From: a virus
Direction: 5' to 3' (one strand)
DNA length: 64,000 bases
IMG/VR virus record: IMGVR_UViG_3300045806_000063
Location: 32,001-96,000 of that record
Shown here: piece by piece, positions 1 to 64,000 of the stretch
Layout of the letters: each line of letters opens with the position of its first letter
Position numbering within the stretch: the stretch's first letter is position 1
Made by a program: the position numbers and the translations under genes
Notes under the pieces: model-generated
Databases searched by the model: none
What the model was told of the DNA's origin: nothing
What the model saw: only the letters and a program-made list of their open reading frames with translations

Positions 1-1068
1 ATGTTAACTTCTAAAATATCAAAAGACAATAAAGGTATAAAGAGAGAGTATAAAGGTTTGCAGGTAACGACTACTTTTATTAATTACTCTAAGTACCATT
101 TGGTGATATGTTTTAGGGATGGATGTTATTCAGTTTTATCGCCATCCGATAAAGACCCTTATCAGGATATTTTAATGGTAGGGCACCAAAAATCAAATCT
201 TAAAGATGGTATTTTAACCGTAGATGGAGTTGAAGATGAAAGACTTATGCACATTAAAGAAAAGCTAAAAGTTAATCATCGGCATGTTGAATGGGAGGAG
301 TCAATAGATATCAGTTCGTTAGCGGATACAAGGGGGGGAAAGTATATTTATGATTTAGATATCTACATTGGTATTGTGGATAATTTAGATTTTGAACATT
401 TTCATCCGTTTTCCTTTCAGCATATAACGAACAGAGAATTGAATCCTGGGGTAGAATTTGACCCAAAGACACAAATAAGCTTTACTATAAAAATTGTAGA
501 TAATGAGTTACCTGGTGTAGATTACTATACAGTAATTAATGATGACATAGTGCATTTAAAAAGCGAACTATCATCGTTTCGCAATAGTGGTTTATACGTT
601 ATTGGGGTACCAGAGTTAGATACTGTTAAAACAAATAAAATGAGGAAGACAGATAAATACAGTATACCGCAAGCTTTAGAAGGTGTAAGTAAGTTTAAGT
701 TATTCAAATCAATTGCCGATGCTACTATTTACCTTAATGAAAGAGGTACTTTAGCCTCGGTTAGTAAGCTTGAACTATCAAGGCAGGAGACAAAGAACCT
801 TGAGATGAAGAAAGCATTGGAACAGTTACAGCATGAGAATGCTTTAATAAATGCAAACAGGTCTAAGACCGAGAATGAACTCAAGTCATATCAGGAGGAA
901 TATGAGAGAGACTTACAAAATAGGAAGCAGGACTTTGAATTACGAATACAGAAACTAAAAGAGGAAGCAGCTATTGAAACTCAAGTAAATAAGTCTAATG
1001 TTGAGACACTAAAAGTAATAGGAGGAGGTTTAGCTTTGGGCGTATTACTCTTGAAAATATTTTTATAA
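1..1068 (+). CDS. Hypothetical jumbo-phage protein with C-terminal coiled coil and terminal hydrophobic anchor (may be 5'-truncated by the window edge)
   Basis: 355-aa ORF; E/K/Q-rich helical region, then VIGGGLALGVLLLKIFL; lies directly upstream of the nvRNAP subunit, as in phiKZ-like gene order. Confidence 0.7.
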   Translation: MLTSKISKDNKGIKREYKGLQVTTTFINYSKYHLVICFRDGCYSVLSPSDKDPYQDILMVGHQKSNLKDGILTVDGVEDERLMHIKEKLKVNHRHVEWEESIDISSLADTRGGKYIYDLDIYIGIVDNLDFEHFHPFSFQHITNRELNPGVEFDPKTQISFTIKIVDNELPGVDYYTVINDDIVHLKSELSSFRNSGLYVIGVPELDTVKTNKMRKTDKYSIPQALEGVSKFKLFKSIADATIYLNERGTLASVSKLELSRQETKNLEMKKALEQLQHENALINANRSKTENELKSYQEEYERDLQNRKQDFELRIQKLKEEAAIETQVNKSNVETLKVIGGGLALGVLLLKIFL

Positions 1069-1120
1069 TATACAGCCACTATTAATGATGTGATATAACC
1101 TATGTCAGTTTGGAGGCTAG

Positions 1121-2737
1121 ATGTCAAAAGTAGATTTAAACATGCAAAAATGGCTTAATGCCAGAACCCCAAAATTAAATAGAGGTATAGTGGAAGGGTT
1201 ATCACATTTACACTCCCCTAATATCGAAAAATTAATTGAGAGATTATGGGTATGTTCTAGTAAAGGATATCCTCCAGGAATCACGTATGAGGGAGGAAGG
1301 AGATGTACGGCTAAGGAAAGCTTTCTTGAAGTAACAAAATCAAATGCCCCGAATAGAGCATTCGAAATGTCGACATCTGACATGTATTTAATGCGGTATG
1401 ATTTCGCATTTCATGGAGTCCCTCTTAGTCCTAGACATATATTCCTGCCATTCATTAGACCAGGTGGTCTTTTCACTGTCAGAGATACTCAGTATATGGT
1501 AACTCCTGTGATTTCAGGCAGGATCTTTAATATTGAACATGGGGAGATTTATTTACCATCTACTCGATTAAGGATGGGGTTCTGGCAAAAGGAGGTATCG
1601 TGTATTCTTAATGATAGAGAGATCAATAGATCCTCTGTTGGTGGGTATTTGTACTATATACATCCTGATACAAAACGGTCTAAACTAAACCCCTTACTGG
1701 TTCATTATCTTTTAGCTAAGTTCGGTATCGTAGATACTCTTAAGTTTTATGGAGTAAATGCGAAATTAGGCTATCAGGAATTGGATGAATTAGATAAGTC
1801 TGAGTGGTTCGTGTTTAGAAGTAAACAGATGGCAATAAAAAATAGATCAGCTAAGGAGTATCCTCCTACTGAGCTTAGGATTGCTATTTCTAAAGACAGT
1901 TATTATGTCTTGATCTGTGATATCATTGCTAGTATTTTCTATATACTGGATAATGTACTTTGTAATACCTCGGACATTGCTGAATTAGTAAATCCTAATT
2001 ACTGGTTACGGCTACTATACTTCTTCATATTCAAAGAGACTTGTAGTGAAAATAAAATGGTCGAGAAAATGACTAAACATATGGAGTCAATGGAATCGAC
2101 CATTGATGAAATTACAATTGATGGCTTCAAAAGAGCTAATCTAAATTGTACAACAGTGTTTGAGTTATTTAGATTCTTAACAATTAATTTCAATGACCTA
2201 TGCATCCATTACGACTATGGGACTATGTATGATCTTGAGATTAGAACTATTGAACCATTGACTTTCGGTATACGGAAAGACATTACAAATGCGATGTATC
2301 GCTTGCAGAAAATTCCACCTAATAATTTAACTGCAGCTAAAATTAATTTTGTATTATCCCATTCTATTGACCGAGATACAATCCTGTCAGTTAAAGGACA
2401 TGGAGAGCTAGAACCAAGCAGCATTGCATCCACCTGTATGCTCTATGGACCAACTGCTGACATAATAACCTACAGTAAAGCCACTTCATCTGGAGGGGAT
2501 TCACTTACTGATTTAAATGATCCTAACCTATTAATGCATTATAGTCTACTAGAGGTAAGCAGTTATAATGCCTGCACTGGTAAGGAGTTGTCTGGGAGAG
2601 GACTATTAAATCCTCATCAGTCATTTGTACATGGTAATGTTACCAGTCCATCTAAGAAACATGCAGAAAAGTTAGCATTGTTAAATGATCAATTAACTCA
2701 ACACAAAAGAAAACATGAGGCAAAAGAATGCTTATAG
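1121..2737 (+). CDS. Non-virion RNA polymerase beta subunit, N-terminal part (phiKZ gp123-like)
   Basis: 538 aa; RBS GGAGG; P-K-L-N-x-x-I-x-x-G start and IFLPFIRPGGLFTVRDTQY segment match my recollection of the gp123 family in size and pattern. Confidence 0.82.
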   Translation: MSKVDLNMQKWLNARTPKLNRGIVEGLSHLHSPNIEKLIERLWVCSSKGYPPGITYEGGRRCTAKESFLEVTKSNAPNRAFEMSTSDMYLMRYDFAFHGVPLSPRHIFLPFIRPGGLFTVRDTQYMVTPVISGRIFNIEHGEIYLPSTRLRMGFWQKEVSCILNDREINRSSVGGYLYYIHPDTKRSKLNPLLVHYLLAKFGIVDTLKFYGVNAKLGYQELDELDKSEWFVFRSKQMAIKNRSAKEYPPTELRIAISKDSYYVLICDIIASIFYILDNVLCNTSDIAELVNPNYWLRLLYFFIFKETCSENKMVEKMTKHMESMESTIDEITIDGFKRANLNCTTVFELFRFLTINFNDLCIHYDYGTMYDLEIRTIEPLTFGIRKDITNAMYRLQKIPPNNLTAAKINFVLSHSIDRDTILSVKGHGELEPSSIASTCMLYGPTADIITYSKATSSGGDSLTDLNDPNLLMHYSLLEVSSYNACTGKELSGRGLLNPHQSFVHGNVTSPSKKHAEKLALLNDQLTQHKRKHEAKECL

Positions 2738-4149
2738 GAGACACTCGTGGTAGAGGTAGTATGAGAGGTACTGTTGAACAAGAAACAGACATTGAACAAG
2801 AGATTTTTGATAATGTCTGCGAAGACTTTAAAGTATCTTCAATGGAGAGAAGACAATTTCAATTACTAGCAGATAAGGAGTATCAAAAACTATTCGATTT
2901 AATATCTCCGTATATTAATGAGAGTAAATGGATAGATCTTGTTAGGATTATAATGCTCAATCTATTAGGGGAAACAATACCGGCCCTTTATGATAAAGAA
3001 TCTAATGACTATGAGCCAGACATCTATACAGCAATGGCAGATCTTGAGAAACTTGTCGATAAGATATCCAACCCAGAACCAGCCAGAAGAGATCTTCGCC
3101 CATCCAACACAGATAGAGGAAGATCATCTCCGTCTACTTTTAGAGGCGGTAGCAGAAATTCGGGCAGAAGAACACAGTCTGCATCAATTAACAATACCCG
3201 GAGAAATAACGACATGTTTGACCCAGACGACCATAGAACACAAGGAGAAACAATTCGGCAGAATACTCCTCCGTTCAAAGCAGGAAAGAATGTAACTGAA
3301 GTAGTAGTTGAAAAACTGATACCAGTAACAGTGCCTGGAATGGTGGATCGTACTGCTGCATTTGATCCTACCATCAGAACTGGGTTAAATGGTGGTGAAT
3401 CCATTGAGTGTTATCAACTGTGTGATATTGGAAGTAACTTTGGCGATTATCCAGTTCTGTATAAGCATTGGGTGGAAGAAAGAATGGCCTATGGTCTTCT
3501 TTCGGTAGATGAGCCAAGTGTGACAGCTATTGAGAACATTTTTAATGAACTTGGAGAAGTAGCTACGATTGATAGACTAGTAGCTTTAATAAAGGAATTA
3601 CAAAGTCATGGAAAGTTGGAGACGGTTTATTGGTTATCCAACCGAATATCTGCACTAGTGTTAGATTATCTTGACACTAAATTTGAAATGCGTGATCAAG
3701 AGTCGTTTCCTCTACTCACTCGTCCAGACGACTGTATAGAGTACTTAAAGGATGCAAATATTCTGGACCAGGTTTCAAAGCTAGTTACTGTGTTTATAAA
3801 TAAGTTATTCTCGAACTGGTATTTCTTCAGATGCGAAACACATGAAGAAGACACAGTTAGTGCTGAGGATAAACTGTCGATTGACACAGTGGTGGTGTTA
3901 AGATATACGGTACCGATTCTAATTCTGCCGTATATCACAAGCTATCAAAGAATATCGAAGACGTTCAAGATACTAACCTCATCAGTAGAGGAAAATGTAG
4001 CAAATTTCTTAGTTCAGAAAGCTTTTGTTAAGATACCCCCTACTGAACATGAGTTATACATTTGTGATAAATCCTATAACCTGTACAAGACTACACGGTG
4101 GATTGATGAGAAGGTCGAAAATATGGAACATGCTATTGTAAAAGCTTAA
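2728..4149 (+). CDS. Conserved hypothetical jumbo-phage protein with central R/S-rich disordered linker
   Basis: 473-aa ORF overlapping the upstream stop; followed by a hairpin. Confidence 0.75.
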   Translation: MLIGDTRGRGSMRGTVEQETDIEQEIFDNVCEDFKVSSMERRQFQLLADKEYQKLFDLISPYINESKWIDLVRIIMLNLLGETIPALYDKESNDYEPDIYTAMADLEKLVDKISNPEPARRDLRPSNTDRGRSSPSTFRGGSRNSGRRTQSASINNTRRNNDMFDPDDHRTQGETIRQNTPPFKAGKNVTEVVVEKLIPVTVPGMVDRTAAFDPTIRTGLNGGESIECYQLCDIGSNFGDYPVLYKHWVEERMAYGLLSVDEPSVTAIENIFNELGEVATIDRLVALIKELQSHGKLETVYWLSNRISALVLDYLDTKFEMRDQESFPLLTRPDDCIEYLKDANILDQVSKLVTVFINKLFSNWYFFRCETHEEDTVSAEDKLSIDTVVVLRYTVPILILPYITSYQRISKTFKILTSSVEENVANFLVQKAFVKIPPTEHELYICDKSYNLYKTTRWIDEKVENMEHAIVKA

Positions 4150-4170
4150 GGAGGTAGCTTAGTTAAGGTA

Positions 4171-4205
4171 AGTGATGGATTCGGCATAGTGCCGAATCCA
4201 TCACT
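4171..4205. terminator. Hairpin, 16-bp arms, 3-nt loop
   Basis: agtgatggattcggca-tag-tgccgaatccatcact. Confidence 0.75.
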
Positions 4206-4227
4206 ATTACCGTTATTCAAATAATTT

Positions 4228-4289
4228 TCATTTATATATCATCTAGATGAGATTACTAAATAGTTTTCTTAAGTAGTCATTCTTTTAAT
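4228..4289 (+). promoter_or_regulatory. Putative early-promoter leader, copy 1 of a ~62-bp repeat
   Basis: 37-bp and 23-bp blocks identical to 62912-62974; contains ATATATCATC at 4234-4243. Confidence 0.75.
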
Positions 4290-4314
4290 GACAAAATTGA
4301 TAGAGGATAGGATT

Positions 4315-4860
4315 ATGAACATAGCTGAATTGAGAGATGTCGTTCGTGCCGTTGCAATTGCAGAGACGCAGGCTGATGCCCCCCTGACCTTATACTCCAA
4401 AAATGGGAGTATGGGAGAAGATGACCAAACGGTAACCGTAGATGTATACGGAAAACCGGGTCCAGAAGGAGAAGACAATCCAGCGATCTTCAGCGGAAAA
4501 CCGGACTGCGTAGGGTATGACGCGCGTAGCAATTACGCGCATACTGAGCCATATATAGTGGCCCCCACAGGAAGTATCCATAACTGGGTACAGGATAACT
4601 ATCCAACAGCATTCTGGTACTTGGTGAATTTCAGTACATGGAAACGTTGGGATAGGAATCCTCAGGAACGATGCACTACAGGTGCTTCATTTCGGGTTCA
4701 AGCCGGTATGGCTTCAATCTTTACACTCATTTCGGTGGAGGAGTTCATAGCTACGAATGGCGACACCACCACAGTCAAAATCACCGCAGGTATTGACTGT
4801 GACTGCAGCATCACAGCTGAGACCGTGTATGCAGATAACAACACTTCTAAGACCGATTAA
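4315..4860 (+). CDS. Hypothetical cassette protein (start moved from 4288 to 4315)
   Basis: RBS GAGGA at 4303-4307 precedes the in-frame ATG at 4315; codons look more GC-rich than neighbouring genes. Confidence 0.75.
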   Translation: MNIAELRDVVRAVAIAETQADAPLTLYSKNGSMGEDDQTVTVDVYGKPGPEGEDNPAIFSGKPDCVGYDARSNYAHTEPYIVAPTGSIHNWVQDNYPTAFWYLVNFSTWKRWDRNPQERCTTGASFRVQAGMASIFTLISVEEFIATNGDTTTVKITAGIDCDCSITAETVYADNNTSKTD

Positions 4861-4874
4861 CATCTAAATAACTC

Positions 4875-4914
4875 TCCAGTACCAGACTACCCATATGGGT
4901 AGTCTGGTACTGGA
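4875..4914. terminator. Perfect 40-bp palindrome between convergent genes
   Basis: tccagtaccagactacccat|atgggtagtctggtactgga. Confidence 0.8.
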
Positions 4915-4922
4915 ATCATCTA

Positions 4923-5198
4923 CTATTCTTTATTATCTTTTTTTGCACTTTCAGTTAATGATTTTGACATCCAAATTAACCGTCTTTGGGTTTTCTTATA
5001 CTTAAGACATCCCATTATGTTCTTATAGGTGGATATGGCTTGTGATATTGTAACCAGTAATCCGATGATCCACTTTATTGCTGTTTCAATATCACAGTAA
5101 TAGTGGGTATCTTTCAGTGTCGAGTATATGGTTTTGATATAGACAATAACATTACCTATAGCTCCATTTATGATGAGTTCATTAACTGGCGGCTCCAT
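4923..5198 (-). CDS. Small hypothetical protein, possible membrane segment
   Basis: 91 aa; RBS GGAG; hydrophobic KWIIGLLVTISQAI. Confidence 0.55.
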   Translation of the reverse strand: MEPPVNELIINGAIGNVIVYIKTIYSTLKDTHYYCDIETAIKWIIGLLVTISQAISTYKNIMGCLKYKKTQRRLIWMSKSLTESAKKDNKE

Positions 5199-5207
5199 TG
5201 GAATCTC

Positions 5208-5759
5208 CTATTGGATTGCATTTAGCATATCACAGATACAAAGTCCCACCGCGATAGCATCTACGCTATCTGGACCTAAGTCATTTAAATTGATCGAATC
5301 ATAATATAAAGATCTTTTTTTAATGGCCTCCAACATTAATGATTTATCGCCAGAGTTTCCTTTTACTTTTAAATTTGATTTAACTATTGCAGCTGGTATC
5401 TTTTCAAAATAGATACCCGGGTTAATAGTTAAAGCACAGTTTTGTATAATTCCCACTATGGCCATTAATGGCCCATATGCAGCAGGGAATTTAGGATTCC
5501 AGTAAGGGATTTCAGACCCTACTACAAGAGGGGTGTACTCCTCGAATAGTTCAGTTATTTTTTTGCAGATAAACGCATGTTTAGCAGCAGTAGAGCCATT
5601 GTTATTCAGTAAGTATGCGAAAGGTTTCAGTTCCTTACTTAGTTCATACGTGGCAGCGTATAGAAGGCTAATCTCACCTAAGTGATTAAGGTTGAGAATA
5701 GCCATACCGCACTTGGTTGTGCCAGGGTCTATCGCTAATATGTTAATAGACTCTATCAC
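5208..5759 (-). CDS. ruvC: RuvC-like Holliday junction resolvase
   Basis: ILAIDPG (catalytic D), SEIP (E), VK...K, DSVDAIAVG (D-x-x-D). Confidence 0.9.
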   Translation of the reverse strand: MIESINILAIDPGTTKCGMAILNLNHLGEISLLYAATYELSKELKPFAYLLNNNGSTAAKHAFICKKITELFEEYTPLVVGSEIPYWNPKFPAAYGPLMAIVGIIQNCALTINPGIYFEKIPAAIVKSNLKVKGNSGDKSLMLEAIKKRSLYYDSINLNDLGPDSVDAIAVGLCICDMLNAIQ

Positions 5760-6620
5760 TTAACTGTTGCTAGTAAATAGTGGTTGAGTGGAACCAATTG
5801 ACATGTTAATGTCAAATGCTAAACTTGGATTAGCATTTAAGTTTTGGTTTAAGGTTAAGAAGTTAACAATCTGTGCACACTGTATTTCAGTGTAAGTGAC
5901 TGTCGATCCACCATAAACATATGAAGAAGTAACATCAAAGCCTGACACAATTGCAGCTTCATTAATTACAGCAGTATTGGCATCACCATATAACAAGGTA
6001 CACGCATTAATAATACCGGTAACATCAGCCTGTGTAATAGCAATTGATGTTGGTATGGTTGTACTGATATGATGACCACTAGCTATATTGGTTCTAACTG
6101 AACTAGCAGTGATCATGTTAGGTGTTTGATTAGCCGAAGAAGGAGTAAATGTAGCCTGATTCGTAATAGCATTTGATGCCACTGTAAAGGTAGTAAACTC
6201 TACTGACATAGGCGCCCAAGTGATTACCTTTAAGTAATAGCATACAGAAGGAACTCCACCGATAGTAGCTGGTATTCTCAGCCTATAATTAGCCTGCTCT
6301 GCTAATGAAAGATCAGCATTAGCAGGTACTACCAGCCATGGTATTTGAGATGCTAAAGCAGCATCATCACAGGTATGAACCAGCTGAGCTGTAAAGGATG
6401 ATCCAAACACAGATTGCTGTCCACCATTACCTATTGCTAAGTAACCTAATGTCGGATATAGAGTAGCAGGTACAGCAGGATTTGGGGTAGGTGGAGAAGC
6501 ATATGGTATTCCCCATTTCTCATTTAAGGTAGTACCGCTATCAGCAGTAAAAGTCAGATTGAAGTTTTTTAACAAAGCTAATTTCTGACCATAGATCGTA
6601 GGGAAAGATGAAGTTATCAT
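5760..6620 (-). CDS. Virion structural/baseplate protein (phiKZ gp127-like)
   Basis: TLNEK, YLAIGNGG, HTCDDAAL, YRLR, YYLK motifs typical of this family; synteny. Confidence 0.7.
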   Translation of the reverse strand: MITSSFPTIYGQKLALLKNFNLTFTADSGTTLNEKWGIPYASPPTPNPAVPATLYPTLGYLAIGNGGQQSVFGSSFTAQLVHTCDDAALASQIPWLVVPANADLSLAEQANYRLRIPATIGGVPSVCYYLKVITWAPMSVEFTTFTVASNAITNQATFTPSSANQTPNMITASSVRTNIASGHHISTTIPTSIAITQADVTGIINACTLLYGDANTAVINEAAIVSGFDVTSSYVYGGSTVTYTEIQCAQIVNFLTLNQNLNANPSLAFDINMSIGSTQPLFTSNS

Positions 6621-6629
6621 TATAGAACC

Positions 6630-8813
6630 TTATATTGTAGCATTAAAGAATGTATCAGTGTTAGTCATTGGGTAAGTGCCAGTAGCAGATACACCACACT
6701 GAAAGAAAAATGAAGTATTAATGAATTCAAATGACGATGCAAGAATTGACTCCTCTCCATCAATACCTATATCGATAGAAGGATTATCAACTGTAGCTGA
6801 ACTGCTAATGACTGAAATAGGTATTTCTGATTCTAATAAGTAATCCAAAAATATATCCATTCCAGCATAAGAGATGGTAGATAATTGAGGATCCATCGGA
6901 ATGTTATAATTGGTAGAAGGACCTGCTATGAAGGTCACTGTGTAACTACAGATCTGAGTCAAGATATCCAGCATATTCGAATAAGGAGACTGGAGTGTAG
7001 AAGTCTCTAATTGAATGCCCATAAAGTTATTAGCTATCTGGGTTATGATTTCATTAAATGTATGAGCAGTCCAAGATTCTGGAGATAACCCTAACCTTAC
7101 GAAAAAATCATTATAGTTAGCATCTGACACACAAGCGTTAGTCTGACCACTATAAAAGGCTTGAACCAAAGATGTTAATTCTGACCTACCATGCATGTCT
7201 GATTCATTATTGATTACCATCAGATGTGTTATTTTATTACCAACGACATTACCGATATGACTGGTAAAATCAGATAGTGATAAAATATTTTGAGGCAGGG
7301 TTTGATTACTGCTAATAACTGAATAAGGGTTACTGGTGTCATTTCTAAGAAAAGAGCTTTCTAACTTACTGGTAAGCTGAGATTGAGAATAAAGCGGTGA
7401 CAGCATTATATCAGTAGTAGTGACACTAGGTATAGGTATACCTGTTAAATGCTCACTAAACGATGCTACGTTCGCAGAATCATACACCCATGTCCCTTGT
7501 AACACAGCTGAAGCATAAATATAAAGAGCAGCTGCATCTGAAGCAGTAATTATGAAGTTATTTGAGTTAACATCTGCTAGGTCTAAAGCTATCTTGTATT
7601 TTATAAATCCATTAGTAGCTAGATAAAACCACTGATTTATTTGTTCCATAGTTTGATCAATCAAGTCCACCAAGATATTATTTACTACATCCCCTAAAAT
7701 TACACCGGTGATAATATCATTAGGTTGAGATGTTTCAATCCCGGCTATTAGCGACTCGATATCTATATTGGTATTAGATGAATTCCTTAGACCTGAAGGA
7801 GTTAATAAGTTAACAAATTCTGCAGGAGTTAATTGAGTTGCTAACTCTAGATCAATAATACTTTCCCCATATGGGTATTGGATAATTTTTATATCAGGAG
7901 TAAGACCCTCTAAGGTTCCAGCATTAAGCTTAGTTAAAGCACTTCCCATGCTTTTCTGAACTGAGAAGGAGTATAGCTGTAAATTAAAAGGTAAGCAAAA
8001 CTTTTCATTCAGCAGATTAAGTACTAAACTAGTACCAGAATTTGCAATCATATAGTCAATATTACGATACAGGAATAATGCCTGATCGTAACTGATTATG
8101 TTTTTATGCTTTGCTAAATCAAAATAACCACTTAGGTAACTCCAGACATGCCATTGATGCACGTATATGGTATGACAGTTCTCTAATCTGATATTCACTA
8201 CCTCCATTACCAGAGCTAATGTGGTAAGCCCTTTAAGTACTGCAGGATAGTACACGTCTGTAACAGCATAGTTGCCATTATCATATCTGGAGACGAAGTT
8301 ATTTAAAAACTGTTGTAACTTTGGAATAAGGTTTACTTCGTTGGGGTCGATATAATTCTTATTGTAAAAAAGAATCTGACAATCCCCAGCGGCAATAGCA
8401 GTCACTGTATCCACAGGGTTAATGACTCCATAGAGTAGAGTCCTCTGTGTTGGGTACTGCGCTAGTAGGTCAGTGAAACTAGTGCCTAATGTTTGGAAGT
8501 CTGCTAAGGTCATTGGGTTAGCTGCAAGACTGGTAACTGTAAACGGTATCAGCTGTCCAGTATCCAATGAATAAACGCTGATATTAGTTGGGTCACTGTT
8601 CTCTGGCTTTGACCCAATATAGGGTTGTCCAGATAAGTTCAGATAATATTTCCATAGACTAGGGTCCTGACTAATGACCTCACCAGACCTGTACAGATAG
8701 GTATTCATCGCCGAAGCAGTGTATAAGGAGCTTATTACGAAGCTGTTTACAAAACTCAGGATATCGATAATGTAAGACTTATACGCATTCGATAACATAT
8801 TTTTTTCCATCAA
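6630..8813 (-). CDS. Virion structural/baseplate wedge protein (phiKZ gp128-like)
   Basis: 727 aa; WKYYLNLSG motif; divergent from the portal gene, as in phiKZ-like phages. Confidence 0.7.
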   Translation of the reverse strand: MMEKNMLSNAYKSYIIDILSFVNSFVISSLYTASAMNTYLYRSGEVISQDPSLWKYYLNLSGQPYIGSKPENSDPTNISVYSLDTGQLIPFTVTSLAANPMTLADFQTLGTSFTDLLAQYPTQRTLLYGVINPVDTVTAIAAGDCQILFYNKNYIDPNEVNLIPKLQQFLNNFVSRYDNGNYAVTDVYYPAVLKGLTTLALVMEVVNIRLENCHTIYVHQWHVWSYLSGYFDLAKHKNIISYDQALFLYRNIDYMIANSGTSLVLNLLNEKFCLPFNLQLYSFSVQKSMGSALTKLNAGTLEGLTPDIKIIQYPYGESIIDLELATQLTPAEFVNLLTPSGLRNSSNTNIDIESLIAGIETSQPNDIITGVILGDVVNNILVDLIDQTMEQINQWFYLATNGFIKYKIALDLADVNSNNFIITASDAAALYIYASAVLQGTWVYDSANVASFSEHLTGIPIPSVTTTDIMLSPLYSQSQLTSKLESSFLRNDTSNPYSVISSNQTLPQNILSLSDFTSHIGNVVGNKITHLMVINNESDMHGRSELTSLVQAFYSGQTNACVSDANYNDFFVRLGLSPESWTAHTFNEIITQIANNFMGIQLETSTLQSPYSNMLDILTQICSYTVTFIAGPSTNYNIPMDPQLSTISYAGMDIFLDYLLESEIPISVISSSATVDNPSIDIGIDGEESILASSFEFINTSFFFQCGVSATGTYPMTNTDTFFNATI

Positions 8814-8830
8814 TTAAATTAGAGGGTTAC

Positions 8831-11632
8831 ATGGCCAAAACACCAGTGCGGATTAGATCAGCTTCATCTGATAACTCACCATCCACAAAAGAAGCATTAA
8901 AACGATGGGATGTTATAAAGATCCCAGTAGGCGATCTAGTTACCCCAGACCAGACCAGACATATAGTCAATGATGTTTTAGCAGCCCATCCTCACTTAAA
9001 TGCTATGGCACAAAAACATGCCGAGCAATATGAGGATTCAGAACAAATATACAAACTATGCCCTGACCTTGAGAAGGCAACAGATACGCTGGTAAGCAAC
9101 ATATTATCCCCGACCGATCTAAAGCAAGGGGATTTAAGTATAGGTATTCATCCTGACGCTCCAGCTGAAATGTCTGAGATGGTTAGGAAACATTTCAGTA
9201 CGGATGAAGGATATAACCTAAATAAGAATCTAGCCGAAACTATTAAAACTGCATTAGTTAAAGTCGGTGCGGATGTCAGGATTCCAATTCCGCCCAGTGC
9301 TATCAGCAATGTCATACATCAGAATACTTACGGACTTGAGTCTCTAGGTTCTACTTTGAGCATGACAGATGGTGACGATTTACAGTTACCCCTTATAGGT
9401 TACGTTGGTACTGGTAATATGTATAAGGATGGCCCTATAGCGTCTACAGGGCTAGAGAGTGCACTGAGTGATATGGGGAAAGCTCTTATTGATGGAGATA
9501 ACGACAAACGTAAAAAAGAGATTAGATCAGTAAATAAGGTTCTGCAGGATGAACGAGAAGCTCTATTGAAAAATGCTGGAGAAAAGCCATTAGTAGAGAT
9601 TACTGATAACCCAGGGTATTTAATTTACGGTCAGTTAAAAACTAACATTTCTGAATACAATCTTGATAACCTATCAGCTAATGCCTGGGGATTGGAATCT
9701 AATACTCCGACTAAATTAAATAACTCACCAGGGAATAAAACTGGTGATTTAAAAGAATATCGGGATCATACAGTAAAGCTACTACCTTATATCAAGTTAA
9801 TGTTTGATAGAAAGGATAGTGAAGAAAATAACCCAATTGTACTACATCCTGTAGCTTCTGCAGTAATACCTGTTCTTAATCCATCCACTAGGAAGCCTGT
9901 AGGTTTCTATCTGTTAACTGACGTAGATGGACATCCGTTACGGCCACATATGTACATGAACAGATTCAGACAGTTGTCAGAACGTCTGGATAGGAATGTT
10001 CGAGAACAGTCATCTAATGTCAGTTATTCTTTTGGTGTATCATACCCTAGTACTAATAACTTTGCAAGCACTGAACGTAGTAATGCTGCAATTTTATTAT
10101 CAGCCTATGAAGAGCTGATGGAAGAGGAATTAAGATCTGCTATTTTAAAGGGTAAAACCGGGATGGTGGTAGATATAGCTAAGGTAGATGCTGTATATCG
10201 GATGATGTTTGCTAGACAGTTAGCTAAACAAAGGACTAGAATTATCTATATCTCTGCAGAGAAAGTAAATTACTGGGCATATAACTATACTGAGGAGGGG
10301 GTAGGTGAATCCCTTATTGAAAAGACTAAGATCTACTCTTCATTAAGAGCTACATTGATGTATGCTAATTTAATGGGAGCTATAAAGTCTGCCATTAATA
10401 GAACGCTTGTCACAGTTACCCTAGATGATAACGAGGTAGACCCTAGAGGTACTGTTGAACTGTTATTGAATGAGATGGCAGGACTGATGTCTAATGGTTA
10501 CCCATTCGGTAAATATCAAAATGCCGATATCGTTGATAGCTTATTAAAATCAGGTACACAAGTACAAGTAAATGGGGGTAAATACCCTAACACTAAAGTT
10601 GAATTGGTAGATAGTAAACGCGATGTAACCCCTCCATCCCAAGAACTCCAAGACTATCTTAAAGAAATCCAATACCAAGGTTTTGGTGTATCGCTAGAAT
10701 TGATAGAAAAAGCTAGCAGTATAGATTTTGCAGCAGAGATAGATTCGATAAATTTAATGCAGTCTAAACTCATGGATGCTAAACGCATTATCACTTGTGT
10801 GGAAGCTGCAGATTTCATTAAGAAATATTTACGCTGTGGTGGTAAGTTTTATAATGAATTAAAAGCTACACTAGAGTCAAATAAGTCAAAACTAACTATG
10901 GATGAGTTTATAGCTGCATTAACAGTTATACTCCCTACAGCAGATGCGGCTAGACATGATGCGCAGTATAAAGCATATCAAGCCTATGTAACGTTTATAA
11001 CTGATGCTATTTCAGCAGTGGTATCTGAAACTGAATTAACTGGAATGATGAAAGGTGATAACATACCGAACCAGATAGCTGCATTAAAAGAAATATATAT
11101 CAATGAATTAAAACGAAGATATCTTAAATCAAGAAATATACTCCCTGAACTATTTGATTTAATAAACGACGTTGATGGAGCAGGGAAATCAGCCATCGAG
11201 GAACATATCAAAACTATGGCAGAAGCAGTTGGAACCTATTCTAGATATGCAGCAAAAGCTGAACATACTCAGGATGAAAAAGATAAAGCACAGGAAGATC
11301 TGCTTAACCCACCACCTCCTGAAGAAACTGACGAAGGTGTCGATAATGGAGATGGAGGTGAGAACCCTGATGAAACCACTCCAGATGACGGAAGCACTGA
11401 TGATATGGGTGGCGGAGATGAAGAACTGCCAGACTTAGGAGATGAGGGAGAGACTCCAGACGATGGTACTACGGATGAAGAAACTCCTGCCGATGAAGGA
11501 ACTCCACCAGAGGAAATTACCTCTGATGAAACAACCACAGGCAATGATGAAGATGAAGAGGAAGCAGAAACACCTGAGAAACCTGCTAAGGGTGCCGACA
11601 AGGATATTGATAAAGGTAATAAGAAAGATTAA
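8831..11632 (+). CDS. Portal protein (phiKZ gp129-like) with acidic C-terminal tail
   Basis: 933 aa; LVSNILSPTDL and GVGESLIEK segments; position next to gp128-like gene; three GLES putative maturation sites. Confidence 0.72.
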   Translation: MAKTPVRIRSASSDNSPSTKEALKRWDVIKIPVGDLVTPDQTRHIVNDVLAAHPHLNAMAQKHAEQYEDSEQIYKLCPDLEKATDTLVSNILSPTDLKQGDLSIGIHPDAPAEMSEMVRKHFSTDEGYNLNKNLAETIKTALVKVGADVRIPIPPSAISNVIHQNTYGLESLGSTLSMTDGDDLQLPLIGYVGTGNMYKDGPIASTGLESALSDMGKALIDGDNDKRKKEIRSVNKVLQDEREALLKNAGEKPLVEITDNPGYLIYGQLKTNISEYNLDNLSANAWGLESNTPTKLNNSPGNKTGDLKEYRDHTVKLLPYIKLMFDRKDSEENNPIVLHPVASAVIPVLNPSTRKPVGFYLLTDVDGHPLRPHMYMNRFRQLSERLDRNVREQSSNVSYSFGVSYPSTNNFASTERSNAAILLSAYEELMEEELRSAILKGKTGMVVDIAKVDAVYRMMFARQLAKQRTRIIYISAEKVNYWAYNYTEEGVGESLIEKTKIYSSLRATLMYANLMGAIKSAINRTLVTVTLDDNEVDPRGTVELLLNEMAGLMSNGYPFGKYQNADIVDSLLKSGTQVQVNGGKYPNTKVELVDSKRDVTPPSQELQDYLKEIQYQGFGVSLELIEKASSIDFAAEIDSINLMQSKLMDAKRIITCVEAADFIKKYLRCGGKFYNELKATLESNKSKLTMDEFIAALTVILPTADAARHDAQYKAYQAYVTFITDAISAVVSETELTGMMKGDNIPNQIAALKEIYINELKRRYLKSRNILPELFDLINDVDGAGKSAIEEHIKTMAEAVGTYSRYAAKAEHTQDEKDKAQEDLLNPPPPEETDEGVDNGDGGENPDETTPDDGSTDDMGGGDEELPDLGDEGETPDDGTTDEETPADEGTPPEEITSDETTTGNDEDEEEAETPEKPAKGADKDIDKGNKKD

Positions 11633-11650
11633 CTCTAGGTAATTTAAAAC

Positions 11651-11660
11651 ATATATTATC
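11651..11660 (+). promoter_or_regulatory. Putative early promoter motif ATATATTATC
   Basis: One of six intergenic + strand copies; preceded by tttaaaac. Confidence 0.6.
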
Positions 11661-11782
11661 TATAAGCTGTAGTACCTAACCTATCATATTAGAGGTGATG
11701 TATCATGTAAAAATAAAGGTTCGAAATAATCTGGGGGAAGCTATATGCCACTTCCTCCTTTGTCTATCACAGAGGTATAAAA

Positions 11783-12382
11783 ATGAAGATACTGCTATTA
11801 GCATTGTTAATTTTACTCAGTCCTAACTTATGGGCTAGTAAAGTTAACAATTCGGGTACTGTATTTAATGATTACAAAAGTGTCATTAAGACCCAAAAGT
11901 ACGATTCACTATTTAAGAAACATGAGGGAAAAGTACACCCTCATTTAAATCGTCACATGTTAAAGGCGATGGCTATAGTTGAATCCCGTCTAAACCCTAA
12001 AGCTGTTTCAAAGGAACATGCTAGAGGACTAATGCAAATTACACCTAGTACTTGGCGTTTAATAGTCAAACAAGACAAATCAATACCCATACGTGGGTAC
12101 TTTGATCCTAACTATTCTATATTAGCAGCAGTGACGCTACTACATATTGAATTAAACACTTTAGAGCATTTGCCTAATGGGCCTAATAAAGTGGATGTCT
12201 TGCTGGCTGCATACAACGCGGGAGGAGGGAATGTATCAAAAGCGATGGATAAATGTAACTCCAGGGCCTTCATGGCATTTAAACGCTGTTTACCGTCTGT
12301 GACAGGGAAGTCAAATGCTAAACAGACTGTTAACTATGTACAGGCTGTTAATGCAGTTTACAATGAACTAAGAAAAGAATAA
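11783..12382 (+). CDS. Lytic transglycosylase (SLT domain) with N-terminal signal peptide
   Basis: MKILLLALLILLSPNLWA leader; IVES (catalytic E), GLMQI, AAYNAG motifs. Confidence 0.9.
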   Translation: MKILLLALLILLSPNLWASKVNNSGTVFNDYKSVIKTQKYDSLFKKHEGKVHPHLNRHMLKAMAIVESRLNPKAVSKEHARGLMQITPSTWRLIVKQDKSIPIRGYFDPNYSILAAVTLLHIELNTLEHLPNGPNKVDVLLAAYNAGGGNVSKAMDKCNSRAFMAFKRCLPSVTGKSNAKQTVNYVQAVNAVYNELRKE

Positions 12383-12408
12383 CCCACTTACTTATAGGCT
12401 ATTAACAA

Positions 12409-12639
12409 ATGGACAATTATACACTAACCCTCAGTAATGTATTTACTCAGCTTCTTATCGAGGCTTTGAACAAAGCTCCACTGCCTCGCATCTATACAGG
12501 ACCTTTGTTGCAGGAGTTATATCAACAAATTGGTTTACAGGAGCAGGCATACAAACAGACACTGGCTGATGAACTTGCTAAGAAACAGCAAGAAGCTGCA
12601 GAAGATGCTCAACAAAAACAAATGCTCCTAGATCAGTAA
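12409..12639 (+). CDS. Small helical protein, possible fibre-assembly chaperone
   Basis: 76 aa; L/Q-rich coiled coil; the frame stays open past its TAA (see findings). Confidence 0.6.
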   Translation: MDNYTLTLSNVFTQLLIEALNKAPLPRIYTGPLLQELYQQIGLQEQAYKQTLADELAKKQQEAAEDAQQKQMLLDQ

Positions 12640-12801
12640 TTAGTTAGAGATCCAGAGCCTGAACCTGATGTACCAAGAACTGCACTAGATGCAGCGCTGG
12701 ATGACATACGAGCTGAAATGGCTCAGAAATATGATGCTGGGTTTGAAACAAAACAGGACTTTAGATTTGCCATATGGGCTCGCCTTAACGATACGATCTA
12801 A
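12640..12801 (+). other. 53-codon in-frame continuation after the TAA of the 12409 ORF
   Basis: Translates LVRDPEPEPDVPRTALDAALDDIRAEMAQKYDAGFETKQDFRFAIWARLNDTI*; no SD and start at its 5' end; ends 14 bp before the palindrome. Confidence 0.45.
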
Positions 12802-12815
12802 AAATTACGTCATAT

Positions 12816-12847
12816 ATCACCTTACCCTGCTAGCAGGGTAAGGTGAT
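12816..12847. terminator. Perfect 32-bp palindrome between convergent genes
   Basis: atcaccttaccctgct|agcagggtaaggtgat. Confidence 0.8.
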
Positions 12848-12876
12848 TGTTAAGTGGTTATTTTTTTTTTAGTTCA

Positions 12877-15456
12877 TTATGGCCGTAAGTAGTATGGTAT
12901 CAGTATATCAGTTCCATTCAAGTTAAACACTAGGTAATTTTCTGGAGTAGCAGGAAGAGCAGCACTAGTACCAGCGGCAGCAGCCGTAGCAGTACTTGAA
13001 CCTATAGATAGTCCGCCGCCAGCCATTACTACTGTTCCTGATGGCATCTCTACGATTAAGTTTCTAGACAATGTAATCGTACCATCCACTGCTGGAACAT
13101 TTTGTACAATGGAGAGAATTGACGTATTCTCAGGCACTCCTAATCCTTTAACAGGGAGGTTATTAGTAAGACCAGTTACATCAGTTACAGTTATTACATT
13201 TTGTTCACTAGCGGCGTTAGAGTTCGTAGTTATGTTTATTGCCGCAGCTACTGGAGCCGTAGCAGATTGTACTACCACTTGATTTGAAAATAAGCCATTT
13301 CCTAATAAATATAACCATCCTTGTCCTGTAGTAGGACCGCCTCCTGCTGCTGCTAAGAGTACGTCGTAGGTAGGATTGCCACTACTATAGAATGCAATGG
13401 CTGGGTTACTAGCTACGCTATGAGACCCGATATTCATGGTGGCTCCAGCTCCATTTAGATTAAAAGCATTAACCCCTGCATAATCCAGAATGACTCCAGA
13501 ACTATTTACATTAAATGCTCCAGGTATAGTTATTCCCTCACAGACAATATTTCCGCTAGTAATAAATGAACCGTCAGTTAGGAATCCTGCAACTGTAGAA
13601 TTAGTTGATAAATCAACTATGTTAATAGCCCCACGACTTACCCCATCTACAACCTCAGTACCAAAGTCAATCCCAGCACCATGTGAGACTCCTGCTGATG
13701 AAGTAGCAGAACTTGAAATACGGGAAGTAACTACATTGTTATTATCGTACCATTCCATAGCATGATTTCTACCAAATGCAATTGCTGTTCCTCTACCGTT
13801 ATCAAAGCCATTAGTTCCAGCGATAGCAAAGTTAGAAAAGATGATACCTTTATCAAAATTAGAAGTAGGTGTAGGTTTTCCATCGTTAGAGTTAATATGG
13901 AGTGCGGCGGAGGCAGTTCCTACATTGTAATGGTCTGCTAATTCTCCGCCGGAAGCTAATGCTAAACCCACAGTCATTCCATTGGATATCATTGCAAATG
14001 GATAGATTGGTACAGTGTTACCCATATTGGCTATATCTAACTCTGCTACGAGTAGTCCTCCGCCTACGTATGGGTCTCTGACTGCGCTACCATAATAAAC
14101 CCATCCGTCTGGTGTTTCTCCAAGATAAGCATAGATGTTAGCTCCATCTGGAATTATAGCGGTCAGATCACTAGATAATGTAATTGATACGTCTGGCTCT
14201 ATTGCAATTATTTTAGCATTGCCTTGTATTCCAGGACCGCCCACACCTTGTCCAACTGATACCCCTACTGTGCTGGTAACTGCTATCACCGGCTGCCCTG
14301 AAGCTGCTTCAATGCTAGTAGTCAGAGTAATGTCACCACCCCCTTCGGCTCCTAAGTTATTATTCCAAAAGAAACCAGAATAAGGGATGTTAGCAGTACC
14401 TGGATTATCAGGAGCGCCAGCTGATTGAGATCCAGAAAATATACCAATTTGGTTAATAGAACCTAGGACATTAAAGGCGCTAGCTTCAGGAAGATATGCG
14501 TATGGTTTAATTGTTGATCCGCCGCTGGTATAACTGTAAGCAGTATCAACCCAGGTGTTAGTTAGAGCTCCAAACTTTACAATTTTATCATGCTGTGAAA
14601 ATCCCCCTGCACCAGTAAAGAATACCCCATCTTCAATTAACCAGGTAGTATTTGTTCCAGCTACCGCACTATTTAAATGATAAGTTCCTGGAGATACAAG
14701 AACAAAACTATTACTTACTGTACTATTAGCAAAAGCTGTATCTGATGCAGTTACGCCACTTGGGTCCGCTCCTCGTGTGATTGGATTAACAGTGTATGGA
14801 GTATTAGAATCCAGATTGCCTAACACTGAATTCAGATTAGCAATTTGTGTTTTAAGAGTGTTTATATCAGATACATTAGTTGCTTGGATGTTAGCTAGGT
14901 TATTAAGTTTATTTGCTAAAAACATACCTGACTGCACTGGAGCACGTCTACCAGTCAAAGCATCTTCTACCTTTTGTAAAGCTGTAGTAACAGCAGTGAC
15001 ACCATCCAGATCCATAATAGAGTGTGGATGATTTGGCACTGGAGGATATTGCTGAGGTCTGTTAACTGTATTAAAGAAATCTATATCGGTAGGAGGAACA
15101 GAAAGCAATTGCAGAATCTGCAATGCTAGAGCATCTGAGTTACCTTCTGGTCCACCTACTGCTTGATAAGTCAGAGCAACATTACCTGATAAGGTAGGGT
15201 TGATTATCTTTATCCCAGTATATGCAGGTCGTCCAGTTAAACGATTTACACTAGCACTGTAACCTATTAAGATGTAGTCTACTCCTAGTGTCAGAAGCGT
15301 GCTAGATGGCAATGATACTACCACCATCGAATCCCTATAGAACAGTCCTTGTTCAGTGATTATAGCAGCTCCTGGACTTAAAATAACCGCATGTATCTCA
15401 TTAGGAACTAGATTACTTATCGCAGCCCCTGTATTATCAAATGGTAATAAAATCAT
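12877..15456 (-). CDS. Tail fibre/tailspike: gp131-family anchor plus beta-helix-like receptor-binding region
   Basis: N-term LPFDNTG...N...E.H; TYQAVGG; pectate-lyase-type start VNPITRGADPSGVTASDTAF; C-term LPATPENYLVFNLNGTDILIPYY. Confidence 0.75.
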   Translation of the reverse strand: MILLPFDNTGAAISNLVPNEIHAVILSPGAAIITEQGLFYRDSMVVVSLPSSTLLTLGVDYILIGYSASVNRLTGRPAYTGIKIINPTLSGNVALTYQAVGGPEGNSDALALQILQLLSVPPTDIDFFNTVNRPQQYPPVPNHPHSIMDLDGVTAVTTALQKVEDALTGRRAPVQSGMFLANKLNNLANIQATNVSDINTLKTQIANLNSVLGNLDSNTPYTVNPITRGADPSGVTASDTAFANSTVSNSFVLVSPGTYHLNSAVAGTNTTWLIEDGVFFTGAGGFSQHDKIVKFGALTNTWVDTAYSYTSGGSTIKPYAYLPEASAFNVLGSINQIGIFSGSQSAGAPDNPGTANIPYSGFFWNNNLGAEGGGDITLTTSIEAASGQPVIAVTSTVGVSVGQGVGGPGIQGNAKIIAIEPDVSITLSSDLTAIIPDGANIYAYLGETPDGWVYYGSAVRDPYVGGGLLVAELDIANMGNTVPIYPFAMISNGMTVGLALASGGELADHYNVGTASAALHINSNDGKPTPTSNFDKGIIFSNFAIAGTNGFDNGRGTAIAFGRNHAMEWYDNNNVVTSRISSSATSSAGVSHGAGIDFGTEVVDGVSRGAINIVDLSTNSTVAGFLTDGSFITSGNIVCEGITIPGAFNVNSSGVILDYAGVNAFNLNGAGATMNIGSHSVASNPAIAFYSSGNPTYDVLLAAAGGGPTTGQGWLYLLGNGLFSNQVVVQSATAPVAAAINITTNSNAASEQNVITVTDVTGLTNNLPVKGLGVPENTSILSIVQNVPAVDGTITLSRNLIVEMPSGTVVMAGGGLSIGSSTATAAAAGTSAALPATPENYLVFNLNGTDILIPYYLRP

Positions 15457-15518
15457 TATACTCTCCCTTAGAGCAATTAATAAATCGTTAACATATTTAT
15501 TTCAAGCATTTTATACCT

Positions 15519-15554
15519 TATCATCCTCTGGCATATATATGCCAGAGGATGATA
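15519..15554. terminator. Perfect 36-bp palindrome
   Basis: tatcatcctctggcatat|atatgccagaggatgata. Confidence 0.75.
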
Positions 15555-15563
15555 TCATTAATA

Positions 15564-17639
15564 TTAAAAATCTCTATCTACAGACACGGTGTAACTCCAG
15601 TCGGCCATACTGGTAACGGCCGATGCAATGCCGGTTAGCTTATTTACCACTCCTAATATACTAGGAGGGCTGGATACATCAATTCTAGAAACATAAGCCG
15701 AATATGGACTGGTATAATCAGCTGCCACCTTAGATGCTTGTATGTAAGAGGTGTTTGTGGTGGCGGTAAACGTAAATACATAACCAGTTATACCAAACGA
15801 GATAGTGATAGCCCCACCAGATAGATCACTGGCATCTATGGCTGTACCTACCATAATTGTAGTTGAGTTACCTTCCGGTATTCCAGTTGCCGTAGTGTCA
15901 ATGGCAACTGTATAGGTTATTCCTGGGACGGTTGTTAAAGCTTGATAAATTGCAGTAGTTGATGTACTACCGGCGAATGAAGCGTCTAATCCTACAGCGT
16001 TTCCCGGCGCTGGGGACATTGATAGCATAGAGATATGGGCGGAAGTGGTATCTCCTGTTAATGCATAGTTCCAATTGAGTGGGAAGATTATACTACCGAC
16101 ACCTGTCGAATCAGTAAAGATATGATTCGCTACAAGGTTATTTGTTTCAGGACTTAAACCAGAAATATTAAATCCCACTTGTAAACTATCATACCATAAT
16201 GCTGCAGGTAGCCATATAGGGGTCAAGGTTGCTCCACTCAGTTGGGTATAACATAGTAGTGGATTACTGACAACATCACCAGAAGAGTAACCACTTTCAG
16301 CATTAATGCAAGTCATGGATAGTTGCACATTTAAATTGCTATATCCTAAATTATGAGTTAGCGTCGCTGTAACACTAGTTGGTTCCCCTACAACTGGCAC
16401 AGATTCAAATGTTCCAGCGATAGCATAAGTGAGTACAGAATCTATTGTAGTAGGACCTACTGTAACTTCACCTACACATATACTGGGTTTTGTCACGACT
16501 CCATCTAAATACCAGAGTCCAGAAGTTGCAACGTATAACATCTGTCCAGCGGTAGTGGTACTAGGGGTGCCTGACTTGATATAGATTGGGGATAAATCAA
16601 AGCTACTATATAACAAAGTCCCATCAGTCGCTATCTGAACAAAAAGATACTTATGAGAATTTAGATCAGTTAGAGTCCAAGCCGTATCCACATCCGCAGA
16701 TATTGTAATGACTTTATTAATGGCTCCGTGATAATTATAGCCATCGGGAATCGATAATGTTAAAGGAACTTCAGTACCATAAATACCAATATTAAGACTA
16801 GCTGATTTAAATAGAAAAGGCAGTCCTGTATTACTATCCCCTAGACCATTTAACACTATGCAGCGTTTATTGGAACTAGAGTAAGGGTTTGCACCTAATA
16901 ATCCACTATCAGTTATCGCTGTATTTAATGCCGTAACAGTAGTGACAGCAGTTGATAATTCATCTACCGTTAACCCTGCCTGAGCCATGGACACTAACCA
17001 GTTTTGAAAACTACTATTTAACACACTGTAAGTAGATTCAAGATTCTGATATGCAGTAGCTAACTCTCTAACTACTCCATTCGGAGCTGTCATATTGTTA
17101 CCAATCGCTTCTAACTGTTTACCTAATACGAACACGTTAGCAGTTTGTGACAACAGATCTGTGATTTTTTGATTAGCTGTTACAGCCCCATCACCAACCA
17201 GACCTTGCCAGATTGTTAAATTGGCTGTATCAAAACTACCTAATGCTAAAATCTCTTCTAACAGTACAGTGTCTTTCACTCCACCTACGGCTTGGTAAGT
17301 AACGGTAACACTAGTCCATGCAGTTCTATTTTGTAATAGAAAGTAGGTATATGCTTCAAGTCCACACAGATTAAAGATAATAGCAAATACTGGAGACAAC
17401 ATATAGTCAGCGCCATAGACTAATTCGCGAGTAGCCCCACCTACTGTCTCTACGCCAGTTATAGTTAAGCCTAAAGCATAGAAAGGGCCGTTAGCAGTAA
17501 ATATAGCTGCAGATCCAGATACTGGCGTAGTTTCATCTACTACCTTATTAGCTACATTCGTTCCAGTTGAATCAAACGTGTATGTAATAGTACCAGCCAT
17601 TACTCCACTGGCAAAATACCCATCTAAAATATCACTCAT
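15564..17639 (-). CDS. Tail fibre protein: gp131-family anchor plus C-terminal carbohydrate-binding-like beta sandwich
   Basis: TYTFDSTG...N...E; GPFY; TYQAVGG; C-term IYQALTTVPGITYTV...FTFTAT pattern. Confidence 0.7.
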   Translation of the reverse strand: MSDILDGYFASGVMAGTITYTFDSTGTNVANKVVDETTPVSGSAAIFTANGPFYALGLTITGVETVGGATRELVYGADYMLSPVFAIIFNLCGLEAYTYFLLQNRTAWTSVTVTYQAVGGVKDTVLLEEILALGSFDTANLTIWQGLVGDGAVTANQKITDLLSQTANVFVLGKQLEAIGNNMTAPNGVVRELATAYQNLESTYSVLNSSFQNWLVSMAQAGLTVDELSTAVTTVTALNTAITDSGLLGANPYSSSNKRCIVLNGLGDSNTGLPFLFKSASLNIGIYGTEVPLTLSIPDGYNYHGAINKVITISADVDTAWTLTDLNSHKYLFVQIATDGTLLYSSFDLSPIYIKSGTPSTTTAGQMLYVATSGLWYLDGVVTKPSICVGEVTVGPTTIDSVLTYAIAGTFESVPVVGEPTSVTATLTHNLGYSNLNVQLSMTCINAESGYSSGDVVSNPLLCYTQLSGATLTPIWLPAALWYDSLQVGFNISGLSPETNNLVANHIFTDSTGVGSIIFPLNWNYALTGDTTSAHISMLSMSPAPGNAVGLDASFAGSTSTTAIYQALTTVPGITYTVAIDTTATGIPEGNSTTIMVGTAIDASDLSGGAITISFGITGYVFTFTATTNTSYIQASKVAADYTSPYSAYVSRIDVSSPPSILGVVNKLTGIASAVTSMADWSYTVSVDRDF

Positions 17640-17652
17640 TTCATTATCCTCA

Positions 17653-18627
17653 TTATTTATATCTGATGCAGAAAGTTACTTGAAGACCAGCTGCTAAGTT
17701 TTGAGTACTGGTAGGGCCGTCTGTAGTGGGGGTGGCTGGAGTAAGAGTTGTCAAGCAATTCGTCGTCCCACCGCTTTGAGGCTGAAGGCCACCCGCTAAC
17801 TGGTAGCTATGCTCGTGAGCCATTACGGCCCCGTCGGTGGGGGTACCAATAGTCCCACCTGTAAGAATTTGCACTAGTGACAATCCAGGAGTAGCAACAG
17901 GTAGTTTAAAATTGGTAATCCCATCACCGCCATAAGCATTACCAATTTTGGCAAATAATAAAGGGTAATCTGCAATCAAAAGAGAAGTTGCTGCTGTTGT
18001 TGGTAGTGCTAGAAAGCCGTCAGGAGCTACAGTGCCAAGGTATTGAATAATTTCCGCAACAGGGTTAGGAGGACTCACTCCAGAGGCAGGATTTAACAAT
18101 ATCCAATTACCATTTCTATGCTGCAGAATCATCTGGAACCCAGCACCAAAAATATCCCCTGGCACTAAAGCTTGACCAGCTCCCTTCAATATTACTTCCG
18201 GAGTAGTTTCAGGTAACTGAAAAGTTGGAATACTCGTAAGGTTTGCAGCTATTGCTTGAATTATTAGAGTGGTACATCCAGAAGCTACACTGTTAAGGTT
18301 AACAGGAAGAGTTCCAATAATGGCATCAGAGCTTCCAGTAGCTACTCCTACACTAAAACTCCCTTCTTGTATAGCTAACTTAAGGTTATCAGCGGTAGCG
18401 GTTATTGTAGCTAAAGCATCTGCAGTCTGTGTAGCAGACATATATTCTCCAGCTAATATCCCTGTCTGATCGAATATAGTTTTCCATCCATTAGTTAGTG
18501 TAGTTAAAACATTCACTTTATTATTGAGTGCAGCCACTCCACTAATGTAACGCTTTACCGTCTCTACATTAGTTTTACTTAATTCTATTAGATCATTGAT
18601 CTTATCTAAAACTTGTCCGTTTATCAT
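17653..18627 (-). CDS. Tail fibre protein with phage tail-collar domain
   Basis: IIQYLGTVAPDGFL...YPLLFAKIGNAYGGDGITNFKLP collar motif; QALVPGDI...WILLNP fibre module. Confidence 0.82.
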   Translation of the reverse strand: MINGQVLDKINDLIELSKTNVETVKRYISGVAALNNKVNVLTTLTNGWKTIFDQTGILAGEYMSATQTADALATITATADNLKLAIQEGSFSVGVATGSSDAIIGTLPVNLNSVASGCTTLIIQAIAANLTSIPTFQLPETTPEVILKGAGQALVPGDIFGAGFQMILQHRNGNWILLNPASGVSPPNPVAEIIQYLGTVAPDGFLALPTTAATSLLIADYPLLFAKIGNAYGGDGITNFKLPVATPGLSLVQILTGGTIGTPTDGAVMAHEHSYQLAGGLQPQSGGTTNCLTTLTPATPTTDGPTSTQNLAAGLQVTFCIRYK

Positions 18628-18656
18628 AATTGTTTACTCGGCAAAAGAAAAATAAG

Positions 18657-18686
18657 ATATAAAGGTAACTAATGTTACCTTTATAT
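18657..18686. terminator. Hairpin, 13-bp arms, 4-nt loop
   Basis: atataaaggtaac-taat-gttacctttatat. Confidence 0.65.
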
Positions 18687-18705
18687 ACTTTAGCAATGGT
18701 TTGAT

Positions 18706-19947
18706 TTACGGAGCAGTAGATCCATTGTAATTGATTGGTATTGTAATATTTATACCATTCATTACAGCGCTAATATAACCAGTATGCTCCGTGGCTGGGG
18801 CCGTAGTGTAAGCATCTGATAGTACCAGGAATCCACCAGCCCCATTACCGATATGAACAGCTCCGCTATTATCTACCTGGAACAGGGCTGAAGTTGTATC
18901 GTTTCTAAGCAGTGTTAAGAAATTACCAGAAGGACTTGAATCAGAACTCCTTACGCCAACATACATGTCTCCTTCAGCAGGGGTTCCAGTTTGTGGAATT
19001 TGTGAAACTAAGATCCCGGTGGTAAAAGTATTCAAGTAAGTTCCAGTAGGGCTATTAGTTGGACCAATAACTACCCCAGTTGCACTAGAGGCAATTGTAA
19101 TTCCATTAATGGCATTCTTGATATTTACACCCGTGGTAAATGGACGAGTACCATCAATGCCAATTGCTTGAGCCGAACTAACGGCTCCGGTTCCATAAAT
19201 GTGGACTGGAGCATCATTAGTAGTAGCAGTGCTGTTAGTTGTATGAACTATATCGATGCCATAGAGTTTACCAGTAGTACCAGTGTCTGACTCTGAGAGA
19301 ATCTTTACTGCAGAAAGCCCGCCATATGTAGGTGAGTTTACTGCACTCTCTAAATGTGCACTGTAGACCACAACGCTATCCCACCCAGTCTTTCCCGCTA
19401 GCTGGGTAAAGTCATAAGCTACTCCAGTAAAACCGCCAGCAGTAGGACGTACCCCGGAAGGTGCAAAGTTAGCCAAAGTTGATAATGGTTGGATGTTAAC
19501 AGCTAACAAATCCCTAGGCCATGTAGTGCTCGTGAATGTGGCAGTGGGATCGATATCAAAGATTACATTGTCAGCAGCAAATGTAGATTCAGGAGTAGCA
19601 TTAATAACCCAACTACCAGCAGGTATTCGAATATTCCCTCCCCAAGTACCAAGTCCTCCAACTGCATTCAGCAAAGCTCCATCTGAATAACATCCACTTA
19701 ACCCAGTAGTGCAATTTGGTATACCGCCCCAGTCGATAATACTCGTACCGTATTTAAAATTAGCTTCATCTACAGCCCCTGCGGTAGCTGTAAAGTTAGT
19801 GTTAAGCTGACTGATAGTCAGTCCAGGTCCACCGGATGATACAGTATGAATCTCGGGTGACACGTAAGTTGGAGCGGCAGTAACAACTGCTGATGTAAAC
19901 GTCAGTGCAGCTACCATTAATAGTCTTGAAATTTTACTATTCTTCAT
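18706..19947 (-). CDS. Tailspike-like beta-rich protein with Sec-type signal peptide (paralogue of 28903)
   Basis: RBS GAGGA; MKNSKISRLLMVAALTFTSAVVTA leader; GPGLTISQLNTNF; SIIDWGGIP...SDGALL pectate-lyase-like start. Confidence 0.65.
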   Translation of the reverse strand: MKNSKISRLLMVAALTFTSAVVTAAPTYVSPEIHTVSSGGPGLTISQLNTNFTATAGAVDEANFKYGTSIIDWGGIPNCTTGLSGCYSDGALLNAVGGLGTWGGNIRIPAGSWVINATPESTFAADNVIFDIDPTATFTSTTWPRDLLAVNIQPLSTLANFAPSGVRPTAGGFTGVAYDFTQLAGKTGWDSVVVYSAHLESAVNSPTYGGLSAVKILSESDTGTTGKLYGIDIVHTTNSTATTNDAPVHIYGTGAVSSAQAIGIDGTRPFTTGVNIKNAINGITIASSATGVVIGPTNSPTGTYLNTFTTGILVSQIPQTGTPAEGDMYVGVRSSDSSPSGNFLTLLRNDTTSALFQVDNSGAVHIGNGAGGFLVLSDAYTTAPATEHTGYISAVMNGINITIPINYNGSTAP

Positions 19948-19964
19948 TTTTTATTTCCTCTTTA

Positions 19965-20927
19965 TTAAAAGCCAATGGCATAATAGGTTACTCTTCTACT
20001 TCCTGTATAACTAGGGTCTAAAGTTATACTCACGTTTACATTGTAATCCTTAGGGGCAGACCATCTGATGGTGTCAAGGGTAGGAGGGACTTCTGGATCA
20101 TCTGCAGCTATAGTGCAGAAGACACTTAAGCATTTATTTGGAAAGTTCTTCCCTACAAACAAAAGCGTGTTAGGGATATTAACATTCTTAAATTTGTAAC
20201 TACCATGCTTGATAGTAAAACCATTTAAAGGTATCTCGTAATGGTCTATGTTTGGAACTGGAGTTACACCTGGCAAACGATTTTCTAAGTTTAAAATCAT
20301 TTCAGCAAATGCACTATTATTACTGTTTACTGAGGACATCAGGTTCAGTAGTGGTAACATTGTAGAGTTAGCCCAGAAACCAGATAAGCCACCAATATCA
20401 TCAATAGAGACATCTTGTCTAGTCCTTACTGCAGTCGATAAGTACATTAAGGCCTGGCAGATGATAGGGTATTCAGTCATGGCACTAGCCATTAATGAAT
20501 GGGGAGTTGGTGGAAAGCTAGTAGGAGCAGTACTCCAGTCAATAGCCATATACTCATCAACTGTATCTAACAGTCCATCTGCTATTATTGTAGCTTTATC
20601 AACCACATATTCACCACCCACGGTTTGGTAGTTTATATAGTAGCCTCCTACTGAATTACGAGGAAGCATGTTAATGGCACCATATACATCCAGACCGATA
20701 GCATCACTAGCTTGCGCCCAGTGTAATGATAAGGTGTAATGAACGTTTTCAGTTAAAGTAGCTCCGTTACTGGCGACTATACTTAACCCTTTTCTATAAA
20801 AGGGCGATGCATTAGGTGAGAATAAGTATGATTTTGATGGATCTGTCGCAGTGATCGTATGATACTCGTTAGGTATGAAGTTATCAGGCAGCTCGCCTGT
20901 AGGATCAAAAATATACGTACCTGGCAT
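19965..20927 (-). CDS. Tail fibre/baseplate protein (gp131-135 family) with short C-terminal beta domain
   Basis: YIFDPTGELPDNFIPNEYH; SPFY; NYQTVGG; FPPTPH; C-term IKHGSYKF...FPNKCLSV...YYAIGF. Confidence 0.75.
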   Translation of the reverse strand: MPGTYIFDPTGELPDNFIPNEYHTITATDPSKSYLFSPNASPFYRKGLSIVASNGATLTENVHYTLSLHWAQASDAIGLDVYGAINMLPRNSVGGYYINYQTVGGEYVVDKATIIADGLLDTVDEYMAIDWSTAPTSFPPTPHSLMASAMTEYPIICQALMYLSTAVRTRQDVSIDDIGGLSGFWANSTMLPLLNLMSSVNSNNSAFAEMILNLENRLPGVTPVPNIDHYEIPLNGFTIKHGSYKFKNVNIPNTLLFVGKNFPNKCLSVFCTIAADDPEVPPTLDTIRWSAPKDYNVNVSITLDPSYTGSRRVTYYAIGF

Positions 20928-20980
20928 GGTTGTTCCTCAGTTTAAAATTTAACATATGATGATTTCGTAGGGGTATATAA

Positions 20981-22174
20981 ATGATTAATGAAATCTTAGC
21001 CAGAAAGGCTAACCAGTGGATTGCACTGAACACAGATGACACAATTGCTACAGCTCTTTCTTATAATAGGGTATTTATTTCCATAACTGATCCTGTAACA
21101 CTTCTGCTATCCCAATACGATCTATTACAGTTCTCAACTATTAATTCAGTTAGTTCAAGTTTAACTATTCTTGAATTTATTACAGCTTTTAACACAGCTT
21201 ATCCTCAGTCTCAGACAAGGACACTATCCTTAGCATCTCAGAAGGTTATTAACTACTACACTCTATGGGACTATGGGTTAGTAGCCAATCGTATTAACCC
21301 TTCTAATCTAGCACTTTCTCCTAATCCAAATAATTTACCTGACCTCAGCATTACAATAAGTAATAATCTCTGGGGTAATGTTAATGGATTCCAAAATAAT
21401 CTATTGTTCTTAATTAATGGAGTTATAGCTCCTGAGACATATCTACCTAGTTCAATTCTGATACGACACGGTTCTTTACTAATTGATACTAATCCGCAGC
21501 AGACTATTGGAGTGTTAGACTTTACTGCATTAGGTGGTTATACCAGACAGTACTTTACAGCTAGTGATATCGCTCAGTTTTCCAGCACTAACACATCTGC
21601 AACTTACCACATTACACTAGCTACTCCTTTAACCGGATCTCCTGTATTAGTATTAAACGGTAGAGTTCATCTATTTGAAGATATTTTTAAAGTAATAAAC
21701 CCTACCACCTTAGCAGTTACACTAAGTTATGAAATGGTAGTTAAGGAAGCGTTTACAGCAGAACCATCTTTACTGAACTGGATGAGTAGAGTCGATGCAG
21801 AGTCAACAGGGTTCAACGTAGGAACCTTTAATGCTATTAATTACCTCACTCAACTTAGCTCCTTCCTTATAACTGTAAATGGAGCATTAAGTTATACAGA
21901 CGTTCCAGTTATAGATACAGGGTTAGGAAATGCTAGATTGACTTTTTCTGACATTACAGATATTATATTTCTTTCTGATGGAACAATCGGTTACTATGTG
22001 GTAAATGAAATGCTTTCAGATTTCAATACAGTTTTGTCTGTATCAGACCCACTGACTAGCAATCTACTTGCTGATACCGAAGTTATCACTAGCAATGCAG
22101 TAGTCTCCTCACAGCCTTTAAACTCAATCAAAAAATCTAACCCTATTCAGTGCAAACACCTTTATATATTGTAA
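20981..22174 (+). CDS. Virion structural protein (phiKZ-like conserved, directly upstream of RNase H)
   Basis: 397 aa; LFLINGV, IGVLDF, PVLVLNGRVH pattern; synteny. Confidence 0.6.
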   Translation: MINEILARKANQWIALNTDDTIATALSYNRVFISITDPVTLLLSQYDLLQFSTINSVSSSLTILEFITAFNTAYPQSQTRTLSLASQKVINYYTLWDYGLVANRINPSNLALSPNPNNLPDLSITISNNLWGNVNGFQNNLLFLINGVIAPETYLPSSILIRHGSLLIDTNPQQTIGVLDFTALGGYTRQYFTASDIAQFSSTNTSATYHITLATPLTGSPVLVLNGRVHLFEDIFKVINPTTLAVTLSYEMVVKEAFTAEPSLLNWMSRVDAESTGFNVGTFNAINYLTQLSSFLITVNGALSYTDVPVIDTGLGNARLTFSDITDIIFLSDGTIGYYVVNEMLSDFNTVLSVSDPLTSNLLADTEVITSNAVVSSQPLNSIKKSNPIQCKHLYIL

Positions 22175-22221
22175 ATTATGACTATTAAACATCTTGTAGT
22201 CAATACACCAACGGATTTATT

Positions 22222-24045
22222 ATGTCTACTATCGTAAAAATTACATGGTCTAAAAAAGAAGGATATGAATGTAGCTCCGCTGGAGATATGAGATTTTCAG
22301 CATTTGGCGCTATCATGCCTGATGGAAGAACCTTAGAGCAACATTATCAGTGCGATGTTAAAGGATATGAACCAGGTGGTACTAACTGGAAATTAGGTAA
22401 AGGAAAACCACCACTTGATAAATCTACAAAGCCATTTCCTGCGTATCTAAATCTTTGGAAAATCTGGGCTAACTTACCTGGTAACATTGAGTTATTAGAA
22501 GAACTATATTTGTTAGCTTTGAAAAATGGTAACAGGTTAAGTGATAAGTTTGCAACCGGTCCGGTAAATCAAGCTCACACTTTATCAGTTATCATAAATG
22601 ACCTAAAGAAAGAAGTCAAGACTAAGATTACCGCCACCATCTATACTGATGGTTCCGCTAATCCCAATCCAGGCCCTGCAGGTTATGGCTTTGCTGCAAC
22701 TGATTCAACTGGTAAGAAATACTTAGGCCATGGCCCTACAGCACTACATTCAACCAATAACGTATCTGAGTTATTAGGGGTAGCGTACGGTATTTTGCAG
22801 TTAAGAAATAACATACCAACCTTATCGAACATTAATTTATTTTCAGACAGTAAATATGTTTTAAACAATCTGAAGTATTTTGATAACTGGAAAGCAAATG
22901 GATTTCTTAAAAGTGATGGACAGCCTGTAGCTAACAAAGAAGTATGGGAGTATCTTGACAGTGTGTTAACCTCGGTTAAGTCTTCTGGGGTTACAATTAA
23001 GATGGACTGGGTGAAAGGACACAATGGTAATGAAGGTAATGAGTTAGCTGATAAACAAGCTGACCTAGGAAGACTTGTAGCTTTAGAGAATAAAGTAGAT
23101 TTGAAGTTTGGTTTAACTGAATTGCATAACTTAACTGTTATACCGTTTATTAAGCTAACTCCGACTGATAAAGTTGCAGAAGCTGTCAACCCTCTGATGT
23201 GTGCTAAACGATGGTTCTTCATTACAGGATCTCCTGATCATATTCAGGATAGACCATATTACTTCGGAGCTAATTACGAAGATAAGAAAGATGAAAATAA
23301 TCGTAACTTAGGTAAACGAACCCCAGATACCATGTACACGATGTTAAAGCCTAAAGAGAGAATCAAACCATTAGATGATCTCCGAGCTGAATTTGAGTAT
23401 AAGTATAATGATGGCGCCTACCCTATTATCTGCGATCTAAAAAAGATAACGACCAGTAAAGTGTGGACTGACTTATCCGCTGGAGTACGTGAGAATGTAG
23501 AATTCTTAGGAGATCTCTTAGTCACCAAAAGTATTGCGGGGAGTGAGTCTGTTAGTTTAGGAAATTTACATTTCCCACCTAAGTTAGCTTTTAGAGTACC
23601 AAATGAAATAACACGAGCTAATGACTATATAACTGACTATGAAACACATGCTCACCAGAACTTGTCTCCACAAGAGTGTTCAATACTCTTCTTCGATATA
23701 ACTGATAAGATATACAGTTCTGATGCTAAAGGTAAAGTCTCTATGCAGAAAGAATTTACTGTCAGTGAGAAGTATATTGATATCGCACTTTCAATACCGT
23801 ACTATGAAAAGGGAGAAGTGCGTCTACCTGTTACTGATGATGTAATTCGTTTAACTGCGAACTTATCTATGCCTGGTCGTACTTGTTTTTCATCACTGAT
23901 TAAAGTATCTAAAGAGAAACCTAAAGTGACACTAATAGTTTACGATAGCTGTGAGCGTAGTTGTAGGGTGGCTGTGATCGTTGAATTTAATGGGGATATA
24001 GCTTGCTATTTTGCAAGTGATTCCGACTTCATAATAAAGAGGTAA
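22222..24045 (+). CDS. rnhA: Ribonuclease HI (phiKZ gp155-like) with an extra N-terminal NADAR-like domain
   Basis: YTDGS, TNNVSEL, FSDSKY, WVKGH.GNEGNELAD give the DEDD catalytic set; about 130-aa N-terminal domain with ECSS..D.RFSAF...DGRTLEQHYQCDVK. Confidence 0.88.
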   Translation: MSTIVKITWSKKEGYECSSAGDMRFSAFGAIMPDGRTLEQHYQCDVKGYEPGGTNWKLGKGKPPLDKSTKPFPAYLNLWKIWANLPGNIELLEELYLLALKNGNRLSDKFATGPVNQAHTLSVIINDLKKEVKTKITATIYTDGSANPNPGPAGYGFAATDSTGKKYLGHGPTALHSTNNVSELLGVAYGILQLRNNIPTLSNINLFSDSKYVLNNLKYFDNWKANGFLKSDGQPVANKEVWEYLDSVLTSVKSSGVTIKMDWVKGHNGNEGNELADKQADLGRLVALENKVDLKFGLTELHNLTVIPFIKLTPTDKVAEAVNPLMCAKRWFFITGSPDHIQDRPYYFGANYEDKKDENNRNLGKRTPDTMYTMLKPKERIKPLDDLRAEFEYKYNDGAYPIICDLKKITTSKVWTDLSAGVRENVEFLGDLLVTKSIAGSESVSLGNLHFPPKLAFRVPNEITRANDYITDYETHAHQNLSPQECSILFFDITDKIYSSDAKGKVSMQKEFTVSEKYIDIALSIPYYEKGEVRLPVTDDVIRLTANLSMPGRTCFSSLIKVSKEKPKVTLIVYDSCERSCRVAVIVEFNGDIACYFASDSDFIIKR

Positions 24046-24048
24046 TAA

Positions 24049-25302
24049 ATGTCTACAATATATGGTTTTCTGCAAGATAACTATTTTCTTAATGGTTCAA
24101 GCACACCTAATCCGGTGGGACAGATCAGTAATAAGAGTCTTACCTACGCTCCTACTGGTATATTTACAGCGGCTAACAGTGCCGCTGACTTATATATTTT
24201 CAATCCTAATCTGGTATCAGCTTTAGTTTCATCTACGGCATTAGAGCAGTTAGCTACTGCTCTAAGCGTGATTCCTAATTATCCTGTTGGACTATCATCA
24301 GTCCTGAATGATATTGTCGGTATTCTTGGTGCAGGGTTTACGAATATATCGATTGGAGCATTAGTATATAACCCAACCGATGCTAAGAACTATCCATCCT
24401 CTATCTCTTTTACATATACAAATGGAGGGGTAAGTCAGAATTACCAGATATGGCTTGCTGATACGAATTTTCAAAATGAATACCCTAGTGGGGTTATAAC
24501 TGTACTAACCCCAATAGCCAATCTATCTCACCTATACAGTAACTTCGCATTATGTAATGCCGCTATTGGAGCTTTAACTCCACTGAGTATGTCACAGTTA
24601 ATTGAAGCTCAGCAAGAAGCAGCTCCTCTAGAGAAAACTGTTATCTACTTTACAACTTTCCGGGTATTTAATGTTACAAACTCTAGTCAGTGGTTTGACT
24701 TACCAGTAGCGTATATTTGCAATGGTGGCACTTTATTTTGTAACACTGCTAGTTGTAAGGCTGCCTTCATTAATGCCTTACTAACAGAGTCTCTCTTCAC
24801 TCTACAGCAATGGGAAGTGATCATTCCGACACTGGTACCAACTAACAAGTTTTACGTTATACCTAATTTATCAAATGAAGCAATAGCTGTAGGGACTCCA
24901 ATCCAAAGTCCAACCATAAATCTCAGTACTACTTCATTAGCTACTCTACAGACTACTTACTTTCCAGATTATGGATCGTCAGTAGATGCCTTAATTGATT
25001 ATACGGTAGCTCTTTATAACTCAATAGGGTTATTCATATTACCGTGTAACTCAAATCTAACATCGGCTACCTTCCATGATACATTTGGTGATTACTTTTT
25101 AGTATCAACTAATGACGTAATCATTAACAGGATGTCAGTAAACACTCAACAGATGGTTACTCTCTTAACTAATATGCTTGTTTTAATTACCACTACCAAT
25201 GTCTTGGTAACATTACCGGCTGGATACTCTATTGAAGTCAGAAATGGTTTTAACTATCTAGTAGGTAATGTGGGTACCACTACATTATCTGTTCTTATCT
25301 AA
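24049..25302 (+). CDS. Virion structural protein (phiKZ gp157-like)
   Basis: 417 aa; IYGF...VGQISNKSLTY and QIWLAD..FQNEY motifs; synteny after RNase H. Confidence 0.62.
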   Translation: MSTIYGFLQDNYFLNGSSTPNPVGQISNKSLTYAPTGIFTAANSAADLYIFNPNLVSALVSSTALEQLATALSVIPNYPVGLSSVLNDIVGILGAGFTNISIGALVYNPTDAKNYPSSISFTYTNGGVSQNYQIWLADTNFQNEYPSGVITVLTPIANLSHLYSNFALCNAAIGALTPLSMSQLIEAQQEAAPLEKTVIYFTTFRVFNVTNSSQWFDLPVAYICNGGTLFCNTASCKAAFINALLTESLFTLQQWEVIIPTLVPTNKFYVIPNLSNEAIAVGTPIQSPTINLSTTSLATLQTTYFPDYGSSVDALIDYTVALYNSIGLFILPCNSNLTSATFHDTFGDYFLVSTNDVIINRMSVNTQQMVTLLTNMLVLITTTNVLVTLPAGYSIEVRNGFNYLVGNVGTTTLSVLI

Positions 25303-25314
25303 GGAGAACTTTTT

Positions 25315-25947
25315 ATGTCATTAGCTTTAGCTTTAGGGAGTTATGGCTTATTTACAGCTTTATCTCCATTTGCTATTACTCAAGTAAATTATCAGGTAAC
25401 TCAACTCAATCTAATAAGTGCACTAGTTTCAAATGGAGTTGATGTATTTAATAGCTTTTATGCACCTGCGGGATTACTTCAAGCACAGTTTACTACAGAT
25501 CTGACAAATGGCGCTGCTATAGTGACGCTAGAGTCGGAAAATGGACCAACAGTCAATATCCCCTCAAGTTATCTTTCCACCTCACCAGTGGAGCCTGCGG
25601 TAGCTTATCATGGAGCAATACTATTTGTAGACTTAGGCGATTTACCTGATGCAGTTTCTTTAGATCAGCTAACCTCTGACATAACTGTTATGGCTGAAGG
25701 TGCATTAGGAGTAACTGCTACAGTAACCACAGCGGTTAAACCTGCTAAGAAGCTTTATAGCTATGCAGAATCTTTAGTATTAGAAGCAGAAAGACAAGTA
25801 GCCTTAACAACTTATCTCTCATTTTACTCTGGCAAGGTTGCAGCTGATGCAGAATTAGCTGCAGTAAAACTACAGCTTGGTAAATATGCAGATATAATAA
25901 AATCACAAATAACCCAGATAGAAGCATTGAAAGCTCAACTGCCTTAA
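25315..25947 (+). CDS. Conserved phiKZ-like protein, probably virion-associated
   Basis: 210 aa; PF, IVTLES, IPSSY, DLGDLP, LGV pattern; C-terminal coiled coil. Confidence 0.6.
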   Translation: MSLALALGSYGLFTALSPFAITQVNYQVTQLNLISALVSNGVDVFNSFYAPAGLLQAQFTTDLTNGAAIVTLESENGPTVNIPSSYLSTSPVEPAVAYHGAILFVDLGDLPDAVSLDQLTSDITVMAEGALGVTATVTTAVKPAKKLYSYAESLVLEAERQVALTTYLSFYSGKVAADAELAAVKLQLGKYADIIKSQITQIEALKAQLP

Positions 25948-25956
25948 ACTCACCGT

Positions 25957-25996
25957 ATATATTACTCCTTCGCATTAATGCGAAGGAGTAATATAT
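25957..25996. terminator. Perfect 40-bp palindrome
   Basis: atatattactccttcgcatt|aatgcgaaggagtaatatat. Confidence 0.8.
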
Positions 25997-26046
25997 TTAT
26001 TTAGACTTCACCATATATACAGTGTATTTAATTAGAGGAATTAACA

Positions 26047-26880
26047 ATGACAACGACATATAGTAAAGAACAACAAGCTGCGATATTTAAGGGAGTTTCA
26101 TTAGTACAGAAAGCGTATAACAATACACTGTTCACAGATATGAAGTTTGAAATAGATAAGAATTATGGAGACTATTATCATTCCGATACTTCAGTAGCTA
26201 TTCCATTACGAGAAACGATGGGAGCAGGCATTATAACTCATGAAGCAGACGGAAGTACTACTGTAGATATAGTTTACAGAGGCACTGAATTTAACACACC
26301 TTTTGATGTACTGACTGACTTGACAGATGTTTATACTTATTTAAATCATGAAAACTTTAAACCATGTATACTTCGTCGAGATTTAAAACCAGGCGTTCAT
26401 GCAGGCGGTCATAAGAGATGGGCAGATTTAATTAGCGATGGTAAGTTTTACAAAAGTTTAAATATGCATTTACGTGGGCATAAATCACCTGACACGTTAA
26501 GAGTGTATGGGCATTCTATGGGATGCTGGCCGGCAATATTAACAGCACTTGACATTTTTGCATTAAAGGACGCGGTGGCAATACTACCAGGTAAAGTATT
26601 CAATATTGAATGTCACCTATACGCCCCGCCTACTTTCTGCGATTCCGCATTCCTGCAACTAATTAAGTCCATTTTACTACAAATTAGATTTAAGATAACC
26701 TTTATTGTTATAGCTCTTGAACATGACATAGTGCCAGATCTTCCATTGGATTTTAAACAAGCATACCCAGTTACCAGGATACCTAGTGAAGGATGGATTA
26801 TGGAAGAATTGAAACATCATTCAATTGATAGTTATCCAGAAGCACTGAAGAAATACTTTGAAATAGAATTAACATCTTAA
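26047..26880 (+). CDS. Class 3 lipase / alpha-beta hydrolase
   Basis: IVYRGT, GHSMG nucleophile elbow, HDIVP (Asp), HHSIDSY (His); RBS GAGGA. Confidence 0.85.
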   Translation: MTTTYSKEQQAAIFKGVSLVQKAYNNTLFTDMKFEIDKNYGDYYHSDTSVAIPLRETMGAGIITHEADGSTTVDIVYRGTEFNTPFDVLTDLTDVYTYLNHENFKPCILRRDLKPGVHAGGHKRWADLISDGKFYKSLNMHLRGHKSPDTLRVYGHSMGCWPAILTALDIFALKDAVAILPGKVFNIECHLYAPPTFCDSAFLQLIKSILLQIRFKITFIVIALEHDIVPDLPLDFKQAYPVTRIPSEGWIMEELKHHSIDSYPEALKKYFEIELTS

Positions 26881-26952
26881 ATTTAATTATAGTTACTAGT
26901 TCTATAATGTGACTGATAATAGTCATCACTTAACCTCACATAGGAAATACAA

Positions 26953-27420
26953 ATGTCTTCACATTCTGCAAAACAACTGGTCTCGGCCAAATTCTCATTT
27001 ATTGTTTCATTAGTGGTAGCTGCAGCAGCATCCTTTACTCAACTTGACGGTACAATCCTGGCAGTTCAACCAACTGATACTTTTGAATCTTTTGTCCAAA
27101 AACTGCAAGCTTCCGTAACCGTATTGCCACAACCACTGCAAGCTTATCTGGATGATGATTCCGGCACTCTGGTTACTGTACCTTATGGCGCTACTGTTGG
27201 TGACGTGGTCGTTTGGGCCGATGATGCCATCCCAGCAGTTGCTGCAGCCGGTACCACTTTCTTTACTGCAGCTGAATGGGCTACTCTGATTGAACCAGGT
27301 TCTGAAGTTGATTCAGCTGCTGTCGCTGCAGTAGCTGACACTGCACCTGTGGCCGATACCGCTCCTGTGTCTGAAGGTTTTGACACTGCACCTGTGGCCG
27401 ATACCGCCCCTGTAGCTTAA
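26953..27420 (+). CDS. Hypothetical Ala-rich protein ending in DTAPV repeats
   Basis: 155 aa; RBS AGGA; 27-bp duplication at 27336-27362 and 27381-27407. Confidence 0.7.
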   Translation: MSSHSAKQLVSAKFSFIVSLVVAAAASFTQLDGTILAVQPTDTFESFVQKLQASVTVLPQPLQAYLDDDSGTLVTVPYGATVGDVVVWADDAIPAVAAAGTTFFTAAEWATLIEPGSEVDSAAVAAVADTAPVADTAPVSEGFDTAPVADTAPVA

Positions 27421-27435
27421 TCTTTATTCGGCCAG

Positions 27436-27765
27436 GTGACTTCACTTAGCACCAAAACTATTACCCCCAGCATTAATGCTGGGGGTAATACCCAAGGTAC
27501 CTCAACTGCTTCTCCAAATGTAGATCAAAATAATATAACCGAAGTAGGTCAGTTAGCTACGGTAGCAGTTAATGCAGCAACTGATGCTGGTACTGGTAAT
27601 ATTATTGGTGCAGGCTTTAATGGCTTTGCTGCATTAGTGATAGCTGCTGAATTAGTTGAGCAGAATATAAGAGTAATGGAAGCGCATCATGAAATTGAAA
27701 AAACAATTAATAATGAGACTAACGATCAGCTTGATGCTGATCTTGCAAGGTTGCGGGAGCTTTAA
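27436..27765 (+). CDS. Putative inner-membrane spanin (Rz-like); start uncertain
   Basis: Hydrophobic IIGAGFNGFAALVIAA then a coiled-coil tail; the 3' end is overlapped by a lipoprotein ORF. Confidence 0.45.
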   Translation: MTSLSTKTITPSINAGGNTQGTSTASPNVDQNNITEVGQLATVAVNAATDAGTGNIIGAGFNGFAALVIAAELVEQNIRVMEAHHEIEKTINNETNDQLDADLARLREL

Positions 27766-27898
27766 TTGTAACAACGGTTTTATCATTCCTTCTAAGAGTG
27801 TTACAGACGGAATGCTGATTGACGAAAAGAGAAGCTTAGACATTCGGGCTCAGGAATTTAAAAATGACTGCCCTTCTGGAAAATTTATCACCTTATAA
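27713..27898 (+). CDS. Lipoprotein, putative outer-membrane spanin (Rz1-like); alternative start at 27689
   Basis: MRLTISLMLILQGC lipobox; small, Cys-containing; overlaps the upstream gene in another frame. Confidence 0.55.
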   Translation: MRLTISLMLILQGCGSFNCNNGFIIPSKSVTDGMLIDEKRSLDIRAQEFKNDCPSGKFITL

Positions 27899-27908
27899 GG
27901 AAAACATA

Positions 27909-28262
27909 ATGAACAAAATTACTACTGTATTATTTTTCACCGTCATTGCATTTATGATGATGGCTTGTTCAACTACACCAGTCACACCTCAGGTGATTGA
28001 ACAGACCGTTCAGAATGCAGCAAATGACTTTTGTGCATTAGCCCCTACAGTCACTAAGGTGGTTATCACAGTTGAACAAGCCACTGGCGTTGATGCTAAA
28101 ACTCAAAATGCTACTACTAATGCAGCTACTGCTACGGCAGTGGGTTGTACTGCCGTGAACCTCGTATCTACTTTGTCCGGTACTCCTACTACATCTACCA
28201 CTCTGGTAGCTCCATCGTCTGGTACTATTACTGCTGCAGCTCCTGTAACTGTAAAGCCGTAA
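27909..28262 (+). CDS. Thr/Ala-rich lipoprotein (start moved to 27909)
   Basis: RBS AAGGA; MNKITTVLFFTVIAFMMMAC lipobox. Confidence 0.75.
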   Translation: MNKITTVLFFTVIAFMMMACSTTPVTPQVIEQTVQNAANDFCALAPTVTKVVITVEQATGVDAKTQNATTNAATATAVGCTAVNLVSTLSGTPTTSTTLVAPSSGTITAAAPVTVKP

Positions 28263-28750
28263 TGTCTATCGCCTCGGAGATGGTTCCATATATTGGAACT
28301 AAGGCAGTTAGAGCAGTTCCCATGACCCTAGGTGCATATGAGTTATATCGTGGTGACGGTTTTAAGGTAGATACTCACTACGACGATCCTTTAGCTGCTG
28401 GATATTTGGTTGAGTACGATAATACAAGTAAACCTAATCATACTTCCCATATTGGGTATATTTCTTGGTCACCTAAATCTGTATTTGAGGCAGCTTATTC
28501 CCCCATCTTTGATACTGTGGGATATAGTTGGAGTGCAGCTATCCGACTCATAACTAAATTCCCTAACGAACTTATCATGTTTCACACTGATATGGGTGAA
28601 TTAGAACACATCAAAGCAGCACCTAGTTTAAACAATGGAGCTGTAAGATTCATTCATGCCAAAGGAGTGCATTGGGAATACTATTTAGACATTCCGTTAT
28701 CTGATTTGGCTAGAGTAGATTGGACTGTTAAAAATCGTAAACATTTGTAA
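28262..28750 (+). CDS. DUF2829/Tad2-like protein (start moved to 28262, TAATG coupling)
   Basis: YIGTK.V.A.PMT.G.Y...GYLVEY...NH...GYISWSPK.VFE.AY N-domain; C-term YSWSAAI and PLSDLARVDWTV. Confidence 0.7.
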   Translation: MSIASEMVPYIGTKAVRAVPMTLGAYELYRGDGFKVDTHYDDPLAAGYLVEYDNTSKPNHTSHIGYISWSPKSVFEAAYSPIFDTVGYSWSAAIRLITKFPNELIMFHTDMGELEHIKAAPSLNNGAVRFIHAKGVHWEYYLDIPLSDLARVDWTVKNRKHL

Positions 28751-28758
28751 TATTACTT

Positions 28759-28796
28759 AGGGGTATCAGGCACTCATGTGAGTGCCTGATACCCCT
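28759..28796. terminator. Hairpin, 18-bp arms, 2-nt centre
   Basis: aggggtatcaggcactca-tg-tgagtgcctgatacccct. Confidence 0.78.
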
Positions 28797-28902
28797 GCTT
28801 TCGTAATTATATGTTAATAATCTCATCGGTTAATACCATTCTAAGTACCCTAGTTCGCTGAATATTAATGGGTAATTTTTACATCGACAGATAAGGAATA
28901 AA

Positions 28903-30306
28903 ATGAAAACTATTATACAGGCAATTGGGATAAGCTTACTCCTATTTTCTATTTCAGTATTGGCTACTGGACCATTAACTACTACTCCCACACTTCGTAC
29001 TGTAACGATCGGTGGCGGTGGAGCTGAAACCTTCGGTCCTGGTTTAACAACTGATCAAATTAATGCAAACTTTAACAATATAGCAGCAGTGGCGAATGAT
29101 GCCAATGTTAAAGTGATTAGTGTCACTGACTATGGAGCTATTCCTAATTCTATATCTGACCAATACGGTGCCTTTGCTGCGGCAGTTTCTGCAGTAACTA
29201 CTTCTGGTACTCCTCTGTATGGTGCATCTATTCAAGTACCTTCAGGTAACTATGTATTGTCAGCTGCACCTAACTGGAGCTCAAATAGTATCCAGTGGGT
29301 ATTTGCAAATCATGTTACATTTTCTGGAGTAGGGGCTTCGAGTTTTCCTCGTGCTAATACTAACCCCACTACGATGCCGGTATCTGGAATCTTTAGTCAG
29401 TTTTATGATTCAGTGACTTCACCTAGTGGTGGCGGACCATCTGCATTGACTTCTGAAATATTTCAACCTACCACTGCTACCGGTAATTACATTGCTGGGT
29501 ATTTTGGAGCACAGGGATCGTCTACTGTTAATACTGCATATGTCGGAGGGGTATGGGGACTGAATGTAGTCGCTAACTCACTGGCAGGTATGACTGGAAC
29601 TATAACTGGAGTTGAGATAGATGTTAATACTACTTCTGCGGTATTAACTAACTCTTCTGGATTATCCATACAGGGACTTGGAACGTATAATGCCAGTGAT
29701 GCCATAAAAATAGCTAGAAGCGACTCTAGCTTATGGACATACGGTTTAGATATGTACAATGTTGTAAATGGCATTCTAATCAATCCAACTACTTTAGGTT
29801 TAACTATCGGCTCTCCAGCAGGGGGACAGGGTTCATTAGCTCCGCAGGCTATTACCGTAGAACAGATAAGCAATAATGCAATGAGTGATATACTATTTGC
29901 AAATCGCGCAACTGACGTAGCCCCAGTGGGTAGTTTTTTACGGTTAGCTAATGCTGCTAATAATTTAAATTTATTTAAAGTGGATATAAGTGGTAACTTA
30001 TATGCTGGTAGATTGGCAAGTATCGGAGGACCTACTCCTGCACTGACTAGTTGTGGAACTAGCCCTAGTGTGACTACCGGTAGTGTTGCTAACATGGGTC
30101 AAATAACTTTTGGCACTGGCACCCCTACTAGCTGTACGTTAACATTCCCTGTTGCTTTTGATAGTTCTGCTTTCTGTACAGCAACTCCTGCTTCAGCTTA
30201 TACCGGGACTTATTATTTTAGTACTTCTTCAGCTACAGGGTTTACACTAACTTTAGGTACCGGAACAAATTCAGTTGTATTCAATTACATCTGTTTTGGT
30301 AATTGA
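28903..30306 (+). CDS. Tailspike-like beta-helix protein with Sec-type signal peptide (paralogue of 18706)
   Basis: RBS AAGGA; MKTIIQAIGISLLLFSISVLA leader; GPGLTTDQINANF; VISVTDYGAIPNSISDQYGAFAAA...IQVPSGNY pectate-lyase-3-type motif. Confidence 0.72.
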   Translation: MKTIIQAIGISLLLFSISVLATGPLTTTPTLRTVTIGGGGAETFGPGLTTDQINANFNNIAAVANDANVKVISVTDYGAIPNSISDQYGAFAAAVSAVTTSGTPLYGASIQVPSGNYVLSAAPNWSSNSIQWVFANHVTFSGVGASSFPRANTNPTTMPVSGIFSQFYDSVTSPSGGGPSALTSEIFQPTTATGNYIAGYFGAQGSSTVNTAYVGGVWGLNVVANSLAGMTGTITGVEIDVNTTSAVLTNSSGLSIQGLGTYNASDAIKIARSDSSLWTYGLDMYNVVNGILINPTTLGLTIGSPAGGQGSLAPQAITVEQISNNAMSDILFANRATDVAPVGSFLRLANAANNLNLFKVDISGNLYAGRLASIGGPTPALTSCGTSPSVTTGSVANMGQITFGTGTPTSCTLTFPVAFDSSAFCTATPASAYTGTYYFSTSSATGFTLTLGTGTNSVVFNYICFGN

Positions 30307-30318
30307 TAGGAGATTACA

Positions 30319-31080
30319 ATGACCGATTACAGTAGTGATGGGTTTAGCGGCGATGGTTATTTTAAGAATGATGCAATACGTCCCAATGTAACTACCGATA
30401 ACCCGATATTACCAACTGGTTATTTGGCTCCTGGAGTTAATTATCTTCAAGAGCCTACCACCATAGTTTATGACCCAACAGGAGCTTTACTAGGAAACCT
30501 TGTTTTCGGTGAAACTACCAGCCCTGTTACAGAACCCGATATATGGACATTAGAAGGTCCTTTCTATCAGCAAGGTTTAACAGTCACAGGAGTCTTATCT
30601 TCCGGTGGAGCGCCTCAGGAATTGGTTCCTTTCCTTGATTATACCTTCTCTCCTTTATATGGTAAGATGACTGATCAAATTGGACTACCTATTTACAGTT
30701 ACTTATTGTTAACAAATACTTCAAACTGGGCTAGTGTCACCACCACTTATCAAGCTGTAGGTTGTGCAAGGGACGCTATTTTATTACAAGAGATAGTAGA
30801 CCTTGGAACTTTTGATAGAACTAATTTAACAGTCTGGGAAGGGTTAGTAGGTGATAGCATTATTACCACGGATGACATCTTACCTGATGTATTAACAAAT
30901 GGCGAAACTGTTTATATACTGTCAAAGAAATTAAACACGTTAGCTGCTCAGTTACAAGGGCCTAACGTATATAAATCAGGGCTAGAGGCTCTGAAATTAG
31001 ATGTGACTAATGAACTATCTATTCTGCAATCTACAGTTAATAGTTTATCAGCTACAGTGTCGCAATATTTAGTGGTGTAA
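30319..31080 (+). CDS. Fibre anchor-domain-only protein, paralogue of the 15564 N-terminus
   Basis: YDPTG, GPFYQQGLTVTG, TYQAVG, LLQEI..LGTFD..NLT.W.GLVGD align by eye with 15564; ends in a coiled coil. Confidence 0.72.
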   Translation: MTDYSSDGFSGDGYFKNDAIRPNVTTDNPILPTGYLAPGVNYLQEPTTIVYDPTGALLGNLVFGETTSPVTEPDIWTLEGPFYQQGLTVTGVLSSGGAPQELVPFLDYTFSPLYGKMTDQIGLPIYSYLLLTNTSNWASVTTTYQAVGCARDAILLQEIVDLGTFDRTNLTVWEGLVGDSIITTDDILPDVLTNGETVYILSKKLNTLAAQLQGPNVYKSGLEALKLDVTNELSILQSTVNSLSATVSQYLVV

Positions 31081-31091
31081 GTTTTAATTCA

Positions 31092-31122
31092 ATATACCTC
31101 ACATGTAATATGTGAGGTATAT
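31092..31122. terminator. Hairpin, 13-bp arms
   Basis: atatacctcacat-gtaat-atgtgaggtatat. Confidence 0.68.
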
Positions 31123-31148
31123 ACACGAATTTAATATGAGGTTAAACA

Positions 31149-31844
31149 ATGATTAAATCAATACGGATGATAGATTTTGCAGATGGACATCCTTTAGTTA
31201 TAGAAAACTTAGGGTTAATAAACTTACTAATATCAGAAAATCATGGATATGGAAAGACGAAACTACTCCGTCATATCCATATGGAATCTAGACCAAGAAT
31301 CAAATATTTTTCAGCACCTTACTTAGATACAATGTTGGTAAGTGTGATTAGTCAGATCGAATACAGTACTGTAAGTTCTGATGTTTTAAATGGATATATT
31401 GATCGAGTTGGACAATTATTTGACTTAAAAATACCCTTAACAGAAACACTACACCAGTGGCAGCGCTCAACTGATTTTGTAAACTTAAGAGTATGCAAAG
31501 TTCTTTTGATGATAATAAGATTAGTGAATAGCCGAGATGGAACTATCATAGTAGATGAAATCGATTATGGTTTGCATTATAGAAGCCAGTTAGCTCTTTG
31601 GGAACTCATTTATGAATTAGCTTTGATTTATAATGTGCAGGTAATTGCTAGTACGATGAACAAAGATAGCCGTATGGCTATGTTGGCTACTGGATTAAAT
31701 GACCCTATGACTGACGCCAAGTATATCATGTTACGTTATAGTAGCACTGAGTCTAATTATGGTAGTCCTATCGCTAGGACATACCCGTTACCTGCTTTTG
31801 ATTGTTTATTAAAGGTATTAGCTTCTGATAGAAACTTTACATAA
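31149..31844 (+). CDS. Small degenerate ABC-type ATPase (AAA_15/AAA_21-like)
   Basis: IENLGLINLLISENHGYGKT (atypical Walker A); IIVDEIDYGLH (Walker B/D-loop); VQVIASTM (H-switch His replaced). Confidence 0.7.
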   Translation: MIKSIRMIDFADGHPLVIENLGLINLLISENHGYGKTKLLRHIHMESRPRIKYFSAPYLDTMLVSVISQIEYSTVSSDVLNGYIDRVGQLFDLKIPLTETLHQWQRSTDFVNLRVCKVLLMIIRLVNSRDGTIIVDEIDYGLHYRSQLALWELIYELALIYNVQVIASTMNKDSRMAMLATGLNDPMTDAKYIMLRYSSTESNYGSPIARTYPLPAFDCLLKVLASDRNFT

Positions 31845-31858
31845 AACAATATCCATTA

Positions 31859-31895
31859 TAGTACACACCTGTCCATTATGGACAGGTGTGTACTA
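31859..31895. terminator. Palindrome, 18-bp arms, 1-nt centre
   Basis: tagtacacacctgtccat-t-atggacaggtgtgtacta. Confidence 0.78.
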
Positions 31896-31947
31896 GTCAT
31901 TAAAATTTATGCCAGAATTATATGTCATCTTAACTAGGAGGTGTGTT

Positions 31948-32754
31948 ATGACTTTAGAATTACCATTTAATTTTGACACAGTGGGTAATGTAATACCTAT
32001 AGAAGATTTACAGTTATCACTTGAAACTATAGTCACCTACGTGAATGATCTAGGAACTTCAATAGGGGCTACTGGACCTACAGGTGCTACGGGTTCTGTA
32101 GGTCCTATTGGCCCTTCTCAATTTACCACTGTATCATCAGATTTTCAGATAGTGGACAACGTGCTAGAACTATATAGAGCTATTGCAATTAATCATTTTT
32201 ATAATTCAGTAAATACTGTTGAAATAGGAACAACTATAACCTCAGTAGATTTAATCTGGTCTAGTAATAAAACTCCAACTACTATATCGTTAACTGGAGA
32301 TGGGACAACCTCTCTTTTATTAACTGCTACGGGGCAGAATATTACAGGTCTGTCATTAACCTCTACAGCAACGTGGAACCTAACTATGTCTGATGGAATT
32401 AATGAAGCTTCAGCATATACTACGGTTAATTTTGAACCATTAGCTTATTGGGGAGTCTCTTCATTAACGGCCCTTGATAATGCTGAGGTTTTAGCTTTAG
32501 CATCTAGTGACTTTAGCTACGGTACATCCTTAAGTAATGTAGTTTATGACTGCACTGGAGGAGCATATCCGTACTATGTCTATCCTGCTTCATTCGGACT
32601 ACTTTCAAATGTGACAGTAGGGGGTTTATCCTTCTCAGATTATGAAACAACTGTACTATCGTTAACTAACACTCAAGGCTTCACTCAGTCGTATAATGTC
32701 GTTAGATTTAACGGACTTCAAACTGGTAATTCACTTAGGGTGAACTGGTCATGA
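31948..32754 (+). CDS. Putative head/tail fibre or decoration protein with short collagen linker (start moved to 31948)
   Basis: RBS GGAGG; PFNFDT..IP.EDLQ N-terminus; [17 protein letters not shown]; Thr-rich beta domains. Confidence 0.65.
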
Positions 32755-34073
32755 CAGGAACTACACCAATCGCAGGAACTAATATAGCGGCACCAGTGAC
32801 GCCGTTTACTTCAGCAGATACTTACCCCACTCATTATTCCAAGTATGGACAAGGTGGTTGGCAGGAAATAGACACATTTACTGATACTGCTACTATCTCT
32901 ACGGAAAGATTAGTGGTGGGGATGGCTGTTTCCTGTAAGGATACTGGAGAGGTCTACCGATTATTAGCAGACAGCTCCTGGGAACCGCTAGGAGTAATAG
33001 GTCCAACTGGACCTGCAGGTCCAACTGGTGATATAGGACCTACTGGTCCTACGGGTCCGACAGGCCAAGCCGCTTCTGGCAATCCTATTTATGTTCAAAC
33101 CATAGCTCCTACAAATCCAGTTCCTGGAGATATTTGGATAGATCCACTTTCCCCGTCTCCTGCCTTTGTAGGACCTACTGGTCCTGCTGGACCTACAGGA
33201 GTAAGTGGGCCCACTGGGGCTGATGGAGTTACTGGAGCGACTGGAGCAACCGGTTCGGTATCTACAATAGCTGCTGCTCGTAACACATCCTATCTGTTTA
33301 CTGACTTTATTTCGTCTACACCTGTTGGAATTGCTCCTTATAACACTTTAAGCATAGGAACTGAAGTACCATGGACAGGACCTCCTACGAGTCTACCTAA
33401 TGTAAACCACCCTGGAATAATTACGTTATATACTGGCGGAACTTCTGCAGCATCAGGAAATTCAATAACTAGTGATACTGCAGAATACGTCATTGCTCCT
33501 GTAGCAATTACTGCTAACCCAAATGGTACTCAACTAGACCATGTGGCTTGTGTACAGTTTAGTACATTTGATGCTACTGACAATTTCTTATCTGGGTTCT
33601 CAGATTCGAATGGAGCTAACTACGGTTCTAATGGTGTATTTTTCTATAAAGATACAGCGACCACAATGCGCGGATTCGCTTATTTACAAGGAGCTTGGTT
33701 ACCTGGTGTGACAGGATATGTACCTGCTGCAGTTACTGCTGGGGGCGCTGGAGCTCAGACAGTTACTTCATTTACCCCATTAGTAAATACATGGTACACT
33801 CTACACTTGATAATTTCTATGTCATTTTCAAGTGGTTTAGTCACTGTAGCTGACACCACCGATATAACCTTTACTATAACCGATTCTACAGACACTGTAG
33901 TTTGGACAGATACAATTACTCCAACTACTACAGGCGTTCCATCAGCAGATTATATTCCAGGTCCGGCATATCCTGTTAAAAGTCAGGTATCAGGATGGTC
34001 TACGGCTGGCACTAATGCTCCATTTTTAAATTTAGATTACATTATCACTCAGGTAAGTAATTTAGTTCGATAA
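32751..34073 (+). CDS. Collagen-like fibre protein with C-terminal lectin-like beta domain
   Basis: PFT..DTYPTH..YG.GG N-motif; two GPT-repeat tracts; [11 protein letters not shown] and WYTLHL in the C-domain. Confidence 0.7.
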
Positions 34074-34089
34074 TTCAAAGGAGATTTAC

Positions 34090-34554
34090 ATGTCAAATTC
34101 TTTATATGATAGTGCTCGAATTGCATTCGGTACTGCTGGTATTAATTGGTTAGGAGATAACATTAAAGCCGCTATACTAACACCAGCTTATCCCGGTGGT
34201 AGCGTTTCCATCTCTGGGGATAGTGAGTTTACTGCCATTGCCCCGTATATACTGGCAGGTACAACTGCTAGCGTTACACTCACCACTAAGGTTACCTCAG
34301 TTGGCGCATTGGCAGGGGCAATGTCTTCTGATCCCGTTACCTTTGTAGCACTGACAGCTGGGCAGATTATAGGGTATATCGCATTATACAAAGATCCCGA
34401 CCCCACTAATATCAATGGTATTCCTGCGATTGGTAATCAGGCTTCATCTCCATTGATTGCTTTATTTGATTCAGGGTATGGGATTGGTGCAGGAACTAAC
34501 GGGAGTAACATTGAGATAACATGGGACCCGATTAACGGTATTTTTAGATTGTAG
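34090..34554 (+). CDS. Tail/fibre-associated protein of a widespread phage minor-tail family
   Basis: MSNSLYD..R...I.W..DNIKA...VTF...LYKD...SPLIA.FD...NG.NI.I.WD..NGIFRL pattern. Confidence 0.65.
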   Translation: MSNSLYDSARIAFGTAGINWLGDNIKAAILTPAYPGGSVSISGDSEFTAIAPYILAGTTASVTLTTKVTSVGALAGAMSSDPVTFVALTAGQIIGYIALYKDPDPTNINGIPAIGNQASSPLIALFDSGYGIGAGTNGSNIEITWDPINGIFRL

Positions 34555-34560
34555 AAATCT

Positions 34561-37500
34561 ATGAACCTTATACCTTTTCCCTTAAGTTATGACTTTAACT
34601 ACTGGAACTTTACTTACTCCACGTTAGCAGCAGGAGGTTCACAAGCTGGCATAACTGTTAGTACTGCCGAGTACATGAACCCTGCGAGTTCCTCTAACCT
34701 TACCACACAGATAGTCGCTGATGTAGGCTCTTTTGGCGGAGTAGATATTAGTATGGATCTACTCCCTAATACGGAGTATACGATAAGCTTTTCTGTAATG
34801 GGTATTGATAGCAATGTAGGACCTTTGGCTTTACGGTTATCATATTCTGCACCACCCGGTCCGCCTGAAATGTACTGGAATGGATCAGGAGTAGCAGGGT
34901 ATAATACAGCGGGAGATGTGTTTGAGTATCCACCACTCTATGTTCCAGGTACTGATTCTTATGTTCAGTACACATGGACACTCACTACGCCATCTACTTG
35001 GGTTACTGGATCTACAAATAACACGATATTTACTATCTATCTAACTGGCGCAACTGCACTATCATTCTACGGTTTAGAAGTTAACACAGGGCCAACTCCT
35101 GACACATACGTCGAACCTACTTCATTTGCATATGACATAGCGTCAATTCCATACCTTAACAATTATGTTGAACCGTATGCCGCATATTACCCGTCAGTGG
35201 ATTTATACAATAACATTGGTGAAAGACTCACTATACCATTTGATCCTAGTAGTTTAGCCACTACCACGATATTAGGTAAAAACTTTATCCCGTATGGGAA
35301 TACATTTGGGAAACTGTTAAACCCTACCACTTATGCATACACTGTAAATCCTTATTCAGGTTTAGTAGTCAATGCTAACACGGTATTAGCTCCAGTAGAC
35401 CCTATAAATAACCCAGCTTACTTAGGTTATTGTGCAGACGTATTAATGCCATCCTCTAATCCAGCACTGTTAACTAATTATAGTGGTGCTACGATAATCT
35501 GGCCTAATATTCCAGCTATGGTGATTGGAGATGTGTATACCGTCAGTGTATGGGCAAAAGCTAAATACTTACCATTAACCGCCTCAATAACAATGTCTCC
35601 TGGAGGAAATTGGTCTACTGGTATCCAGTCGCCAGGCTCTGAAGGCAATCTAGCAGATCCTGCATGGAAAACTCTTAATGGGTATTTCAGTATAATTCTA
35701 CAGAACGACACAAATAACGCAGGGCTAAGCAGTGATGAAGGAATTCCTTCGTCGATACATATCCCTACTGCTGATTTATTATTTACTAAACGTGCAGATC
35801 AAATTTCTGCTACTTCCATTAATGGAGTATCCTCCTTAGTAATGCAGAGTTATTTAACTGGATTAACTTACGATATATCAACAGTTCTAGAATCAACTTT
35901 ACCGGTAGATGTCTTAGCTGCTAAGTACGGGGTTGTTCTTTATCAAGATATTCCATATAACGCAAACCTTGATACTTACAATTATGATTTTTGGGCTAAA
36001 ATAGCTCAGGATCAGTTAGTGACTATCGGTGGTACTTCTTCGGTAGTTATCAATTCTGCAATCCATGCTGAAATAATTAGCTGGGCTATGATTTACACAT
36101 TACTAGATGGTAGTAAAGTAGTAGTGTTGCAGAAATGGTTTGATACACTTGAAGGAGATTCTTGGAGATGGCAACAGAGTTATGGATATTTAACCTACTC
36201 TAGTACATTACAAGATTTTACAAAACCTGTAGGGTTTGGCTTTGTTTTTAGTGGATCGTTGTCCATTTATGGAGGTCTTAGAATTTATGACCATAACCCA
36301 GCCGCTTCAGCTCCTTTAGTAATTGACACTGCGACTTGGACTAGATTTAATTTAACATTCACTGCCACGGAAGGAATGTCTGCCTTATCACATTTTTATG
36401 ACCAGCCTGGTATCAGTACAGGGTCATATGTAGCACCTCAAGACAATAGCTTAAACATCTATATATTTCAACCAACAGAGCCTATTCCTAATACTACATT
36501 TTTACCTTGGGCTCCAGTATGGTCGGCGGTAGAACTATATGGATTAATGATTAATGCAGGTCCTACCCCTGGGATTTATTTTCCTGATCCATCATCACCT
36601 GTAACCTATGGAACTAATGGGATTAAACCTCTAGTCAATACGTCTTCTCCTGCCATCTCATATGCAACTGGAGATATAACGATTTCTGTACCAGGCATTC
36701 CTGCGTGGTCAGATAAACCACATCATCCAATTGGTATAAATGTTACTGGATCTAACTCCTACTCATCAGCTTTAACCTTTTTAAATCTGATGAAGTTATC
36801 AACTGCTGGAAAGGTCAAGACTATCAATGATCCTACTGGTACTTGGGTTAATGGCCCTGTGCATGGCTGGAACCTTTATAGATCGATATCAGTGAATGGG
36901 ATAGATACGTCTTTCAATGTCTTAGATACCGAAGTAAATTTATCAGCTCCAACTTTTGTTACAGCAGCAACTACTATGACTAGTTTAGTTGCATCAGGTG
37001 ATAACTATACTGCTTTTAACCCTACAAACCTAGTACGAACTTTAACAGGTATAGGTGTAGCTCCAAACACAAAAGTAGTTGACTATGTTGTAAGTTTAGA
37101 TGGTCTCACTATTACATGGACAGTTGACACTCCATTTACAGGGGACTCTAGTGGGTCTTACCAGATACACATGGAATTAGTGGATAGCATTGATGCAATG
37201 GCATTAGACTCTGATGGATACCCTACCATCTTACCAGCAGGATATTACCTATATGGGATTGTTTACCGAAGCACTCCGTTGTCATTTATGATGGCAAATG
37301 TTTCCATATATGACATGCCTTATCTTCGCTCTGGACTCTATAAATTGACTTGGGATGGTACAGGGACTGTTAGTTTAAATACGAACATCTCCATGGTTCC
37401 AGCACAGTTTCCAGCTACTGTAGTATCTGGTACTTCAAATAGCGTTATATATTCAGTAGATTGCAGTGGGAATACCATTGATGGAATATCTACAGCTACA

Positions 37501-39069
37501 AAAAGCTGTTATGGTCCAACGACCACTATACCGATAACTGACAGTCAAACTGGTTTTGTAATAGCTATACTATCTACCGACCCAGGAGGAACAGGAGATT
37601 ATGTCAGAAACATTAAGTTGTTTGAAGTGGCTTATGAATCAAACGTATTAGCAGGTGAGATATTCTATCCTGAGTTTATAAGTCGTTTAGCTGATTTTAA
37701 ATGCTTGAGATTTTTAGACTGGGTACGCGGTGATTCATATCAGCCTTTAACTACAATTGAAAACTTAACAGTAGAATCTGAAGTTAGTTGGACTAATAAT
37801 AACATGGTTCCTTACAGTGTCATTATTAGCTTATGCAATCAATTGCAAAAGGACTGCTGGTTAAATGTACCACCATATTCAACAGATGGTGATGCATTCT
37901 ATAAACATATCGCTAACCTCTTTCAAACTACGCTGGATCAGTCATTACGTTTATATGTTGAATATGGCAATGAACAATGGAATGGCGGTTTAGGACCTGG
38001 TTACTGGCTAGATAAAGGGGCGGCGTACTACGGGATAGTTAGTCCTATAGTAAACCCTCCCAATCCTGCATTTTATAATGAGATGTATTTCTACGCAATG
38101 ATGTCCCAATATGTGTTCACTATCTTTGATGATATATTCTCTGGATTTAAGGGACAGTTAATACCTGTAAGGCAATGGGATAATCCTAGAACACAACGAC
38201 GGCGTCTATTCAGATGCTTAAGTACTATGATTAATGGACAGACCATTACTAGTCAGATATGGCAGTTTGCTTTACTCTTTACTAAGGGCGCATATGGGAT
38301 ACCATATGACGTTATAACACCTAACGCATATATCGATATTTTAAACGATCCAACATATGTTGCTAATCAACGGTCAGCAGCACCTGCTGAATACCCATGG
38401 ACTATGTCTGAACTAATACCTATCTACTGGAATCAGGCTAATGTACAGATGACCCAGGAGGCTGCGGCTACTGCAGGGATATTAGCTAGTCAACCGTTAG
38501 CAGGATACCCCACAGGGTTGTTAGGTGTAGATGCCACAGGTACGCAGTTTAACCCATTAATATGCTTTTATGAAGGAGGCATGGGGAGTGCCGGTCCTGG
38601 CCCGCATATGCTTCAAGGATTAACAGATCTATTACAAGGATACGATGGAGCTTTAGCGACTACGTATAACATTACACTAACACAGTTAGAGTGGTGGAAA
38701 AATACCATGATACCAATGATGTCTGGAGATACAGATGCTATCGTGTATAATATCTGGGAAACTGCTGGTAACTGGGGAGGGTCTGATCAATGGGGATTAG
38801 CAGACAAAGGACTGTATAGCGATACCGAGTATTATCAGTTTCCTAAAGCTACAGTCTTTACTCAGTCTTCAGGTCGTATGGGGTACTCTACCACGATTTT
38901 AAATGGAGCACCTCCAGGGTTAATGTTAGCGAAACCACAAGTAAGAATAGGGAATGCCTGGGTTCCTGCTTATAACGTCTATGTAGCTGATGAAACAGGT
39001 AATTGGATAATAGCAGGAGGCAATACCTTAAACGTATGGTTAGGTGGTGCTTGGACTAACCCACCATAA
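34561..39069 (+). CDS. Large multi-domain fibre/depolymerase: CBM-like domains plus a C-terminal putative clan GH-A glycoside hydrolase
   Basis: 1502 aa; NTEYTISFS and DVYTVSVWAK CBM-like strands; PEFISRLADFKCLRFLDW, LCNQLQKDCWLNVP, YVEYGNEQWN, FYEGG. Confidence 0.65.
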   Translation: MNLIPFPLSYDFNYWNFTYSTLAAGGSQAGITVSTAEYMNPASSSNLTTQIVADVGSFGGVDISMDLLPNTEYTISFSVMGIDSNVGPLALRLSYSAPPGPPEMYWNGSGVAGYNTAGDVFEYPPLYVPGTDSYVQYTWTLTTPSTWVTGSTNNTIFTIYLTGATALSFYGLEVNTGPTPDTYVEPTSFAYDIASIPYLNNYVEPYAAYYPSVDLYNNIGERLTIPFDPSSLATTTILGKNFIPYGNTFGKLLNPTTYAYTVNPYSGLVVNANTVLAPVDPINNPAYLGYCADVLMPSSNPALLTNYSGATIIWPNIPAMVIGDVYTVSVWAKAKYLPLTASITMSPGGNWSTGIQSPGSEGNLADPAWKTLNGYFSIILQNDTNNAGLSSDEGIPSSIHIPTADLLFTKRADQISATSINGVSSLVMQSYLTGLTYDISTVLESTLPVDVLAAKYGVVLYQDIPYNANLDTYNYDFWAKIAQDQLVTIGGTSSVVINSAIHAEIISWAMIYTLLDGSKVVVLQKWFDTLEGDSWRWQQSYGYLTYSSTLQDFTKPVGFGFVFSGSLSIYGGLRIYDHNPAASAPLVIDTATWTRFNLTFTATEGMSALSHFYDQPGISTGSYVAPQDNSLNIYIFQPTEPIPNTTFLPWAPVWSAVELYGLMINAGPTPGIYFPDPSSPVTYGTNGIKPLVNTSSPAISYATGDITISVPGIPAWSDKPHHPIGINVTGSNSYSSALTFLNLMKLSTAGKVKTINDPTGTWVNGPVHGWNLYRSISVNGIDTSFNVLDTEVNLSAPTFVTAATTMTSLVASGDNYTAFNPTNLVRTLTGIGVAPNTKVVDYVVSLDGLTITWTVDTPFTGDSSGSYQIHMELVDSIDAMALDSDGYPTILPAGYYLYGIVYRSTPLSFMMANVSIYDMPYLRSGLYKLTWDGTGTVSLNTNISMVPAQFPATVVSGTSNSVIYSVDCSGNTIDGISTATKSCYGPTTTIPITDSQTGFVIAILSTDPGGTGDYVRNIKLFEVAYESNVLAGEIFYPEFISRLADFKCLRFLDWVRGDSYQPLTTIENLTVESEVSWTNNNMVPYSVIISLCNQLQKDCWLNVPPYSTDGDAFYKHIANLFQTTLDQSLRLYVEYGNEQWNGGLGPGYWLDKGAAYYGIVSPIVNPPNPAFYNEMYFYAMMSQYVFTIFDDIFSGFKGQLIPVRQWDNPRTQRRRLFRCLSTMINGQTITSQIWQFALLFTKGAYGIPYDVITPNAYIDILNDPTYVANQRSAAPAEYPWTMSELIPIYWNQANVQMTQEAAATAGILASQPLAGYPTGLLGVDATGTQFNPLICFYEGGMGSAGPGPHMLQGLTDLLQGYDGALATTYNITLTQLEWWKNTMIPMMSGDTDAIVYNIWETAGNWGGSDQWGLADKGLYSDTEYYQFPKATVFTQSSGRMGYSTTILNGAPPGLMLAKPQVRIGNAWVPAYNVYVADETGNWIIAGGNTLNVWLGGAWTNPP

Positions 39070-39105
39070 CACTTCCCATGTAACTATAAGAAAGGATAAT
39101 TCGTT

Positions 39106-39417
39106 ATGAAATTAACAGATCTTAATCCACGCTGGGTGCAGTATAGTGGACAGAAACTTGGTATTATATTTGACTGCCCACACTGCAGACAAATTAGACT
39201 GTCAGTTGCTTTTCATCATGACTTTTTCGAGATAAATAGAAGCTTTGAACTAGACATAGAAGATCAATTTATACTTGCAACTAACCCATCTGCTAAAATC
39301 TGGACAGAAACAAATCCAGAACCAGATACGTTCGATAATCTAACACTAACCCCTTCCATTGACTGTTCTGCTAGTGGACACTGGCATGGTTTTATATCAA
39401 ACGGGTTCATTAAATGA
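39106..39417 (+). CDS. Small Cys/His protein, DUF6527-like
   Basis: FDCPHC ... LTLTPSIDC...HWHGFI.NG. Confidence 0.6.
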   Translation: MKLTDLNPRWVQYSGQKLGIIFDCPHCRQIRLSVAFHHDFFEINRSFELDIEDQFILATNPSAKIWTETNPEPDTFDNLTLTPSIDCSASGHWHGFISNGFIK

Positions 39418-39447
39418 AGTGTACTGCTCAATAACGTAGCGGTTGAT

Positions 39448-39481
39448 AAAGAATGGGTGACTATAATGTCACCCATTCTTT
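39448..39481 (+). terminator. Hairpin, 14-bp arms, followed by T-run
   Basis: aaagaatgggtgac-tataat-gtcacccattcttt. Confidence 0.75.
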
Positions 39482-39547
39482 TAATTATTTGAAATCATTC
39501 TATGTCATACCAGTCGATATCATATTCTTCAATATAAGGAATTCAAA

Positions 39548-39988
39548 ATGCCTGCACAATTTACACCACCGTTCAATTTTGATACAATAGTAGGAGCCGT
39601 TCCTATTGATGACTTACAGCAAACAATTACTGCAATTGCTGCAGCAATCAATAACAATGCTGCCGCTACTCTGCAACTGCAAACAGCTACTTTGTCTACT
39701 GGCGTCTCCGGTATCACACTGCCTGCAAATTCCGCAATCACACAAATTGCTGTTCGTAATGCTTCAGATACCGCAGTCACTGCATTTACTGCTGGTACGA
39801 CCAGTTCTGGCACTGAAGTGTTGACCGCTACTGCCGTAGCTGCTAATGGTAACACTGCTAGTGCTCTTACAATCGTGCATTCTTCAACTTTGGAAGTTAG
39901 CGCTTTTGTACCCAGTACCGAACTGTTCTTTAACTGGGTAGGCGCTACTCCTTTGACAATAACCGTTGCTTACTTCATTGTCGGTTAA
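39548..39988 (+). CDS. Putative decoration/fibre protein
   Basis: PFNFDT..VP.DDLQ N-terminus shared with 31948; LP.N..I...GTT..GTEV C-domain shared with 40034. Confidence 0.62.
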   Translation: MPAQFTPPFNFDTIVGAVPIDDLQQTITAIAAAINNNAAATLQLQTATLSTGVSGITLPANSAITQIAVRNASDTAVTAFTAGTTSSGTEVLTATAVAANGNTASALTIVHSSTLEVSAFVPSTELFFNWVGATPLTITVAYFIVG

Positions 39989-40033
39989 GGTTAGTCCTGT
40001 ATACTCAATTTATTTTTAATAAGGATTTATTCT

Positions 40034-40633
40034 ATGCCCGATACTACTATAAAAACGATAAATAACGTAAAGTTAGACCATAACTTTTCTGTTCTGGATT
40101 CCCGAGTACATACACTTGAAACTACCCCATCTGGTGCCACCGGTCCTACCGGAGCCACCGGTCCTACCGGAGCCACTTCTGGCATCACTGGCCCAACCGG
40201 TGGTACTGGACCTACCGGTGGTACTGGACCTACTGGTCCTACCGGGGCCACTGGACCTACCGGGGCCACTGGACCTACCGGGGCTGCTGGACCTACCGGT
40301 CCTACTGGGGCTACCGGTGCTGCTGGCGGTCCATTGACCGCTACTGTTACCTTAGCTGCCAATGGCACTATCGACCTGCCAGCAAAGGCTGTAATTTCAG
40401 ATATTATCTTTGATAATCCATCTGGAACAGGCGTAACATTGACAGTTGGTACTACTCTGGGTGGGACAGATGTTGTGACCGCTGTTGAATTAGCCAGTGA
40501 AACTATTCAAGCTGTCGGAGCTGCAGGTTTAGGTATTCGTGCATTTTACAATATACAAACCCTGTATATCGATTCTGGATATTGGGGCACTGCATCTGCT
40601 ATCATTACTATAGCTTATACGCTGGCTGGTTAG
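40034..40633 (+). CDS. Collagen-like fibre/decoration protein
   Basis: About 21 G-x-y triplets, then [10 protein letters not shown]...GTTLGGTDV domain. Confidence 0.72.
40133..40327 (+). repeat. Collagen-coding tandem 9/18-bp repeats
   Basis: e.g. ggtcctaccggagccacc, ggtggtactggacctacc and ggggccactggacctacc units in tandem. Confidence 0.85.
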
Positions 40634-40647
40634 TCACTGTTAAAATG

Positions 40648-40683
40648 AGATTGTCTACCGTCCTTAGGGACGGTAGACAATCT
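40648..40683. terminator. Hairpin, 16-bp arms, 4-nt loop
   Basis: agattgtctaccgtcc-ttag-ggacggtagacaatct. Confidence 0.75.
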
Positions 40684-40737
40684 TTATTAATATACGACTT
40701 TTGTCAATTTTATAGTGCAATCAAATAGAGATATCTA

Positions 40738-43200
40738 ATGTTCTTTAAATCAATATACTTGAAAGGCTGTAAATCCTTACGAGTTTTAAGTAACACTGAT
40801 GCAATCCAAATCTTCCCAACTACTGATCTAACGATGGTACTTGGAACTAATGGTGGAGGGAAAACAAGTTTACTAAGACAGATAACTCCAGAAGGAGCTA
40901 CGGAGAAAAACTTTATAATCGGTGGTAGCAAGATAGTAGATATAACTCATCGTGGATCTGAATATAAACTAACTTCAATAGTTGGGAAAACACCAAAACA
41001 TACTTTTGTTAAAGATGGGACCATTATACATGAGAATGTGACAACCAGTGTCCATAATCAAAAGGTTGTAGAGGAGTTTAACTTCAGCCCAGTTATCCAT
41101 AAGCTTTTAATAGGTGACTTGCATTTTACTCAAATGACTCCTACTGATCGTAAGGAAATATTAACACTAATAAACCCACTAGATTTAACATATGGGTTAA
41201 AGTTTCATTCTGACCTTAAGGAACAGATACATGATACTCAAGCTGTGCTTAAGCATATAACAATTAAAAATGCTGATAACAGAACTAAGTTAAATGCATT
41301 AAAGGTACCAGCAAACATTAATGAAACAAAGGAAAAGATAGAAGCTGAAATTAGCAGACTGCTTCCCTTCTCTGTTATGGAAGTAGATAGCGTTCCAGGG
41401 ACTATCAGCGCCATGCAAAAACAGTTACAAGAGTTAGAAAAGAAGTTTGATAGGTTTGATAACAGAAGAGTTTCGTCTGATAAGATTACCACAATTGAAG
41501 ATTTAAATGAATATGTAAATGAACTTAGTACTGAGCGTTTAATTATTCAAACTGGGATTGATAACCTAAATAAAGAACACTTTGCTTTGTCTAGTATTGG
41601 TTCTGATATTTTAACTCAAGAAATGACAAAAGTGGAAATTGAAGAAAAGATATATTATCTAACTGAGACTCTGGCTAATAAATATAAAGTCGCCATAGAT
41701 ATCCATTTAGACGGAGCTGACTTAGATAAGATGCAGTTAGGCTATGGTAAGATAGGTGAAACCCTTCATGATATATGGAGTTGGTTACCTGCAGTAAATT
41801 ATACCCAAGAGGAAATTGCAGTTAAAAGAAAGCGTAATAGTTGGATTAATGAAATCGTCATCGATAAGGAAAGAGAGAATAGAGTACTGCAGTCTGACCT
41901 TGATCATTATAAAAACCCAGAATCAATTATGACCTGTCCAAGATGTAATACTCAGTTCATTAAGTCAGGTGGAGATCTAGTCACATTAATCAACCATACT
42001 AACATAACCTTTAGTGCAAATGTTCAGTTAATCGATGGCTTAAATAAGGAACGTGAAGCACTCTCTATTGAACTATCAGATATACTGGCACAAGAGGAGG
42101 CAGTTAGTCGTATCTCCTTACTAAAGCGATATACGGCGGAATGTATGGAGTTCTGGAGTGAGTTTAGTTTAGCGACTGACATTATATTCAAAAGAGACAT
42201 CACAGCTAATAAATTACACCGATATATTTCAGGAATAACATATGCTAAAGAAAAATTAGAATTGGAAGCAGAACTTAACAGATATTCAAATCATCTATTA
42301 GTAGCTCAGTCATATGGGGCACACACAGTAGTTCGAACTGAAGCTATCCAAACTGAAATAAATTACAAACTTGAAAAGGTGAATGAACTTAAGGATGAGT
42401 TATCAAAATGTATTAAATTAACAAAGTACATTAAACATTTTTCAGATATATCGGATCAGTATAGTGAACTGGTTAAAGCTCTTAAAGCTAAAGCAGTTGA
42501 AGAAGCAGAACAGTCTGTAAAGAAATATGCTAAAACTAAGATATCCGAACATTACAATGAGGTAGCTCAGCTTCTGCATGTCTGGAATAAATATAATGCT
42601 CTTTTAAATTCCATAACAGAGCTGGATGATGAGCAAGCTAAGTTATCTGAAGAATTAAAGAATCTACGGATAGCTGAAGTTATTATCTCCCCAGTTAAAG
42701 GTGAGATAGCAAGACAGATGCAGGAGTTTATTAATGAGTATACTTCAAGAATTAATCAGATAATAGCTTCTACCTGGTCGTATCATCTGGCTGTTGAACC
42801 ATGTCCAATAGCAAATGAAACACTGAACTATATATTTCCATTAACTGTGATGGATAAAAACATTAGTGATATTTCCGTTGGTAGTAAAAGTCAACGAGAA
42901 ATGATCAATCTAGCGTTTACGTTAGTCATGCGTGAGTATCTGGATCTTAAAGATTATCCCTTATACCTTGACGAATTAGGGGTAGGCTATGATGAAGTCC
43001 ATAGGTCTAACTATATAGAATTTGTAAAGGGACTGTTGAATAGCGACGATTGTAGTCAGATATTTTTCGTTAGTCATTACGATTCAATATTCGGAGCATT
43101 CGCTAATGTAGATACTGTTGTTCTTAATGGTGACAACATTACAGTAGACAGAGAAGTGAATCAAATTGTAATATTTAATGAGGAGTATAAAAATGTCTAG
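40738..43200 (+). CDS. sbcC: SbcC/Rad50-like SMC ATPase (phiKZ gp165-like)
   Basis: GTNGGGKT Walker A; coiled coils around a CPRC zinc hook; SVGSKSQ signature; LYLDE Walker B; FVSH. Confidence 0.92.
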   Translation: MFFKSIYLKGCKSLRVLSNTDAIQIFPTTDLTMVLGTNGGGKTSLLRQITPEGATEKNFIIGGSKIVDITHRGSEYKLTSIVGKTPKHTFVKDGTIIHENVTTSVHNQKVVEEFNFSPVIHKLLIGDLHFTQMTPTDRKEILTLINPLDLTYGLKFHSDLKEQIHDTQAVLKHITIKNADNRTKLNALKVPANINETKEKIEAEISRLLPFSVMEVDSVPGTISAMQKQLQELEKKFDRFDNRRVSSDKITTIEDLNEYVNELSTERLIIQTGIDNLNKEHFALSSIGSDILTQEMTKVEIEEKIYYLTETLANKYKVAIDIHLDGADLDKMQLGYGKIGETLHDIWSWLPAVNYTQEEIAVKRKRNSWINEIVIDKERENRVLQSDLDHYKNPESIMTCPRCNTQFIKSGGDLVTLINHTNITFSANVQLIDGLNKEREALSIELSDILAQEEAVSRISLLKRYTAECMEFWSEFSLATDIIFKRDITANKLHRYISGITYAKEKLELEAELNRYSNHLLVAQSYGAHTVVRTEAIQTEINYKLEKVNELKDELSKCIKLTKYIKHFSDISDQYSELVKALKAKAVEEAEQSVKKYAKTKISEHYNEVAQLLHVWNKYNALLNSITELDDEQAKLSEELKNLRIAEVIISPVKGEIARQMQEFINEYTSRINQIIASTWSYHLAVEPCPIANETLNYIFPLTVMDKNISDISVGSKSQREMINLAFTLVMREYLDLKDYPLYLDELGVGYDEVHRSNYIEFVKGLLNSDDCSQIFFVSHYDSIFGAFANVDTVVLNGDNITVDREVNQIVIFNEEYKNV

Positions 43201-44083
43201 TACTGATGATTTGGAAGCAGCTTTAGGTAAGGCTATGCAATTGATAGATAAGTTAAATAGCCGTGTAAACGAGTTAGAAAACCCAAAGACTACTCTGAAG
43301 GATATAGGGTATGGTACTGTACTAGCAGATAAAAATAACGACTCTAAGCACCTCTTAGTGCATCTCCATGAGGAGTTTCCAAATATGGAAGGTGATTTAT
43401 CATCACTTCATACTAGTGTTGAATATTCAGGGACTGATATTCATGGAGAGTCCTATAACCATACACTTCAGTTTAATAGTGGAGTTAAGGCGATCTGGCT
43501 TGAAAAACCTAACCAAGCCACTGCAGATTGTTTAGTCACAGGTCAACAGGTAAAGATGTATCAGGCAGGAGATGGAGATAAGTATTATTGGGAAGCATTA
43601 GGTAGACAAAAGGAGAAGATGAGAGCTGAGAAAAAGACATACGTCTTTAATGCTTCCAGCGCCCCTAAGGATACTGATATAAATGTAACTCCCGATAACC
43701 ACTATGTCTTTGAGATAAATGGCCAGGATGGTCATATCACTTTAACGACTTCAAAGGACAACGGAGAAGCTTGTACCTTTACGGTACAGTTAGATACAAA
43801 GAAAGGTGCATTTTCCATATCAGATAGTTTAAATAACCATTTTAATATCGATAGCGTAAATGCTAATTTCTTGTATCAGAATACTAAAGGTGGTAAGATT
43901 TCTGTGTCAGGAAAGGATATGGTATTAGAAGGAGAAACTCTTCATGCAAGTTTTACTAACATTATTTTAAACGGAGATACTCAAGTAGTAAAAACATTAA
44001 CAACTGCTAGCATCAAAAATAGCGGGGATATCGCCACTGCAACTATTGGTGATGTTCCGGTAGCTAATTACCAACATAGTTAA
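43193..44083 (+). CDS. Baseplate central spike/tail-tip protein (phiKZ gp164-like; start moved to 43193)
   Basis: RBS GAGGAG; OB-fold-like region (KAIWL...GQQVKMY..GDGDKYYW) followed by short beta-strand repeats. Confidence 0.68.
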   Translation: MSSTDDLEAALGKAMQLIDKLNSRVNELENPKTTLKDIGYGTVLADKNNDSKHLLVHLHEEFPNMEGDLSSLHTSVEYSGTDIHGESYNHTLQFNSGVKAIWLEKPNQATADCLVTGQQVKMYQAGDGDKYYWEALGRQKEKMRAEKKTYVFNASSAPKDTDINVTPDNHYVFEINGQDGHITLTTSKDNGEACTFTVQLDTKKGAFSISDSLNNHFNIDSVNANFLYQNTKGGKISVSGKDMVLEGETLHASFTNIILNGDTQVVKTLTTASIKNSGDIATATIGDVPVANYQHS

Positions 44084-44113
44084 CAAGAGGAAACAAAATG
44101 AAATATCAAGTAA

Positions 44114-44185
44114 GGTGGCATTTTACTGATTGATGAATTTGAAACAGGGATGAGTCCAGACCTATTGGAAATATTCATTCCATAA
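44114..44185 (+). pseudogene. Possible relic of an ABC/AAA_21 ATPase (Walker B fragment)
   Basis: Stop-bounded frame GGILLIDEFETGMSPDLLEIFIP*; an out-of-frame micro-ORF with a strong RBS starts at 44098. Confidence 0.35.
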
Positions 44186-44224
44186 ACTTTTACACGTAGC
44201 TGACGTAGACTTAAGGAAAGCACA

Positions 44225-45820
44225 ATGAATACCAATCTAAAATGTTACATCAAAGGATCTCCGGAACAAGAATTTGACGAAACTGTTACTTATTCAGTTT
44301 TACAATTTTTACTAAACGATGAATCAAACTGCGCTGATCCATATCAGGCAAGTGTCGTTTTGGTGTCTGAATATGGTTTCGTATTAGTAAGACCAGTCCA
44401 TGAAATTTGGATCCTTGTTCCAGTTCCGACATTAATCCGGGTCAGATATGATCAGCCTGAATTTAGTTTTACTTTTGATAAAGTAGCTAGGGTAGAGATG
44501 GTTTGGCTCGATCCTGAAAATCCTTTAAGTGACAGGGCAATGGCGTTCACCTTTAAAGACCCATATCCTCCAGTGACAATTAATTTTGGATCGGATCTGG
44601 AGAATAATCCTGTTTACCAGGAGGCTAATCGTATCATGCTAAATTTAATGACAGCAGAACCACATAAGCGACCTGCTTCAGTTCTCCTCACTGATAAAAT
44701 AGAGAGTGATAAAATTGATGAAAGTCTGAAACCTTTATTTAAGGAGTCTGATAGAAGTATGATGCGAACAATGTATGGTTCTGCAGAGGCTCATGGGATG
44801 TTCAGTCCTTTCCCTCACCTAGATGAAAGTCTGAAACCTTTATTTAATATGGTTCGAGACTTTCATACAGAAACTATTGGTGAACTATCAGATAAAGAGG
44901 ATGGAGGGAATCAACTGGATGAGATGTCAGCTTATAAAAAATATGTAAAGGAACAAGAGGCTGAAGATGTTAAACCTTTATGTGAACTACGGCATACGGT
45001 AGTGGTAGCCAAGGCCGAAGAAGATGTAGCCGCCATGGTCAAATCTCTAGAAGGACCATCTAAGAAATTAAAAGGTATGACGGATCAGATAAATTTACTA
45101 CAATTGGTGGCTGACCATGAAGCTTCTGCCGGGAATGAGTTATCTCAGATCGTGCCCAAATATCCCGATGGGTTAGTGGCAGAACCAGATGGGGGGGATA
45201 AAGCGAGTGATGATTTATGCGAGTTCCTTCGGCGAGCGTACGAACGTTTAAGTAAGGATAAGGAATTAAATTTGAACAGTCCTGAGGGGTCTATCAGTTC
45301 TGAACATCTTCAAGAAATCTTTGATGAAAATAAAACGGAGCCTGATAGAAGTATGATGCGAACAATGTATGGTTCTGCAGAGGCTCATGAGATGTTCAGT
45401 CCTTTCCCTCACCTAGATGGAAGTATCAAAAGTTATTGTCTGGACTTGAATGAGTTACCTAAGGAGCTACCCACACCCTCGGGTAGAGATGTCGTAGTAC
45501 CTCAAACCGCTGAATGTATGAAAGTTTTGTCTGATTCAGTTCAGGGTGTAGATGAGAGAGCTGACAAGAAGATTGATGAAGCTTACCAGCGTCTTAATAA
45601 TGATGATTTGCGTGAGTTACAAGAGCCAGCCATTGAATGTTTATCCAAACATAAGTGGGAACCTCATCAGGACTCTCACTACTATCTACGTTATCTACGC
45701 CTTCGCAGTTGGGAGGAGGGTCCTAAACAATCATCTGGTTTCAGTGGCCAGAGTAAACCTCAGCCATGGCCTTTTGAAATTCTTATAAAAATCTTAAATA
45801 AATGTAAAGGTAAGGGTTAA
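44225..45820 (+). CDS. Hypothetical acidic protein with internal duplications
   Basis: 531-aa ORF; RBS AAGGA; DRSMMRTMYGSAEAH(G/E)MFSPFPHLD occurs twice. Confidence 0.65.
   Translation: MNTNLKCYIKGSPEQEFDETVTYSVLQFLLNDESNCADPYQASVVLVSEYGFVLVRPVHEIWILVPVPTLIRVRYDQPEFSFTFDKVARVEMVWLDPENPLSDRAMAFTFKDPYPPVTINFGSDLENNPVYQEANRIMLNLMTAEPHKRPASVLLTDKIESDKIDESLKPLFKESDRSMMRTMYGSAEAHGMFSPFPHLDESLKPLFNMVRDFHTETIGELSDKEDGGNQLDEMSAYKKYVKEQEAEDVKPLCELRHTVVVAKAEEDVAAMVKSLEGPSKKLKGMTDQINLLQLVADHEASAGNELSQIVPKYPDGLVAEPDGGDKASDDLCEFLRRAYERLSKDKELNLNSPEGSISSEHLQEIFDENKTEPDRSMMRTMYGSAEAHEMFSPFPHLDGSIKSYCLDLNELPKELPTPSGRDVVVPQTAECMKVLSDSVQGVDERADKKIDEAYQRLNNDDLRELQEPAIECLSKHKWEPHQDSHYYLRYLRLRSWEEGPKQSSGFSGQSKPQPWPFEILIKILNKCKGKG
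44748..45419 (+). repeat. 78-bp direct repeat (44748-44825 and 45342-45419, 1 mismatch), plus a 26-bp repeat (44717-44742 and 44822-44847)
   Basis: Read directly from the sequence; offsets of 594 and 105 bp keep the reading frame. Confidence 0.9.
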
Positions 45821-45822
45821 AA

Positions 45823-46719
45823 ATGAAAGAGTATTTTGACTTAATTAATGCCATCCAAAAGGACGGAGAGTTTACTGGAGATAGAACTGGTATGGGAACT
45901 CAATCTCTTTTCGGGTATCAGTACCGGATTGATTTAAGAAAAGGATTTCCATTACTGACTTCTAAGAAGATGAATTATAAAAAGATCTTTTTGGATATGC
46001 TTTGGATGTTATCAGGTTCAACGAATGTAAAGGACTTGCATAAAGACGGAGTTCATATTTGGGATTCTTGGGCTACCGAAGATGGTAATCTAGGTCCTAT
46101 CTATGGAAAATTGTGGAGGAGATGGTCAGCTGGTAGGGTTAAGACAGATAGTAGATTTTGCCCAGAAAATATGGAGACTACATTATCAATTTCAACTAGA
46201 GTGATCGATCAGATTAGTACGGTAATTGAGAAGATCAAAAAGTTTTCAAATTCAAGAGCTTTAATTGTAACTGCATGGGATCCTGATACAGTACCGGATG
46301 AATCAGTCAGTCCCCAAGAGAATGTAAGACAAGGGAGACAATCTCTAGCATCATGTCAGACATTGTTTCAGTTTAAAGTCTACGGTAATCATTTAGATCT
46401 TCAGTTATATCAAAGGTCGGCAGATTGTATGCTAGGGGTGCCGTATAACCTAGCAGAATATGCATTGTTACTTCACATGGTGGCTCAACAGTGTGACCTG
46501 GTTCCTAGGTTCTTCATTCATAGTTTCGGTGATGCGCATATTTATAATCACCATCGTGAAACTGTAGCGTATCAGTTGACTAGAGAGCATGATCTTTATG
46601 ATCTACCTACTCTGGTTATTAAGAGAAAGCCTGAATCAATCTTTAAGTACACTTTGGATGATTTTGAAATTATTGACTATGAGTGCCATCAAGCTATCGA
46701 GTTTAAAGTAGCAGTTTAA
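45823..46719 (+). CDS. thyA: Thymidylate synthase
   Basis: DRTG.GT, FPLLT.KK, LGPIYG..WR, SCQ (catalytic Cys), YQRSAD..LGVPYN, GDAHIY. Confidence 0.95.
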   Translation: MKEYFDLINAIQKDGEFTGDRTGMGTQSLFGYQYRIDLRKGFPLLTSKKMNYKKIFLDMLWMLSGSTNVKDLHKDGVHIWDSWATEDGNLGPIYGKLWRRWSAGRVKTDSRFCPENMETTLSISTRVIDQISTVIEKIKKFSNSRALIVTAWDPDTVPDESVSPQENVRQGRQSLASCQTLFQFKVYGNHLDLQLYQRSADCMLGVPYNLAEYALLLHMVAQQCDLVPRFFIHSFGDAHIYNHHRETVAYQLTREHDLYDLPTLVIKRKPESIFKYTLDDFEIIDYECHQAIEFKVAV

Positions 46720-46729
46720 TTATTACATT

Positions 46730-46760
46730 TAGTCTCCTGTCATTAAATGACAGGAGACTA
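46730..46760. terminator. Palindrome, 15-bp arms, 1-nt centre
   Basis: tagtctcctgtcatt-a-aatgacaggagacta. Confidence 0.72.
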
Positions 46761-46777
46761 TCTAATGGAGGAATAAA

Positions 46778-47029
46778 ATGAAAAAACCTATAACTGTAAT
46801 TAAATCAACCTTTGAACAAAGGGAGGAACGAAGAGAGTTAGAAGAAGATATTAAGGATAATATCCGAGAAGTGATTCATTCTATTTTAATAGGTACTGTT
46901 GATACACATTTCGTAGGAGACATCGATGTAACTGTACGTGGTAGCAGGGAAGGTATAGTTCGTAAATCTAGTCTTACTATAAGGGTTGAAAACCCAGTAA
47001 CTTATACAAGGGCCAATACGATAGAATGA
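46778..47029 (+). CDS. Hypothetical protein
   Basis: 83 aa; RBS GGAGG. Confidence 0.7.
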   Translation: MKKPITVIKSTFEQREERRELEEDIKDNIREVIHSILIGTVDTHFVGDIDVTVRGSREGIVRKSSLTIRVENPVTYTRANTIE

Positions 47030-47277
47030 AAATCATATCACATCCTGGTGAAACAATAAAAGTTCTTTACTTTGAACCTTTAAATGTATCTCAGGCTACA
47101 TTTGGTAAAATGGTAGGTATAGATCAGAGAACAGTTTCAAAATTATTAGCAGGGAAAATTCCCATTACTACTAATCTAGCTACCAAGTTAGAGCGTTCAA
47201 TAGGCGACACTGCTGCAAGTTGGCTATTGCAACAACAGTGGTACGATTTAGCACAACAGAGGAAAACTAATGATTAG
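47026..47277 (+). CDS. higA: HigA-family HTH antitoxin-like protein
   Basis: HPGE.I...F.PLN.SQ..F....G.....VS.L..GK..IT...A.KL.......A..WL..Q..YDL signature. Confidence 0.85.
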   Translation: MKIISHPGETIKVLYFEPLNVSQATFGKMVGIDQRTVSKLLAGKIPITTNLATKLERSIGDTAASWLLQQQWYDLAQQRKTND

Positions 47278-47644
47278 TACACAACGTAAGTCTACCTTTG
47301 AAAGCAGAGAATATAATAGAAAGTGTCTGAACTACTATCGGCAAAGTTTTGCCGATAGTTACAATGGGTTAGAGGCTGAAGTAATAACGAGATATATCCG
47401 ACATGCGTCATCATCTATTGCAAAGGCAAGTAGATTATTGACCTATGGTCCTCTTTATGGACATATGGTGGATTGCTTCATAAATACCTTGACAGACGTA
47501 GAATTGGATATAAAAGATTTACAAGAAGAAGGTATAATCGAATCTGACCAGTATGCTAATATGGTAGCGGAATCTAAACTTTATAGACCGCCGCTAACTT
47601 CCTTACATAGAGAAGTGCTAGAGAATACTAAGTGGTCTTTTTAA
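47270..47644 (+). CDS. Hypothetical protein
   Basis: 124 aa; coupled to the higA stop. Confidence 0.65.
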   Translation: MISTQRKSTFESREYNRKCLNYYRQSFADSYNGLEAEVITRYIRHASSSIAKASRLLTYGPLYGHMVDCFINTLTDVELDIKDLQEEGIIESDQYANMVAESKLYRPPLTSLHREVLENTKWSF

Positions 47645-47658
47645 ACTGGAGATATTAA

Positions 47659-48168
47659 ATGGCAATTTCAATAGTGGTTACGATAGATCCTAATGGGGTA
47701 ATTGCTCTTAATGGGGATCTACCTTGGCAATACTCGAAAGCATTAGAACACTTTGCTCCTATCACACGAGCTATGCCTGTTGTATTAGGGTTCAATGCCT
47801 TCCGCTGTACGTCTAACAGTATCAAACGTACCCATAACTTATACTCTCTTTCACGTCGCAATACGGAAGGATTAGTTCAATTGATGGACGGTCTCTTTAC
47901 TTCAAATAGTCTGGAGAATGTAATAGAAGCTGAAGCAAAGATAGGGAATACTGATTTAGTAGTACTTGGAGGGTATGATCTGTTTGAATTAGTCCTCCCA
48001 TTTGCGGTAAGGATCTATTTTACTAAGATGCATCTTCCTGTAGAATATACAGAAAAGGATACCATTATTAAATTTCCTCAATTCAGTAAACGAGAATGGG
48101 AGTGTACCGAATTAGTTCGTGCAAAGGACTGTAGTCATATAACGTATACACGGAAAGTTCAAAAATAG
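47659..48168 (+). CDS. folA: Dihydrofolate reductase-like protein with degenerate active site
   Basis: VI...GDLPW, PVVLG, VLGG..LF, IYFTK, DT..FP; located near thyA. Confidence 0.75.
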   Translation: MAISIVVTIDPNGVIALNGDLPWQYSKALEHFAPITRAMPVVLGFNAFRCTSNSIKRTHNLYSLSRRNTEGLVQLMDGLFTSNSLENVIEAEAKIGNTDLVVLGGYDLFELVLPFAVRIYFTKMHLPVEYTEKDTIIKFPQFSKREWECTELVRAKDCSHITYTRKVQK

Positions 48169-48175
48169 TTAAAAG

Positions 48176-48185
48176 ATATATTATC
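48176..48185 (+). promoter_or_regulatory. Putative early promoter motif ATATATTATC, followed by a 9-bp hairpin (48189-48212)
   Basis: Motif copy in an intergenic gap. Confidence 0.6.
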
Positions 48186-48234
48186 TGAGAGATGCAGCAA
48201 GTTCTGCATCTCCCTTATTCATTTTGGAGAATTT

Positions 48235-48429
48235 ATGGAAATCAGTAGAGTGAGAGTATCTTTAGAGGATCTTGATTTTTGTCTAATGGAGTTACAATCA
48301 GAAGGCACTCCAGCAATAGGTGTAGCGCCTGTGGATAACGACCCTGAAATGGTTGAGGTAACATATATCTCCAATGATACTGGAGAGGTTAAAAGAACTT
48401 CTAATTTATGCGCAAAGTTAACAGACTAA
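48235..48429 (+). CDS. Small acidic hypothetical protein
   Basis: 64 aa; RBS GGAG. Confidence 0.65.
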   Translation: MEISRVRVSLEDLDFCLMELQSEGTPAIGVAPVDNDPEMVEVTYISNDTGEVKRTSNLCAKLTD

Positions 48430-48602
48430 ATTCAATGCTAAGAAATATTAAATTATTTTCTATGATGATTATAGAGGACGCTGTTACAATTGCTGGAATC
48501 TTTATTCTGTTAGCCATCGCTACGATCATCTATGGTTTAATTTCCTTGGCATTCTGGTCAGTGGTTTTTACATTTATAGGTGCAGGAATCTCTATCTTTT
48601 AA
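48408..48602 (+). CDS. Small membrane protein with two hydrophobic helices; start uncertain
   Basis: AVTIAGIFILLAIATIIYGLISLAFWSVVFTFIGAGISIF. Confidence 0.55.
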   Translation: MRKVNRLNSMLRNIKLFSMMIIEDAVTIAGIFILLAIATIIYGLISLAFWSVVFTFIGAGISIF

Positions 48603-48684
48603 ACTATCGCACATACCTTGCGGTGATGAAAATCGAGAAATTGATGCCAGGAACAAAAGACGAGGATATTAGTAATTTCAATTG

Positions 48685-48723
48685 ATTGATGATGCAGAGC
48701 CCTAAGGGCTCTGCATCATCAAT
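48685..48723. terminator. Palindrome, 19-bp arms, 1-nt centre, between convergent genes
   Basis: attgatgatgcagagccct-a-agggctctgcatcatcaat. Confidence 0.8.
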
Positions 48724-48813
48724 AAACTATTTTACTTTTTTTATTTTCAATTTAATCCGTTTGAATATACCTTTGAAAATCAAAAAGAATACTTCAATGA
48801 ATAAGTTCCTCAT

Positions 48814-49638
48814 TTATCTTCCTAATGTTTTTATACGTTTTAGACTTTCCGTATGAGCGTATGCAGCCACTTTAATTAAGTGGATCACTAATGCCAATAG
48901 TTCGAGTTCTTTAGCTCCTTGGTATACCAAGGTCGAGATCATTTGAGATTTAGCCTGACTAAGAGACGATAAATGATTTTCATTTTTTCTTTCAGCATCT
49001 GCTAGCTTTCTAAAGTTATTAGATAACTCTTCAGCCTTTTCAGATAACTTCAAGCTTATAATTTTACCAGCTGCAGTCACTGTACCATCGATTAATTTTT
49101 CAATAGTCTTTATACCAGTTGAATCTTTATAGATATCGTAAAACTTTCTTTCAGCCAAAGCTTCATCACTTCCTCCACTCTGATTAAAGAACCCTTGTAA
49201 TTGTTTTAAATTCTCCTCAACTGAATCATCGTAGGTTGGTAATAGCCAGATCTCATCTGCATAATTAGGCTGTGTTGCCATTTTTAAAGCCCATATATTT
49301 AAAGGGTCAATCAACCTAACACCTACGTCTTTGTAACTGACTATTATTTTATCCAGTAGTTGTAGATATTCAATGTACTTACCCTGTACATATTCTGGGG
49401 TATAAATCGTAAAATGTTCAAGTTCAGTCCTGCTAAACTTTGAAATGATACTTACTGCTTGAGCTGAATCAGAAGCAAGCAAGTTAGCAGGAGATGCAGT
49501 AGCTAAAAACTGAGGAACCAATTTACTGACATACCCTGAGAAGTACTTTGTAATCTTTTCAATATTAAGTCCTTCAAGTCCTATGTCTGGATGACTGTAA
49601 AGATCAGAAGATAGGAGAAACGCATTATCGTGTGGCAT
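48814..49638 (-). CDS. Putative internal head/ejection protein
   Basis: 274 aa, helical; N-terminal IGLE/G fits the (S/A/G)-X-E prohead-protease motif of phiKZ-like head proteins. Confidence 0.55.
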   Translation of the reverse strand: MPHDNAFLLSSDLYSHPDIGLEGLNIEKITKYFSGYVSKLVPQFLATASPANLLASDSAQAVSIISKFSRTELEHFTIYTPEYVQGKYIEYLQLLDKIIVSYKDVGVRLIDPLNIWALKMATQPNYADEIWLLPTYDDSVEENLKQLQGFFNQSGGSDEALAERKFYDIYKDSTGIKTIEKLIDGTVTAAGKIISLKLSEKAEELSNNFRKLADAERKNENHLSSLSQAKSQMISTLVYQGAKELELLALVIHLIKVAAYAHTESLKRIKTLGR

Positions 49639-49711
49639 GGAAATTCCTTAATAAAAATGAGTGAAAGCTATTTTATAGTAAACAAATAACAATGAGCAAT
49701 GAGGATTAGAT

Positions 49712-51232
49712 ATGAGTTTTGGTTCAAGAGTACCTTCCACTCCAATTTTAACACCGATGTATAACCTCGGATATATGTTAGACATTCCAACCGGCGAATA
49801 CCATGAAGGAGAATATGGGAATTATGTGCTCAATGGCGGCTGGGGTGACATTATGTCAATCACTGGCATTGGTCACAGTTATAAGTCAACAGAGAACACC
49901 TGCTTTGAACTTAGGGTATTAGACCGTTACCTTTGTGCAGAAGCTCATAAGTATGATTCGGAAAATGTTATGTCTCCAAGTCGTGCAAATGAACTAGGTA
50001 TCCGTATGGTCAATATCAGCAAAATAGATTTCATGGATCCAGATGACCCAAACATTGGTAGATATACCATTTCATCAATGGGAACAGTTACTGCTGATGG
50101 TAAAGTGTTTTACGGTGATTTATTCCAAGAACAAGTGCAAAATTATGCTTTAGAAGTATTTAAAGATAAGAAAGCGAAGTTATACACTACTCCTTTCTTT
50201 ATAGGAAAACATCAGGTTAAGGTTAAAAAACCATTGTTCCTCTCATACGATTCCCTTTCCATGCTGAAGTTCAGTAAGATAGAGGAAGGTGTGGTAGAGG
50301 ATCATAAACTTGGAGATAGTGAACAGAATACGATAGCAATGACAGAAGGTAGACTCAAAACGCAGCTGAATAACTCAATGCCTGCATTATGTAGGATGGC
50401 AGAAATTCGTATATGCATGACTGCTCATACCCAGAAAGTAGGAGGGATAGTAGGTAAGTTTGATGCTCCTAAACAACGACTAATCTATGGTAAACGGGAT
50501 TACGAGATTAAAGGAGTAGGTACCTCTTTCATTAAAATCAATGGTCTTATTATAGATATTCAGTCTTGTGATAAGTTTAACAATAAAGAAGCTAAGACTG
50601 GAGTGATGTACCCTCTAGTAGAATCCGATAGAAGTGAGCACTGTACTGATTTGAATCTGCTAACAATCGTGATAGCCAGAAACAAGACTGGCTCATCAGG
50701 TATGACAATTAGTCATATAGTGTCACAAAGAGAAGGTATATTAGAACATCTTGGTATGTTTAAAACATTAAGAGATCATGGACCTGGTATAGGGTTTGGA
50801 ATGACTGGGGATAAAACAAAGCAAAGCCATGTTATGGTTCCTGATATTACCTTAACCCGCACTACTGTTAGAGAAAAGATCAACAATAGCTACACTTTAC
50901 GAAGGGCATTTGAAGTAACATCAGAACTCCTGCAACAGCGCTATATCTTTTCCCCTGAATCAAACATCTACTGGTGCACTCCAGAGGAACTGTACAAAGA
51001 TATTAAAGAGCAAGGGTATAACTGGGAAACTCTGTTAGGAAAGTCAAGATACTACTGGGTCTTTAAAGAAGAAGAACATATGAACCTACCACAGTTAACA
51101 ACAATGGATTTATTGAGAATGCGAGCTGGCTTATATACACCTTACTGGTTAAAGTCAGATTTTATTGAAAAAGCAAAAGGTAAGTTAAGAGAAGTACTCG
51201 ATACTATACCAAAAACAGAATTGAGGGGCTGA
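49712..51232 (+). CDS. uvsX: UvsX/RecA-like recombinase (phiKZ gp152-like)
   Basis: LDIPTG, GIGHSYKST P-loop, YDSEN, DSLS, TAH, RNKTG.SG motifs. Confidence 0.82.
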   Translation: MSFGSRVPSTPILTPMYNLGYMLDIPTGEYHEGEYGNYVLNGGWGDIMSITGIGHSYKSTENTCFELRVLDRYLCAEAHKYDSENVMSPSRANELGIRMVNISKIDFMDPDDPNIGRYTISSMGTVTADGKVFYGDLFQEQVQNYALEVFKDKKAKLYTTPFFIGKHQVKVKKPLFLSYDSLSMLKFSKIEEGVVEDHKLGDSEQNTIAMTEGRLKTQLNNSMPALCRMAEIRICMTAHTQKVGGIVGKFDAPKQRLIYGKRDYEIKGVGTSFIKINGLIIDIQSCDKFNNKEAKTGVMYPLVESDRSEHCTDLNLLTIVIARNKTGSSGMTISHIVSQREGILEHLGMFKTLRDHGPGIGFGMTGDKTKQSHVMVPDITLTRTTVREKINNSYTLRRAFEVTSELLQQRYIFSPESNIYWCTPEELYKDIKEQGYNWETLLGKSRYYWVFKEEEHMNLPQLTTMDLLRMRAGLYTPYWLKSDFIEKAKGKLREVLDTIPKTELRG

Positions 51233-51233
51233 T

Positions 51234-51530
51234 ATGGCTAAGGCAAAAGAAAATGTCATTCATTCCATTAGATTAATGGCAATGGCATCGTTTGACACTG
51301 ATAAAGTAAGATCATTAAATGAGTTGTTAAACCTACCAGTAGAAGGTAATAAGGAGGACAATGGTAGTCAGATCGATAACATTAATGCTAGCTTAGAAAC
51401 AGTATTACGGAATCATGCTGATACCACGGATATACGCTTACATCTTGAGCCTACCTCAGATGTTAAAGCTTATGTTAATATGTTAAAGGTATCCGTACTA
51501 CCAATGATGATAGAGAAAGGAATTCTCTAA
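51234..51530 (+). CDS. Conserved hypothetical protein
   Basis: 98 aa; lies between uvsX and the vRNAP subunit. Confidence 0.65.
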   Translation: MAKAKENVIHSIRLMAMASFDTDKVRSLNELLNLPVEGNKEDNGSQIDNINASLETVLRNHADTTDIRLHLEPTSDVKAYVNMLKVSVLPMMIEKGIL

Positions 51531-52195
51531 TGAAACGTAGAAAAGAAGCCACTGAGTATTGGATTAATTTAATCACTGATCTAAAGAAAGGCAATCAAAA
51601 CATTGCCTTTTACACAAAGTATCTAAATAACTTATCAGACAAAGCTTTTGATGATTTAGTGGACTTATGTGATACTGGTAATAAGATTTTACCTTACTAT
51701 GCCCCGAATATAACTGAACCAGATCTCGATGTTGCAGACTGTATTAGAGTAGGTAAGAAATTAAAGCTTAACTTCTTCCAACGATACATAAAGACCTCAC
51801 CTAGTACGGGAGTTAGACGTTTAACACCTAAACGGTACCCTGTTTTATTAGTTCCATGGAGACGTTTATCGCAGCATGTATCAATTAAAAAGTCAGTAGC
51901 TGAAGATACAAAGCATATTGATAATTTATCAGGGCAGGTTATTGGAGCTAGTAAGACTGCAAAGATGTCAAATCCTGAGCTACAGGTATTAGATGCTAAA
52001 AATCTTCATCATGGAATATATGAGCTTGCTGGTGTAAAAGGGGGTAATGTTAAAGGACTAAAGCTAGCACAGCGGGATATAATTAATCATGGGACATTCT
52101 CACTTGAGGATATAAAGAATTCAGGGCATCGTGCCAAATCACTTGATACAGCTAACGCAATACTGCGTGGTATGTTATATGACTCCAACTTATAG
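51530..52195 (+). CDS. Virion RNA polymerase beta subunit, small C-terminal part (phiKZ gp149-like)
   Basis: NFFQR, PWRRLSQH..KKS, DNLSGQV.G.SK..KMSNPE, EL..VKGG motifs. Confidence 0.82.
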   Translation: MKRRKEATEYWINLITDLKKGNQNIAFYTKYLNNLSDKAFDDLVDLCDTGNKILPYYAPNITEPDLDVADCIRVGKKLKLNFFQRYIKTSPSTGVRRLTPKRYPVLLVPWRRLSQHVSIKKSVAEDTKHIDNLSGQVIGASKTAKMSNPELQVLDAKNLHHGIYELAGVKGGNVKGLKLAQRDIINHGTFSLEDIKNSGHRAKSLDTANAILRGMLYDSNL

Positions 52196-52203
52196 GAAAA
52201 ACA

Positions 52204-52815
52204 ATGCAACTGACTAATAGTTTAAAACATCAAATCGGTACAACCGCTTATGACTCTGCGGTAGCATTGATTAAAAAATACCCTTCATTAACCAAAAGAG
52301 AAGTAGCTCATCTACTAGGTCAGTGTTCACAGGAGAGTATGAACTTTCTGCGAGTACGTGAAAACCTGAACTATAATGCTGCAGGTCTTTTCAGTATGTT
52401 TAAGTCTCATTTTAGCACCCTTGCTTCAGCTGAAGCATATGCGCATAATCCTGAAAAAATAGGAAACTATGTATATGCTAATCGTGAAGGTAATGGAGAT
52501 GAACAATCTGGTGACGGTTATCGTAATAGAGGGGTAGGTTATATCGGACTTACCTTTAAAAACAACATTGAAGCCTTTTGTAAGTTTGCAGGTATACCAT
52601 TGGATACCGATCCAGACAAGATAGCTTCGAATTATTCCTTAGAAGTAGCGCATTACTTTTTTCATGTTAACCATATCTATCCGCTATGTGTTGATGTGTC
52701 AGAAGCTGCAGTGGCTAATGTTACTCGTAAAATCAACAAAGGTCCTCTGGGAGAAATAGGTTTTGATCATCGATTAGCAAACACAAAACTATACGATACT
52801 CTGATAAACCCATGA
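52204..52815 (+). CDS. Glycoside hydrolase family 19 endolysin
   Basis: AHLLGQ.SQES, ENLNY, YANR.GNG...GDGY..RG.G.I.LT.KNN, VTRKIN.G. Confidence 0.9.
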   Translation: MQLTNSLKHQIGTTAYDSAVALIKKYPSLTKREVAHLLGQCSQESMNFLRVRENLNYNAAGLFSMFKSHFSTLASAEAYAHNPEKIGNYVYANREGNGDEQSGDGYRNRGVGYIGLTFKNNIEAFCKFAGIPLDTDPDKIASNYSLEVAHYFFHVNHIYPLCVDVSEAAVANVTRKINKGPLGEIGFDHRLANTKLYDTLINP

Positions 52816-53597
52816 GACCATTAAGAATAATTGTTGAACTGGATGCGTTGTTTGATACCTATCTAGCATGTGTCCACATGCTAGATCGTACGCATACTGA
52901 ACCACTAATAATGGCAGGGTATCGAGAAAGATACCATAACGACCTATCATTACTTTATAACAAGATAAGTGATAAACATGTCAAAGATTTATATTCTAAA
53001 CGTGATTTACCAATGTTGAAGTTTTCATTTTCAACTAATATGGTAAACCTTTTAGCAGATAGAATAATAAAATCAAAACTCTTAGGGGATCAAAGCCCTG
53101 AAAGCCGAGACATTCAGATTATCTTTAACACATATCCGTACAATTTAACGAGTGCTATTGTTAGAGAATATGCGATTGAATTATCTAATGTCTTAAACAC
53201 CAAACAAATTAGCAGGATACACCTTCCTCCTGAAGAATTAACTCCAACATTTTTAAAGGATTCATATAGTCGTCTGATACTAGCTAGGTTAGATGACTGG
53301 ATGATAGCACAAACTGAAAACTTAAAACAATTACCAATTCCATTATTTACAGTGATAGCTCCTGGGTTTATAAAAGATCCGGTAGGACTTGCAGCAGAGA
53401 TGCGGAAGAAAGGAATTCCCACTGATGACAATAATCTAAAGAGATATCTATCCGGAACCCTTAATCATATTAAACAAACTCTATCCAGTGTAATAGATTT
53501 AGAGTTCTATGATCTATCAGATTTTAGCATGACTATCCCTAGCTTATCCACTTTAACTGATGAAGAAAACGATGAAGGTAATAATAGCGGGGAGTAG
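52812..53597 (+). CDS. Conserved jumbo-phage protein (HAD-like start)
   Basis: IIVELDALFDT N-terminal motif; FNTYPY. Confidence 0.6.
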   Translation: MRPLRIIVELDALFDTYLACVHMLDRTHTEPLIMAGYRERYHNDLSLLYNKISDKHVKDLYSKRDLPMLKFSFSTNMVNLLADRIIKSKLLGDQSPESRDIQIIFNTYPYNLTSAIVREYAIELSNVLNTKQISRIHLPPEELTPTFLKDSYSRLILARLDDWMIAQTENLKQLPIPLFTVIAPGFIKDPVGLAAEMRKKGIPTDDNNLKRYLSGTLNHIKQTLSSVIDLEFYDLSDFSMTIPSLSTLTDEENDEGNNSGE

Positions 53598-53949
53598 AGG
53601 CATAACTGATTACGGCATTTTGTGTAAGGCCATAAAAGAAAGTCAGTTTGATGAGGATCAGGGAATAACCAGCATAATTTCAGGTCTAGCTAAAGGACCT
53701 GATTCATTAGGTAGACTATATGGTAAATACTTTAATATACCAGTGATTGATATGCCTGCTAATTGGGATTCAGATGGTAAAGCCGCAGGCTTCATAAGGA
53801 ATCAGGCTATGGCTAATCTCTGTGATCATGAGGATGCATTAATTGCTATCTGGGGTGGAGTTTCTAAAGGTACGTCTGATATGGTAAACCGAGCAAAGAA
53901 AAGAAATATGAAAATTTTTATTTATCAAATGGAGATATTGAATGAATGA
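53560..53949 (+). CDS. SLOG-family (DUF2493/YspA-like) protein
   Basis: KVIIAGSR, IISG.A.G.D..G, A.W...GKAAG.IRN..M, W.G.SKGT..M. Confidence 0.85.
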   Translation: MKKTMKVIIAGSRGITDYGILCKAIKESQFDEDQGITSIISGLAKGPDSLGRLYGKYFNIPVIDMPANWDSDGKAAGFIRNQAMANLCDHEDALIAIWGGVSKGTSDMVNRAKKRNMKIFIYQMEILNE

Positions 53950-54244
53950 CAATGAAATAAATGATATGATTAATACTTCAGCAGAATTACTTCTGTTGTA
54001 TTTCCATCATGATGCCTGTGCACCATGTAAAGCTTTTAAACCTACTGTAAATAAAATAGTAGGTAAATTCAATGGTAGAGTAAAAATCATTTCAGTAGAT
54101 GTAACTGAGAGTAATCTTGGGCAGTATTACTCGGTACAGTCAGTACCTACCTTTGCCTTAGTGAAACAAGGTGTGACTTATGAGATTCATTCAGGTAGTA
54201 TGAGCGAAGCCCCATTAACCAAACTGATTCGGGAATACGTTTAG
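53942..54244 (+). CDS. trxA: Thioredoxin
   Basis: CAPC active site; VQSVPTF. Confidence 0.9.
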   Translation: MNDNEINDMINTSAELLLLYFHHDACAPCKAFKPTVNKIVGKFNGRVKIISVDVTESNLGQYYSVQSVPTFALVKQGVTYEIHSGSMSEAPLTKLIREYV

Positions 54245-54251
54245 ACATTAC

Positions 54252-54284
54252 ATTATCGCAGACACTTAAAGTGTCTGCGATAAT
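54252..54284. terminator. Palindrome, 16-bp arms, 1-nt centre
   Basis: attatcgcagacactt-a-aagtgtctgcgataat. Confidence 0.75.
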
Positions 54285-54321
54285 AGAGTATCTTTTACTG
54301 TTTTTCAATATTTAATTAAAC

Positions 54322-54331
54322 ATATATTATC
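54322..54331 (+). promoter_or_regulatory. Putative early promoter motif ATATATTATC
   Basis: Preceded by ttaaac; intergenic. Confidence 0.6.
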
Positions 54332-54371
54332 ATCATGCGTAAACATAATTGAATATATTTGGAGACTACGA

Positions 54372-54893
54372 ATGGCTACAATGGTTAGAAACGGATTTAA
54401 AATTACACTTAGAAGATGGACTGCTATAAGACAGACCTTGTTAAGTATCATTTGGTCAAGAGAAGATTATCAAGCTCTAGCCAAAGTAATCATTACTAAA
54501 AAAATGGTATTGGGCCCTGAGGTATTACTAAATGTCGATTTTAGAGATAGAGAGTTGTCAGTTATTACTGATGACGAAACCTGGCTGGCATTAGATACAA
54601 AACTGTTAGGTGAATCAATCTATAAAGATACCAAGGATAAACATCATTCAATTGGACATCTTCTGCGCTATATTTATCAGGATTTAAAACTAACAGCTTT
54701 AATAACTCCAGAGGAAGAAAAAGCTATATGTGGAACACTAGCTTCAGTATACACTGGGGAGATTATAGAAACAAGCTCCAGTGAGTCTTTTGAGAAAGAT
54801 ACTCTGGAATTTAATATTCATTATCATAACTGGTTATTTGTACTTATGCTAATCGAGATTATATCTCCTTTAGATATAATCCCTTCTGAGTAA
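54372..54893 (+). CDS. Hypothetical protein
   Basis: 173 aa; RBS GGAG. Confidence 0.7.
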   Translation: MATMVRNGFKITLRRWTAIRQTLLSIIWSREDYQALAKVIITKKMVLGPEVLLNVDFRDRELSVITDDETWLALDTKLLGESIYKDTKDKHHSIGHLLRYIYQDLKLTALITPEEEKAICGTLASVYTGEIIETSSSESFEKDTLEFNIHYHNWLFVLMLIEIISPLDIIPSE

Positions 54894-54895
54894 TT

Positions 54896-55288
54896 TTAAA
54901 GATCTTCCTCATCGAAGATATCAGTCATCAGGATATCGTCCTGTGTAGTAGATAGCTGTCCTGGAACTGGTATGACCTTTGGTAGTTCTAATGCAAATTC
55001 TGCTGCTCTACCCACTATATTGGTTAGTGATGGAGTAAATGTTAGCTCTGCATTATCCAATACTTCAAGAACTGCATTAGCTACCTTCCGTCTCATCTCG
55101 GAGGATGCTTCTTCTTGTTTCAGTCGTTGTTGTGTCAGTGCTGTTCTGCTTAATGCAGAGGCTGCACTGACTCTTTCTTTAGGAGGCATATCAGTAGCTG
55201 AAGCTATCTCTACTAAAATTCGCTGAGATAATGATATTACTTCAGTTGTATTGGTTACATCCACAACTGTCTTATTTTCGTTAGACAT
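54896..55288 (-). CDS. Hypothetical protein
   Basis: 130 aa; RBS GGAG; helical with acidic tail. Confidence 0.65.
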   Translation of the reverse strand: MSNENKTVVDVTNTTEVISLSQRILVEIASATDMPPKERVSAASALSRTALTQQRLKQEEASSEMRRKVANAVLEVLDNAELTFTPSLTNIVGRAAEFALELPKVIPVPGQLSTTQDDILMTDIFDEEDL

Positions 55289-55307
55289 TTAAAGCTCCGA
55301 GTATTAA

Positions 55308-55817
55308 ATGATAATAAATTATTTATTAAGCCTATTACAGCCAAAACATAAGGACGTATCTGAACATCAAAAATATTTAGACATTCTTCATAGTGATGGT
55401 CTCTACATTGATAAATGCATGGGAGTATCAGATCTACTAAATGGCATAGTAGTTGAAAATGTTAGCTATGCTACGATGCGGGAACGCTATATAATATCGT
55501 ATGTGGAAAACTTAGCTAGTCTAATTACTAGTTTAAAGACCCACCACAGTAGCTTATTAGCTACTGGTAACTGTAACATCTCACCTGCTTGTGACTCTGT
55601 AGAGTATCGGTTAGATGTATGGGTTATGGACGACATTGCCTTGTATGGCTATATTGGTATCATTGAAGGCTGGAAGATAGCATTATGGTATATTACTGAA
55701 ATTAGTAGTTTAACAAAAACAAAGATACATCGAAATTATGTTAGCCGTTCCCTTTATAAGGAACTGGACACATTCTTATCCTTAACTGAGTTTCTAATCA
55801 GGGAAGTTCTAAAATGA
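55308..55817 (+). CDS. Hypothetical protein
   Basis: 169-aa ORF. Confidence 0.62.
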   Translation: MIINYLLSLLQPKHKDVSEHQKYLDILHSDGLYIDKCMGVSDLLNGIVVENVSYATMRERYIISYVENLASLITSLKTHHSSLLATGNCNISPACDSVEYRLDVWVMDDIALYGYIGIIEGWKIALWYITEISSLTKTKIHRNYVSRSLYKELDTFLSLTEFLIREVLK

Positions 55818-56407
55818 GTAAATCTACAAACCCCCTTACCAGGATAGTCGATTCTGGGACTTATGGTATTTTAACTGCTAGGTTGGCATTAACAAAAATA
55901 TTTAGACACTTAACAAATCAGGTAGTCGGTACAAAGGAGACTGAACTACACAGTAGGATGGATCTATGGATAACTAGGACGTACAAGAGTACATTACCTA
56001 GAGAAAGGAGTAGTCTTAAAGGTAATACCGCTAATGCATTAGCGGCAGATAAGATGACATGGGGTACGTTTGCTAAGGGAGTTGATATATTAGGATTCCC
56101 CAGTTTGTATATCAAAATGATCTTTCTGAAAAAAAATGCAGAATTAAATGGAGTATACACGAATAATAAACTGTATAAAGCAATAGTGGCTGGAGATGAG
56201 TTTGATAAAAAGGATATTATATTACATTCTCAAACCTTTAACTTTGCTGACCACTCTTTACTATATGAGCTATGGTATAACAAAACTGCTCAAAAGTTCA
56301 TTAAGATAGAGAGTACCAAAGCCTTTAAAGAGATCAATGAGTTTAATGAAGCAGATGCATACATACCTGACATTACTGCTGAATATTCAAAAGACCAAAT
56401 AGACTAA
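55814..56407 (+). CDS. Conserved phiKZ-like hypothetical protein
   Basis: KGN..NALA.DKMTWGTFAKG motif. Confidence 0.65.
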   Translation: MSKSTNPLTRIVDSGTYGILTARLALTKIFRHLTNQVVGTKETELHSRMDLWITRTYKSTLPRERSSLKGNTANALAADKMTWGTFAKGVDILGFPSLYIKMIFLKKNAELNGVYTNNKLYKAIVAGDEFDKKDIILHSQTFNFADHSLLYELWYNKTAQKFIKIESTKAFKEINEFNEADAYIPDITAEYSKDQID

Positions 56408-56410
56408 GGG

Positions 56411-56442
56411 TATGACACTGGGAGATATCTCCCAGTGTCATA
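56411..56442. terminator. Perfect 32-bp palindrome
   Basis: tatgacactgggagat|atctcccagtgtcata. Confidence 0.78.
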
Positions 56443-56470
56443 ATCTATTTTTTTTATAAAAGGATACAAC

Positions 56471-58594
56471 ATGAACATTAACGGAATGCCTACATCGCTA
56501 TTACCTAATATGTCAAATATTTTACCAGTAATGCCTAATCTTAACATAATGAATTCATTGTCAGGATTAACTATACCTACCATACCTAACCTAGGCATTA
56601 TAACCCCGCCGTTCCCTATGGCAGTTAGACCAATAATACCTACGGTAAATAGCTTTAGAAGAACTCCATTTGCAGAAAGCAATTTAATAGACCCATTCAA
56701 AACTTTTGAATTAGCTGTTTTAACTGAGGAACAATTAGCAGTAGATGTAATAACAGATACAATAAATACGATTTTACCACCTGAGATGGTAAATGAAATA
56801 TTAGCTATGCCAGATTTTGTAGACTATCTGTTAGCTACTGGACAGGATATAATGGGCGTCCTAGGTAATATCATGAATCAGCTTCCTTCACTCTCCTCTT
56901 TAGGTAATTTATTGCGAGCATGTCCAATCATGAGCGTGATTAATTCAATCGCTGGGGTAGTTAATGCTGCGATATCAATGGGTCTATCTTTAGTTCATTT
57001 TGCTGAAGGGGCTATAATCGCCACATTCCAATTTATCAGTAATGTAGCTAGTGCAGTTAACTCTGTAATTTATAATGCAGAATTTATGGTAGGATCTGTT
57101 TTAGCAACAGTTGGAGCTATCGCTAGTGTAGGAACGAGTATTCTCTATAGCGCTGCATTAGTAGCTGGTGTAGCTAGTATGATGATTGGTACTGGGATTT
57201 CACTCGTAAGTACTCTAGCTACTATAGGGGTAGGTAGTGTAGCTGCAATAGTAGGAATTAGTTCAATGATGTCCTCTTCTATATTTGGCGCTGTTGCTAC
57301 AACTGTAGCCTTATTACCATTAGCGGTTGCTTCTAGTATAGGTATGGCTGTAGGAACTATAGCTGCTGTTGGCGCATCGGTATTAGTCAATGCTGTAGCT
57401 GGTTTAACCAATGGTTTAGTGGTAGGTGCTTTATCGACTATTGCTGCTGTTGGCGGCATGGCGGCTATAGCTACTTATAGTGCACTGGCTGCTATCTATT
57501 CACCTGTTGTAATGGCCTCTAGCTTTACTAATATAGGGTATTACAGTAGTGGGCAGATGGGTTACATCTCTAGCTGCTACAGCGGTTATAGTGCATTTAA
57601 TCTAAATGCTATTATCCAAGAGTTTTCTCAATTTGCTTTACTGGATTTACAGAATTTTGCACTTCAGTTAAGTTCAATGGGAATTCCTTTATATTTGGAA
57701 CAATATGGTAGTAGCCCGTATTTACCTTTGGTAAGGTTTGCTCAAAGTTATGGTAGCTCAATAATTAATATTGGAATAACTGCAGTACAGCATAATGCGT
57801 CGTATACTCTGCCTGTTTTTAGTCAGGATAATAGAGCTCATGCAATACAGTTAATTACTGTGCTGAGTGCTGTAGGAGGCACTTATGCTCAGACCCTTAC
57901 TACCTTCGGTTTAACTGATTTAAATGCCGCTAACGCTGAGCTAGTCGGCTTAATTAGCACGTTTGGTGAGACCGCAGTGTTAACATCAGTAGGGTCGTTA
58001 GTTACTGCTTTAACTACCACATCTGCGGCTAGTTTAATACAGTTAGTTGATAGCACTTCTAGTTACCCTAGTAAGACTTTATCTTCAGCCTTCAGTGCGA
58101 TGTCTCAACTGACAGTAGCTAACATTCAATCTATCGTATCAAAACTTTCCTTAACTGAATTAGTTACTTTAATTCACAATTTCAATATAACTGGGGAAGT
58201 ATTAAACTTCCTAATTAGACAACTAACTGAACTAGCCGCTAAAGTAGGAGATGTAAAAACAGTTTCTTCATTAGTTAGTAATTATCCAAATGTCTTATCT
58301 AATGACTATCTAAAATACTTAGTCACTACCATTTTAGCTAATTATAAAATCGGCGCAGATGAAGCATCTGCTGGTTTAACAGTAAGTGCTATTAACCTTA
58401 CCAACGGTCTGTCACTTATCCTATCTACATGGAATACTACAATTAGAAACAATGAAACCGTCTATGATATAACTTGTTTATTAACAGCAAGTCATGACTC
58501 TTTGCTTACATTATCTTATAGTTCAACCTTTGCAGATTCTGCTATATTGCAAATGGATAATGTGTATAATTTACCCTCTTACTTAGCAGCATAG
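56471..58594 (+). CDS. Probable virion protein with a 179-aa uncharged hydrophobic core
   Basis: 707 aa; RBS AAGGA; A/G/V/S/I-rich central region. Confidence 0.65.
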   Translation: MNINGMPTSLLPNMSNILPVMPNLNIMNSLSGLTIPTIPNLGIITPPFPMAVRPIIPTVNSFRRTPFAESNLIDPFKTFELAVLTEEQLAVDVITDTINTILPPEMVNEILAMPDFVDYLLATGQDIMGVLGNIMNQLPSLSSLGNLLRACPIMSVINSIAGVVNAAISMGLSLVHFAEGAIIATFQFISNVASAVNSVIYNAEFMVGSVLATVGAIASVGTSILYSAALVAGVASMMIGTGISLVSTLATIGVGSVAAIVGISSMMSSSIFGAVATTVALLPLAVASSIGMAVGTIAAVGASVLVNAVAGLTNGLVVGALSTIAAVGGMAAIATYSALAAIYSPVVMASSFTNIGYYSSGQMGYISSCYSGYSAFNLNAIIQEFSQFALLDLQNFALQLSSMGIPLYLEQYGSSPYLPLVRFAQSYGSSIINIGITAVQHNASYTLPVFSQDNRAHAIQLITVLSAVGGTYAQTLTTFGLTDLNAANAELVGLISTFGETAVLTSVGSLVTALTTTSAASLIQLVDSTSSYPSKTLSSAFSAMSQLTVANIQSIVSKLSLTELVTLIHNFNITGEVLNFLIRQLTELAAKVGDVKTVSSLVSNYPNVLSNDYLKYLVTTILANYKIGADEASAGLTVSAINLTNGLSLILSTWNTTIRNNETVYDITCLLTASHDSLLTLSYSSTFADSAILQMDNVYNLPSYLAA

Positions 58595-58603
58595 GCAGAT
58601 ACC

Positions 58604-59194
58604 ATGACCCCTTCAACTCTATTCATTGCATTAATTTTATTCACTGTATCTAATCTAGTTTTTAGATACTGGCGAGAAAGGTATATCCTTAAATCGGTAA
58701 ACTCGTTAAAGATATTGAAGTTAATTGACAATGTAGCAAACTGTAATGTTAAAGAGATCCAGACGATGTGCGATGAGGTAGTAAAAGAATTCCCCTACTT
58801 TGCCAGTACCATAGACGCTCTGTATAGTTATTATTACGCACTTGATGTCCTTAAATCTGAATGCAGTCATCACACTCATGCTGGTTTAAATACGAATAAG
58901 TTACAGGTTATGCCATATCTGATGTTATACAATCAAACCCCTACTAATACTACTGCCGAAATGATTCTTTCTATTCTTGCTATGCGAGTTAAGATACTGG
59001 CTGTCATAAATTATCCCAGTGTGAATAAAGCTAAAAAAATATACATCTTAACTATCTTAAGTAAAACACCTGAAGACCTTCGTGGTTTATTTGATACCAT
59101 GAATAAATTACACCTGATCCATAAAGGGTTAGGGTTAACTGATAAATGCTCATCATTATATCCAAAACATCAATATGCGGTTCATACAAGGTGA
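58604..59194 (+). CDS. Hypothetical protein with N-terminal membrane anchor
   Basis: TLFIALILFTVSNLVF followed by RYWRER. Confidence 0.62.
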   Translation: MTPSTLFIALILFTVSNLVFRYWRERYILKSVNSLKILKLIDNVANCNVKEIQTMCDEVVKEFPYFASTIDALYSYYYALDVLKSECSHHTHAGLNTNKLQVMPYLMLYNQTPTNTTAEMILSILAMRVKILAVINYPSVNKAKKIYILTILSKTPEDLRGLFDTMNKLHLIHKGLGLTDKCSSLYPKHQYAVHTR

Positions 59195-59301
59195 CATAGT
59201 AAAATTGACAATTAAAGGTCAGTTTGATTTCGTATTACACTGCTGTAATTGTCAGATTGTAGACTTTAAGATTCCAGCCTATATTCAAAAAAAATTTAAA
59301 C

Positions 59302-59311
59302 ATATATCATC
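59302..59311 (+). promoter_or_regulatory. Putative early promoter motif ATATATCATC
   Basis: Preceded by aaaatttaaac in a 235-bp intergenic gap. Confidence 0.62.
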
Positions 59312-59429
59312 TAAGTGAATGAACCTAAAACATTCATTAAAAAGATCTACCAAAAACCTCCAAAGAGTTGCCGTTGCTCACAATCAACGGCTATTTTTTT
59401 GTCTTGGTATAATTTAAAGGAGAGTAAGA

Positions 59430-59870
59430 ATGGCAATAAAGTTAGCGCTGATTGAAATGATATCTACTGATCCCAGTTTAACACCGAACCAGATATATAC
59501 TCTGGTAAAAAGAATTAGAGCAAAAGAGTTCTCTTCGTCGGAAGAGAACTCTTTTGCAGCTCTTTTACCGTCTCTCATAAGAGAGGATACGGAAGTGGGT
59601 AGTAAGTCAAGGATTAGATCAGTAGAGGATCAGATTGTGATTTTCTGTAATCGGTATCATATCGGTACTGTTACTGATGAACGAGTTCTGCCATTAGCGA
59701 GATGTCATCCAGATATGGAACGGCAATCTACAAAGAACCGTTTAATCTACGCTAGAGATAGTGTACGAGAGAGTACCTGGTATCGAAAGATTGTAGACGA
59801 GTTGGGAGTTGGTGGAACGCTAAATTCCTCAGCGATAACCTCTATATTTGGAAGGAGTATTAAGAAATGA
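59430..59870 (+). CDS. Hypothetical protein
   Basis: 146 aa; RBS AAGGAG. Confidence 0.7.
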   Translation: MAIKLALIEMISTDPSLTPNQIYTLVKRIRAKEFSSSEENSFAALLPSLIREDTEVGSKSRIRSVEDQIVIFCNRYHIGTVTDERVLPLARCHPDMERQSTKNRLIYARDSVRESTWYRKIVDELGVGGTLNSSAITSIFGRSIKK

Positions 59871-60280
59871 AACCAAGTAGATTTAATAGATTTCTGCTGG
59901 AAGTTTATTGGGCCGGACGATCCGATAATAACGAAACAACCAGACGAGGGATGGCTGTTCTGGAACGGATGTTGATGTCTGGTAACTATCCTGAGTTATC
60001 TCTGGATAGTTTTGTAAAAATACTGTCAGTGGAAGATATGAGTATTTCAATGACTGGCAGATACCAGAAAATAGTAGTAGCTTACTACGGGCTGGATCAT
60101 AGAAACAAATGCAGTTCTACTGCTGAACTTGCATTACAATATGACGTAAGTAAGAGCAGGATTAACTATCTCAGACATGCTGCTCTGAAGAAGTTAGCAA
60201 AATTAGTCATCTTTAAAAACTTGCACCTTCTGGTGCAGGTAAAGATGATGGTAGACGCATTAGCTGGCGAATCAGCTTAA
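59867..60280 (+). CDS. Sigma-70 region-4-like HTH protein
   Basis: QKIVVAYYGL...STAELALQYDVSKSRINYLRHAALKKL resembles R.V..LRFGL...TL.EI...F.VTRERIRQIE.KALRKL. Confidence 0.7.
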   Translation: MKPSRFNRFLLEVYWAGRSDNNETTRRGMAVLERMLMSGNYPELSLDSFVKILSVEDMSISMTGRYQKIVVAYYGLDHRNKCSSTAELALQYDVSKSRINYLRHAALKKLAKLVIFKNLHLLVQVKMMVDALAGESA

Positions 60281-60308
60281 ATTTTGTTTTAATTAAAGGA
60301 GAAAAGAA

Positions 60309-60593
60309 ATGAGTCTTTATATATTGTGCCACCGCGATAAGAGAAAATGGTTGAGTGAGAATGGGAGTAGATTAGATTATACTCCTGCTACCGTCAAGGA
60401 TGGAGGTGAGAGTACATTACTGGTAGCATTCATGGACGATTATTACTACCCGTCCGCAGCCCTCCTTTATAACAAGGAAGATCTACACTACTTTAAAGGT
60501 TATGGTATTACTCCACAGCCGATATGGTATGCTGTTGAAATTAATAAGTTAAAGGAGGTGACTATTCCATATTACCATAGATTAATGGAGTAA
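60309..60593 (+). CDS. Hypothetical protein
   Basis: 94 aa; RBS AAGGAG. Confidence 0.68.
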   Translation: MSLYILCHRDKRKWLSENGSRLDYTPATVKDGGESTLLVAFMDDYYYPSAALLYNKEDLHYFKGYGITPQPIWYAVEINKLKEVTIPYYHRLME

Positions 60594-60599
60594 CGTGAA

Positions 60600-60636
60600 T
60601 AATCAGAGGACTCCCGGAATGGGAGTCCTCTGATTA
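60600..60636. terminator. Hairpin, 16-bp arms, between convergent genes
   Basis: taatcagaggactccc-ggaat-gggagtcctctgatta. Confidence 0.78.
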
Positions 60637-60655
60637 ACTTCATATATTTTTTCTT

Positions 60656-62860
60656 TTAGTGCCCAGTAATATGTCCTTGCTTAACAAAGAAAGAGACTAT
60701 ATCCCCTCCTGCAGTTCCACGAGCCCATGTCATAAGGTTATCCATAGTCCAAAAGCTATCAAAGTTCTGTTGTTTTTTAGCATTTCTTATACGCCACCGA
60801 TTACTTGCATAATACTGATCAGCAAGTCCTAATGACGACCATACTGCCATCAAGTCAGTAAACTTAGTATCTTCATCAAACATAGATACCGCATAACCTG
60901 TTCCGGCTAAACTAATAATATCTTTTAATGATAAATCAACAGTAATCGGGATATGTGTAATGCTCGATAAATCCTTTATTGTAATATGAACATCTACTGC
61001 AATTGGCTGACCAAATTCATTCCAGCCTAGATTTCCAGCACCACGGGTAATGCTAAAACTAGTTACAATACCAGTCTGAATTTGGGCATAGCCCTTTTGC
61101 CACATTTTGCAATAAAATGGATTAGAGTAAGCAGCCCTGCCTGCTGAACGAGCGGCTGCAAAAGGCAACAGCATGGCTAATGGGAAGTATATGTTTTGTA
61201 ATAGGGCAGTAGGATGACCAGACCAGGATCTAAGAGGTATCACATATGAAGTGCTAGGCATTGTTACGTCAGAGCTATCCCAAAATTCTGGAATGTCTAC
61301 AAATGCTCTGCCGCCTAACATTGCTAAACCTGATAACCCTACAGCGTCTGCTGTCCCTTGTACTACTTTACTGGCCAAACCTAGAAAGGACTCGACGCTA
61401 TCTGCTATAAAACTATCCCCGATATTACCATTAGCTACAGAAAACAATTTCTCCCTATTAACACGTGACGTGTCATTCATTTTACCTGCGATATCAGATG
61501 GTTTAGTGGTACTAGAAAATGACTCAGATACTGTACGCTCATAGTCTACTGCAAAGCTTACAAATGCAGATCCGTCTCTCAGTTCTGCTTCCATATAGTC
61601 AGCATATTTTTGTAGATGATCAGCTACTGTCATAGATAGCTGTGTTTCCGCTTTTAAAATTGAACTGACAGATTTATTATCTTTAATTGAAGTAGCGGCA
61701 ATAGCAATAGTCTCTCCTTGTTTATCTGTAGTTTGGACTGCAGGTTTATTAAATAACAAAGTATCAACCAAGAAGGTGCCCATACCGGCCACTGTAAGTG
61801 CATACCCTGCCAGCGAACTATGGATATCAGGGTAGGTCATTGGTGGCACATCATTAGGCTGTAATCCAGTTTGAAGATATGTATTAATTGCAGCTGTAAC
61901 ATCGGCAAGTTTAGGGTATGAATTCTTTATATCCATCAGTTTTCTTTCATGTGCATCTGCTAGTCGCTCATATCTAGTAGCAACCGCTTTTACGTTAATA
62001 CTGCCTTTTTCATCTAGAAAGACATCAGGTAATACTCTGACTAGTTCTGCTAGATCAGCTTCATCATTAGGGCTATTAGCATCTTTGGTTAATGATGTTT
62101 TGTCTATGATAGTAGCGCCATCGTTACCTTTAATTAACGACCCTGGATTCAAACCACCTTGCTGTCTTAAATTTACAGTGATAGCATTCATTATACCTTG
62201 GACAGTTGACCAGTATATTGCCATCGTTGGCTTAACATAATAGAACTTACTCAATGGTCTTCTAGCTAAGTCTGCATATATCTTTTTACCAGTAGAGTAA
62301 GCAAAGCTTGATAACATATATAAAGGAGCTATAGCAAAACCTACTACATATCCTACAAATGCACCAATGTTAAATGCCATCCCTCCAACTACACCAGTGT
62401 TAATCATATCAGCATGATAAGGGTCATAGAACCCAGTCATGAAATTCGTTAATGAGTTAGTAATAGGTGTACCTGCCTGAAGAGTGATATACTGAACATT
62501 AGCAGCTATTTTTTCTGCATACCATCTACCCTCACCTAGTGTCTTATTCTGATCTAATCTACCTGATTTTTTACCAGTATAGTCTAAGTTGGTTTGTACA
62601 GTTGCAATGATCGAGGACAGTTTAGGATCTGCAAACCTGCAAGCTTGTGGTTTAGGGTTCATCACTTTACTACCACCTAATGCTGTATCTTCAAACATTA
62701 AACTAGCATATGAAAGCGATTGATTAAACCTCCATGAACCATCAGTGTCCCGAGCCATACCCCCAGCTGCACTACCTCGATACGGTACGAAGAGGGATTG
62801 TCTGATCCATCCATTATCCTGCAGCTGTGTTAATGTAGATGAACTGCTATAAGTAGTCAT
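60656..62860 (-). CDS. Baseplate/tail structural protein (phiKZ gp101-like; start moved to 62860)
   Basis: RBS AAGGTGAG; FEDTALGGS..NPKPQ..RFADP, DIPEFW..S, PFYCK...KG motifs. Confidence 0.72.
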   Translation of the reverse strand: MTTYSSSSTLTQLQDNGWIRQSLFVPYRGSAAGGMARDTDGSWRFNQSLSYASLMFEDTALGGSKVMNPKPQACRFADPKLSSIIATVQTNLDYTGKKSGRLDQNKTLGEGRWYAEKIAANVQYITLQAGTPITNSLTNFMTGFYDPYHADMINTGVVGGMAFNIGAFVGYVVGFAIAPLYMLSSFAYSTGKKIYADLARRPLSKFYYVKPTMAIYWSTVQGIMNAITVNLRQQGGLNPGSLIKGNDGATIIDKTSLTKDANSPNDEADLAELVRVLPDVFLDEKGSINVKAVATRYERLADAHERKLMDIKNSYPKLADVTAAINTYLQTGLQPNDVPPMTYPDIHSSLAGYALTVAGMGTFLVDTLLFNKPAVQTTDKQGETIAIAATSIKDNKSVSSILKAETQLSMTVADHLQKYADYMEAELRDGSAFVSFAVDYERTVSESFSSTTKPSDIAGKMNDTSRVNREKLFSVANGNIGDSFIADSVESFLGLASKVVQGTADAVGLSGLAMLGGRAFVDIPEFWDSSDVTMPSTSYVIPLRSWSGHPTALLQNIYFPLAMLLPFAAARSAGRAAYSNPFYCKMWQKGYAQIQTGIVTSFSITRGAGNLGWNEFGQPIAVDVHITIKDLSSITHIPITVDLSLKDIISLAGTGYAVSMFDEDTKFTDLMAVWSSLGLADQYYASNRWRIRNAKKQQNFDSFWTMDNLMTWARGTAGGDIVSFFVKQGHITGH

Positions 62861-62911
62861 AAAGTTTCTCACCTTTAAAGTAAACATAGAATTAATAGAT
62901 TCAATTTAATC

Positions 62912-62974
62912 TCATTTATATATCATCTAGATGAGATTACTAAATAGTGATTCTTAAGTAGTCATTCTTTTAAT
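62912..62974 (+). promoter_or_regulatory. Putative early-promoter leader, copy 2 of the ~62-bp repeat
   Basis: Matches 4228-4289 except tt versus gat in the middle; ATATATCATC at 62918-62927. Confidence 0.75.
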
Positions 62975-63001
62975 AGCAAAATTTGTTAGGAGATATAGAT
63001 T

Positions 63002-63775
63002 ATGAGTACTGAAATGACATGGGCAGATAGACAAGGAAGCCGTGATCGGAAAGCATGGTTACTCCTTATAAAGGAAGGACAAGTACTATCCTTCCGGGGG
63101 AGTGACATCCCTGGAGTATGTGCCGTGGTTGGTACAGACTACAAAAAAGACGGTAAGTGGAGTTTCACCACTTACCGTCTGCTGTTGGCAGAAGGGGTTA
63201 GTGCCGTCCCTGGCAGAGCAGGCTGGGAAACCGGCCGGTTTACTGAAGGGTTAGGATCAGCTATGGGCTGTAAAACTCCAGATACATGGAGTGAAGTAGC
63301 GGGGCTTCTTGGAGTCTCAGTACCCAGCTGTATGAGCTGGATGCGGGTGTCCATACCTTCCGCTGCCGAGCGGTTGGACAAAGTGGAAGAGGCTATTCAG
63401 ATGCTGGAAACAGCATCTGATTCTGCTGATCAGAAGGAGAGCATCACCGTAACACTATCCTTTGGTTGCCCCACTCGTCGCCAAAGCGACGAGGGCTACT
63501 GGGATGCACCAAAGGAAATACCAGGGTATAAAGGATCAATCAGTAAGATTGACCCTGAGGAAGGATGGTATGAAGGGAATATCCGCGTTAGCGGGATTAC
63601 CGGAACAGTAATATCCGCAGTACACTCCCGAGGGAGAGCAGGCGGGTACTATGACATTACCCTGGCAGTGGTGCCTGGGAGTGAACTACCGAACCAAGCT
63701 TGCCCAGTAGGACCGGTAGGACCGGTAGGTCCACTTACTCCTTTCCAACAGGGGTTAAAATCTCTATGTAAATAA
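63002..63775 (+). CDS. Hypothetical cassette protein
   Basis: 257 aa; RBS AGGAG; codons look more GC-rich; opposite strand to both neighbours. Confidence 0.78.
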   Translation: MSTEMTWADRQGSRDRKAWLLLIKEGQVLSFRGSDIPGVCAVVGTDYKKDGKWSFTTYRLLLAEGVSAVPGRAGWETGRFTEGLGSAMGCKTPDTWSEVAGLLGVSVPSCMSWMRVSIPSAAERLDKVEEAIQMLETASDSADQKESITVTLSFGCPTRRQSDEGYWDAPKEIPGYKGSISKIDPEEGWYEGNIRVSGITGTVISAVHSRGRAGGYYDITLAVVPGSELPNQACPVGPVGPVGPLTPFQQGLKSLCK

Positions 63776-63782
63776 TGAATGT

Positions 63783-63818
63783 TACTACAGGGAGGAGCCT
63801 AGGCTCCTCCCTGTAGTA
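63783..63818. terminator. Perfect 36-bp palindrome followed by a T-run
   Basis: tactacagggaggagcct|aggctcctccctgtagta. Confidence 0.8.
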
Positions 63819-63824
63819 TTTTTT

Positions 63825-63998
63825 TTAACTTACGGACATATCTACCATAGGTGATATTGGTTTGATAGGTGGTGGTGGGTTAGCACTTACTGAACTATTG
63901 TTAGGTTTCGGAGCTTGCTGATTACCAATGAGAGCATTTAATGATTTAATACCATTATCGATAGATGCTAATATACCGCCACTTACATCACGTTGTTG
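63825..63998 (-). CDS. 3' end of a gene that starts beyond the window (possibly tape measure/gp181-like, by synteny only)
   Basis: Open frame QQRDVSGGILASIDNGIKSLNAL...PPPPIKPISPMVDMSVS* running off the window end. Confidence 0.5.
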   Translation of the reverse strand, partial: QQRDVSGGILASIDNGIKSLNALIGNQQAPKPNNSSVSANPPPPIKPISPMVDMSVS

Positions 63999-64000
63999 AG

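Follow-up and report, generated by a model that had tools for sequence, protein, structure and literature searches.

Results

Two spike-like paralogues of a giant phage carry Sec-type leaders and lack the virion anchor of the neighbouring fibres

The window analysed here, a stretch of 64,000 nucleotides from the 181-kb genome of an uncultured giant phage (IMG/VR record), contains two paralogous spike-like genes whose products begin with a Sec-type leader and lack the virion anchor found in the fibres that are encoded next to them. Both proteins are probably exported from the cytoplasm, and we tentatively take them to be free, envelope-directed proteins of the infected cell. The paralogues and the features mapped in them are as follows.

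18706..19947, minus strand: paralogue 1 (P0001), 413 aa
19876-19947, minus strand: Sec-type leader of paralogue 1, 24 residues
28903..30306, plus strand: paralogue 2 (P0002), 467 aa
28903-28965, plus strand: Sec-type leader of paralogue 2, 21 residues
30025-30303, plus strand: C-terminal domain of paralogue 2, about 85 residues, with four invariant cysteines

The original prediction of two ORFs at these positions with ribosome-binding sites at their ATG was confirmed, the sites being GAGGA at 9 nt upstream of the ATG in P0001 and AAGGA at 5 nt upstream in P0002. The leader of P0001 consists of MKNSKISR, 12 uncharged hydrophobic residues and VVTA followed by AP, with a predicted cut after residue 24, and that of P0002 consists of MKTI, a hydrophobic core and SVLA followed by TG, with a predicted cut after residue 21. 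Both leaders have the positive n-region, the uncharged h-region and the small residues at −3 and −1 that are typical of Sec/signal peptidase I substrates, as judged by a hand-written rule and inspection. The predicted n/h/c-type leaders ending in VTA and VLA look genuine, and they are conserved across the family. The signal-peptide calls rest on this hand-written rule and not on a trained predictor; of the 128 genomic ORFs that are 150 aa or longer, the rule passes 4, namely the two paralogues, the SLT endolysin and one membrane protein. A Tat signal and a lipoprotein signal were ruled out in both proteins, as the leaders contain neither a twin arginine (RR) nor a lipobox cysteine. A leaderless isoform arising from an internal start was also ruled out, because no methionine lies near the end of the leader and the first one beyond it is at residue 328 in P0001 and residue 158 in P0002.

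Behind its leader, P0001 has a short conserved N-module that includes a helix, then a cap motif of the beta-helix type, a body rich in strands, an LFQVDNSG neck and a tail of the form GY..(9 residues)..IPINY. In P0002, the leader is followed by an N-module, a PF12708-like cap, the body, an LFKVDISG neck and the C-terminal domain. The two proteins showed 30% identity over 337 aa in BLASTP (E 3e-30), which bears out their predicted paralogy, and they are the only copies in the 181-kb genome. The predicted GPGLT..Q.N.NF segment, which reads GPGLTISQLNTNF and GPGLTTDQINANF in the two paralogues, and the LF(Q/K)VD.SG motif were located in each of them.

The leader and an even number of cysteines are features of the family

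A leader is present in seven of the eight body homologues and in about 16 of the 18 distinct viral proteins that have the C-terminal domain of P0002, as well as in P0005-7, P0020-23, one alphaproteobacterial MAG protein and one Bdellovibrionales MAG protein. Its kind is conserved and its sequence is not: the length and sequence of the leader vary freely across the family, and the charge, the hydrophobic core and the small-x-small pattern are kept. The conserved N-module of the family spans about 45 residues. Mature P0001 has two cysteines (79 and 86), and the four cysteines in the C-terminal domain of P0002 are invariant across 21 sequences. The number of cysteines in the mature part was even (0 to 12) in all 12 leader-bearing relatives examined, and odd numbers were found in five of 10 leaderless proteins from the fibre cluster of the same phage.

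The four-Cys domain gave no match in the PDB by sequence, no significant Pfam family and no detectable relationship with the C-domain of P0018; Gp53-like_C reaches E 0.006-0.04 in 3 of the 21 sequences with the four-Cys domain, which is under the cut-off of that Pfam family. The same domain ends fibre-like proteins in two Bdellovibrionales MAGs, and the one with a complete 5′ end (L035) bears a leader. In one relative without a leader, P0013, the same body follows a fibre N-terminus of the conventional kind, and the original idea of spike genes repurposed for export is therefore fair in this one sense. When 50,697 phage records were searched by megablast and tblastn, no cultured-phage relative of the region, of either protein or of the C-domain alone was found. 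P0001 and P0002 had no hit in PHROGs, and a locus search with the paralogue-1 subfamily returned nothing in viral contigs.

Beta-helix cap and putative beta-helix body of the paralogues

Residues 72-121 of P0002 match Pfam PF12708 with E 3.4e-4 and 20.9 bits, under the 27-bit cut-off and over profile positions 2-48 only. P0001 gave no match to this family in Pfam, so that neither paralogue is a member by the curated cut-off; the homologue P0003 carries a precomputed PF12708 hit. The family profile matches the cap region of solved right-handed beta-helix proteins (E 1.6e-7 to 1e-4), including PfbA, a pectate lyase, AlgE4 and the Sf6 tailspike, with only the cap covered in these matches. The cap-profile matches and the sub-threshold PF12708 match in P0002 support the pectate-lyase-type beta-helix start that had been predicted, and both paralogues may continue into a beta-helix body. 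AlphaFold2 on 9-row alignments produced poor models (pLDDT 46 and 43); the better of the two gave nothing at E ≤ 0.001 in Foldseek and a weak list dominated by beta-helix enzymes. These models are not used as evidence of the fold. The ESM Atlas neighbours are beta-helix families with TM mostly <0.5. In the nine-sequence alignment, no pair of acidic residues is conserved in a way that would point to a common glycosidase or lyase site, and invariant polar residues are limited to D76 and S245.

Short anchor-bearing proteins adjoin both paralogues

When the 181-kb genome was searched with jackhmmer, the anchor domain (phrog_2163 type) was found in exactly four proteins, never together with a leader, and it was found in neither P0001 nor P0002, as had been claimed for the anchor of the neighbouring fibres. 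The features surrounding the paralogues are as follows.

11783..12382, plus strand: SLT lytic transglycosylase (endolysin), 199 aa, with a classical leader (MK, a Leu-rich core and LWA cut before S)
12877..17639, minus strand: two long fibres of 859 aa and 691 aa that share this anchor domain, without leader
18657..18686, minus strand: terminator-like hairpin of 13 pairs and a T-run directly 3′ of paralogue 1, from a consensus scan only
19965..20927, minus strand: P0018, short anchor-bearing protein of 320 aa, ending 17 nt upstream of paralogue 1
30319..31080, plus strand: P0019, short anchor-bearing protein of 253 aa, beginning 12 nt past paralogue 2

P0018 comprises the phrog_2163 anchor (residues 5-178) and a 140-residue C-domain, and in P0019 a 48-residue N-extension precedes the anchor (residues 49-148). 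The hairpin would bound a two-gene unit of P0018 and P0001. The two long fibres provide a within-genome contrast to the leader-bearing paralogues, and the leader of the SLT enzyme shows a lytic enzyme of the same phage that is apparently already sent through Sec. In the window, the region upstream of paralogue 2 contains a Lipase_3 gene, a membrane protein gene and lipoprotein genes. Leader-bearing proteins in other phages adjoin lipase-like and endolysin genes, and small phages have the family in the final structural position ahead of the lysis genes. A sigma-70 promoter scan gave 41 sites where chance alone predicts 43.8; such a scan has no bearing on a phage that encodes polymerases of its own.

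Paralogue 1 is inherited vertically, and paralogue 2 shares a downstream peptide with a short-tailed phage

In five related giant-phage contig families, paralogue 1 is found in the same slot, directly after the short anchor-bearing protein, and it is inherited vertically over its whole length, whereas the next fibre is swapped. All five families keep full-length P0018 beside the leader-bearing gene. In a comparison of six phages, consisting of the present one and its five relatives, the co-variation of the P0018 C-domain with P0001 merely follows phylogeny and is non-discriminating.

P0002 and P0004 of a short-tailed phage have the leader with N-module and the C-terminal domain in common, and their bodies are different. 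The nucleotide similarity of paralogue 2 extends beyond its stop codon and covers the opening 21 codons of the gene that follows, such that the first 21 residues of P0019 (30319-30381) are common to the gene after the homologous leader-bearing gene in a short-tailed-phage contig (L003). This following gene encodes a different virion anchor in each of the two phages. Among the 21 shared codons, six differ only synonymously and six change the residue, which suggests purifying selection on the peptide. From these comparisons, the start peptide of P0019 is one that has evidently travelled with paralogue 2 into an unrelated short-tailed phage.

Export and possible action of the paralogues at the envelope

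Export of both paralogues is considered likely because the leader is family wide, the cysteine counts are even and the synteny of paralogue 1 is kept. That they are free proteins directed to the envelope of the infected cell is put forward with some reserve, at a little short of an even chance, because they have no virion anchor and conventional anchored fibres are already present. On this reading, the paralogues would be made late, together with the fibre genes. Sec would carry both across the inner membrane, signal peptidase I would cut after VTA or VLA, and folding would take place in the periplasm, where the paired cysteines can form disulfides. Working from the inside, the mature proteins may then attach to a surface or periplasmic glycan, possibly cleave it, and escape when the cell lyses, such that infected cells and debris would no longer capture progeny or superinfecting phage; alternatively, the release of particles through the envelope would be eased. 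Lambda Lom offers a precedent for an exported, non-virion gene product encoded in a tail-fibre region (PMC12309495), and WceF (PMC7949094) and the Bdellovibrio MAT fibres (PMC10769870) are precedents for export of tailspike-like or fibre-like proteins. The lipase-like and endolysin neighbours noted above also speak for this reading. Some observations sit less well with free proteins. Swapping would be expected of a host-specific enzyme that destroys receptors, yet paralogue 1 is vertically inherited; docking on the virion is the better fit for the strict association with short anchor proteins and for the 21-residue peptide transferred along with paralogue 2; and the alignment lacks a visible acidic catalytic pair.

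The main rival reading, which we regard as somewhat unlikely, is that the paralogues are genuine spikes of the virion. They would fold and become oxidised in the periplasm and be captured by the two baseplate-mounted short anchor proteins when holin or lysis joins the compartments. Short anchor proteins number exactly two in the genome, one adjoining each paralogue, the full-length pair is kept in 5/5 related families, and the P0018-P0001 pair is closed by the hairpin here. The conserved ends and swapped body of P0002 and P0004 are the usual modular pattern of virion spikes, and the 21-codon similarity into the anchor gene, under apparent purifying selection, as well as the final structural position ahead of the lysis genes in small phages, point the same way. 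However, we know of no tailed phage that adds parts after export, and the literature search found none. Dilution at lysis would make late assembly kinetically hard, the phage has other complete fibres, and the adjacency would also fit non-virion genes such as lom. A further point against docking is that the endolysin of the phage is, by its leader, itself Sec-exported, and such endolysins often accompany small-hole holins. Co-folding of three copies of the P0002 C-terminal domain with residues 1-48 of P0019 gave no answer, neither for nor against binding. If spikes were exported and then docked, the 21-residue docking handle would be one that can move between a giant myovirus and a phage with a short tail. 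The fuller proposal, in which a nucleus-forming giant phage completes part of its receptor-binding apparatus outside the cytoplasm through Sec export, periplasmic oxidation, adaptor clipping at envelope opening and this portable handle, is thought unlikely.

A quite improbable alternative is that the exported proteins are mounted on the surface of the infected cell, as adhesins or as a shield changing how this cell meets other cells or phages. The model for it is the mosaic adhesive trimer (MAT) fibres of Bdellovibrio, which are cellular and surface mounted, with a signal peptide, a conserved N-domain of 130 residues and swapped disulfide-bearing C-terminal tips (PMC10769870). The leader-bearing family likewise has a signal peptide, a conserved N-terminal module directly after it, then the fibre, and a swapped Cys-bearing C-terminal tip, and the four-Cys domain itself occurs in the Bdellovibrionales MAG proteins, including the leader-bearing L035. 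The likeness is one of architecture as described, with an N-module of about 45 residues against the 130-residue domain; moreover, no route across the outer membrane is evident and the phage looks strictly lytic, leaving a short time window. Little probability is likewise given to the hydrophobic N-terminus not being an export signal at all, in which case its helix would be enclosed by a partner or would tether the protein to the membrane while the fibre is being assembled, and the proteins would be ordinary fibres assembled in the cytoplasm. The home-made leader rule and the embedding of both genes in fibre operons speak for this, but sequence conservation would be expected of a helix buried in an interface, whereas the leaders vary freely in length and sequence, and even cysteine counts with an invariant quartet are unexpected for a cytoplasmic protein.

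Meaning for phage assembly and annotation

The textbook view is that particles of tailed phages are built wholly in the cytoplasm and that their spikes lack export signals. Spike-like phage proteins that form a conserved class and have Sec leaders and disulfide-type cysteine patterns can be read in two ways. If the proteins are free, spike-derived proteins would be deployed in the envelope of the dying cell, as a new layer of receptor management or exit; if they dock, some host-recognition parts would join the particle after export. Either would alter the annotation of such genes, which are now called tail fibres or left blank, and also depolymerase mining and host-range engineering. The literature search found no paper describing phage spike-like proteins with Sec leaders, whether free and exported or exported and then docked, in agreement with the proposal that the pair is a candidate for an undescribed system. 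The anchored leaderless fibres beside leader-bearing anchorless proteins in one genome make a clean internal control, and the 2:2 pairing with short anchor proteins is directly testable.

Comparison with known systems

The original interpretation is borne out in part: the leaders, the absence of the anchor, the beta-helix start and the lack of a prior description hold up, and receptor stripping, a decoy function and the clearing of capsule are candidate roles. It had also proposed the role of free soluble phage depolymerases set free at lysis. The paralogues resemble these in being spike-like and, on the favoured reading of free proteins, not particle bound; enzymatic activity is unsupported by the sequence. 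To our knowledge, the soluble phage depolymerases described so far lack a signal peptide and result from surplus synthesis or from internal starts, whereas the paralogues bear a Sec leader. T5 Llp and Cor are exported non-virion phage proteins that act on the envelope of the infected cell and are encoded beside receptor-binding genes. Similarly, lambda Lom is exported, non-virion, encoded within the tail-fibre region and acts on the envelope of the infected cell (PMC12309495). Lom, Llp and Cor are small beta-barrel proteins or lipoproteins, whereas the paralogues are fibre- or spike-like proteins of 40-50 kDa, with no lipobox and with lengths of 413 and 467 aa in place of the small size of the Llp/Cor type.

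WceF of Pantoea stewartii is a beta-helix protein resembling a tailspike; it has a cleavable export signal and works on the exopolysaccharide of its own producer (PMC7949094). It was a weak structural neighbour of the poor paralogue model in Foldseek (E 0.13, not significant) and is likened here by its described features; it is a chromosomal bacterial gene product with a Tat signal, whereas the paralogues are phage encoded with Sec-type leaders. The tailspikes P22 gp9 and Sf6 gp14 share with the paralogues a DYGA-type cap motif, the family profile matching the Sf6 tailspike at E 1e-4, a modular build with conserved ends and a swapped body, and a gene position among fibre genes. Unlike these tailspikes, the paralogues have the Sec leader in place of a head- or baseplate-binding domain.

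Two paralogues with Sec-type leaders

The window covers bases 32001–96000 of an IMG/VR record that is 181,108 bp long with direct terminal repeats. Between its conserved virion proteins and those of Goslar and other phiKZ-like giant phages, identity is ~24–26%; a nucleotide search of phage records found no cultured phage close in DNA. The genes followed here are listed below.

18706–19947 (−), tailspike-like paralogue 1 (P0001), 413 aa
19965–20927 (−), short anchor-bearing protein P0018, 320 aa
28903–30306 (+), tailspike-like paralogue 2 (P0002), 467 aa
30319–31080 (+), short anchor-bearing protein P0019, 253 aa
11783–12382 (+), SLT lytic transglycosylase, 199 aa, with a classical Leu-rich signal peptide, adjoining the fibre cluster

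Both paralogue ORFs agreed with the original prediction. Each ATG is preceded by a purine-rich RBS at normal spacing, and each leader starts with positive charge, continues into an uncharged hydrophobic core and ends in VTA before A (P0001) or VLA before T (P0002). Inspection found neither a lipobox nor a twin arginine in these leaders. The next Met lies far downstream in both proteins, and therefore a leaderless isoform from a nearby internal start was ruled out. The two are indeed paralogues (30% identity over 337 residues, E 3e-30), and the genome holds no further copies. The GPGLT..Q.N.NF segment and the LF(Q/K)VD.SG motif reported for the pair are real, and both were seen again in homologues.

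When a hand-written signal-peptide rule was applied genome-wide to all ORFs of 150 aa or longer, four of 128 passed: P0001, P0002, one membrane protein and the SLT lytic transglycosylase. The latter is very probably the endolysin, probably Sec-exported, and, as it also passes the rule, the phage would already send one envelope enzyme through Sec. Judged from their sequences, export and cleavage of both paralogues are likely.

Leader and anchor occur in separate, adjoining genes

The phrog_2163-type anchor of this phage's fibres is present in exactly four proteins of the genome, namely two long fibres (859 and 691 aa) and the short proteins P0018 and P0019. The paralogues are thus without the anchor of the neighbouring fibres, as had been proposed, and no protein in the genome combines leader and anchor. 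Each short anchor protein directly adjoins one paralogue (2:2), with 17 nt between the end of P0018 and P0001 and 12 nt between P0002 and the start of P0019. A terminator-like hairpin was found 3′ of P0001.

Upstream of P0002, the window also contains a Lipase_3 gene, a membrane protein gene and lipoprotein genes. The stretch 26047–28262(+) carries a lipobox ORF in another frame (27689–27898, LQGC), followed by a lipoprotein from an internal Met at 27909 (MMAC). The Lipase_3 and lipoprotein genes were seen again in relatives (L031 and the contig of the homologue P0014) and in the short-tailed-phage contig L003, and the region is a candidate module for lysis or for action on the envelope. The ORF at 28262–28750(+), directly upstream of P0002, matches phrog_872 (unknown function; E 4e-19).

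The layout is conserved in related giant phages

The layout is kept in five related giant-phage contig families, one of them on a 255-kb contig. One strand carries a DUF7194 gene, a ~435-aa gene, an RNase H gene and a ~400-aa gene; the other carries the short anchor protein, the leader-bearing protein and further fibres in this order, and in these clusters the leader is confined to the leader-bearing protein. Every pairwise comparison aligned the short anchor protein from end to end, and likewise the leader-bearing protein, with identities of 41–65% in the N-terminal and 25–45% in the C-terminal part of the anchor protein and 24–45% in the leader-bearing protein, whereas relatedness of the next fibre is often limited to 60–110 residues. 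Paralogue 1 therefore belongs to the core of the fibre operon and is passed on vertically; it is neither a sporadic add-on nor an often-swapped host-range module.

The body is probably a beta-helix

An exhaustive HMMER search together with word-index searches recovered few relatives, all metagenomic. The leader stands at the start of seven of the eight proteins having the same body, and it varies in length and sequence with constant anatomy, which fits a signal peptide and not a buried interface helix. The leaderless homologue P0013 (L036 4403–7174, 923 aa) carries two bodies in tandem behind a conventional fibre N-terminus, in a structural module that includes an SLT-bearing 757-aa protein; the same body therefore exists in classical fibre format.

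The proposed beta-helix start is supported at the cap. The match of PF12708 to the start of P0002 was below the family cut-off. A profile built from nine homologues matched right-handed beta-helix proteins of known structure in their cap region, including the Sf6 tailspike (E 1.6e-7 to 1e-4). Low-confidence predicted models were strand-rich and weak structural neighbours were seen; taken with the cap matches, these make a beta-helix body probable. The name depolymerase was not borne out, since the nine-sequence alignment showed no acidic pair common to the family that would mark a shared active site, and action by binding alone is possible. P0001 and P0009–P0014 have an alternative C-terminal ending (e.g. 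18706–18790) of the type PAGY..IY..G...YKIPYY, which in most paralogue 1 relatives and in P0013 stands in place of the four-Cys domain of P0002.

A four-Cys C-terminal domain and cysteine parity

This domain spans the last ~85 residues of P0002 and matched no Pfam family significantly; a sequence comparison with the PDB was likewise negative. It terminates proteins of 170 to 1517 residues at 23 IMG/VR loci and is also found at protein ends in one alphaproteobacterial and two Bdellovibrionales MAGs; on these bacterial contigs (L033; L034 and L035) the proteins it ends are long and fibre-like. Its four Cys are invariant (21/21 aligned sequences), whereas P0024, a relative that has no leader, retains the first pair and has lost or never had the second. 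By rule or by eye, a leader was found in ~16 of 18 distinct viral proteins having the domain, as well as in P0005–7, P0020–23 and both MAG proteins with a complete 5′ end; in several cases the longest ORF begins further upstream and the leader follows one of its internal Met codons. The mature part has an even Cys count in all 12 leader-bearing relatives examined (0, 0, 2, 2, 2, 4, 4, 4, 4, 6, 8 and 12) and the count is odd in 5 of 10 leaderless fibre-cluster proteins of this phage, a comparison of related sequences that yields no clean statistic. Even counts would be expected if the cysteines paired as disulfides in an oxidising compartment.

A cassette common to this giant phage and a short-tailed phage

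P0004, a relative of P0002, is encoded on a 35-kb contig with terminase, HK97-type capsid and SU10-type adaptor genes. The two proteins have in common the leader and the short conserved segment behind it (62% identity) and the C-terminal domain, and differ in the body. The similarity of their 3′ DNA extends past the stop codon and spacer and covers the first 21 codons of the following gene.

30319–30381 and L003 11462–11524, shared 21-residue N-terminal peptide; in both phages its gene immediately follows the homologous leader-bearing gene

This peptide, M.DYSSDGFS.DG.F..D.IR (15/21 identical), is the only common part of the two downstream proteins, beyond which one has the giant-phage anchor and the other a likeness to the SU10 adaptor. 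Counted from the alignment, the 21 codons hold six synonymous-only and six residue-changing differences, which suggests constraint. No DYSSDGFS-type motif was found elsewhere among the sequences compared. Its function may be to dock the exported protein; alternatively, it may have been carried along by recombination and tolerated.

Possible roles of the exported paralogues

We rank first, though tentatively and at a little under even odds, a free envelope-acting factor, because the paralogues have no anchor, the phage has other complete fibres, and exported non-virion genes are known in fibre regions, as for lambda Lom (PMC12309495). A route in which the paralogues are exported and then dock on the short anchor proteins ranks second and is rather unlikely; the 2:2 pairing, its conservation in relatives and the peptide that travelled between phages speak for it. 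Surface display like that of the Bdellovibrio MAT fibres (PMC10769870) appears improbable, and equally so a leader without function.

Full-text literature searches turned up no account of fibre- or spike-like phage proteins with Sec leaders. The nearest published work includes the MAT fibres, Sec- or SAR-exported endolysins and WceF (PMC7949094), a tailspike-like enzyme that is bacterial and Tat-exported, whereas P0001 and P0002 are phage genes with Sec-type leaders; Porphyromonas phage genes of unknown function also have signal peptides (PMC10367356). The giant myovirus supplies an internal control of anchor versus leader, a conserved adaptor-like partner gene accompanying the leader-bearing protein, and a candidate docking peptide of 21 residues.

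Gene position in smaller phages

The leader-bearing four-Cys gene of smaller viral contigs usually comes last before the lysis genes, and its neighbour is often either lipase-like or a further gene with a leader. L009 has a conventional baseplate-plus-fibre block first; the leader-bearing gene comes later, flanked by a lipase-like gene on one side and the endolysin on the other. Gene position, there and in this window, is compatible with a terminal spike and with an envelope or lysis accessory alike. Several small phage contigs have a smaller second gene with a signal-peptide-like leader directly 3′ of the four-Cys gene.

L004 11296–11790, second leader-bearing gene
L005 8304–8837, second leader-bearing gene
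L007 5392–5625, second leader-bearing gene
L026 8267–9076, second leader-bearing gene
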